This document shows, piece by piece, positions 1-64,000 of a DNA stretch of 64,000 nucleotides; position 1 is the first letter of the stretch, and each line of letters begins with the position of its first letter. Under the pieces are notes generated by a model, which ran no database searches, was not told where the DNA came from, and saw nothing but the letters and a program-made list of their open reading frames with translations. The DNA lies in NCBI GenBank assembly GCA_030704615.1, contig CM060731.1, positions 57,846,001 to 57,910,000 on the forward strand. The letters are read 5' to 3'. Position numbers and translations under genes: made by a program. This DNA comes from Takakia lepidozioides (taxonomy: Eukaryota; Plantae; Bryophyta).

Positions 1-653
1 CTGAGTGAGTGATCACTCGTCCGAACGTGAGCGGAAGACGATAAACAAATAGATGCCTAAAGGCGTAGCACTGATTGATGAGGGGTCTACCACGGCACCG
101 TGATGCACATTCCGTCGTGGATTTCAACAATGGATGTGAATACCCCGCCACATGTCCAAATGCTTGGGTCAATTTTACGGGACCATTGACCGGTGATTCG
201 TATGAACCTTCGCGGGCACAACTTGAAGCAAAGCGTCACCCCTAATGTCTGACCACATTCTGGTGGCTAGCGGCAAGAGGGCCCCACGCAGACGATATCA
301 AATAGCAAGAGAAGCACATACAAAGGCCTCCATGGCAGCATTAAACGTGGGTGTTCCCTCCATGTTAGACACCAACGGCCCGGAGTAGAGGCATTCATAC
401 GTGGTTGAATGAAACATCATTATTGGGTAAGGGAGACATGAAAATCCAAAAAAGTAGAGCACGTTCGGACATCATTGTGAAGCGGTTCACTGGTTTATTG
501 AGGAGCAGAATTGGAGGTGCCAAGAGCGTCGTCTGCCCGGTGCCGATGCTGAATCACAGTGGGCATGCAAAGGAACACTGGGGAGCGCAAAAGAAGCTCT
601 TAACGTACTGTGGAAGAGGCGGCAGCCTGTCCTGGGCTGTGGTGCTGGCATTT

Positions 654-955
654 GGCGCACATTAGAAAAGGCCCGGGAGTTTAATGCGACTCCTTCGGTC
701 CTGCCTGCGTGGCACCCCCCGCCACCCCAGCCGCACCCCCTTCGCCGGCTCCTGCGCGGCTCGCGGTCGCTGCGCCCCGGCGCCCCCTCCAGCCCACCCC
801 TCAAAACCCCCCCCCCCGGCACCCCCCATCCCCCTGCCCGCCCGCCCTCCCCGCCCCCGCCCCGCCCCACGCCCGCCGGCCGTCACCACACCACATGAAC
901 TCTGTGGCACATGACACCTGTCACCACAACCCAACATCGCGCATGGGACATATCG
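654..955 (+). repeat. Left terminal inverted repeat (~300 bp, GC-rich, C-runs)
   Basis: Reverse-complement match to 15265-15563 from GGCGCAC through CCAACATCGCGCATGGGACATATCG; a weaker match continues ~15 bp further. Confidence 0.95.
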
Positions 956-1334
956 TGAGTCGAAAGCATGGATCCATACATGGCAGATGACACATACATG
1001 ATGGGTCACGAAAGTAACATGATGACCATCACGAAAGTCACATTATGACCATAGGCGTGAAGCCCTCACATATGCATGCATAAACAAGGTTGTACATGTT
1101 CAAATTTCAAATTTCAAATTTCAAATTTAGTATTATTTTATGGATTGGGTCTACTTCTAGTATTTAGGATGGATGTATGTAGGTACGGATGGATGAGACC
1201 AGGAAGTATGTGTAATGAGAGGCAACCTCCAATCGTCACCTTCCTTTCATGGTCCTCTCAAATTGTTCTGACCACGAAAGCACAACGTGCAGCCAGTACT
1301 AGCCGTGCCTCAGGTCCCTGAATTGCGCCACGAT

Positions 1335-4147
1335 ATGTCTGTTGCCGAGAATGAAGAAAATATTGCATCCCATCTTGTTTTGCTGCTTCGAAACCAAGTT
1401 CAAATGCCCAGTGTAGGTGTTTTAACCATCATGTACTGCAGTGGCGTTTCCAATGGCATGGCAAGCCTCCTGGCCAAAACTCTGCCGAAGTCGCCTACAT
1501 TCCCTGGAATCGAGTTGCTGATTTCATTACAGGGGAGTCTTCCCGTTCAGATGGCCCATGCACTTTCAGCAGGCATCAGCAAAGATGTCATCCGGAGGGG
1601 TCTCTCTTAGCTCCTCGCAGCAACAGTGCCAGGACTACAACAATGTCATTGGGCTGCAGGTCATGTGTTGCAAGGGCTACTGAATGATTTCCATGAATGT
1701 CCGAGTGCCTAAATCCCCTTGGTGTCATAGTAACGGATTGTTTTTTTGTTATTGTAGGTATCATCGCTCATATGGTTCACAGGACAGATGTAGTTCCTTC
1801 TTGGAGGTTACCCCTGCAATGGCACACAAGAAACGCCGAGTGAAGCCTGCAAAGAAGAAGGGGAGGAAGCCAAGAGCCACGGCCGCTTCCACTGAAGCAA
1901 AGCCAAAACAAATGAGGACCACACAAACAAAATCGGGGGAAGGCATCAAGAGGGGATGCATGTGCAGGTTGTAGTGAAGCAATGTTATGTGGACCCTGAT
2001 ATTGCCGAGCTGGTCTATTATGAAAAGAGACATGTGAATGGGGCTGGACAGGTCTGCCATGGACCTGCGCATCAAGTAGGTTGCGTTTCATTAGCTCCCC
2101 ACCTGAGCGATGAGATGAAATCATAGGTGTTACACAACCTCCGTCTCGGACTAAGCATCAACAAGATAATGGCCAAGCACACATAGAGGGTGAGGGAAAT
2201 CATGGATGGGGGGTTCGAGGTTACTCGTGACACCTTCCTTCTTTCAAATGACATCCGAAATATTGCCAACAAGTGCGATGAAGACACATTCAAAAAGCAC
2301 TCCAATGATGCACAAAGTGTCCGAATGTGGGTGCATGAAAACCCAGGAAGCGTTTTCTACTACCAGGAAGAGTCTAATCACCCTGCTTGGACGTTGAATG
2401 ACAGAAAACTTGACCTTCCATTTGTGCTTGGCATACAAACTGATTGGCAGAGAAAACAGATGCTCAAACACGGCCATCGTCGCATAGTTGCTTGTGATGC
2501 AACCTTTGGAACGAATGAAAAGAAGGTTCGTCAGATTGTTAACCCGAATTTCTTGAAAGCATGGCAAATTACGTTCTTCGTGTGAAGTACTATGTTTTGC
2601 AACCATTTCTTTTCAAGTCACTTCAATTACACATGATTGTTGTTGCAGTACCCGTTATATACCATGATGGTATTCGACGACTGGCTGAATGGTATTCCAG
2701 TGGCTTACATTATCACTGCAAGGTGCAAAACCATCGATCTGACGCCTTGGATGGAGGCACTAAACAAACAAATGACAAGTCGGCAAGTAGACTGTCGTCC
2801 CAATGCATTTATTGTGGATTACACTGAGCTGAAATTGCTGCCATTAGGTACGTCCATGAACTCAGGCAATATGCCTACCATGATGTCTTGGTTACACATG
2901 AATTTCAGTTTACCTACCTGATAAGAGAACAGATCTGTTTGGGGGGATTGTGCTGTTATCTTGTGCTTGTGGCATGTTCGCCGAGCCTGGCAGAAGAATG
3001 CAGTTGCAAAGGTGAAAGACCCAGTATTGCGAGCGGCTATCTTACAAGACCTGGCACAGATCATGTATGATAGAAAGGACACCTCTGGGGATGCAGGTGA
3101 AGCATGGGCCGTATTCAAAATTCTGGACTTGCGGGAGAAGTACCCTTCTGAGACAGAAATATGCACCTACATGGAGACAGAGTGGGGCTTCCAAAAGCCA
3201 AAATGTGGTAGAAAGGATCCCGCAATATACCTCATGCCTCTCAAGACACTAATGCTGCCATAGAAGCATACCACGGGAACCTGAAAGCGCAATTGAAGAG
3301 CACCAAAAGCGTCCTCGGTAGTAGGCGGGTGGATTGGCTCATCCCTGAACTGACAAGTGATACGCTAACCCATTACTGGTACATGTCACATGCAAAGGCA
3401 TATGGGTTCATCCAAAACAAGCGGCAGGAGGGATTTGTTTGCATTTCAATCTTGCTTGCCAAGGACATTCCGGATGTCAATGTACATCTGCCTCATACAC
3501 CGGGAGGCATTGCAGCAGTTGAATGCCACTGCCATTTGGGTATGATATATACTATCCACAATCCAGATTCTAAATGGGCATGTTGTGATTGTCATTGGGC
3601 CCTAAAAGGAAGTATGTGCGCACACCAGGTGAAGGTTCTGAAGATGCTGCACCCCCAACTGGAGGATGGGCTGATTGCAAAGTTATGCGGTTCCATCATG
3701 GGCACATATAAAGGTGGCCTGAACAACTTGATGACTGGTCATGACTCCCCTTCTTCCATCCCATCCTCTTCACAAACTCCCCCAGGTCTGACCTCCCCTT
3801 CAATGGCTCAGAGAACATCCGCTGGTCGAAGTCCACTGCCCAGCCTACCTGCCCTTATCTCCACAGAGTGGCAAACTATTCTTGAACTGACGGATGACAA
3901 CAAATTTCTCCAGCAACATCTTCTTGCCTTGGTGAGAGCTACAAAAGGAAAGATTTTGGACCTCACTGCCATGATGGAGGAGGGTCTTCAGTACCCTGCT
4001 GGGGAGCCAGTTATGACTGATGTTGATGATGGGAATGGAAAGTCACTTGCGCGCTACAAAGACTTTTTGGAGAGGCATGGCTACTCGGGAAATTACCCAC
4101 CCGTGCCCCAAGATTCCAGGAACAGGAAGAGGTTGTACACCGGCTGA
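1335..4147 (+). pseudogene. MULE-type DDE transposase with SWIM zinc finger (spliced; frameshifts and premature stops)
   Basis: Reconstructed across frames: VAYIPWNRVADFITGES, YHRSYGSQD, KRGCMC...LVYYEKRHVNGAGQVCHGP, LGIQTDWQ..HGHRRIVACDATFGTN (D1), YPLYTMMVFD..GIPVAYII, AFIVD (D2), CLWH (CxxH), TNAAIEAYHGNLK (E), RRVDWLI, SWIM CDCHWALKGSMCAH. GT-AG introns at ~2526-2648 and ~2848-2932, plus an acceptor at 1757. In-frame TAG stops near 2124 and 2183, and frameshifts near 1420, 1970 and 3190. Confidence 0.88.
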
Positions 4148-5613
4148 AGGACTTCAGGTAAGCCAGCATAGGGAGGTCTCATGGATCATGTCTTTCTCCT
4201 GGTTCTGAACTTCAGGTCTGTCATTTCCATGGGGTGTATGCTGAGTTAATGGGAAATGAGGCTGGTCTATGCAGGGATAATCTGAAGCAGCCCTTCCGAC
4301 TGAACATGTCTTTTCAAATTTGTGTGTGCATGGAAATGGGATGATGAACTATGAGGGGGTGGTGAAGTGCTTTGGATCTTAAATATTGTGGCTAATACAT
4401 GTGATCTGTAGGAGACGGTGAGGAAGACCAATGCATCTTTTCAGCCTGCCAACGAGGACTTGTATGTTGCTTTTCATTGAGGTTTAGGGTTCAGGACACA
4501 CTCTGAACCGCCTCAGCGGGTTTGAAACTAAGCTCTGCGTATTGTTGCCTTGAAGAGATGACTTTCTAGTATTGAAGACCATCATAACAATAGCATCAGA
4601 TACAGGGCTTATTCTCTTTCGGTTTGTAGCCTCATCAAACTCTTACATGTGAGTTGGGATGTAGTTCAACTTGCTGGGAGTTTGGATCTTTGGTTTGGGT
4701 CACTGTAGTTCAGTAGGTATTTTGAATCAGGAGACCTTCTTCAAATGCATGGGCTCGAACTCAGTTTCTCCATCATGAGGCAAGCATTTTCAAATGAAGA
4801 TGGAATTCCAAATTTACACATTTACATGCATCTTTGTAGTTGAATACCTACTTTGAGTCGCTGGCCATGTACAACTGTTTCATTTGAAGTTGGTATTGTT
4901 TCCTTAGCAAAGGACTAGCATTTAGGGTTCAAAGACATTTTCCAATGCTCTCTGGCGTCCAATACATAAGGTATTGAAGAACGATCACCCATACTTGTCT
5001 TCCACATGAAAGGGAGCATGCACAACTGGCACGAATACAATGCCCATGGAATGTTGTTATTTATATGATTGCAGAGCATAGGTGCAAGGACAGAACTGTC
5101 AGTCATGTTACAGAGAACAACGTGGACACAAGTTCGTTCGGACCCCAAAATGTCTAAAATGTCAAGACTAAGCTTTCTGTCCATCATAAAATGCAGCTAT
5201 GTTGCCCCCACTCCAGTGGGTTCAGATAGCAATAAATATAATGCCTTTCCAACCATGTTTGTGAACAAAACATCCCACCGAGAATGAGAATACTGACTGT
5301 GGCAATGCCAATTCAAAATGACGCATCCCTCAAAAGCACCCGCCACTTTTTCCCACCGCCCTATTGTCATGTGGGTGGAGGCTGCCAATCAGAGACATTG
5401 CCTCCACTTCATGCATGTGTTGTCCATACATGTGGACCAATGCGCACCTCAGCGGATGGTGGAATCAGTATCCCTTTGCTCCTCAAGATGCATGTGCCCA
5501 TCCGAAATCGTGCAGCACATGACTTACCCCCTCCAAAAGTCATGTTCTCCATCCTCACCGAACACATACTCTCCCACACGACACTGCCATTCAGTACTCC
5601 CAAACTCGTTGAG

Positions 5614-7260
5614 TTTCCTCAGATCCCCGATTGCCTCGTCGCACTCTCCCTCACCCATTTGCCTGGCCTTGCTGCCTCTTTCACTTCCGCCTCTCGCACA
5701 TAGCAATGTTAGACGCTCAAGAAGGAGTAGGCAGCTCCTGGCTGCAAGAGGAAGCTTTTGTTGATGTCAACACTCACAAGGAGTTGGTAGGAGATATTAC
5801 TGGCATCGGGGGACTCGCATCTCTGGATTGGAAACATTGGTGGATTGGTCAAAACCCACAACATGGGATATCATTCTTACAGCACATGTATCTGCAGGTA
5901 GAGTGGGCTGGTCTGGCTTTTACGATGACACCAACAGTGCAGCTGCAAAATAGCCTAACACCGTTGTACTCAGGTCAAGATTACTGTGTGCTCCTAACGA
6001 AGAGTGGGGGCCACATGCTTTAGGCCTGGACCCTTCGAAGGAGAACGAGTGTTTTCATATTCTTACCTTGTTTCAATGGGTGGATGAAGGCTGGGACTGC
6101 ATTAAACTGCTAGACGAACTTCCTTCCCCCATCATGCGCAAGCTTCAGAAGGGTTGCAGACCTAAAAGACCTTGGACCAGGGCTGGTGACATTTGCCTAA
6201 CTATTGAGGATGGAGTGATGCATGTCCGATTCCTTCATGCATTTGCGGAAGAACTCATCCTCAGTGTTTTTGCGTGTCTTGCCGCATTGGGGGAGCAATC
6301 ACTTCCACCACTTAGTCTTCTTCTTTCGGTGGGATATGCGAGTGTGTGTTTGGAAAGAGAGAATGATTAGGCAAGAGGTTCAGGTGCCTAATTATGAGTG
6401 GAATTTCAAAGAGGTTGACTGGTCAGTAGCATTATGAACCTCTTTCACTAGCATCACACAATTTGCCTCTTTTCTACGTTTGTGTGACCCTTTAGGGTGG
6501 AATTCTGGAAGCATGGTTGAACAATGTAAATGCCAAAAAACATATTGTCACTGCAATCTTTCCATGTATTCATGTCCAATGTGTACTCCCGGCATTCATG
6601 TTTTCCATTTTGCTTTCACATGGTTTGAAGGTTCTCCCACCTTACTTGCACATGCACGGGTTCATGCACTTGCATATGTTCTGAAGTAGGTGCAGCAGGT
6701 GGAGTTGAAAGTGAATGACACATGCTGGGAGTTGTTGGAATCACTCATTGTTGGGGTTTTCTCATCAGTGAGCAACCCTATTCAGGACCATACTCCTGAC
6801 ACCTCTGTTCACCAACATTGAAAATCAGGAGGCTCAGCCTAAAGCCCTGCTCCTCTTGGGGTATACAACAGATGGATGCTTGTGCGGAGGGATTTCTGCA
6901 GGAATTCTGGAAAGCCTGAACAATTTCCTGAACCAATTTTATATACCAACGTAAGTCTCAGTACCGGATTAACCCCTCACAAATGTAGGTGTATCGCCTC
7001 TTCTGCTGCCCAACCATGGATGCGGGGTCTATGGCCACGACACTATGGCAAACGACGTCTCGTGAGTACTCAGGACCAGCAAGAACATAGTCTCTCCCTG
7101 CGCCTCTGTTCACCAACTTTCAACCACTTTCACAAAACTTTGTCGAGGCTGAGCCTAAAGCCCTGGCCATGTTGGGGTCTGATTGTTGGGCAGGTCATAC
7201 TCAGCAGATTCATGCATGTGTGAAGGACTTTCTAGAGGAATGAAGGAAAGCCTGAACAAT
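5614..7260 (+). pseudogene. Transposon cargo: F-box (+LRR-like) protein pseudogene with a duplicated C-terminal segment
   Basis: FPQIPDCLVALSLTHLPGLAASFTSASRT* (5614-5703) fits the F-box pattern, and the TAG falls where the conserved W is expected. Downstream coding-like fragments follow (5706-6370). Segments 6758-6925 and ~7062-7260 are copies of each other and match the LRR-like segment at 36020-36210. Confidence 0.55.
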
Positions 7261-7569
7261 GTCGAACATAGTCTTGGCTGGTTAAGCGTCCTCATGAAGA
7301 TTTTGCTTTCGGAATGTTGATGAATGCTTTCCCAATCGGTCTGGGCCGAGGGTGGCAGTGTAGCAGGGTTGGTGGTTTCGCAGCTCTAGTCGTTGGTGAC
7401 CTGGCAAACCGCATTTGAACTGGCATATGTTCAATCGCAGCTTAAGTCGCAACTGAAAAAGCACACTCGCACTTAAGTTTGGGCAAAGGCAGACACATTT
7501 GAGGGCGTTTGTTTTTGGTACCGGGGTTTCCAACTTCCTTTGGGCTGCTTTTCATTACGAACTCAGGTC

Positions 7570-8268
7570 ATGGCATACTATTCAGGTACGAATGGCAGTC
7601 TTATTGAAGTTGCCATTGAAGATCCCCGCGATATCTCGGATCTGCTGCAACCGCGATTGGCAGGGACACGCACTGTCGTTGCAAACATTTTGTTTGGTTC
7701 CAGCATGGAGAAATCAGTGTGTCTGGAAGGAATAGTGTTGTTGTACAAGCCGAATGCCCCAAAGTCATATGCTATGCAATATGTTACTATGGGGGTTCCT
7801 TTGTGTATTTGGGATGTGATTGCATGTGATGCATAGACAAAAGGATTTCATGTGGACACAACCACGAAGGCTCAGATTTCAGGGGAGTACTTGTGGTTGG
7901 AGGTGAACATGCAGAGTCCTCAGAAGATCTTCATCATTGTGGAGGCAGATGAGACCGGGTTCTTATCCAAGGTGCCCATTGTGGACCTGAAGAAGACCCT
8001 CGCTGGTATAAAAACTAACGTGATGGTGAAGGGTAGCTTTACAGTGCGACTAAAGAAGTAGTATAGGGTTGAGAGAGGAGAGCATAGTGTTAGTTGGTCG
8101 TTGGGGCTCACTCCCACTACTTCTTTTTTGATTGACAAAACCGACATCGATGAGACTTCTGCCATGGATGAGCTGGTGCACGACTTGGGTGCTCTTAGAG
8201 TCAGTCCAACCCTCTCAGCTTTGCTTGTAGGTGGGGCAGGATCGTCCACGCCAAAATCTGAGAAGTAA
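7570..8268 (+). pseudogene. Transposon cargo: intronless 232-codon gene of unknown function with two internal TAG stops
   Basis: Single frame from ATG 7570 to TAA 8268, interrupted only by TAG at 7834-7836 and 8059-8061. Composition is protein-like and beta-strand rich (SVCLEGIVLLYKP, EYLWLEVNM, VMVKGSFTVRLKK, SVSWSLGLTP). Confidence 0.7.
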
Positions 8269-9067
8269 TTGATAATGCTTCATAGAAGACACGGTCGGCG
8301 GCTTAAGGTGGGGATCCAATTGAGTGCATGTGTTTGCTCTTTCAAAAACTGAGGTTGGAGTTTGTGGGGCAGTTCATAAGTATTGCTGAACTAGAGGAAC
8401 TGCTTGGTCGTTCAGTACTGCCTCGTTTGCACCAAAAGTGCATAAGGGGTTGCATGCAAATGTGCATGTTCCATGCTGAAGATCTGAACAAATGCTGCTG
8501 AAGCAAGCATGGTGTGGTCTGATTGCATGTGTTTGTCCCCCAGCTTCAAGAGGGCTATGGGTGAAGTGAAATTTCAATTATGAAGGGTACCAGACAGTTG
8601 GTAAAGGCACCCTTCAATCCACAGTCATCCATATGTTCACACAGAACTTGCTGAGATTTAATTAAATGGATATGAAACCAATAGGCATTTATGCATAATA
8701 TTGTTTGCTTTCGTAATCTTCCTTACCTGGGGTGATACCTTCAAGATTACATTCAATTGGCCTAAAGCAATTAGCAGAAGGGAAGGGACGTTTCTTATGT
8801 GTCACTTACCCTTCTACATACAGGTCACATGGGAAGTATGTAAATTCAGAAGGAATGATTTTACAGCTCCCATGATGCTGGCAAGGCAGGCTTGCATTTG
8901 TGCACCCTGAAATCAGAACACATAAGTGGATGAAGTAGAAGAAGTGTATATTCCTTGGGAGATAGGGATGGGTACAAATTGAGGCCGAAGTATGAAAGGA
9001 CATTTGAACAGTTTTTTTTTTTTTGGGTTGACGGGCACCATTGTTGTAGATAAGTGCACAGGCTTCG

Positions 9068-9505
9068 GTGAAGATGGGGGAGAGCAGGTATATGAGGAGG
9101 GGAAACATCAGCATATTCAATCCTTTCATGTGTTTGAATGAAAGACAACGGCAAAAAGAGATGGGGGATGGAGAGGCCCATGTGTTCAAACATTGTGCCA
9201 TAGACATGGAAATGTATGGACCACAACGTCCCGAATTTCGTATGTTGGTGCAATCACGGTTGGTGCGCATTAGAGACAACCATGATGCCGCTGTGGAGTT
9301 TATTTCCGAGCCTGATATCAGGTGCCCTCTGTGTATGTATCACTATGGAAATCCGAATGGCATGCATAGAGAACCCTACACTTCGTTGATTCACCATTGT
9401 GCAACACACTGGACCTCGTGGCGTGTAGAGCACAGGTGCTTGGCATGAATTATATTCAATATCATTGCTGAGAGACCAATTGCCACACTGGCACCAGCAC
9501 AATAA
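9068..9505 (+). pseudogene. Transposon cargo: small protein with an SGS3/zf-XS-like C2H2 zinc finger
   Basis: CPLC-x20-H-x11-HRCLA at 9323-9445. The TGA at 9446 is followed in frame by IIFNIIAERP. Confidence 0.5.
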
Positions 9506-10128
9506 CATTCATGTGATTGCGAGGAAGACTGATTGCACTAGGGTGTGCATTGTGCCCATTTACGATTGTTGCATTGAATGGTATGTGCGGGGTGTTACCA
9601 ATTTCCTTTACATGCAATTCCTGGCTTGCTTGTATATGCAATGTAGGCATGTGTTGCATGCAGGGAGCTACATTGAAATACCCTAGTTACCAGTGCTTGT
9701 TAACATATACTTGTTGAAACAGTCCTAGTCCCAAGGTATTGGGCATTATGTCACTGCACAATACATGTAAGCAAGGAAACGGAACAGTAATGTGGCACTG
9801 TGAAGTGAGTGTGAGCAGATTGTGGGGCAACAGGGATCCCATTGGCTGCCATCATGTTGAACATCATGCCCTTGAACCGAAAACATTAGAGAGAAGGAAG
9901 AGACATCCTGAAATAGCATACCCCAATGTAGAGAAGGGCTGACTGGGGGTACGAAAGAGGGACTGAAGCGAACTTGCAAAACAAAGCAGAGAACGTGCAC
10001 TGACGGTCGGAAATGTGCTGCCTGTAAGAAGAATAAGACACGGTTGTGGGAAGCAAAGGACCACAAAAACAACGCAGAAAGGTAGACAATTAATAAATAA
10101 TACTTTATGTAGCCAATTGTATCCAATG

Positions 10129-13100
10129 TCACAATGCTTTGCCGACTTTCCTGGCTCGTTTACACCGTCTGCGTGTGAGGGGAGCTGGAGTGGTGGGCAC
10201 AGGGAGGACAGGGCTGCTGCAATCTCCAACTTTGCGTGGGGGTTTGGGCACTGCATATGAAGGCTCGTGCGATGGGTGACCGTCAAGCTCGTGCAAAATC
10301 ATGTCTTGAAGTTCATATCTTTTCTCGCGCACGGCCTCAGTAGGGAACCAGTCTGATGGAGTTGCAAAGAAAGAAGAACAAAGAATGCAAAAGCAAACAA
10401 TGAACAAGCAATGATCATTGTTAGAAATTCATACAATTTTCGTAAGGATATTCATGTTCATTCTACCTGATACATGGATTCAGCACATTGCGCGAGCACA
10501 TGAACGTCCACAACTAAAACAGGCAGCAAATGATCATGTAAACCACGAGCAGTTGCCTCTTACCGGGCCTGCACCACCAGGGTGTGGATTCAAGTACGTT
10601 TGCACTAAGTACAGCTCAATGTAATGAACTACAAACAGACCACACTGCCATGTGTTGGCCTGCTGTGGAACAGGCGGGCAGAACCACCGCTTGAGGTCAG
10701 TCACATCCTTCCACTGGGGGCTTCCTGGGCTGATTCCTCTGACCATGGCCCAGAAAGTAGCAAACAATGGTTTGAAAGCACGATACTTGTGCAAACTTCT
10801 TATGCTATTCAAGTGAAGGTAGCGAGACGGTTCCAAGATAACTAGACTCCAATGGTCACTGCACAGGGGGGCAACAACAACAGGTTAGTCCACATGTAGC
10901 AATGGAGCACGGCCTTCTTCAAAGGTACGGCAACAAGAAGGTATAAATCCATACACATTGTACTCACTTGCATAAAATTGGCACAATAAGGGCTTCAACA
11001 CCCTCACTCCTGAAGAAGGGGAACCGTCTTTGCATCCAAATCCGCACAGAGTCGACTTGATTTGCCTGCTTTGCACAATGATTGCGAAGGCATATCCATG
11101 TGAAGCTATCTACAACACGGATTTTATTGCACACCTGTTCAGGAAGAGAAAGTATTTTAACTGACACCCAGAAGTCCATCAGACGGTCACTAATCCACCC
11201 CCTTGCAGAATGCAAGTCATCTGCATCTTCTAGTCTAAGAGGAACTTGCGAAACCCGAGAGCCCTTCAAAAACCATATGTCATGTGTTTTTGCCACCACT
11301 GCACCACTGGCCTGCCTGCAAAAAAGGCACATACCTCATTGCTATGAGAATCCGCCCACATAATTATGCACATGCGGGCCACTTGCAAACTGTGGATGGA
11401 AGGTATACCATATCATGCATGAAAAAGGGTGCACAGGCGTCACAACTCACAATACGTTTTCGAGGCCTTCATGTATCCTGCACATCCAAGAGCCTGATAT
11501 GTCAATGCATGTGCAACGTCGTACATACACCATTTCCAATCTGGAGAGGAGAGACCGTTAACATTAAAAAAAACCACAATGGCACTGGATACCTGGACAT
11601 GGTTTTGTTGCGCTGCAATGCAAGTGCTGGTTGGGGCAACACATCCTTTGCCTTCGCAGCAACCATGGTATGGATGGGCTTGGATTTGGCAAAGGTGGCA
11701 GTGGTTGCATTTTTATTCCATGCCCGGACGCTGCCATGTACATCACCATGAAATCGTGTAGTAGCCTCTGTACTGTGAGGTGTATCAGCACCATCAAACA
11801 AGATTTGGTAAGGTCGCATGGGCGAAGGCAGTGCAAGAACCATCGCATTGGGGGTGGGAGGCTCCGTCCCATGTTTAAGCACTGAGGTAGCTGGGGTAAC
11901 GGAAGATCCAACAATGCTTACTGCATGTACAATAGCACCCTCATCAGTGGGACATCGCATATTAAGGGGTGGTGGACTTTGGAACTCAGTTATGTCACAG
12001 AGGGTTTCTTCTGAAGTGAAAGAGGCCACAGGGGGAGGCGGTCGACACAATCCAGGAAATACCTGAGTGGCGCTTAGTTCCATTTCAAGTTGAGTCATGG
12101 GACCTGGTTGTGGGCACTGTATGTCGCCACAAGTTTCTTCAGCAGGCAGGATCGTTTGGGCCTGAGGGAGGACAAGATCCGACAGCACATGTTCTACCAC
12201 GACATTGTTAGCCTCATCAGAAGGTGTGGAATTGCATGCCATGTTAGCGGCCAAAATGAGTGCCCCCATGTTCGTATTTGTACTCAGGTGAACGAGTGCG
12301 CTTGACTGCGGTTCAAGGACAGCCGCCTCCTTATGTCCATACTTGGCATTGCAGAAACGTGCCTCATCCCTTGCGAGCCTCTCAATGTGGACCTCATGAA
12401 GGATTTGTCGGGCAGCCTCAAGTTTGTCATGTAGGCTGGATTCCCCGTAGTCAAGACAACCTGCACACCAACATCGGCATTGTGAAAATGTGGTCATGAC
12501 AAGAAATGAAATGAGAACAACACCAGGGACATTGTTAAGAACCACCAGGAACTGAAATGCAGTAGCACGAACCGTGGTAAGGGCAATATACACCTGGTGG
12601 ACAAGGAAGCCAGCCCATGTCGACATCCTCCCGATTCTTCAAAATTTTGTTGAAGTCCTTCAAGGCTTTTTTCTTGCCCCCTGCACCATCAGTTGGTATA
12701 CTCCCACACCACAATATTCTGAAGGCAATAGGATTCAGAACGGCGAGGTCACGCACAGCCCTGCATCGGACCTCGCGCATGAAAAAATGCAGATCTTCAA
12801 AAAGGTGTTCGCAGTCCTCTTTCCGCACTCCCCGAAGGGCTGCAAGCCCTTCACGCACCTGGGTTCGGGCTTCCTCGTATGGGGGCATGCCTCCGTACAG
12901 GAAGTATCCAATCTGCAGGAAAGTCTCACCCACATTTGTAATGGCACACTGGCCATCGTCAGTGTTGAGAAGATGATTTCGGAGAGTTAACAAGATGGAG
13001 TTTCGGGGAATTGACATAGGTTTCATGTTGTGAACGTGTGACATCCAAAAGCGGAATGTTTGGAGGTGGAGCATGGTGGCGAGCAGCCTCAAGAATGACC

Positions 13101-13535
13101 ATCAACCTATCAGATTCATCCTCAGAATGTGTGAACATATCGGGGGGCAACTGAATGAACATCGAAGAACAAAGAAAGATGATTACGTCTTTGGTCACTT
13201 CATTCCCAGACAGACCAGGGATCTTACCTGCTGCAACAATTTGGTACAGAGGGGACCAACCCCAGATTCTCATCATATTGTTCTCTATCCCATTTTGCCA
13301 TGTTGTCGTCAACAAACTGCCTTCTACGAGCCTCCAACTCAGACTGGGTTGCAATTCCTTTCATTTCGAAATCCAGCAATGCCATGGCATACTTGTGATG
13401 TGCCATCACCAGTTGGCATTCCGCCAACTGAGCGGGATGGTCACGAGTTACTCCAGGACGTATGGCAAATAGCTCCACCACATTTTCCACAGCTGTCTTC
13501 TCCTCTAGAGGTGCATCAAATTGCTCCCCCGCCAT
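10129..13535 (-). pseudogene. Transposon cargo: multi-exon protein with a C-terminal Ulp1/Peptidase C48 (SUMO protease) domain
   Basis: GWISDRLMDFW, VVDSFTW, LIVPILCN|DHWSLVIL (spliced across ~10860-10967), LHLNS, PQQANTWQCGLFVVHYIE and WFPTEAVREKR give the Ulp1 H/Q/C catalytic motifs, with the catalytic D replaced by N. Phase-compatible GT-AG junction 11593/11315. The upstream part (12590-13535) is frameshifted. Confidence 0.8.
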
Positions 13536-13686
13536 TGCAGAGTCATGGAGCTGGTCAGTAATAGAGGAAGAGTAACCAAAAACCCTAAACTTGAAAGAAA
13601 ACTTCAAACAAAATGCAAAGACACGCATAATCAAAGAAGGAGTTGTGACCATGACGGTGCAGGCCAAGAAGAAGGTGTGTTACCCG

Positions 13687-14659
13687 TCATTTAAACCACC
13701 ATTGACCAAAAGCGTTGCCCATCATTTGGTCCCCGAACTCAAATTTCCCAATAAGAGCCACAAGACGATTGAGAAAAGAAGGCTCATCCAGAGATGGAAA
13801 TCCGTCGGGCAACAAGTCGAACTTCATCAAATAGGTCAGTCTTGGGCATGAAACAGGTGCGGGTATGGGAGGCACAACAATATCCGAGGTCAGTAGCAAC
13901 GACGCCTTGACAAAGCCTTCCCTTACCTCTTCTCTACTTAGCGGTGCAAGGGTTGTGGACTTAAGAATGTGCACTGGAGGTCTGCCATCTTGTCTACCTG
14001 AAGATGCAACTCCAGCGTGCACTTTGGGTCGAAGACTTTGCTGCGGCACGACAGGAGGTCGTACAAACGTAGAATTTACAATGCGCTCAGATGGAATATT
14101 TTCCTGTGATGGCAGAGGTGCGTCCAATGAGTTCTTTTGAATGCGCTGAGGTCTAACAGTCTGCTGTGGCAGCACAGGTGGCGTCCAACAACTGGACATC
14201 GTCATCGTCATCATCATCGTCAAGGTCCACTCTTGGCTCCTTTCGAAGACTCATGTGCTTCCTGCGCTTAGGTTCTCGTGTAGTCTCTTCTGCCGTCGTC
14301 TCCTCGCGTTCTACCCTCGTCTTCATCAACTTGCAGGAAGGAGGCTTCATCCTGTGCTTATTAAGAACAACCTCCATGATGTGCTTCTGCCCCTTTTCAA
14401 AAATAGGCTAACTTTTCAGTTTAGGCCCACCCTTTCCCACAACAGCATCACAGCCATCTATCCTGTGAATGGTAAGTTTCTTCTTATCTTTATATTGCTT
14501 AAGACAGTGGATACACTTGAATGGCTTCCTATTATCATCACCGGGCTGCTCAACCCTTGCCTCTGAGTGAGCCTCGCATATGAGATTTTCCCACTCATCA
14601 GAGTCGTACGTTTCATTGTATGTCCGACGCGCTTCGCGTATGGAGGATTGTTTCACCAT
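13687..14659 (-). pseudogene. Transposon cargo: C2HC/C2H2 zinc-finger protein with acidic tract (may be the 5' part of the Ulp1 gene)
   Basis: FKCIHCLKQYKDKKKLTIHRIDGC, basic PKRRK, a poly-Asp tract and a Pro-rich region are spread over three frames. A possible acceptor (TGACCAG) near 13552 could join it to the downstream gene. Confidence 0.6.
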
Positions 14660-15264
14660 ATCGGCGCCCACTCCAAATCCACTACCCTCCTCCTGAAGAA
14701 TCCTCCAGCCGAGCAAAGGTTGCTGGAATGTGAAAGCAAGAACTCAAACTAAAACATGAAGCATGCAAATGGACTGCAACAGACATAAATGGCAAGCAAG
14801 AGGAAGAAAATAGCTGCAAATCACACGAATGACTTCCAAATTCTCCAAAAAGAAACCCTATACTCAAGTCGAATGAGTAATCGCTTCACCGCCACAACTC
14901 AGTCAACAGTTTATAACAGCCGCGATACATACTCCTCAAGGAAGTGCTTGTAACACTGCTTCCGCCGGGATCATACATTTCGGGCCATGCAAACGCCAGG
15001 TAGCTTGGAAAACCTGTCCTGTGGCTGCCATGAATTAAATCAATCAAGCATCGACGTGGGGAGTGACAGCTGAAGGGCCGCATTCGAATCGACAGGTCCA
15101 CCATGTGCGTGCGAACTGGACGCGAAAAGCACGAAAGCATGATCATCGCGATCTCCCTACGGCCATATATGAGTATGTGTCACATCCTGTCATGTCAAGC
15201 CGTCCATCATCATGGGTGATTGCAGCACATGGATCAAGTTGCATCCCATCCATCTTTCGTCATG

Positions 15265-15563
15265 CGATGTGTCCCGCGCGCGATGTTGGGTTGTGGTGAC
15301 AGGTGTGATGTGCCACAGAGTTCATGTGGTGTGGTGACGGCCGGCGGGCAGGGCGGGGGCGGGGAGGGCGGGCGGGCAGGGGGATGGGGGTGTGGGGGGG
15401 GCGTGAGGGGTGGGCTGGCGCGGGGGCGAGGGGGCGCCGGGGCGCAGCGACCGCGAGCCGCGCAGGAGCCGGCGAAGGGGGTGCGGCTGGGGTGGCGGGG
15501 GGTGCCACGCAGGCAGGACCGAAAGGGTCGCATTAAACTCCCGGGGCTTTTCTAATGTGCGCC
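15265..15563 (-). repeat. Right terminal inverted repeat (~300 bp, GC-rich, G-runs)
   Basis: Reverse complement of 654-955, with small indels in the G/C-run segment. Confidence 0.95.
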
Positions 15564-16838
15564 TTTCCTTTTTGGCTCTCGCCCTACCGGGTTCGTCAAG
15601 CTGTGCTAGCATCTTACTCCCATACAGGACATGGTACAGCCCACCTACTCCACCCGTGAGCAAATATCCAGATTGATCCAGTATGTAAAACAAGTGAAAT
15701 TTTGGCCAACCCCTTGACTATCTTGGAAGTTGGATTCCCTTCTCCCCAAATGCCAAATTGGGGGATAATGCAAAGAAATAAAGTAACCTCTTCAATGATG
15801 GGTTAGGAGCTCCGCTGGATTTTCGTAACAGAAGAAATAGAATGGTATCTGTACGGAGGCAAGGACGAGGATGGGGTCCATCCCGGGGTGAACCTGTAAG
15901 ATTGCATCAAACTGCATATGCAAGCTGGGTTCCTTATCCAGCTTCGTCATATTTCTAGCAAACCACCCATTAGGAATTTCTTTCCGACCGCTTGCCAGAG
16001 CTGATGTGAATGCTACCAGAAGCTGTCCCCGGATCACATCACTCCTTCCAAGGGATAGCCTACAGGCGGCAGCTCATGAGCGATGGCAGTGTACAAATCC
16101 TTTGGACTGCACCAATTGGGTACAAGTACAGTGTTTCCACACAGCGGCAGGCATGTGGGAAACCCCACAGGATAAAGTCACATGTGGGTTGGTGACCTAC
16201 CATGCCAGATCCACGCTGTAAGTTCCAAGGGAATTATGCAAGCTCCTGCAAATTCCAACTCTGACCGGGAATTTTCCCGCTTGCTGCTGCATCATCTTAC
16301 CCTTGACCAAAGTTCTAATTTGAACAGGTTTTCACTTTGACTCAATAGAGGGAAAGAAAAACACCATTTCTCATATTTTCCTTTCTTCCCAAGAATTGGA
16401 ACCTTGTTTCTGAGCGAAAAGCTCAAACTGACCGAGTCCAAAGCCACAACCACAACTCCAATCCAGCAGGTCCAAGTTGTACATACCATTTCTCTTACTG
16501 GTCTGGTGTCTGGTATCAGAATTTGCTCATACCAGGTGAGGTACGGTGTCACACTTTGATAATTTCATGACACCACCTGGTATGAGTACTAAGGAATTAT
16601 CAGATTTGCACGAAGGGCATCTGGTATGAATAAGCCCCCCAAGTTTGGGTGGGCCCTGTCTATTAGAGGGTGGTCCAGAAATTAAAAAGCTGGGGTTATA
16701 GTAAAAGAAGGCAAAAGGTGACACCTATTAAATAGGGGATGGTTCAGGCAATTGGGGTAAACGCTTATCCCGTGGTGATTTCTAGGGGTGACATGTGTCC
16801 CAGCCTTCTAGAAGGGTCCCACCGGCCTGAGATGTATA

Positions 16839-17418
16839 CCGTCCCTTCCCAACCATTTAGGCATTTTTACGCTTAATAATTGTTAAAAAACGAACAGGCT
16901 GCTTAGGCACGTTTTTCAAACCATATCTTCACATTAGGCATTTTCATGCTATAAGTTTTTTCAATTCGGCACATGAAAAGAGAAAAAATGATTTTCTTAG
17001 GAATAAAATATAAAAAATAAAAACCCAATGCCCATGGGCTTTTTGTCCCTTGCCAATAAGCCCAGCTCAATTCTCTCCTCCAAGCTTGCTTGTAGCTGGC
17101 CTGCATCATGAGTTCCCACTTCATTAGGTTTTTGTACCTTCACCTTCTGGGTGTGCAGCAGTCCACCAGCGAACAAATAGATTGGGATTTGTAGAAAGTT
17201 ATTTCCGCATGCATATATTTGTATTGATTTTTTTTCAATGAAATTTTCGTCTTATTACAAACAACATGAGCAGAGGCTTGATTGCTGGAATTTTTAGGAA
17301 TTAGGCACTTTGGTCCCATAGTTTCTGAGCAATTAGGCCAAAATTTGAAAAATTCCCAAAACGCGTTAGGCACTTTAATTTTGAATTAATTATCGCCTAA
17401 ATGGTTGGTAAGGGACTG
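16839..17418. mobile_element. Tc1/mariner-type MITE (580 bp)
   Basis: Ends CCGTCCCTTCCCAACCATTTAGGC and GCCTAAATGGTTGGTAAGGGACTG form 24-bp TIRs with 2 mismatches. TA flanks both sides; the interior is AT-rich and non-coding. Confidence 0.85.
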
Positions 17419-20243
17419 TATAAAGGAGAGGCCTGCCTCTTACTACTTATTAACTTACTACATACTAAGTTAGTATCTACATAGTGGGCTGTGCTGCACA
17501 GGCAGGGCCCCTAAAAAAACGCAAACATAGATCTATTAATTAATAGGGACAGTGCAGTGAGCTGAAAGCCCCCAATAGGGTGTTTGTTCATGCATGTAAA
17601 AAAATTTGTATCAGCCGCCAGTTCGTAAAACTCAAAACAGCTTAAAGAAATCACATCAATATTCGCGGGTGTCGTGATTCCCCCCTCTTGGTGCAACACT
17701 GTTCATACCAGTGTTGGTCTGGTATCTTGAATTGGAAATACCAGAAGGGTCCTGGTATGTCGTGCTGAATTTTTTTAAGGCAGATAGATTTTCATATTCG
17801 GATTGATTTTTTTCAAAAACCACTCTATGCATACCAGATTCATACTTTAAAAAATCAGGGCTGCATTGAGCAATGGTATCTGAATGTCAATAACCCAGAA
17901 ATATGAACTCGGATATGATATTAAAAAACAATAAAATAAAAATGGTACTGGAATTCAAATTCAAATTCAATATTGAATGGCCATCTAAACTATTCAAATA
18001 GCCATTTGAATATTCAAGAAAACCACAAGGAAACCTGCTCATCTCATAGGATACCAACCCCCATACAATTATACACTGATCAATTGCATCCATAGTGTCT
18101 CGCAAATGTAGATCATAAAGAGGCGCTCATAAACACATGAAACCCGGCATCCATGATGTCTATATGTGCATCTTAACATGCGACCTGCAGGGACGAGGGT
18201 TTGGAGGACCGCCAGGGAACTCCAGAGTAGGGTAGTACAAATGTTTGGGGGAACAGAGAACAGTAGGTTAGGTGAGACCCGGGTTGATACCCGGCGAAAC
18301 CCAGATACCAGACCAACACAGTCGTTTTGTCCCTTGTTCAACTGGTTCGCCTCGTCATCTGGTTCTCATTCTTTTCTGCTCAGCATCACCTTGGACGCCG
18401 CTTTTTCATTGCTCCATTACTCCGTCCTGCCGACATGTGGGGAAGATCGCGCATCCCTCTTTGCTGACGCTGCTTAATTATCATAACTCCGCGCGCTTGG
18501 GTCTTGTTACTAACCGTGCTATTTTTGCAGTAGTTGTATTTTGCAGGTCTTTCCAGCTTCTCCTTGTGTCACTCCTCCGCTCGTGTCTACTATTTCTTCG
18601 AGTCTGTTCTCCTGATCTTAGCAGGAGTAGGCCATTTTCTCATTCGGACTTAGCTAGCAGCTCGCTGGTAAAACAGTAAGCTTGGTCTGAGAGTAGAGCT
18701 TAGCCCCCATGAGCCTGGTTTCGGGGTGCTACCCCATCGCTTGCGCTGTACGTGGCTCATGCCCTCCAGTCTTGGTTATTTTTACTTATGTTAATATGAT
18801 TTAAAAGGCCTCCATCCCCTTTTGTTTAAAAAAAAAAAAACCCAAACAAAGGAAAAAGATGTTCCTAACCAAGGATTCATAAAATGCAACCAAAACCCAA
18901 AATGTCTCCAAATCCACCTCCGCGCATTACCTCTCTCGGAGGGGCTGGGACACTTCCAGGATTACAGCATATTGGGAGCAACCCAGTTCTAAATCTGGTA
19001 TAGCCATAAACCATACCAGTAGGGTTGTGATACCTGTGCTTAGAACTGGGTTGTACCCTGGCCTTAAACCTGGATACCAGACCAACTCTAATACATACCC
19101 ATAGAACTCCATGGATTAAAAAGTTGCAGGTTCCTGCTTTGTATGTGATATGGTTCATAAAATCGATCAATCCTTCAAAATTAATCACCCATGCCACAAT
19201 GAGCCATGAAGGCACCACCAAGCGACTCAGCAAACTAAAAAAAGACCCAGAACAAAACTGAATGGCTTTGTATCTACACAAGCCTTCACAGCCATCCTAA
19301 CAAAACAGCAACTGTACTGGGCACAGTTAGAAACCAAAAACTTGAATATCCAGAAAATGAAAAACGTTAGTTTTGGCCAGTTGAGCTGATAGGCCAAGCA
19401 GAGCAGCTGCTGTTAGTCCAGAGTCATACACACGGATACCATATTGGCTTCGCCAAAAAGCCACTTAAGCTTTCATAAGAAGTCATTGAAACATTGCAGT
19501 TTGACAAATCCCATCTGTTTTCCCTGACAAAACACCCAAAAAGACCATTCTGAGGGACGACTATCATGGGAGTTAGATGGGGACCAGCCCACATTGTCCC
19601 ACACCTTCAATCCCAGGGTCAACAATGCATGCACATGCACCACACTATTGCACTCTAACTCAACAGTAATCTCAGAAGCAAGCGAGTAACAGTCAGGCAC
19701 CCAATTATACATCACCCAGGAGTGGCACAGGCTGGCCCATAAGACCACAACAATGACTGGAAAGGAAATCCAGGTGGGGTGAACAACTGACTTGTCACTT
19801 ATGACCCTAGCCATTTATTGACACAGAGTCTGGGACACAATGGGTTGGCTTGCATTGCCAAGCCTGAAACTTTGAGATGGCCACTTTGGTGAGGATCATA
19901 GGGCTGAAACTTGGCGGCATCAAAGGTGTAACAAGCTCATTAAGAAGTGGATGAGCAAAAACACACATGGCCATAGCCACATAGGTACACCTTCTTACCT
20001 TTACACTAAACTTCTATCAAGAACGTTATTGTTCTAAGAGCTTGATTGAGAAGACCAAAACCCGGCTCGGGCTCAAACAGACTTCATGTTTCAACCTCAC
20101 AATGGTGTTTTTGGGGTTGTCAGAACTCGAGCTAAGGGCTACGCTTATTTTGGGTTGACAGAGGAAACAACAAATGTTGGTGAGATCAAGGAAGAAAGGG
20201 AGCCAGACGGCAACCAAACTATGTGATCACAAAATGCTGCCTG

Positions 20244-23200
20244 CTAGGAGAGAGCAGTGGCAGCAGCCCTCAACCATGCTGCCGCTGCCATCGCACCTGG
20301 ATCTGGAACACTTGCTATAACGTCTGGAGACACATAACTCGATCGGCCAGCCTGCCAACAAGAGGAAAAGTTCAGCTGAATTTTCAGATTTTGGCAGGGT
20401 AAGGCCCTGGAATTAGATAGTTTAATTCAACCCCCTGTACTCTGTGTTGTCAGAGGCAGGTTGATTGGGACGTTCAAACATTTTCAAACAATGTAGCTGA
20501 TACCTGTGCCTGCATGTTCTTGGTAGCCTCTGCACCAGCTGCAGCTGCATCTGCCGCAGAAAGAAATGCCTTTATGGGATCATTCCCTGCAGCTAATTTC
20601 TGCACAACACCCCATACTAAGACATCAGCACAATGCTGCTGTTGCAAATGAAAAACTAGAATGCACTAACTGTGCCAATGAACTAAGAGTTGAAACTGCA
20701 CCAAGCACTGTAGATGAATTGAGTGCTACAGAAGGATCCCGAGAGCCCCCATGGTGAAATTGCTTCAATCTATCATTTTTAGCCTTAGTATGTAACTCAT
20801 TCGTACCTCTTGAAGAGCAGTTGATGCAGGGATAAGTGCATCTAGGAGGGTTCGATGGCCTGCAGATGCCCCACCATATGTGCTTACAGCTGCCACCGCT
20901 GCTTCAAGAGCTGAAGACCCTGAAATATTCCAACAAACCCTCAATTAACATGGCTGTCGGAACAACTACCAAGGGTCTCTCCCCCTTTCATCACAAAACC
21001 AGAGTAAATTCACCAAAGGTGGTACAAAGGACCTAAACTGCGCACGAAGGCCTGCAGATGTTCATGACAGTGATAGTGCCAGTGCAACCGTGCAAACTGA
21101 ATAAGGTACAACTCACATTTTTTTGCAGTGATGGCGCCAGATCCATTTAATTTTAGGCGTACAAATGCTGCTCTACAAAAAATGTCATACCTGCAGGAAT
21201 CACATTTCATGTCATTAGGCAGGTGGGTAGTTTTGTGGGTGCAATTGCAGTCCGTTGCTTATGTCCTAGTTCTATGATGGTGCTATAGAAGTGGTGCTGT
21301 ACAGAGGACCTCCACCACCTCCTCTTTCTGGCATAAAGCATTTATTCGGTGAATATTGACCAAAAGATATGGAGAGGGGTTCAGATGTTTAACAGTTTAC
21401 AGCAACACTCCCAAGTTTGATGCCTAAGTATTGACATCGATGTGGTAGACCATTTGCCACAAGTGGTGTTGCCAAATCTCTTCGAGACAATCGCCATCAT
21501 TCAACGAGTCAAAGTGAGAGCATAACTCATATCAAACGTTGGTGAAGCACAAACATTGGTTACAAACGATTTAGTTTTGAAACCTACACTAAAGAATGCT
21601 ACAGACAGCTCAGAACATAGCATGTCAGATGGAAGTGACACAATCCAGAAGTAGAGATTCTTACAATACACCGCTTGTGCCACCTGCACTTCTCCTTATC
21701 GAGCATCCTATCTCATGGACAGTTGCAGCAGCATCATTAAGAGGATAGCTGCATGATGTGAACTCTCAGCATGAGCAACTCTCCCTCACCATAACTTCAA
21801 CCAGTTTGCTCATCAACTTGTTTACTCAAAAAGCGCCTGACCGGAGAAAGAACTGTGCAAAAAGGTAAAATGTGCAGCATGAAACTATCCTTGGTTGTTA
21901 ACAAGGTGTTGGAGATTATTTTTGATTCTGAACTCCACGTCTTTGTGGCACACAAGGACTCAGCTCACACACAGATTAAACAAAGACAGAATGACGAAGC
22001 CAGATAAAAAGATTGACATGTGGCTCTACCTATGGTATGGCAAGAGTGCAAAGACAAACAAGTAGTAAAACTTACAATTTCTTGAGGTCGTCAAGCACAG
22101 CTTTGGCTCCCTTGGCCATCTGCACATAACATGTAAATCCACTGTCAACTATTCGTCGGGGCTAGGCATACAACTATGCAGAAACTCACTGCAAGAATCC
22201 TCTCTGCATGTCTTTATGACACACAATGAAATTCCAATGTTGTACGCTGTACGTACAGCCCAATACATGGACAATTGCACCGGGCCATCAGACAGGCCAG
22301 AAGTCAAAACATGCTCGCTACGTTATTGACAAGGCAGTGAGAAGAGTATGACGGTCTGTAAGGCTGTCCAGAGGTCCTACCCAACTTTGTCAGAGCACAT
22401 CTCCTCACACCAACTGGAAGCACACTTCTTAGAAACTGGTACCTAAAAGGTGGCAATGGTTGCACCTCCTCAAATCATAACGCCCATGAAGTGCTGACTT
22501 AGAATGCAACCTTCCCGAGGCTATATCTCGGAAACACACTGATATGCCAGTGTCGGATTCATGATCCATGACCAAATGGGACAGATTGTACGAGATCATC
22601 CACTATGGCATGCAATGCTTGCACACACAAGACCGAAATGACCAGCAGATCTTACTGTTGTCCCGCAATCACCATCTCCAACTTTGCTGTCCCATTCGTT
22701 CAATGACTCTTTAAGATCAAGCAGTGCCTGTGCACCTGCATGGATAGCAGCCTCCAATTTCTGCCCTTGAATTGTCAAGTCCAGAGGACGAACTGGAGCC
22801 TGCAAAATATGTGAAAAATGCAAATGAAAAGGATGTAGAAGAAACCTCCAGACATAAAAATCTTTCAATTAATGCGAAGACCAACCTCACCAGCTGGATT
22901 TGGCAATTATTATCTTTCAGTGGCAGTGCAAATACATATCTGGACAAACTGCAGCATAGAGCTGGCATTTTGGTGGGTTATCTGTGACTTCCGCAGTTCC
23001 AGGACATTTCATTCCAACTCAAGATTAATTTTTGATTAACAACACAGATTTTTCAAACGGGAGTTTTCATGAGTAACTGAAGTTCTGAGAGCGAAATACC
23101 ATATTCAGCTTTGCTGGTGCTGGAGGGAGAGCAACAGGCAGAGTAGTTGATGGGCGGGGTCCTGAAGCAATCATGAAGAAGAGAAGACAAGACATGATTA

Positions 23201-26200
23201 CTTCTGTACATAGATCTCGTGAGCAGGGGCAACAAGGTGATCCAGATAAGAGTGGCATGCCGAATAATAACTTGGTGACAAAACTACTTGTCAAGAGGTC
23301 TCAGGGTACCATCTATATTCCATGGTCATATTGACTTAAGACCCAAAGGCAGCGAGCCAGAACTGTGAGAAGCCATACGTTGCATCACCCTGGTGTTGGT
23401 ATCTTAAAAGCTAGTTCTAGTACTGTACCAGCAACACCAGATGGCCAAGAAGGTGCCTGGGTAGGAGCATCAAGCCACTGCAGAATTGCATCATCCACCT
23501 TCAGCACTGATAGGGACATCCCTGAGAAAGAGCACCAAACAACAGACTTTGGCTCAAGTTTCATGATTCACAGTAACTCAAAGCAGCAAATGCCTGGAAA
23601 AGGTATGGTGTAATGCATGAAGTGCCAAGAAAGAAGACCCAACTAAAGAGACCGAGATAAAGGATAGAAAGAGAGGCCCATGTCCTAGTCATTAGGCTCC
23701 GATTGCGTTCTTGCAGTCCAGGAAGCCCATCGACAGGTGAAACTCATATCAAATATCTCTGGTCTATGATGTTAAAGTTTGTACCTCCCAATATGCAGAC
23801 AAAGGAGATTACCTGCCATGTCGAGAGACGTCATAAGAGCACCAGTGTAAACACGTTCAACAGCCAAGCCATGCTCTATTTGCAGATGTGCAACAGCTTT
23901 ACCAGCTGCGATCATCAACTCCATTGTAGGTGTTGCCCCCAGACTGCTCACAAAAGAAGTCTGTGAGTATGGTAGAGAACTAAATCCTGCAGTTACGACA
24001 CCGGTACAAAATAGACTAATGCGTTCTGTCTGTCAAGTCAAAGACCGACCATATTCCTGGTCGTCCAATACAGGAATCCCACATTTAAGAGTCCTCTAAG
24101 AGGGAATACATCAGTGCATACAGACTCTAAAGACCTGCAGTTTCCGACATCAGCACAAACTGGAACCTAGTGATAGTACATGTACTATTGAGTTGAAGAC
24201 CCACCACATTCCTGGTTGCATAATTCAGGAAAGCAGCATGAGAAATCCTCTAAAGGGGAAAACACCAGCGGCTACAGTAGCCATGGGCACAATACACGGT
24301 CCTTTGGAATCCAAACCCCCATAGTCGTAGCCTTGACGGCCAACTCAGCTATAAAATGGTGGTCATGGGTCAACCAGCCACCTCTAACAAGTCCTGCAGG
24401 GAGGCTTTGGGCAAACAGGTTTTCCCAGTTATGCCTCCGACAGCAGTAACCCTTTGGGGTGAAATAGATGTACCCCAATCTGGCCAATGTAAAATGCACT
24501 GTGGTACACATTTTAGAGGTTCTGGATGACATACCTATTAACCATCAGCGCAACCCTGCTTCCACGTTTGATGGGTACATACTGTGTCTCCTGCAATCAC
24601 AAAGAGCCTTTGAAGTTGTGATGATGATCCACCATTACAAAAGTGGAGGATTATCTCCAATGCCATTCCAACGTATACCTTGACAAGCACAACTGTAGTG
24701 ATTGGACATGCTTCAGACTTGGCCTATGCACACACACATAATAGTGTGAGCAACTTTTTGCCAATCCAAGCAGGTATCGACATGGATCTACCTACATGAG
24801 CTCTAAACTCGCACTTTGGAGCACGAGAAGGCTGCTGAAGTCAATTCTACTTTCTAAGGACCATCGATTATCGTCCAAGTTGCTGTGGTCATTGGGATAC
24901 GATCCTGAGTAATTCGTTGAAATCCAGCTGTTGAGATCCACAGGCATTGGTATGAACTTAGGAACACATCCAAACCAAGAAGCTGCACATACCGTAGCTA
25001 AGATCTGCTTCAGAATGTGAGACACCACAACGTCCACTGGTTGTAGATCAGCAACTGCAGCTCCAGGTTCACCATGCTGCAAACGTGGATGAGATCTCTT
25101 AGGCCATTAACTCGCGAAGAGAGCCACTAGCTGGATAAGGTTGGATTCGGCCTGCAGACGGCAAGGTCGCATCAGCATGAAAGGGGCCACCCACATGGCC
25201 ATAGTGGGGCTCATGCTCATGTTGATAATTGGCTTTCATTTATGTGCAAGCCAAAAGTTACAGGTAAGTGCCACTAACTGCTTTATCTGCAATCAGAACT
25301 TTCCAAACTAACAGTAATTACCATTTATTGTTAATAGTCCTTCCACCAAGCCCTGGGAGTAGGTGTCCTCCCAGTGGTGTGTGTGACAAACCAAACCTCC
25401 ATATTCATAGTAACCAGAAGAGCTGCCTTGGTACGACAGACAGGCACTCATGCAGCCTGGTATGGGTCCATGAGAAGGAACATTTGGTGGCCTGAATTCC
25501 CTCAGTATACATGCGTCAGATGTAGAAAGTAAGGTATGGGGCAAGGCACCAGCTTGGGTGTAATGGTGTTAGCACAGGACTGGAACACGAAACAAGCTTT
25601 CAACCTTACTGAACTCTACTGTTTTAAATATCTATCTAGCAATTAGTGACCCACGAAACTTACAATTCCAAGACCAAGCTCCATCTTGCCAGGTCCAAGC
25701 CGATCTGATGTGCTCTGTCCAGGTTTTGTGCACACCGTTAAGGCAACCCCCATTGTTCCGACCATTCCTGCAACCCGACGAGCTTCTGCTGCTATCTCTG
25801 GAAGGCTGTGACCAGCAGCAGCTGTTGCTCCTGCAACCTATAAAAGCAAGGCAACTCCTCAGACCAGGAATGGAATAAGAACTGCATTTTAGTGACCATC
25901 AACCTCCAATTCATACACAAACAGATTTCAGTCCACAGAGCACAATTGTGTTCATATTTTCAATGGAATTTCTTTTGAGCATGAGCTTGCAAAGCTTACA
26001 AGTACATTTTCCCGTGTTGGCTCTAATCTGACTTTAATTTGTCTATTACTGCAAGCACAGCCAAGACACACCAAGACATAGCCAACCACCTTGTTCAAGA
26101 ACTGCTGGCACGTTATGCACATCTACTGCACACCAGGTGTATTTCTAACCTTATCAAGAGTAATTCAATGAAGAAACGTGCACTCTCTTACCTTGTGCAC

Positions 26201-29200
26201 AAAGAGAGTCCCAGCAAGTCCCCGGCGACCTGCCACGCCGCGAGGCGGGGGAAGAGCACAATCATCTCCCACTATCACCATCTGCAGCAGTGGCAGACAG
26301 ATCACACTCAATTCCTTGGTTAGACTCCAAATACACCAGGCTTCACCAATTCTAAAGTCCACGACACTTTTTGCATGGTCTAGTAGGCTTTACACCTAGC
26401 TGGTAGACCAGTCTACCCTGTTAAAGCTAGATCCATCTGCCAAGTACAGCGAAACAATCCAGCTCAAACTTAAATAGCATTGACCATGGCATCTCCATCA
26501 AAGCAGGTGGACAAACCTCAACTTTGTAGCCCTCAGCCTTTGCTTGTTCAGCCGCCAACCCAAAGTTCAACCGGTCACCTGTATAATTCTGCCAAATCCA
26601 TGCTCGTCATTTAGAACTAGAGTCATGATTACAATGTGTTCACACAACTGCTGCCAAATGTCTCTGACAAGAAAGTACCTTCACAACCAAAAAACAACCA
26701 GGAGGTCCAGTAACAGCTCGAATACCCTGCAATAAAATGGGATGCCAAGTGAGCATTTGCCATGAACAAGCATACACTGTGATTCGAACAAAAAGTTGAA
26801 GGAAACAAAATTCCTACACCACTTGGTGGTAGTGACCAGAAGTACTGGCAACAAAGAACACGTACCACATACCTTTCGCAGGAGCATCAGTGCAAGCACA
26901 AGTAAATACTATCAGTTACACTTACAGCTAAAATAGCATTGACAGATGGGGATGTAAAAACATCTCCACAAATGGCAGCTGTTAACATGCCCTCTCCCAC
27001 ATATCCTGCATGAGCTGGTTCATGCCCACTTCCGCCACCTGTGCATTGGATAGACTGACGAATGATTAACAACTGGAAATGATGGCATCCCTAATCTTAC
27101 CAATAACTGGTTATAATCACCATGTTCTCATACTTATGACCAACCTAGAGAGTGTGAGAGAAGAGAAATGAAATGAAATGAAATGGTACCTTATAGCGTC
27201 CGCGGATGGCCAGCAAGAGCTAGGAGATGGACAGAGAAGGAGCAAGGACATGGGGGAGTGGGGGGAGTCATCACAAGGTTCCGAGGATGGTCACATGAGT
27301 ATGGAAAGGAGTAGCAGAAAGAGAGAGAGAAGAGAACAGACAGAGAAAGTCGTGACGTCCACTGGATGCTGAGAGAGAGAGTGCTTCATCAGACCTAGAC
27401 AGCAATTTTTACCTTCACATGTCTACCTGATGGCCAGGTCCACTATCCAGGGCTAGCATCTATAGGTGTGCACAAATCATGGTCCTGAGAATCAGTTTAA
27501 AGCATGGTGGAGAAGTGGTCACTTTGTCTCAATTGGGTTCAGACCTCAACTCTGCTTTTCCAAATGAGAAAGCTTGGCTGTCTGTATTCCAGATACCAAG
27601 GCTACAGCAAACAACATCTTATCAGTACACTCTATTCCAGATGCTGTTTAGGTGATAACTGGTGGGGATCTTTAACAATAGAGCAACTCATTCATGAGTA
27701 ATGCTCGAAGCAAATGAATGGCTTATGGAGAAGGTTGCACCTGAAATTACTGCAACTTTGTCATAGTTGAGTCGAGACACATCCGCACGCAATACAACTT
27801 TCACCTACAAATCTAACACCAGAATTAGCAATCGAGGACGTACGTGACACTCCTGACAAACCACAGCCTTCAATCTTCATTGGAGAATGAACCTCCACAT
27901 ATACCGATATCCTAGTTCCACCTTTTAGAATCTAGCACAAAGAGTATAAAAGGACGATAGAAACAGAAGCCTGACCAGATTACACTTACCTCAGGAAAAC
28001 CATCAAGGTAGGAAAGATTAGGGTAAGTCTCCACCAAACCCTCGATCAATTCTATCACCACATCTGCAGACAACTTAAAAAGTAACAATTGAACTTATCA
28101 GTCTCAACTCATTCCCTCAGTCCAAGCATTGCAAAGTAATGCAGTTGGACATCTGTTTGGGATGCTTTCAACACTTGTCACTTCCACCTTTCCCTTAAAA
28201 AAGTCCTACTCTTTTGTGTTGCCAGACAATCAGAACCATCAGTGCAACCACATGATGACCAGATCATCACAAAATCCTCCCTCATTAAGGAAGCTCTGCA
28301 CCAGCTACAGATGTTCCATCACCTAATCCAATAGCATATCGTTCGAAAACATCTCCATGTATGTCCCACATAAAGTAAAGACAAAGTCCTTTCAAGGGAG
28401 TGTCCACAATCCGTAGTGACTGCGCTAGAGATCATGTCAGCTCAAACAGTGAAGGGACCAGCAATTTGTGTAAACAACTGTCCCACTAGATGACAATGTG
28501 ACTCTCGATCCAGCATTTTGCAATCATACCCATCAGCCAAGTTGATAGGTAGTTTTTCAAAAAGGAAACTTGGCTCTAAACCTTGTACCATTCGCAACAG
28601 CACAGAAAGTATGGAACCAGCCCAACGAAGGACCCAGAACCCTATCATGGAGAGCAACAGAACCTTCTACTTGCATTGGTTTTGTGCGAAAAAATCAAAA
28701 GCTACAATCCAAATTACACATATTCACTACCACACCATCTGAAGTCTGAGATACATCTCTATCTGCCTGGCCAGTCATTGCATCTCTAGCCTTTGTGTTG
28801 AAAAATAAAGAGAAAGAATTTGTCCATGTAAAACGCAATGTGCAATCACACACTGACTAAGGCACAACTTGATAGATAGTCACGGATTGACTCCAACATG
28901 ATTGTAACAAGGGAAGATAGTTGCATCCCTCTCCACAACCGTTTGAAGGATGTAGGACTGAATATCACGTTTGAAGACAGGCAATATCATGTGCGGACCA
29001 GTCCTCGGAGGTTACAATGGATGCAAACGGGGCAAAACAACCCTGTTGGATACTTCATGTGGGTTACATGATGGCGCCACTAGACCCATGCTATTTCAAC
29101 CAGACCAATGTACTGGTCAACTCAGAGCTACCCCTCAGTACCAAGTACCAAGCACATGGGTGGGTCCATCCTCTCGGAAGACGCTCGACCTTTGCCAGCA

Positions 29201-29726
29201 CTCTTCCCAGGCTTGGAAGCTGCCGTTAAAATGGCAAGTTTGGCTTCTCATCCACTCCGAGCGATCACATCACCTTCAACTAAATGACGATCCAACGCTT
29301 CCTCCAGATATGGATAATGCACACTTGAAAGAATGTAGCATTGGTCAAAGAACTAGGTTGCCGAACTAGGTTGCCGTCTCCTGATTGCTGGTGCATCACA
29401 AGCCATGAAAAGCCTCGAGGAGTCCAGATGTCAAGACATCCACATGATTATAATTGTGTTTGGAGAGCAGCAGGAACCGCTTGAATTCACAATATCTTAA
29501 TATCTCTTCAAAGACACCACGTTCTCAGACCAACAACTCAAAAGGGGATGGAAGAAACAGCTTATCTCTGGGAGCAGTGCGACTGAACGGACTAAGCTCA
29601 AACAAACATTTATCAGTTCCTTGAAGCTGCCACAATTGGGACTCTTATGAATCGGCGTGTCAAGCTGCAACAAGCAACAACAGGCTTACCGTTTGGATCG
29701 TTGATGAGTTTTTTCCCTCGTCCCAT
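20244..29726 (-). CDS. DAK: Dihydroxyacetone kinase / triokinase-FMN cyclase (DhaK+DhaL), multi-exon
   Basis: Exons encode [12 protein letters not shown] (29690-29726), [137 protein letters not shown] and [28 protein letters not shown] (20244-20351). Boundaries are GT-AG. Confidence 0.95.
24262..24470 (+). mobile_element. Diverged copy of the SINE-like repeat at 42208, inside a DAK intron
   Basis: GCCAACTCAGCTATAAAATGGTGGTCATGGGTCAACC and CAGTAACCCTTTGGGGTGAA resemble GCCAACCCAGCTACAAAAGGGGGGTCCAGGGTCAACC and CAGTAGGCCTTCGGGGTGAA of the 42.2-kb element. Boundaries are approximate. Confidence 0.5.
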
Positions 29727-31057
29727 TCGATCTTTGAAAGAGGGGAGTTTGTGAATGCTCGCCAGCTTGAAACTCTTGAAAACAAGGCAAGGATCGAGGT
29801 CGAGTGTCGCTCAGCACCAAGAGAAAGAAATTCCCGGAACTCGGGCCAAAACGGTATGGCTCAGAGGAGCGGGAGAGCAAGGAAGATGAGTCTTGCCTCG
29901 CGATGGCAGGAAGGATCAGGGGCTCCTTCAGTAAGGACAATGAGCGAAATCCACAGCAGGAAGCAGATAAGTCAGGAGGAGAGAGAGCAGAACGGTAAAG
30001 GCAAAGAAGAAGAGACCACGAGAGGCTCATACACAAGCACGAGTTGCCGAGTGATGACAATGAGAGAAACCACAAACAGCTGGAAAGCCAATGACGAGAA
30101 TTCCGAGAAAGCAAGGCCTACTAGCAGCAGGGAGCATCAGGATACCAGGGCGTAGCGTGAGAGAAGAACAAGTTACAGCTAAACCAGAACGGGGAGAGAG
30201 AACGAACAGCAGTAATGAACTCCCCAGGGAAGGCAACAGAACGGGGACAATCGCAAACGACAATCGACAGACACAAACAGTACGATCAACACGCCGCGCG
30301 ATTAGCGATTACACCACCAGGGACGACAAGGTGAAGAGGGATTGCGAGAAGACGATAACGGCTAAAGACGGGAGGAAATAACAACTAGGAGCGCCGGGTT
30401 AGAAGGCGGAAGGGGAATGTAAGAAGAACAGTGGCAGCAGCAGTCCAGCAACAACTCGCCGCACAAACAGCAGGCACAACTGGCAGCCCGCTGCGAGAAG
30501 CAAAGCTGAGCGAGTACGATTACAATGAGCAAGGCTCAGTATCGCTGAGAGGGAGGATTAAGAACTGTAACACTCCCACAAGCATGAGCCGGATCACAGG
30601 AGCCGGGACGAAAAGCATCACGAGGCCATGGATTAGAGAACGCGAGGAGAATGCTAAGGGCGAGGAAAGTGACGATGGCAGAAGGCGAGGCGGTGCATCA
30701 GTTGCAAGACAAGAAAACTGGAAACCAAGGAAATGCTGTGAAGGCACGGCAGCATTTATACAAGAGGGCCACTGTGCAGCGAGCCAAGGTCCCCTCTGTC
30801 CCTGCCCTCCTGCCCGCTGCCGACCGGCTCCCCCGGTAACCGCGTTCCAAAAGTCTTTCCCCTGCTTTACACGTACCTGAGGAGTTGAGCCCACGATCGC
30901 GGGACTCCAACTGGAAGCATTTTCTGCTTTCTTCTTCCTTTGATCATTCTCTAAAGGGATCCGATGGTGCACCGGACATTGTCGGTCGGCCCACCCCTTC
31001 CATCTCTCCGCACTATCATACGGGTCGGCCAAATTGTGCTCATTATCGGACCACATA

Positions 31058-31939
31058 CAGTCTGCCCTGGATAAATGTTACCTCTATAAACGTTAAACTA
31101 CCATAAATGTTAAAAAAAATTTACTCCCCTACTTGTGCATACTAGCAAATGTTAATTGTTATTTGTTAACAATTGTGTACTCCCCTCTTTGTAAATCTGC
31201 CCTCAATAAATGTCAAAATAAAATAAAAAATGTTAAGTGCACCATACAGGCTTCATCTAACACGAGATATGCTTCATAATCCCACTAGATAAGATCACAT
31301 GCTAAAACATATATAATCAATCAGGACATTGCAAAGTAAGCAGGAGGTAATACTAAGGTGATCAGATGAGAAGCGAATACCTTGATCCAAGGAGCGTACG
31401 CTCCACATTTTCAGACTTGACATGTAGGTTGTTTTTGAGAGACCAGACCATATATGTAGTGGTAGTTGTACTTCTGACAGATGTTTTGCAAGTAGATGGT
31501 ATAGAGATCGTGCCTCTAAGTGCTGCAGGAATCGAGGAAGAACACACACATGCCCTTGAAATTCCAGCCCCTGTAGCATTCAAGGATGCCAAAATGGACA
31601 TAGCTACGATTTCTCAATATTTGGAACAAAGGCCTTATGACGTTATGAAAACCATTTTAGCCATGAAACGCCTAGAGAAAGAAATCGAGGATATGCATAT
31701 TAGAGATACTCGTCAAACCACAATCCATTCATATTTCCTGCCCATAACTGAATGACTCTATATAATTACACTTTGTTTCATAAGTGTTAATTTCATAAAT
31801 CTTGTATTTGTTAAATGTTACCTTCTGTAAATGTTAATGTGTTAAACCCTAATACCTTCATAACTGTTAATGTGTTAACCTTGTCTAAATGTTATTTTTT
31901 GCCTACTCCCGACTGTTAACATTTATCCAGGGCAGACTG
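31058..31939 (+). mobile_element. pogo/Tigger-like (Tc1/mariner) internal-deletion derivative, 882 bp
   Basis: Perfect 23-bp TIR CAGTCTGCCCTGGATAAATGTTA, TA on both flanks, and many subterminal AAATGTTA repeats. The internal ORF remnant ends RQTTIHSYF, a PIP-box-like C-terminus typical of pogo transposases. Confidence 0.9.
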
Positions 31940-34900
31940 TATCGTCCGAGGAGAATTAGTGACAATGTACTTGTGTACGTAATTTGAGCCACACATATAG
32001 ATAGACTCTGATCTAAATATGTGTTGTGTGTCCAACGGAATAAGAATCGGACTTCTTAGGATGATGAAGGGTGTAAAATAATATTGGCGACGAGACGAAT
32101 GTTAAGCACTCAAAGATCCCCCTCCAAAAAGCTTTGGCATGTTGGTCGGACCTTGGTACTATCTCCCCACTCACCCGCGGTCATATGCCTTACAAAGAAT
32201 ACTAGTATTTCGTTTGAAGTTCCGGAAAAGAAAATCTGCATCCGTCTCCGTCACCACCACATAAGTCAAATCGGAGCCATCACAATCACGGAAATGCATG
32301 GTAGGAAAACATGGGAGGGAGTCCATCGTGTACAGTCCTCAATCATTCCTTCCATATAATTCTGCATTTCGTGCTGCCACTGAAGTGACCACTACCCACA
32401 ACAAAATAATTAACGATGAAAATACGAAACTAAATCTGGCCACAAAACTGGCAACCGGAAGTAGCCGGTGGTCGGGCTCGCCCACAATCTATGGGCAGCT
32501 CGGTATATCCAGTAGCTCCCTGGGGCCACGTGCCGTACGGCTACCCGCCATTGCGCCGGGTTATCTTTGCCAGGAAGTGTAGCTATGACACATCCGTGTC
32601 AGCACACGTTTTTCATCCAGAAAGATGAATCCCCACATCGACGCAATGTCTATCCATCTATCGCCGATAATCGAGGGCCAGCGCGACACATATTCATCCA
32701 CCGCACCGACGGCGTGGCTCATCCAGGCGGGCAGCAGGCATTCATCCGGGTGCGCGGCACTCATGGCGCGGGGTGGAGTGCAACAGACGGGATGCCGCGG
32801 TCAGCGTCGTCGCTGACCGGCTTTTTCTTTTCTGCTTTTTTTGCTTTTCGCTTTTTCGGACGGACGGAATCCATATTTCATCCGTATGGACAGAAGCAAA
32901 ACACATGGGGGGCCCCGCCACGTGCCTGCCAGTGGATAGGCTGATTTATTATCTCAAAGGGAGGGGGGGTAGGCTGCGTTGTTTATTGCGAGCGGATTAT
33001 TTTATGGCGCACATCGGCAGCGGATGAAAACAGGCGAGGGGGGGGGGCATCTGGCGCTGCACTCCGATTAATTGACTCCCATGCATTTATCATTTGCTGT
33101 CAGAGGGTGACATCAGCGTCAGGCTCCTGGTCATGTTCGGGGGCCCAGGCGTGCGTGCATTGCTCGTGGTATGTGGCCCAAATGGAATGAGTGTTGTTTG
33201 AATCAGCTCCTTGCTAGACTTGTAATCGTCACTCCCATGAACCATGTCGGGAGATTATCGGTAGCGTAATTGCCATCCGATTACGCATTAAGAGCAGCAA
33301 ATCTGGGGACTGATCAGTCTGATCAGGGATCGCAGTGTGGTTCGCGAATGGGGTGGTGAGCTATCCTCTGAAGAAGGTCGGAAATGATTCTAATAATTAA
33401 GTAAGTATGAGGCGGCAAACAAAACTGCAAGAAAAGAGGTGCGAGAGTGCGAAGAAAAGCGTGGAAGGGGCTAGGTAGCAGGTGGCGGAGTGGAAAGGAC
33501 TTGGTGTCCTGCGCTCTAATAAATGGGCGTACCACTCGAGAACTCGTACTTGTGTGTACCTGAACACACACCAAGAACGGTTTTTTTCTACGGCCGCCAT
33601 CAGTAACTCGCCAGGATTTGAAACTCATGTCTCCGTATGCTGCAGTTTCAACTGACCTGTCTGGATAGGCCTGCACATTGACCATCCATCCCTCGCACGC
33701 AGGTGAGCCAATCTGCATGATTGAGTATGGATCAAGTGGAGGTTGCATGATCATAGCCCCAAGGATCATCACCTCGCTTAATTACTCTCATGTGAGGGGG
33801 AAACCGGCGGAATGGCCAATGTCCGTGCAGCATGCATGAAGTCTATTGACTGGGTATATCACAACAAAGAATACCCACAGTGGGCATTTAAAAATTGGAA
33901 TCTGTCTCTCAGAGCTGATCGTATGACAGTACAGCCCCTGACATGGAAGAGAAATGTCTTATTAAGGGGCAAAATTGTCCAGCGAAAAGTAAGTAGAAAG
34001 CTGAAGAGAAAGCTGAAGCCCTGACTTGATCGTCATGGGTGTGGGCGAGGCAAAAGGAATCGGTCAGCTCTGCAACATCGAAAGATATGTAACACTAATT
34101 CCAGGAATAATGAATTTACTAGCACCCACTAACATGTATTTCAGATAGTTCGGGAGGATCAGAGTTGTCGCCGTACCTAGTATCGCAACATCCACGGCAC
34201 TGAAACGACCATAAGTTAGAACCCGTCAAGTCATGAAGATCCACAGCAGCAAGAGGTAGGGCATGAAAATTCAGGGAAGACAACATATGCACTGTGCAGA
34301 TAAAAAAACAGCATGCCTAGACAGCACAGCTCAAGAGGGGATCCGGCCATGTCTAATACTTAGAAGTTAGCGGCGAATTACGCACGATCACTTGAATTGT
34401 GCTGCATTTCACATCAAGGCATTTTTGGAATTCCCTACATGTCGATACTTAGCGGCGATGGGTGCATGGAAAAGTATGAAGGGAGAGGGAAAGTGATTGA
34501 GCATTGAAAGAAGAGAGGAGCCGTGGTACAGGGCATGGCCGTTTGCAGGTTGGAATAAACAAGCTCTCGTGGTACGTGTACATACACGCACTGCTGCAGC
34601 CGCTCCGGAGGGCCCCGCCGCGTCCCTGCAACACTCATTACTACTCACCACTCACTACTTACCACTCACCAGTGTCGGAAGCGCGAGTCACTAGTAAACG
34701 GGCGACGTCAGAGCGCGGGCGGGCACGGCGCTGCCGTCACGTGCAGGCCCAGCACGCTTCTTTGTCCCTTGTGTTTCGCCAACTTAGGGTTCCCGGCTAT
34801 TCCTACGCCTTACGGCCTCTCTTCTCTATTCCAAACCAAAAGTTGGGCATAGCCGGGATTCACAGCAGTAAGGAATAAGCTTCCATGACATCATCCATTT

Positions 34901-36009
34901 TCAATATAGTCACAATGATCTTAAAGACCAACTTTTGAATCTGTATGGTTAGGGTTTCGGGCTATTCCTAATTAGGTGAATTGATTTATGGTCCAGCTAT
35001 TTCGGGGCTGTTGGCTATTCCCAGAGAATTAGGGATTCTGGCTATTCAAATCAGGCTGTGCATATTTAGGTGAATCCCGGTTTAGCCAGCTGGGGGTTGT
35101 GGAATTCATCGCCAATTAAGGATTCAGCCCCTGCAAACTGCAAACCAAGAAGCAATAAAATACTAGCAAGGGATCCAAAATTTGAGGAGCTCATGATTTG
35201 CAGGGAGGCTTTATATAGACCTTCCTGGGAAGACAACTTGAATGCGGGGCATCTTGTCCTGAAATATATATGACACCTCCATTAACCCCACTCTGCACCG
35301 GGTCAAGTGACACAACCGATGTTGCTGGCCCTGATACGTAACCTCTTCACCATTTCCTTTGTCATTTTGAGCTCCACACAGATTACTTAGACTTACAAAC
35401 AGATTGAGCGTATCAGTGTTCCAAGGTACTCAAATTGAGCGAATAAAAATGAGGTGAAGCATGTCCTTTTGCGGCCTCAAAGTCCCGAGGGGAGACTGGA
35501 GACGGTCTTGTAATAGGTAGACTGCACAGTTACAGGGCCCATATTTCCGTGTGATGTGGGATACACTTTGCTGGTGGACCGACTATGATTCTTCGACCTT
35601 GGTGGGGGGAGGAAGAAACAAAAAAGTAAATGATGGAGATAATAGTTGTTCTTCCCAAACCGGCGGCAAAACTGACTCGGCCAGCGGAAGGGCCCACATT
35701 TGCCCATATGCAATCATGCCTTGTGGGGCCTGCATGGATAACTTGTGGTGTGGGTTTTCTTTAATGTCAAGGCAATTGGGTTGGAGCAGCGAATCTAGCA
35801 ATTTGTCATCCTTTTTATAAATTGGGATCATTGCAAATGATTTGCTACATACGTGCAAAAGGAAAACTCAAGGGAGGACCAGTGACATAGTTGGCCCATC
35901 TGAATCCACATTACCTTGCCTGTGTTGGTCATCATAGAACGTCCTCATAAGACGCAATAGAAACAAGAGGGAACAGACCAGTAGTGGGACTAATTTGATT
36001 GATATAAAA

Positions 36010-37423
36010 AAAACTTTAGCTCGGGCTTTCCAGATTTCCTCTAGAAAGCCTTTTACACAAGCATCAATCTGCTGTGTGTGAGTTGGCCAGCAGGGCCAGG
36101 GCTTTAGGCTCACAACCTCGAGATTTTGAAGGCTAGTGAACAGAAGTGCAGGGACTATTTTCTTGATGGTCCTGAAGAGGGTCCCTCTCTGATGAGAAGA
36201 TCCTGGATCTTGTATGAGAAAATGGATATTTGTCTACAGCCTGCCCACAGATCCGGCATTGACAATATCCCCTTCCTCTTGGCAACTGTTTATTGCATTT
36301 GTTTTCAACCGTAGATGTCTAAATTTCAGTCTAGTGACAAGGGTAGTAGGTAGGCCCTTCAGATCATCCTTAAGGTCCTCAGCCATGTCACAAACTGTAA
36401 ACAAGATCAAGGAAGTTTTATGCCCAACATCATTCTGCTCTGTCATTGTTTGTGCTTCCGACATGGCAGTAGACAATCAGCCTCCTAGTCAGCTTCATCT
36501 AGAAGGGTCAGTTCTTCCTGCCTGATATTCAGGTAGTTGAAAGTCTCCTCTACCCTTTTCCGAAATAGAGGTGATCATTTTACGGTTCTGTATTATGCAG
36601 TGATGATCAGAGGGTGGCCGACTACCAAATGCAATATGTTTTGAGGAAGGAAGAGAGTTTAAACGCCCAGTAGTTTACCAAAAGAAATCTCGTGCAATTG
36701 TGTAAGCACCCGCACATAATACCCTCCCGAAACTGTATGAGGGCCTCACAGAAGTATAAAATATTCTCACTCCCAAGATGTGGTTGAAAGGCCAGTCGTC
36801 AAAAACAGTTCTAACCCATAAAGCAGAAACAATTAGAGCATAGGCAAATTCAAACCATCACGGTTCAGACGTGAAAAGGAATCAACGCATGCTTTCAGTC
36901 ACCGCATAAAGAAATGACTCACTCTACTTCTATGTTGACTGACAACCCTTTCAGAATTTCTAATTGTGGAAATAACTGGATTCGTTAGAATGGAAATGGC
37001 CGTGACCTTGCCGGAACTGTGTTTTCAACCCAGCAAGATGTGAGATTCAGCCAACATTGCCATGGCCCTCCAATCTGTCAAGTTTGCCGGAAAGAAATAG
37101 CTGAAACATTCTAAGCATAGCTGCAGTTACCCACCTGAAGCCATATGTGACACTTGTGGTTGTACTGTGCAAGGGCACATTAGAGCGAGAGAGGCGAACA
37201 AATAACCAGGAGACAGAGGGCCTATGCGATTCTCCTACGGTTTCAATGCACAAAATCGCTGATGCAAAATCCACAAGCATACCCGAAGCAAGTACAATGC
37301 AGGTGCAAGTGGTCGGCGTCGCAGGGCGCTGTCAAGGTACCTCGCCGAGCAGACACGACCACATGTGAATCACTGGTATGCCGCGGGCAGCATCCACAGC
37401 AGCTCCGGCAGCAAATCCCCCAT
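36010..37423 (-). pseudogene. F-box/LRR-like pseudogene
   Basis: MGDLLPELLWMLPAAYQ*FTCGRVCSAR (37423-37340) is F-box-like. LLFTSLQNLEVVSLKPW (~36150-36100) fits LxxLxxLxL. Many stops and frameshifts. Confidence 0.55.
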
Positions 37424-38344
37424 GCTCTACTTTGCCTTCCATCACTACTTCGTCTACTGTGCATTTAACTTTCAAACCCACTTCCCCACACCTGAGCCAG
37501 CGTCCAGTTCTTCCAACCCTAAATGGCAAATGTTTGAGTATTTAGTAGGAGAAAATGAACACGCGTTCTCTTGCTCTCCTTTCAACCTCCACAGTCTTTA
37601 TAATCTTCTGCAGTCCTGCTACATATGCAATCATGCTGGTCTCATACCGAATATCCAAACCTTTTGGAGGAGGGGCTGGCAGCCATTACCTTTCTGCAGA
37701 ACCTGATGAGCTCTGCCACCGCACGATCTCTCATAAACATAGATTCTATGCATCCACCTCCCTTGCATACATTCGTCATTCATGCTGTACATCCATATCC
37801 GGTTTTCTCAAGCATTGGCAAGGACTCTTCTTTCGTGTTTATGATCAAGATCTGTGGTCTAAACGTCTAAACTCTAAACTCTGAAAGCTCCCACTGCCGC
37901 AGATATGTTAACCATTTTATTAGAGAACCAAAGAGCATACTTCCATCAATGCAGGATGAGCCCCACCAGAGTAAAGCACACTCTTGAGAGAGGCGGAGGA
38001 CTCTCTCCAGCTCTCTCAAGACTCCAAAACTGGATCCAGTAATTACTCGAACTGCGTTTCCTAAAATGCCTACGTCAAAACCGAGTAACTTACATCTATG
38101 GGCATAAGCTATCTTAACTTCAAGCATTCATCCCAACTACAGTTGCAGGAACAAGATTTTGCAAATCCGGCACAAATGATATGGACTGATCATTCAAAGC
38201 TTCCTTTCTACATGCAAGGTCGCATTCGGAACTCCAGCGTTCTTAGTCTATTCAAAACACCTGCTCAAGCAAAGGCTGCGTGATGTGGATCTTTCTTATG
38301 CAGGCTGGAGGCACTAGCGGAGCTCCACTAGACGCGTCACAAAC

Positions 38345-38900
38345 TTCAATCTTGCACCTTTCCGTTCTCAAATTCAGCTTTGATTTGCTTCAAATTCGGA
38401 TCGCCGGAGCGGAAGCGTCCCCGAACGCGTTCCACAAGGTGCTATGTATCACCTCTTTAGTTACTTCCTCAATGACACGCTCCCCGCTGATTTCGAGCGC
38501 GCGGGGAGGCTCTATCTCGACTGTTACATCCTCTGGTTACGCCTGGAAGCATAAGCATGTACTTGGAGTCGGCAGAGGTACCTGCGTCGTACTTAATTTG
38601 TCAACACTCTCTTCTCAAGCGCAGGTCGGGGACAAGAACTGATCGTGGACTACCTACAGCGTGCGCACTTCGACAAATGACCAGGTGGGCATATATTTGC
38701 TTCTTGAAACCTACAGCTTGAAATTCTAAGGCACCTAAACTACTCGCAGACTCTGCTTGAGCCAATAAACAGGGAAAGGTAAAGGCCACGATCAAACAGA
38801 ATCTTGATCATTTACCATGTTGAACAAATTCTAGCAGTTCAACAAGCAGGGAGGTCAATTTTGAAGATATGATCTGTGGGAACCTCCACCAAGGCAACAT
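38345..38900 (-). pseudogene. Hsp20/alpha-crystallin-domain pseudogene
   Basis: Across frameshifts: NVALVEVPTDHIFKIDLP (~38900-38850), LMLPGV/PEDVTVEIEPPRALEISGER, GDT*HLVERVRGRF and NLKQIKAEFENGKV, which are canonical small heat-shock protein motifs. Confidence 0.72.
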
Positions 38901-39807
38901 TGTTGATAGTTGTAGAGCGGACGTCCGTGCGTGTGAGCGGCTGGGATCGTTTTCTCCCAAAAGAGAAAGTGCGAGATTAAGGGGATCCCAGTCGGGGTGC
39001 TGGAAGAAGTACATACAGGGTTTTGTTCCACCGTTTCTGCCTGGGACGGAGCTGCTGTGTGCAGGCACTAGATATGGATGGAGACAGTGGTGCCAAGGCG
39101 ACCCCACGGGTTTGCGGGTATGATATCTGCATGGCTGCAACCTGATCAGCAGAAGAGTCGGTCCTCGATACAATTCCTCGAGACTTACAGGCAGGTATGT
39201 CTCAAGTCTGGTGATCTTGGACTTCTCTATAAAATGCACAAGTGGGCAGCTGAGCAGCCATAGATTACAGATACAGCTACAGACAGATAGAATTCCTCAG
39301 TCTGTGCTTGCAGCGAATTGAGAAGAGAGTCTGTGTGAGAGAGCTGGAGGAGAAGAGACGGTGATAAATCGGTTGTCCATTGCATCGCAACTGGTGACCG
39401 TCGGTTTCCTCCTTTCCCCGAATGCGTCTGTGGACTGGGAACCGGTGACCGCTCGTTCTCACCGCCAGAGAACGGTTGGGATCGGTGAAAGTCGTCCGGC
39501 CGGATTTCCGTGACCGGATGTGACCGGTCAGACTTTGGAAGGCGTGAGAATGAACGCGTGTGCAGCGTGGACTTTTGATAAATCAGGGTTTGCCCGCAAC
39601 GAGCTCTTTGTATTTGGGGGTCCTCGGACTCTTGCCACTTTCATCGGATGAGAGATTGTGTGGAACATAATTTTTTGTAGTGGTCTTACTTGTGGATCAG
39701 ATCCTTAAGTCGTGGTTTGGATGAGAGTCTAGTTTGAACTGTTTCCACCACTTCATCTAGACGGAATCGGCCTTGTTTCAGAGAAAAGTTACGATTCAGG
39801 TGATGTA

Positions 39808-46674
<6,867 letters not shown>

Positions 46675-47814
46675 CCTTTCTGGTCACTGTTGTGACGAAT
46701 GTCAGGTGCTTATGTGGCCCAAATAATGAAACTCTTGTAACATGGGGCTTCATTCTGAGGCCATCACAATGCACACTCTGGCGGCTCTCGTCAGATGGCA
46801 CCCTTAATTCTGGGGATGATTTAGCCTTAAAATTGTTCCTCTGTGCCAGTCAGAAGTAAAGCCTTCTGATACACTGCAGGGTTCACAGATTGCTTCCATG
46901 CGGATGCCATACATTCTTTCTAAAGTCCAAGATAGGAACTTTTACTTTGTTCTGAGCTCAATTATTTGAGCTTGGGAATAAGACAGTCAAGAGGTCTGGC
47001 TGCGTGGCTGTGGCTCTCGTACAGACCCGAAAATGGAGTTACCATGTCTTTGAGCATATGCTTACTGGAGCATGGGGACGAATTTATACAAGTTGACCCC
47101 TGGACAAGAATTTCAGATTCATGTAAAATACCGCATATTGTGCTTAGAGCTTGAGACGAGTTTCCGCTCTTGTTCCGTTGTCAGAATTGTGATTTCAGAA
47201 GATGGGAGTTTTCTGCGCTTTACTGATTGTGGGCTCTGTTGCGGTTCGTTTAATGTGTGAGCAACAGCTGCAGGGCATGTTGCTTGAAATTCTAAATCTT
47301 TGAATGACAGATACAACAGTGGGTTTCAAACATGTCTTTGGCATGAAGATAATTGGTGATCTTCTAATAGCCAATCGGAAGAGATAACTGTTCATCCATC
47401 TTTGAAACCCCCATTACACATTTTGAGAAATCATTGGTTATCTCCTCACCATTTCACCTCTTTCATTCCCTATTGTAGAAACCAGAAAGCATCAATCACC
47501 TGTTATCATTCTCAAAAACTTGCTTGGGGAGTAGGTGTGTACTCTTCAATCCAAAAAGCATCAAGTTCAATATTAGATCGGGTAGAAAAATACTCGCCCG
47601 CATGAGTTGGTGATCACCAGTGCAAGCCAGATGTGGAACTTAGATGGGAGAAATCAGAAATGGCAGTATGGAGTAAGTATGTAGGTTTATTACTTGTATG
47701 TAGTAGGTGGGGTGCATAATTTAAAGTCCGAATTTTAATTTTGTTTTTCTCTCAATAATGGTTGTTTTTTTGTAGTTGTTTTTAACTTAGTTGTTCTATT
47801 ATAATTTGACCAAA

Positions 47815-48372
47815 CAAACTCCATCGTAGCAAGATGAGTAACAAGGTTTTCTACAGCAGGGCTTCCAACAGTTTTCATGTGGAAATGGTTTGCTTGAGGA
47901 TGATGACCATAATTGGAACAAAATGGAGTTTGTTTGGTCGAAGAATATATAGTGTTGTTGTAAGCAAACTCAGCTAATGGCAGAAGGTCCGACCAATTAT
48001 CTTGGTGATAATTTATCGTACAACGAAGATACTGCTCCAAAATCTGGTTTACGCGTTCGTTTTTACCATCAGTGATTAGTTGTAGAGAGGTTGATCTTAG
48101 TATCCAATATATGAAATAATCCCCTCCAGAAATTTGATATGAACTGTGGCCTTCGATAAGATACGATGTCATTCGGGAGTCCATGAATGCGGTAGATATT
48201 GTTGAGGAAGAGTTTTGCAGTTTTCTCGCCTGTAACCGTCTTATTACATAGAATGAAATGTGTCATCTTCGTAAAACGATCCACAATAACAAGGATTGAA
48301 TCGGTGGTCTTGGAAATTGGAAGATCCGTAATAAAGTCCATAGACACGGACGACCATGGACCCTCGGGAAGC
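47815..48372 (-). pseudogene. Ty3/gypsy integrase core fragment lying outside the LTR
   Basis: [68 protein letters not shown] and KQTPF; frameshifted. Confidence 0.9.
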
Positions 48373-48419
48373 ACTGAAGAGCAACTAATTTGTTAAAATA
48401 CTACGAAGTCAACTGAATA

Positions 48420-48791
48420 TGTCAAGGATGAGAACATGCCTGAACACAAACAAAATATCAGACTAGAGGTACAAGACTAGACAAGAAGTCAATATCGGCG
48501 TGGCCAAATGCATGATGGGTAAACAGGAATCAATATGATCTTTATAACAATGGACAAGAATACAAGATACTGGAACTCGACTTGAATACTGGATTGCTGG
48601 AAACTGGACTAGAGTGTCAGATACTGGAAACTAGAATACTGGAAGCTAAACTGGAGTACTAGGATTGGAAACAAGAGTAGTTTGAAGAGTGTCAAGTCTC
48701 GCCTCCTATATATAAATCACGATAATTTTTTGTAACTTGGTAACTTTTGGTATTTACTCTTGATAAGTTCCTTTGGGCTATGTTTGTGACA
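48420..48791 (-). repeat. 3' LTR
   Basis: TGTCA...TGACA ends; 48420-48715 is a direct repeat of 52496-52815; follows the polypurine tract. Confidence 0.85.
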
Positions 48792-51700
48792 TTACATCCT
48801 CCTCTAGCGCCGAGTTCCTCAAGGAGCGGTAAAATCTTGGACTTGCTTAGAGTTGGAGAAAATCCAAAATCCGGCGAATGATACTTGCCAAGTATTCGGC
48901 TTTTCGTTCTTGACTCAAATAATTTATAGGCCCCTGCAACCATCAATAGTGTCAACACCTTGAACTTAGGACCACGCAGTGATTTGAACATTCTGATTTT
49001 CGAAGCTGCCTCAAACATAATTTCGAGCTCCTTGTGAATTGTAGCAAGGTTTTCTGCAGCAGGGCTTCCGACAGTCTTCATGTGGAAAGGGTTTGCTCGA
49101 GGATGATGACCATAATTAGAAAAAAATGGAGTCTGCTTTGATTTGTACCTATGTTTATTTGCACAGGCCCAACACAGGGTCCTCATGCCTGCACATGGTT
49201 TTTTTGTTTTTCTCAGGGAGAATCATAATAGACAGTGTTCATCAATTTTAGTTACTCAGTAATATCTAGCTTGGACTTGAAATAAGGTCTTATGATAGAC
49301 AAGGACGACCATGGACCCTTGGGAATGGGTAATGGTTGAAGAAGGCTGTAAGGTCGATGTCGTGGTCCCTTCGCCCTAACACACGTGTCACAAGATTTTA
49401 TAAATTCTTTCACGAGTTTCCACATCTGTAGCCACCAATAGTCCCTGGATATCAATTCCATTATTTTGTTGAAGCCGAAATGTCCTGCAGTCAGAAGATC
49501 ATGACATGTTTGAAGAATTCGAGGTTGTATAGGTCCTGGAGGTACATAGAGAAGTCCCTTGAAATAAAGAAAGTCATATTTGAATTCGAAGTCGTTTGTA
49601 ACATGTGGGTTGTCTCGAGGTCAATTTAGTTGTCTTCGTAGTGTCGTAGCAAATTGGTCGCTCTTCAGTGCTTCCTGAATCTTCTTTATGATCTCTACAT
49701 TGTCATAGGTGGACATAGATAGTATATTCAATTGGAGATTTGTTGGTTTCAAGATGATGGATTTCTATTGGTCGAAAGCTGCCTCCCATTTTTTCGGCGC
49801 ATCGAAATGGATGACGTTACTCCTCAAAAACATCGATAATCGCTAGAAATTCATTGTCATGGATTTTATAATTGAACTCTGCAGCGGAAAATTTGCGAGA
49901 ACGAAAACCAACAGGTTGAAGTCGACCATCCGTACCGTATTGAGAGAGTATAGCGCCAAGTGCAAAGTCCGATGCATCTGCTTCAAAAAAGAATGGTTTA
50001 GATGGGTCTGCATGTACCAGTATTGGAGCCGTTGTAAATGTCTGCTTCAGCCTTTCAAATGTCTGGTCAGCCTTCTCGTCCTATACAAATTTGTCCTTCC
50101 GTGTGAGTTATGTCAATGGTACATCAATTTTGGAGTAGTCCTTGATGAAGATTCTATAGAAATTTGCAAATCCCAGATAACATTGTACATCTCGGACCGA
50201 AGTTGGTTTAATCCACTCGATGATGGTTTACTTCTGATCCATAAAGACGGCTTTGTCGGAAATAACGTAGCCCAGAAATTCGACCTCAGATTGATGAAAA
50301 ATATATTTTTTCAATTTGGCATATAGTCCTCTTTCTCTTAACTTATCAAGGACAAGGCGTACACGGCGGCCATGTTCTTCTTCATTCTGTGAAAATATCA
50401 AGTGTCGTCCAAATAGATGACTACAAAGTCATCTAAAAATTCTGGAAAGATGTCATTCATCATATGTTGAAAATTTGCTGGAGCATTTGTAAGACAGAGT
50501 GGCATAACACTGTATTCAAAATGTCCATACCTTGTTCGAAAAGTTGTTTTCCATTCGTCTCTTTCTTTTATCCGTACAAGGTTATAAGCTCTTCTCAAGT
50601 CAATTTTGGTGAAAATCTTCGCTCGTCCCAGCTGTTCGAGAAGCCCATAAATCAGCGGCAACGGATAACGATTATTAATTGTGACTTTATTGAGACCGTG
50701 ATAGTCTACACACATGCGTAATGATCCGTCTTTCTTTTTCATAAACAAGATAGGGGCCCTCGCAGGTGATTTTGAATGTCGAATGAAGTGCTTCAACAAA
50801 TTTTCATCAATGTATTCACGTAATGCAGCCAATTCCGTCTAGAATAAGTTATAGATTGGGCCGAATGGTGATTGGGCTCTTTCTTGTAACTCAATTGCAT
50901 AGTCATAAGGTCGATGTTCTAGCAATATGTATGCATTTTTTTCCTCGAAGACATCCTTGAAATCTTGATATTGAGTGGGTAATGTTGAAGTAGCTCCAAG
51001 GAATATGGGTTAAATACCTTTGATATTTCTACATTTTTGTCTAGCAGAAATTTTTTGCGATCGCCAGTCGATGTCAGGATTGTGAAATACGAACCAGGAA
51101 AGTCCAAGCATCACATGATTCGTTGGAGACTGGATGACGTTGAAAACAATATGTGATGCTTGATCTTTAAGTTTCATTTCAAGTGGTTGAGTTTCATGGT
51201 CAACATCTCCTAATGATAACAGTCGTTCATCGATTACTTCAACGGGGGCCGATAGTTTCTTCTTTAAGAGCGTTAAATTGTGTTGTTTCGCAAAAATTTT
51301 GTCAATAAAACATGCTGAAGCCCCTCAGTCCAAAAGTGCTTCTACAGAGATATATCGATTTTGCACTCTGATTTTTACCGAAACCGTGAAGCAAGGTGCA
51401 GGGTCTGGAGGTAGAAAGAGACTTTTTTTTTGTGAGGAATTTGTGGTGTCCAGCCGCATGGTTCCTACTGTGACTAGACATCTTCATTTTCCGACCTCCG
51501 TATCGAACACTTGAGTTGCGAATATTCTCTTGTTGGGGAAGTTAAATGTTATATAATCTTCTTCTCCGCAATAGAGGCATAATCCATTCGAGCGTCATCT
51601 TTGTTTTTCTTGTGGCGTCAATGGCTTGAATCGGACAGCATCAATCTGCATAGGATCACTACCGGATGTCTGATGGATTGTTGTGTTTGGTCCGTAGTAC

Positions 51701-52495
51701 GGCATGATGCGTCGTCGACCATCCAGATCGCTTTTTTTGTCGTCTTTTGAACAACCGATTATCGCATACAATGACTTGGGTGATGAATTCGCTCAGTGTA
51801 CTCACGTTTGTCATTATCATCAACAATTTTTTTACATCATCTTTTAGCCCACATCGAAACTGACTAATGAGACTCTTCTCATTCCAGTCGAGGCCACACG
51901 CAAGTTGTCGAAATTTGGCAGCATAAACGGAAGCAGGACGTGCTCCTTGTCTCTCCAACTCTCTATCTCTCTCTATCATTCTCTCCAAACATTGCAGTGA
52001 ACTCGGACATGAACGCTTCAAAATTATATATTAAATGCGAAAAAAAATTTAATAGCAGTGCAAACCAAGATAGGACAGTGCCTGATAGAAGGGTGCCCAC
52101 GAATCCCACTTGAATACCTTCATCGGGGTATCGTTGTGGATATACTTGTACAAACAGTCGTACTTGTTGAACAAAACCGCGAAATCTTGATCTCGTCCCA
52201 TCAAATTTCTCAAGCATGCTGATCTTTGGTTCTTTCGTAATCTGTTGAAGATGAACCGTTGCAGTAGGGACTCGTATGGTTGAAGATCCATTGTTCGACT
52301 CCTTTAACTCTGAAATTTGTTGTTGCAAATTGTGGAGAGCGTTGCCAAGATCTTGAAACTGATCAGCTTGTAATTGGGTGGGAGAGGTACGAAGTTCTTG
52401 TATCTGGAGCTGAAGACTCTACAATATGGCGACCATTTCCGCAAATGTACCTTCCATCTTAACTAACTAAGAAGCAAACTTTAGTCTCGTCAAAT

Positions 52496-53086
52496 TGTCA
52501 AGGACGAAAACATGCTTGAACACAAACAAGATATCAGACTAGAGGTACAAGACTAGAAAAAAAATCAAGGTCGGCATGGCCGAATGCATGATAGGTAAAC
52601 AAGAATCAAAGATGATCTTTATAACAATGGACAAGAGTACAAGATATTGGAACTCGACTTGAATACTGGAATGCTGGAAACTGGACTAGAGTGTCAGATA
52701 CTGGAAACTGGGCTAGAGTACTAGAAGCTGAACTGAAGTACTGGGACTGGAAACAAGAGTAGTTTGAACTTGTGTTGGCGAGACTGAAGAGTGTCCAGCC
52801 TCGCCTCCTATCTATACTTGTTACTAGGAAGTTCTCTAAAGAAGCTTCCCCAATGGAGGTTTATTGATGAAGAAGTTTCCTTAAACAAAAGAGGTATCTT
52901 GACATAAAAGTTTCTTCAAAAGGAAGCTTCCTGAGCAGTTTCATAAGTTACTCTCGATAACTTGGTAAACTCCCGGTAACTTGATAATTAGAAAATAAAT
53001 CACTCCTAAATTATGGTCTCTCGACCTGCCCGTGGCTACTACCTTCCGATGGTAGTCTTTCGGTTGGAAGGGAACCCTTTATAACA
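52496..53086 (-). repeat. 5' LTR (outer boundary tentative)
   Basis: Direct repeat of the 3' LTR over ~300 bp with a TATA-like box at 52809-52816. The minus-strand TGTTATAAAG at 53086 is taken as the start. Confidence 0.7.
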
Positions 53087-53094
53087 TCCAAGAG

Positions 53095-53935
53095 AGAGGT
53101 TGGGTAACGCATCCTCATGTGTGCACAAAGGGCATATTCCCTAAGTTTCTGCGATACCCGCAGAATCTTCCACAACGAAACGAAATTGATAAAACTAACA
53201 ATTCTGCGAAACTAACACATAAAGAACAAGTAGCCCTATACCTGATGAATATTTTACCCTGTAGGCATTGTTTTTTCTCACGTTGTGCTCATATGATACC
53301 AGCTCTTTTTCATAACATGCGCGAAAGTGAGCGGTGAGGCTTCACCTCAAATTTAAGGTCCTCGCCCATGTATAACTTCGCATGGCGAAACTCTGTACCA
53401 ACCAGCCTGAGAAGAAATCACACTGCAGCTAAAAGTATGAATAGGTCACTTTTAAAGTCCCCACCCATGTACATTTTCGCAAAGCGAAACTCTGTCCTTT
53501 AACAACTACAATTACATATTGAAAGATACATTTGCAGTGCGAAACTCTCATCCCTGAAGAGAGGTTGGGTAGCGTGCAGTAAGATGCTCGCAAACATAAG
53601 AATATGAAGAATGTCTAAAACAATTGATTTAGTCTTGTGTATGTTTGCGAACGTAGATCAAGTTGGGAAAGCTTGCTAACCTGTACCTAGACCTAAACCC
53701 TACACAACAGCAAATTTTGGATGTGGGATTGTTGGGTGATGGGATTTCATATATAAAGTTTCGACTCGAGCTATACCACTGAGGGTTTCTCAATGCGAAA
53801 CCCACCGTTGCTTAGGTTTGTGCCAATATTACCAAATACTTCTCAATGCGAAACTCGCCGCCACTGCTATAGGTTTAGGGTTTCTGGCTACACTACTGAA
53901 GGTTTCGCCTCGCTGAATTAGAGTAGATGTACCGT
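53095..53935. repeat. Repeat-rich segment with recurring GCGAAAC(T) motifs, probably transposon subterminal DNA
   Basis: GCGAAAC occurs at ~53206, 53386, 53484, 53539, 53795 and 53848, and inverted at ~53903. GAGAGGTTGGGTA is duplicated at ~53094 and ~53560. Confidence 0.45.
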
Positions 53936-56439
53936 ATAAATGCACCCGTCCTCTATACCCGCTTTACAATTTTATTTCATTTTGAAAACATATAACTCCT
54001 ATGACCGAGGTTTAAAAACATAAAACTCCCATGATGGTGGATTGTGCTCACGCAAGTGTGATACCAACATACCAACCCCCCCAACACATGGTTTCAGCCA
54101 GCGTTGGATTAGTATTTTGAACATATCACTGTGGAATGGCCTTCATCTGATTGCAATACCCGTGAAGCACTGGTATTGGGAAAAATCTGATATTTGAATA
54201 CCATGGTGGTATCAATAATACAATATTGGTATGGTATTTTACTGGTACTAATAACAAGACTTTTGAAAACCCGATACCATCAATCAATCCGGGGCATTAT
54301 CAATGCTGATCTTGTATTGAAAAAATTAACTATGTATATTCATATTGTGATATTTTAGTCAAAGGGGCGGTGTTTCATCCATTTTGATGAAGGGCTAACC
54401 AAGCAGTTCATATTTCTCACATCTGTACATAATTGGTTGGGTAGGGTATCTATCATGATAAAATGTAATTTTTATTATATGAATGGTGAGTGAGGGGTGT
54501 GGACCTGTTGATATTGTTGACGAAAGAGGTATTCCATGGGTAAGTAAAATATCAGGGCATAACCTTGCTAGACAACGGTAGGGGATATAGAGACAAGTGC
54601 AAGATAGCTTTGCACGTAAATGTTTTTGCGACCTAGGAGTCAATCATACGTTCTCAAGTTAGTGCCAATAGAGTAAGTGCCATAACTTGCATGTGTTATA
54701 AGCCCTCACGTGCGCAAGCATGAAGAAAGAGCGACGTCACGAAAGGGCATGGAGTCATGCGACGAGGTGAGTTAGGCTCAAGAACGGTCCACTTGTAAAT
54801 GCTTCGCTATCTAACAAAGAGTCAGTGGCCGATGGGAGATATCTCCCCCTAACTACCTTGTGACAAGTGCAGAGTCCAACTTCTACACTCAAGACAAAAA
54901 GCGTTTGTCCTAAAACTAGTCCTACAAATAATATTTATCCTTCGTCGATTACATTAAAAAAAATTTACAAAGTGTAAGGGAGCAAGATTTTAATAACAAT
55001 TAGGGCAGTTTAAATATAAAGAGGTGACAATTATCTTCCACTTAGTTTACAAGGACGAATATGATGTTTTTAACATTCAGGATTGTGTCTAAGGATGAGA
55101 TAAGATGCCATATAATCGAATTCACACACATGGAGTGACATGGAAGGGAGCGTCACCCCAATCTGTGAATCTGTGTATACCGTAAGCTTCGTGTCATGAA
55201 ATTTGAGTAAGTATCGAAAGTACAAAAAAGACCACACCAAACAATAGAATGACAATCGGACACGAGCCGCGTGTATGGCAATCCAACAATAATCAAATGT
55301 AGTATCTAGGGTTCTGGTACCTAGTAGCTACCATCACTAATTGCTTCACAACAACCATCAGCAACCTGACAAAAGACATGGAGAAGCCGATGGAAAGCCG
55401 AGGGAGAATACTGTCAGATTGCACAGGTGCATTAAGTCCCTACATTACTGCTATTGTTTTCCAATGGGCACCAAGGATCAGCTATGCCGTCGTGACTTAT
55501 TTTCTACAATCTTCCTAACTATGAGTTGGGCTTGCTCCTTTTGACGGCCCTTTCTATGGAATGTGTCCACTCCTTAGTATTTCATCAAGAGCACCTTCAA
55601 TCGAACAATCTTCTTTTAGATGCACGAACATGTCGTTTGGGCTCCAGTTCTCGATTGTTTAAAGAAAATCTACAAACTGTGCTCCTAACAAAAATGCAAG
55701 AGCAACCTTGAAGAGCTACTGGGGAAGACTGCACTACGCAGTAGAATTTATATCTGCAGCAACGTCCTTGTATTGTTGCCAACAACCTGATTTCCTTAGG
55801 TCTTTGTGTCGGAGCATTGGCCACAACCACCACAAACTATAATCTGTAAACGGGACGTTCTCAATGCGCGTCATCGTTGGAGTGTGCGACATGCTCTCAG
55901 TAATAGGCCGCATGGTGCGAGGGTCCTCAAGCCACTTGTTGAACTTCTCCACCTGCAAGGGATCCATTTCCACCATCCGCCACGCCCTCGTCATTCGTAG
56001 CCAAGGACTCGTAGACAAATCTGCCTCGTCTTCCATCTCTCTCTTCTCAACACCACAAACCACGTACCCGAGCACCCATCACGAAGATGACGATGACGGT
56101 TGCCTTCAACCTTTTTATATCCCTCCCTGAATTATTTTCACTGTGCCTTTAATCTTAATATAAAAGTACAACAACTTTAGCAAGTTTCACGTATTTCTAT
56201 AGCGACGAAAGAATGATAGACTAAAAATATCTCAATTTTAGATCAATGATATCCACTGTCTGTCTTCTTCGTTCTGTGAGGGAGGAAGATTGACTTCTGC
56301 AGCAGCCCAGTTGTTTGAGAGAGTAGGACACGGAAGTGTATCTGTTGCTTCAATTCCAACCTGTGGGCTGTGAGCTTTAATGAGACAATAGATCGAGCTG
56401 CCTTGAGTTCATGCGAGGAGAGTCCGCTATTGTTAAACT

Positions 56440-57110
56440 GCAGTTTCCCCGGGCCAGATAACTTTCTATGCTCTTCCCTGAAATTATTGAGAAGCCCTTT
56501 CAAGTTTGGTCCCAAGATTGTTATGAAGATCGTGACATGCATCATCGTCATTGGAAAATATTCTCATTCAAATCAGATTAGTCACACCTTTGATTATTAT
56601 CTTTGGCCTGTTCCTACACTGCTGCACCCTTTCAATGCTTTCCAATGCATTTCAAACACCTGTCAACAATTTGCAATCTTACAACCTCACGAGCATCCAT
56701 AAGAAAAAGCTTTCCAAAGCAACACAATGCCATGTCAACAGATTTGTTAGCTCACAAGCAATATACTGGGACACCTTTAACTACACGTAAATTCCGGATG
56801 GAAACTTGAAATTACCTACCCATAGTTGAAATGTAAAGGTTTCCTATCCATATGCAACCAGTTAATATGAAAGTGGAAAGTAAGCTTAATACTTGGTGCA
56901 TATAACTCAGCAGAACTGGAAATAGTGGGGCTTAGCGAGCAAGGGACCCCTATCACCCTCCAGAGGCCCAGTAAAAGTACCTGGCATTGCCAGTAATTTC
57001 TGCGAAAAATAGCATTCCCATATTCCAGCCATAAAGTTTCCACGTTGATATCTGTAGCATGACATACCTTATGCTCTAGAATGTCTGCTTCATCTTTGCT
57101 CTTTTATGTA
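56440..57110 (-). pseudogene. Degenerate tandem copy of the TMEM144 terminal exon, intron end and 3' region
   Basis: Aligns by eye with 57860-58545 (offset ~1.44 kb). The copy exon 56932-57052 keeps the acceptor CAG|ATATCAA and the end GCTCGCTAA but is frameshifted. Confidence 0.85.
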
Positions 57111-58351
57111 CTTTTGTCTAGGAAGCAATAGGAATTTTTCGGCCATTCAATTTTGATCCATGAGAAAAGGAAAGAATCAATGTGACACTGCAATGGGCTG
57201 TGGAGCCCACATAGGATTTCTAGCCCGTCCAGACTGATGCGATTTTTCTTTTGTATGTTAGAAGTTAGAAGCCTTTATTTCATGGAAAGTCCTCTTGAAT
57301 TTGCTGGGGATGGGCGCCCTATGGGTGTTAGCATCAAACCCTTTGAAAGGGAACTATTGAGGCAATTCTGGTGGGGTCAGCCGCCGCACACAATCGGAGC
57401 TCTCCAAAACCATACATGTGGTCTCCCCACCAGAATTGCGTCAATCCCCAGCAGGCAGCTCAAATTCCAGACAATATGCTTTGTTGATGTGCCCATGCAC
57501 ATAGTCGAAACATTTCAAACCATTGATATCTATTAGTGAAGTTACACATTTTTTACTTTGGATTTTATCTTGGTCCATTGGCTGCTTGCCCGGTTGATGA
57601 AGCAACACTCCCCGCCACGCTCTCCCTCTTGTTGACTGCTTTTATCTCTGAAAGGAATGCAGCGGAAGATTGCAGGCTATAAGCCAAGCTTTGAAGTTGG
57701 AATGGGATGGCAGCACATTTGAAGAAGGCACTCTGTTCTTGGTTCTGGGTTCCATTGCATTCATCTTCCAACTGCCTTCATTTCCAACATGTGGTCTGAG
57801 AGTAAGAAAATAAGTCAAACTGACGTGAGCTCATGTGAAGGGAGTTCACTATCCTTAAAGTGCAGTTTGAGGACCACAACAATTTCCCATGTTCTTCCCT
57901 GAAATTGTGGACTTGTGAGGGCTGGCTTCAAGATTCTTATGGAAGTCATGTATCATCATCATTGCAAAGCGTTTTCACTCAAATTGGATTTGTGCCAACT
58001 TTGAATATTTCACACCGTCATACCTGGTAGACCGTTTGGCTTATACCATCTTCCATAAGCAAAATCATTCAAACCCAAAACTATGCACTGTCAACCAATT
58101 TGCAATCTCACAAGCTTATGAGTGTCAATTTCAAACCAACACAATGACCTGTGAACAAAAATGTTATCTCACAAGCAATATAGGGGGACATCATTAAAAT
58201 ACATACTTTCATAACATAGCTTGGAGGGTGGGGACAACTACACATTCGGGTTGAAACCCACCCATGGTTGAAATGTAAGGATTTCCTTTCCATATGCAAC
58301 CCGGTAAAACGAGAGTAGAAGCTTAGCACTTTGGTGAAGAGAGAGTAGGGC

Positions 58352-61300
58352 TTAGCGAGCCACAGAGAGCATGCTAACGCCCACCAACATCACAACTCCA
58401 GAGACCCAGTAAATGTACATGGAATTGCCAGTGATCTCTCCAAAAAGTAGCATCCCCCATATCCCTGCTATAAAGATTCCACATTGATATCTGGGCATGA
58501 CATATCATATGTTAGAATGTCTTCTTCATCTTGTTCTTTCCTATATAAGGCTATAGGCACCACCCACCCATCTGGGTCTCTCTTGGATTTGACCTTGCAT
58601 GTAGACCCTTGAGGAAGGCAAGAAAACAATTTCAAAAACATGCAGTCCAGACCAGCATAGCACTTTTCAAATATGGAAAGGTTAGAGTAGAACGCAACGT
58701 ACATGGGATAGGCAATTGAATAACCAAGGTAGTCTATAGCTATGAGGATCAACACGTTTCCTGCATGCAAGAAAAAACATAAATCAAAATCGCTTCGACA
58801 ATATCCCAAAAAACTTGACTAGTACAAGGTATTCGTTAAAAATGGACTAGTACAAGTGGACTAGTACAAGGTTCTTCACCTTCCTAAGGTAGTATGGGGT
58901 GAGGGTTATATACCACAAGTAGTGTCCTCTTTTGTCCCCCATATTCTTTAAACCTTAGACCAACCAGATTACAACTGTCTCAGTAAATTATTATCCTTGG
59001 GCCACAGGAGAGCTATAGAAGTTCCATACTAACATTTGTGATTGCAGCTACTACCATACACCTATGGCTGTGTAATGACCAGGTATTATGCACAATATGT
59101 GTATAGTCATCCTCTTCATAATACATTCCTGGATGTGCTTACCCATCTTCTTTGGACATTGACAAGATTTAGTTCTTTTCTATAGTGAGCTAACACCATA
59201 CATAATATGAGGTAAGAACTGGAATGGGGACATACCAATGTTCCACACAATCCCAGAGATGATCCCAGGAACTAATGCAACCTGGGGTGCAAAGTCAGGC
59301 CAGTGCCGGGAGGCAGATAGATACGGTATTGCTGTCACAATTGGCGTGAAAATTGCAACACTTATGCCAAATGACGGAAGGAATGCTGGGCCCTGCCATC
59401 ACAAATCAAGACACATTTCATAAGCTCCTCAAACCACAAACCTTTGAATAGCTATAATCCTATATACATTACACATATACCTACAACGGCCCGGGTCACC
59501 TCAGACGTACTATTGACTCGGAATGGATGATTGTTGCCTTTGACCAAGCTTACGGTAGCTACCGAAACAGTTTGTATAATGAGTCTCCCCAACTATTCCA
59601 ATTCAATTTGAAGGTTTGTAACTCCTAGTGGAACCAGATGTGTTTTCCCAAACAGGTAGCATCGAGATGTTGCAAAGATGCCCAATCCATCAGGTCAAAG
59701 TTCTTCTTAAATTGCAATGACAAAAAGTTGGAAGGAGAGTTACCCTAGCAGCTTCTGGTGCATGGGTCTCCGGTATCTTCAAGGCCACCAAAGAAACCAA
59801 AATAATATCAATATACAGAGTGACAAATACCAAAATTTGGGAATGCACCAATGAAGCTACCAAAAATCCTGCCATATAGAAATGAACTCAAGAAACATTC
59901 TTCTCCAAGATAACCTAGGGTGTAAAGCTCGAAAATAATATGCTCAATGTAGGTATCCCCAAAGGCAGGTCAACGTAGGTCCCGTTCAACAAATAGATAC
60001 TATGAACTACACCAAAAGGAAGCTCAGGCATGAGCAAGTTGTCAAATTCAAATCTTAACTTATAGCACACAAGTACAGATATCATAATGGAGGTTCAAGC
60101 ACTTCTCCGTCCCTCATTACATAGAAAGACGCAAAGCCTTGAGGCACCGTTAGTTCAAATTCATAAAAAATGTCACCAAAAAATCCCTTCATGATTAGTA
60201 AGAAAAACACTCTGAATCATATCCATTTTAAGAGGCCATGTGAGTATTGGGGCCATCATAGATGCTTCTTCAAAGCCATGTATAACTCCAATGAAGAACA
60301 TATCACAGTAACCCTTTTGTCCACTAAGGTTTACTGTGAATATTGAATGAGAGATTACCAGCACAAGACCCCCCAATAGACCTGTAAGCACAGCCGCAAA
60401 CACTCCAGCCGCAAAGCTTCCAGGTCCATTGTGCCTGTCCGTCCTCTGCTCATCGATCCAACACCCCCATTCCATTTGCCCAACTTAGTATGTTGCGAGC
60501 CAACTGCACAAAGATGTTGAGTGTGAAGGACATCTTGAAGATAACACAATCAGTACAATCAATCCTCTGAGAGGACAAGGGGAGAGAACTTGTTGGGAAC
60601 TTTTGATCTCACATTATATCCTTTTGCTTCCCACTTGATTCGCTCTTCGAGTTTTGAGGGCGCGCGAAGAATCCATCCCGCAAAGGAGGGCTGCGACACC
60701 AGATTTACTGGAAGGATATTCAACGGAAATCTACAACTCACATGAGGACCCAACTTTGGTGAGCCTCTTGGATGAAATGATTATAAGTAATAACCCCAAC
60801 TATTCACCCTTTCGGTAGTACATTTTCAACTAGTTCTTAGAGATCATCGTGGAGGATCAGTGCCACGATACCTCTGAACGAAGCAAAGTTTGTAGATCCT
60901 CTTCTTCCCCTGCTTCCACTCTTCCTAAGTGTCCTGCATACGACACTCCCACTGCAAACTCCCACGCACATCTGGTTAGGCTCCATCTGTTGTAGCTAAA
61001 CACTTCTGGGATTGTTCTTCATTATGAGCCACACAGTTCCATTTAGCTGATTGTGTTTTCTGACATTTTTCTCCTTTGAATATACTGTTCAGCAAAAGAT
61101 AGCAGATCAAGAGATGAATTCATCATATAGGTCAGGGGTGATTGCCCTACCTAAAAAACAAAAAGATAATGATCAATGGTACCAATTAGAGCTCATACGA
61201 CTTTCTATATGTCTTGTGAGATGACGATATGATACCATCTCAAAGATAGCAAAACACAAAGACATGCTAGCATTAACCAATAGTCCTCAACTTGCTCTAA

Positions 61301-63211
61301 AACTTATCATGACCTAAAAACCAAACAGTTGAAGAGGAGCTGGCGTGCTTACAGATTCCCAGCAGAATGACCACAAGCGCAATAACTGCAAGCAGAATGC
61401 TACGCACACCTGCGTGTGGATCTAGCAACTCTCCCGCCACGAATGACACTGCATTTGCAAAAACCTCAAAAGCATGAATTCCATTGTGTGAGGGGAGAAG
61501 AGAGAGAGCTGCAGGACCAGGAGAAGCTCATCCTCTTTGAATCTGGACTTTCCATTATGATATGTGCTCTACAGTAAGATATTGTATAGGGTTACAACCA
61601 GGCCACACTTACGTTTCAATATTCTGAGAATAAGCTCTTCAGCTTTTTGTCCTGGCTTGCTAGACCTTTTTGGTATCTAGATTTTAATGGAATGGGGAAA
61701 GAGACCTTACCAAGTACAGCTACTCCTGCCCAAATACCGAAGGCCACTGCAGTAAATCACACCAGCAATACACACCTGGTCAGAGTTCAGTAAGTGCAGG
61801 CATCCACTACCTACCATATATAAACGAGTATGATTGGGAATGAAACGTTCACTTTGAAGGAGCCATACAATGCAAATGCCAATTACCTCAGATAGTTCTA
61901 ACTCAGGGCTCAACTAAGATGTGGAATAAGAACTAAATGATTCTGGCATTCTTTCTCAAAGCTAAACATGCAGACCTGACAAATGTGTACTCCACAGAAG
62001 TGCTTCTTGTGCACTTTACATTGCAGCAGGCAGGTCACTACCAGCCTCTATAGTTGGTATAGACTTGCTTGGCCTGTTTCCCACACAAGGGTTTTGTAGT
62101 ATAAGTCAATTTTTTAGCATTCCTTAGGAGTTGCCCAGTCAGACCCAATTTGCCACACAGACTCACTTTGAGTTGCAGTACTCTACCACATCCATCCCCC
62201 GATCCTATGCAGTATGCAAATAGTATCTCAATATTAAGGATTTAGACAATGTCACAAAATTTCGCAATCTTGAAAGCTGGTAAGGTACTGGTTTGTCAAG
62301 CCAACCTGAGACCCCAATAAGCTGCACAGCTCGAAATGCATTGATAAACGAGAGCGAGAAAAATAGGCCACTCAGAAGAGCTTGCGGGGCGAAGACAAAC
62401 TTGCACTTCAACAGCATCAGCAGGCTGCTCAACACCACCCCCCAACTGTTCCCCGCCCAGTGCCAACCATCCCATAGTAAAAGGACTGCATCGTTCACGT
62501 GATACAATTTTGAGTTTCAAACAAATTACCAAGATAGGCGTAAGATTCGTGTCTCCATTTACCAAAGCGAAGTCAGTGTAATCAGGCTGAAGTGGAGTTG
62601 GGACAGGAGCCTAAACCTTGGAACGTCTCAATCAAACGGAGACCCAACAATGGAACTCTGCAATACGTCCGTCCGCCAAATCTGGGGACCGCTGAATCTA
62701 AGGTCACAATATCATGGTAAAAACCCATCCAGTATACACCTTCCTCTTCAAATTGGAAAACGGTGGACGAAATTGGTCTCAATTCAAGACCTGTCTATGG
62801 TAGAAATTCTCAAACAGTGACTTCCGACAACTGCATAGCCCCAATTATTGGCTTCCCTATTTGCAAATCCGCACTGCCACCGTCTAAACAACACTAAACA
62901 CTACAATGAAAGAGCAAGCATCGTCGTCATTAGTGGTGCTGAATGTCCAGTGGACTGCAAGAGACACAGAAAGGGTAAGACTCGTACGATGCCCAGAAGT
63001 TGAAAATAATCGGGTCCACATGAGCACGTAGGACAGAAGGAAGTTTGGAGAAGATACTGAAGCTGCCATTGGCAACAGCGGAGAGAATGGCCAGCAGCAA
63101 GCCCAACGCCAAGGCCTTGCCCCCTCCCGCTTCCAAAAACTTGTCCCCATCTCCATGAGCTGTAGCTAGAATGACCCCCATCAAACCTAGTGTCTTCAAA
63201 TGGCGAGTCAT
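58352..63211 (-). CDS. TMEM144: TMEM144-like / DMT-superfamily membrane transporter, multi-exon
   Basis: Exons encode LLAILSAVANGSFSIFSK..VDPIIFNFWAS, WGVVLSSLL..AVQLIGVS, VAFGIWAGVAVL, VSFVAG..LVVILLGI, GVFAAVLTGLLGGLVL, IPETHAP, AFLPSFG..PGIISGIVWNI, GNVLILIAIDYLGYSIAYP and IYQCGIFIAGIWGMLLFGEI...SVAR* (58352-58490). Confidence 0.85.
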
Positions 63212-64000
63212 ATTCTTTGACAGTCGGAGATAACGGATATACTTCCCCGTGCTACCCTGCGTGCACTACATGCAGCGTCGGTTGAACCTCCCGGTAGGTT
63301 TCCGAAATTTCGAGCTAGAAGTCAGATCAGAGGGGTGGGAGAGACTCGAGCAGAGAGACACAATGATAGATTCAAGGCGTCACAGGTGTGAATACCACCC
63401 AATATGACTGCCGGAAGACGTTTCTCAAGGAGCAATTACAATGCTCCAACCAACTCATGTCCAAGCAAAATGCCCCAACTTCAAATTTCAAACCTGAAGT
63501 TATTTACTACAGTGTGAGAACCACGACATCCCCCTTCAGATTCTCTGGGACGAAGCGATGCGAAATTCGATCCACGCCATGTTTGATCCCATGAGAAAAG
63601 GAACACGCAGTGCGATGTTGAGATGGCTGCGGAGCCCACACGGGAATTGCTGGCGAGGCCGAGCGTCGCATGCACAGGGACACGTGAGGGAGAGCTGATC
63701 AGCTCGCCCGCCCGCCCCTGCCATCTGGCTTGTATCTTCCCCTCACACGTGCCACCTGGCAAACGACTGTCCTCATCCTCTCTGGCCTACTTACCACCTA
63801 CCCATACTTATAAAATTGCAAGGGATTCCCCAGAAATTAAAACTTATCATTCACTGATTTATTTCAAAAACAGTGTGGCTAGTGGCTATCCTTACAAAGG
63901 AAATTAAGGGGGGAAAAGAGGCATTTTTCGCCAAGGTAGGAGGGGTAGCCATATTATTTATTATCTTCAGTTACTATTATTATTATTATACCTAGGGTAG

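Follow-up and report, generated by a model that had tools for sequence, protein, structure and literature searches.

Positions 654-15563 of the 64-kb window (the whole stretch of DNA that was analysed) had been put forward in a preliminary description as one Mutator-like transposon with an unusual set of passenger genes that might act together against host silencing. The question is which of these genes belong to the element, and whether the unit is a single insertion at all. We found a broken, 14.9-kb Mutator-type copy bounded by terminal inverted repeats (TIRs), an element of a non-seed plant with two recognisable genes, and consider it likely that the unit is one old copy, now dead, of an autonomous land-plant MULE with two genes.

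Ends of the element and its transposase

The proposed boundaries held to the nucleotide. The TIRs are about 320 nt long and 88% identical (330-nt gapped alignment; an ungapped comparison gives 238 nt at 80%), their outer ends lie exactly at 654 and 15563, and the terminal 37-mer occurs twice in the 64-kb window, both times at the element ends. One gene starts from each TIR, and the two are convergent. The features are as follows.

654-973, plus strand: left TIR, very C-rich, starting GGCGCACATTAG
1355-4144, plus strand: Mutator (MULE + SWIM) transposase pseudogene, by homology to ORFs of related loci, in pieces 1355-1684, 1896-2582, 2637-2918, 2925-3185 and 3188-4144
4145-10536, no strand: 6.4-kb middle without a recognisable gene, including an F-box-like and a zf-XS-like ORF
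6759-7263, plus strand: dispersed non-coding repeat of about 180 bp, two copies (6759-6919 and 7070-7255)
14743-10537, minus strand: long, broken accessory gene, in the order C2HC zinc finger, X, Y, low-complexity linker, Ulp1/C48 protease
14411-14743, minus strand: C2HC zinc finger (C-x2-C-x12-H-x4-C), first part of the accessory gene, aligning with L005 8118-8516 and L061 881-1576
13690-14250, minus strand: open 187-codon stretch from the zinc finger to X, without detectable relatives, probably part of the accessory gene
12962-13679, minus strand: conserved segment X with a WGW(S/H)P(L/F)Y motif, divided between two frames by a frameshift
12538-13101, minus strand: conserved segment Y
11505-12638, minus strand: low-complexity linker between Y and Ulp1, open for 378 codons, Pro/Ser/Thr-rich
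10537-11335, minus strand: Ulp1/Peptidase_C48 domain in two pieces, 11335-10967 (upstream half) and 10884-10537
15248-15563, minus strand: right TIR

The Mutator/MULE superfamily makes target site duplications (TSDs) of 8-11 bp (PMC6446971), and one relative (L061/L062) is flanked by a perfect 9-bp TSD, AATGTAAAG. Here the flanks CTGGCATTT and TTTCCTTTT agree at five of nine positions, with only TTT adjoining both ends. From TIRs that are 88% alike, a better-preserved TSD would be expected.

The transposase that had been placed on the plus strand was found at 1355-4144, next to the left TIR. Its pieces are 35–53% identical at the amino-acid level to ORFs of relatives (up to 87 related loci). 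The frame has in-frame stops at 2124-2126 and 2184-2186, where that of L003 is open, and split HSPs point to a frameshift near 3186. The window's own pieces alone did not reach Pfam MULE or SWIM. Three full-length relatives (P0026, P0030, P0145) score above the cut-off for MULE, SWIM falls just below its cut-off in relatives (E about 1e-3), and named relatives in Adiantum and Riccia, annotated ‘SWIM-type domain-containing protein’, exceed the MULE cut-off. The CLWHxxRAW and QDTNAAIE motifs are conserved, and in one alignment the SWIM motif CxC...G..CKH is invariant. Judged by this homology, the gene encoded a DDE transposase with a MULE domain, which places the element in the Mutator/MULE superfamily.

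The middle region and the unity of the element

The two genes are separated by 6.4 kb, well in excess of the 0.9–2.0 kb in convergent relatives. This middle region (4145-10536) matched none of the 87 related loci; ORF scans found no Pfam family in it, its ORFs have no PDB relatives, and Rfam and tRNA searches gave no match. The one middle ORF for which a protein homologue was sought (5954-6367) had none. The two internal copies of the 180-bp repeat have a third counterpart at 36021-36198 on the opposite strand; the alignment of these copies contains indels of lengths not divisible by three, and the translated copies are less alike than the DNA. Non-coding DNA crowded with a short private motif, as in VANDALs, is not seen here: the commonest word in the middle, TGCATGTG, has six plus-strand copies (control segments of the window gave 4–7 for their own best words), and a word search found no GGGTTACA. 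Because the relatives are distant (27–53% identity in the transposase), orphan genes in this region, if fast-evolving, could escape every search.

The long spacing, the repeat copies and the missing target duplication (5/9) could all be accounted for if the unit were not one simple insertion, with its middle 4–5 kb consisting of captured DNA or of nested non-autonomous insertions (one or several) that lack recognisable ends, or if recombination or rearrangement had brought together halves from two copies. We regard this as somewhat unlikely, considering that neither an internal LTR or TIR pair nor a second set of ends was found inside 654-15563, and that no TE protein domain was found in the scanned ORFs of the middle. 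In addition, single relatives such as L044 and L013 have exactly this gene order and orientation, and TIRs that are 88% alike are what one old element predicts. The preliminary description had itself allowed that the internal genes might belong to separate nested insertions, for which no nested repeat pair was found.

The accessory gene

The second gene runs inward on the minus strand from the right TIR. Its Ulp1 domain, already assigned to this strand, is supported by a Pfam PF02902 match of piece 10537-10884 (34.2 bits, cut-off 20.7; E 9e-11). The catalytic His (HWSL) and Cys (WQCG) are present and Asn replaces the relatives' Asp (H.DS), all three residues being retained in L023 and L083. 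Upstream, segment Y gives the best match in the whole window to a profile built from eight relatives (E 1.9e-6), with BLAST matches to L012 and L005, and segment X is collinear with single ORFs of L006 (14265-15236) and L005 (6503-7105). The zinc finger is supported by a profile match (E 7e-6) and a weak Pfam C2H2 match. A search for homologues of the linker found none, and no named Pfam family besides C48 was found in the gene. When profiles derived from relatives were run over the 64-kb window, their top matches were exactly the expected minus-strand frames. With a frameshift and the Asp-to-Asn change, this gene is broken as the transposase is, in agreement with the earlier view of a decayed copy. 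A zinc finger near the right TIR had been correctly recognised (14411-14743) and was taken for a gene separate from Ulp1; the two are more likely parts of one gene. The claim that genes point inward from both TIRs applies to the transposase and this accessory gene, the other supposed cargo genes being unsupported.

On plant-like metagenome contigs, the zinc finger, X, Y and Ulp1 parts recur next to related transposases with their order unchanged. L044 has the complete ordered series in a gene convergent with its transposase; L005 and L013 have the zinc finger, X and Y within their TIRs; and L006 has X and Ulp1. Since this order recurs beside related transposases, the comparison supports the zinc-finger and Ulp1 parts as belonging to the element family and not to a nested insertion. 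Ulp1 lies near the transposase at 26 of the 87 related loci, and the family Ulp1 profile matches 22 of the 43 loci of 8 kb or more. It is not universal in the family, because in the closest subclade (L005, L013) Ulp1 is undetectable, though the zinc finger, X and Y are present. Relatives show two layouts, with the accessory gene either convergent with the transposase or in tandem, and the family that carries it comes from fern, liverwort and moss-like DNA. The accessory gene appears to have accompanied this transposase clade for a long time and not to have been captured recently.

Capture of host fragments is frequent among plant MULEs, and KI-MULEs are themselves regarded as having obtained their Ulp1 domain by transduplication (PMC13317346), so the Ulp1 part could be a passively acquired host gene fragment in the manner of Pack-MULEs, with no role for the element. 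The Asn at the catalytic Asp position and the broken frame of this copy would fit such an origin. We nonetheless consider it decidedly unlikely, as the domain is joined, in a constant order, to segments specific to the family and is found again, in two layouts, beside transposases that are only 27–50% identical to the one here, and as several relatives retain His, Asp and Cys. The element also kept its own transposase, unlike Pack-MULEs. Assignment of the element to the Pack-MULE class was rejected, since the transposase gene is present and the middle yielded no host gene fragment in the Pfam and PDB searches.

Proposed cargo, known systems and possible role

The remaining cargo had been listed as three plus-strand genes: an F-box/LRR-like gene, an ORF of 232 codons and a gene resembling the zf-XS zinc finger of SGS3. 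With Pfam we scanned 94 stop-to-stop ORFs of at least 65 aa from both strands, together with 38 shorter ones (32-64 aa) from the plus strand of the middle; at E<=1, none of these 132 frames matched an F-box, F-box-like, LRR, XS or zf-XS family. Part of the F-box-like ORF (5954-6367) loosely resembles the start of an F-box; this ORF has no PDB relative, no homologue and low Atlas protein-likeness. For the zf-XS-like ORF (9050-9445), with no Pfam match at E<=1, no PDB relative and no usable Atlas match, a loose C-x2-C...H-H pattern is all that remains. Atlas recognition values for these ORFs were 1905 and 2003, and 91% of real families score higher. The LRR-like repetition is the dispersed non-coding repeat described above. 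No ORF of 232 codons exists: the plus-strand frames of 4145-10536, measured from stop to stop, reach at most 155 codons. We regard all three putative genes (F-box, zf-XS, 232-codon) as most likely fortuitous ORFs.

A counter-defence kit in which F-box, SGS3-like zf-XS, 232-codon, zinc-finger and Ulp1 proteins act on ubiquitin, SUMO and small-RNA pathways is thus largely refuted and highly improbable: its zinc finger and Ulp1 are genuine and conserved in the family, but its other three parts lack support and are missing from all 87 related loci.

Nor is the combination that does exist new, as it had been thought to be, since a transposase with a zinc-finger/Ulp1 gene has already been described for plant MULEs (PMC13317346, PMC12973397). 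The element follows the established pairing of a MULE with Ulp1 (KI-MULE/VANDAL-like), in this case with long TIRs. Ulp1 occurs in plant MULEs and in VANDAL/KIU (PMC13317346), and Peptidase_C48 is a recurrent domain of the non-transposase proteins that active TIR transposons encode in a set of 1007 plant genomes (PMC12973397). Like this element, the KI-MULEs (Kaonashi) and Ulp1-carrying VANDALs of Arabidopsis and other eudicots pair a Mutator-superfamily transposase with an accessory protein ending in Ulp1/C48, for which an anti-silencing role has been proposed (PMC13317346, PMC5735166, PMC10398659). They are described as non-TIR MULEs, however, whereas this element has 320-bp TIRs; among Pfam families, the scan detected neither a VANC-like part nor a DUF1985-type family here, and the C2HC finger, X and Y ahead of the protease are specific to this element's clade. 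Ulp1 capture in non-TIR MULEs has been placed at about the monocot-eudicot split (review PMC13317346), in contrast to the relatives of this element from ferns, liverworts and moss-like contigs. TIR-bounded MULEs with a Ulp1 domain are known from melon, rice and grapevine (PMC12973397, PMC13317346, PMC2528002); such reports come mostly from seed plants, while the present element comes from a non-seed plant. We found no literature that combines Ulp1, MULE and bryophyte, and no description of a zinc finger-X-Y-Ulp1 architecture. Maize MuDR (mudrA transposase plus mudrB) offers a further parallel, being a two-gene autonomous element with long TIRs and convergent genes; its type makes 9-bp TSDs (PMC6446971, PMC12973397), as in L061/L062, against 5/9 in this copy. 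MuDR's MURB, however, is unrelated to Ulp1, and the transposase here is from a SWIM-bearing clade.

In an intact copy of such a two-gene MULE, the transposase (with DDE domain and SWIM zinc finger) would bind the long TIRs, excise the element and insert it at a new place. The accessory gene would yield one large protein made up of the C2HC zinc finger, X and Y (helical or of unknown nature), a disordered linker and the Ulp1/C48 cysteine protease, and this protein may act as a SUMO-type or related ubiquitin-like protease. Its zinc finger or the transposase could bring the protease to the element, where it might favour expression or aid transposition, in line with what has been proposed for VANC/KIU proteins with Ulp1 in Arabidopsis VANDALs; by this analogy, an anti-silencing role of the Ulp1 gene is possible. 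Non-coding filler with short dispersed repeats would make up the 6.4 kb that separates the two genes.

The copy itself is an ordinary dead transposon whose striking cargo list fails, and its value lies at the level of the family, in which one Mutator clade travels with an accessory gene of several parts in constant arrangement, the last of them a Ulp1 protease. As this gene accompanies the clade in ferns, liverworts and moss-like sources, the role of a transposon-borne Ulp1 protease is testable outside flowering plants, and younger intact copies are the right material. It is conceivable, though unlikely, that the zinc finger-X-Y-Ulp1 gene is an independently evolved, element-specific anti-silencing factor, with the 6.4-kb spacer as its decayed target field or as the site of a hidden, fast-evolving orphan helper gene; the gene would then correspond, among TIR-MULEs, to the VANC/KIU system found in eudicot VANDALs.

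Element ends and transposase

The unit at 654–15563 of the window, a decayed Mutator-like transposon (MULE), is bounded by terminal inverted repeats (TIRs) as the preliminary description had proposed. Positions 654–891 pair with 15326–15563 (238 nt, 80%, ungapped), and a gapped alignment lengthens the repeats to 654–973 versus 15563–15248 (330 nt, 88% identity). The first 37 bases are identical at both ends and were found nowhere else in the window. Inside the unit, no second long direct or inverted repeat pair of a nested LTR or TIR element was found, and the TIRs showed no similarity to those of relatives. MULEs usually carry target duplications of 8–11 bp (PMC6446971). A Mutator-type duplication was not seen at the flanks here, where the outer 9 bases (CTGGCATTT and TTTCCTTTT) agree at 5/9 and only TTT is shared directly at both ends. 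As the TIRs of two related contigs, L061 and L062, come with a perfect 9-bp target duplication (AATGTAAAG), the clade behaves like other MULEs, and the absence of such a duplication from the window element may reflect decay or rearrangement. A short way to the right of the element, at 16824–17433, lies an inverted repeat pair of 39 nt (82%) with about 530 bp between its arms, possibly a small MITE-like insertion.

The plus-strand frames at 1355–4144 align with ORFs of related contigs at 35–53% amino-acid identity, and the CLWH, QDTNAAIE and CxC...CKH motifs of the transposase are kept. An exhaustive profile search using the last transposase exon (3212–4144) as the query yielded 468 relatives, with a top identity of 45%. 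The named full-length relatives belong to two ferns, Adiantum capillus-veneris and A. nelumboides, and to one liverwort, Riccia sorocarpa. The Pfam MULE transposase domain is above cut-off in three of these proteins (P0026, P0030 and P0145), and the SWIM finger of P0026 and P0030 scores slightly below the Pfam cut-off. In the window, in-frame stops occur at 2124–2126 and 2184–2186, the corresponding frame of the related locus L003 being open throughout, and the frame changes near 3186, a point that L003 and L004 read through without a break. Considering these stops and the frame change, this transposase copy is a pseudogene; together with a frameshift in the accessory gene, they bear out the earlier view of a decayed copy. 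A spliced relative of the transposase lies in Riccia sorocarpa (L007:10001–15922; P0030, 'SWIM-type domain-containing protein'). Neither TIRs nor Ulp1 were found near this locus, and the gene may be a copy that was domesticated or left stranded.

The accessory gene in the window and its relatives

The minus strand from 14743 to 10537 holds a zinc finger and a Ulp1 protease (Peptidase_C48), with three further parts between them. Every homology search used single reading frames, with no exons joined into spliced proteins.

Parts preceding the Ulp1 domain in the accessory gene
14743–14411, minus strand: zinc finger, C-x2-C-x12-H-x4-C, alignable with related loci L005 and L061
13679–13227 and 13360–12962 (two frames), minus strand: segment X, with a WGW(S/H)P(L/F)Y motif
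13101–12538, minus strand: segment Y, from comparison with related loci
11505–12638, minus strand: linker, open and low-complexity, 378 codons

The Ulp1 domain is recognized at 10537–10884 on the minus strand (Pfam score 34.2 bits, cut-off 20.7; E 9e-11), with its upstream half at 10967–11335 on the same strand. Of the catalytic residues, His (HWSL) and Cys (WQCG) are retained, and Asn replaces the Asp of relatives. Segment X is a single ORF in L006 and L005 but occupies two frames in the window, which therefore carries a frameshift. Its predicted structure is a poor model (mean pLDDT 63, pTM 0.31), largely one long helix. A search with the 374-aa linker ORF found no homologue. Profiles of the parts were also made from relatives alone and searched against all reading frames of the 64-kb window. 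The top matches fell precisely in the expected frames, with the finger at E 7e-6, segment Y at E 1.9e-6 and the two pieces of Ulp1 at E 5e-7 and 3.5e-3; the segment X profile gave no significant match in the window.

Considering the 87 related loci, among them plant-like metagenome contigs, the family Ulp1 profile matches 26/87, including 22/43 of those of at least 8 kb, although some of these contigs are near-duplicates. Three layouts bear on the gene's makeup. First, L044 has the finger, X, Y and Ulp1 in that order on one strand, convergent with the transposase. Second, L013 and L005 have the finger, X and Y within their own long TIRs. Third, L061 and L062 have a tandem arrangement of finger, Ulp1 and transposase between TIRs with a target duplication. 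Because these profile matches and layouts recur in relatives, the finger and the protease appear to belong to a single accessory gene that has long accompanied this Mutator clade. The zinc-finger and Ulp1 genes of the preliminary description are thus both present on the minus strand, but not as independent cargo. Ulp1 was not found in L005 or L013, the subclade closest to the window, and it is not universal in the clade.

Ulp1 shares the strand of the transposase and lies upstream of it in L049/L050/L052, L057/L064, L068/L073 and L082/L083, versus downstream on the opposite strand in L006, L014, L019, L022/L023, L042/L044 and L066; there has therefore been at least one rearrangement of the gene pair within the clade. 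The 14.5-kb relative at L061:166–14726 (near-duplicate L062), with TIRs of about 400 nt and the target duplication AATGTAAAG, has its genes in tandem on a single strand, in contrast to the convergent genes of the window. The TIRs of L005:1–10913 are at least 655 nt long, and the ends of L013:1–8842 are 99% identical. L006:1–21188 joins plant-like transposon DNA (about 46% GC; transposase and Ulp1) to dense bacterial-type genes (63–73% GC; sigma-70, MarR/ArsR, ADH), with an abrupt switch near 15200. Most likely this contig is an assembly chimera, not a case of a transposon residing in a bacterial genome.

Known Ulp1-bearing elements and a possible role

Ulp1-bearing MULEs have been described in Arabidopsis, melon, rice and grapevine (PMC13317346, PMC2528002), and Peptidase_C48 is a recurrent accessory-protein domain of active plant TIR transposons (PMC12973397). 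The window element, a single decayed copy, belongs to this known design. Compared with VANDAL elements and KI-MULEs, it has long TIRs, clade-specific parts that precede the protease and no visible motif array. No literature was found that contains Ulp1, MULE and bryophyte together.

Members of the family run from a TIR through the transposase and the accessory gene, in either orientation, to the second TIR, and relatives keep the catalytic residues of the protease. The accessory protein would be an active SUMO-type protease, which the finger or the transposase could carry to the element, where it would aid expression or transposition. This proposal draws on the Ulp1-carrying VANC/KIU proteins described for VANDALs (PMC13317346, PMC5735166, PMC10398659) and on the MuDR accessory protein, which binds the transposase N-terminus (PMC12973397). 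By this analogy, it is fairly probable that the protein helps the element to propagate in some way, and an anti-silencing role, as earlier suggested, is conceivable but rather unlikely. Both genes are decayed in the window copy, which is capable of neither.

The middle region and claimed further cargo

The preliminary description had also listed an F-box/LRR-like gene, a 232-codon ORF and a zf-XS-like ORF, none of which held up. When all 94 of the element's stop-to-stop frames of at least 65 residues, from both strands, were scanned against Pfam at E<=1, C48 was the sole significant family; 38 plus-strand frames of 32–64 residues in the middle region (4145–10536) had no Pfam match. Across these 94 + 38 frames there was no F-box, F-box-like or LRR family, and no XS or zf-XS family. 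The 232-codon ORF is absent, the longest plus-strand frame within 4145–10536 being 155 codons. For the F-box-like frame at 5954–6367, no homologue was found among similar-length candidates, and neither it nor the zf-XS-like frame at 9050–9445 had a PDB relative; PDB sequence searches with four middle ORFs gave no match below E 0.26. Atlas protein-likeness of both frames is under the level attained by 91% of real families; their recognition in the Atlas was low, and the look-ups yielded no usable match. Frames of the middle region matched none of the 87 related loci, in contrast to those of the transposase, Ulp1, the finger and segment Y. Reading a 300-bp duplication as LRRs was rejected, as it has a third copy at 36 kb and indels that are not multiples of three. 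Its copies align as a repeat of about 180 bp.

Copies of the dispersed repeat
6759–6919: inside the element
7070–7255: inside the element
36021–36198: third copy, on the other strand, 29 kb away from the other two

The copies share about 70% DNA identity but only about 50% protein identity, and are a short dispersed non-coding repeat of unassigned class.

In convergent relatives, the Ulp1 match lies 0.9–2.0 kb past the last transposase match, as against 6.4 kb in the window, so 4–5 kb are extra here. No ends, TE protein or host-gene fragment were found in the middle region, and Rfam, tRNA and tandem-repeat scans added nothing. It may be a family-specific spacer or hold unrecognized nested insertions; fast-evolving orphan genes could also escape the searches, the relatives being distant. 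The word TGCATGTG(TT) occurs in 6–8 copies in 5412–9655, almost all on the plus strand, about 18x denser than outside the element (exact matches). As the top words of equal-sized control segments are just as frequent, we dropped it as a private motif or VANC-like target array. The motif GGGTTACA was absent. The control segments (28348–34739 and 47524–53915) have frequent 8-mers of their own (AAATGTTA 7x, ATACTGGA 6x), which may mark other repeat-bearing elements. Elsewhere in the window, an open 244-codon frame at 42938–43672 contains an RWD domain (Pfam E 6e-16) and is probably part of a host gene.
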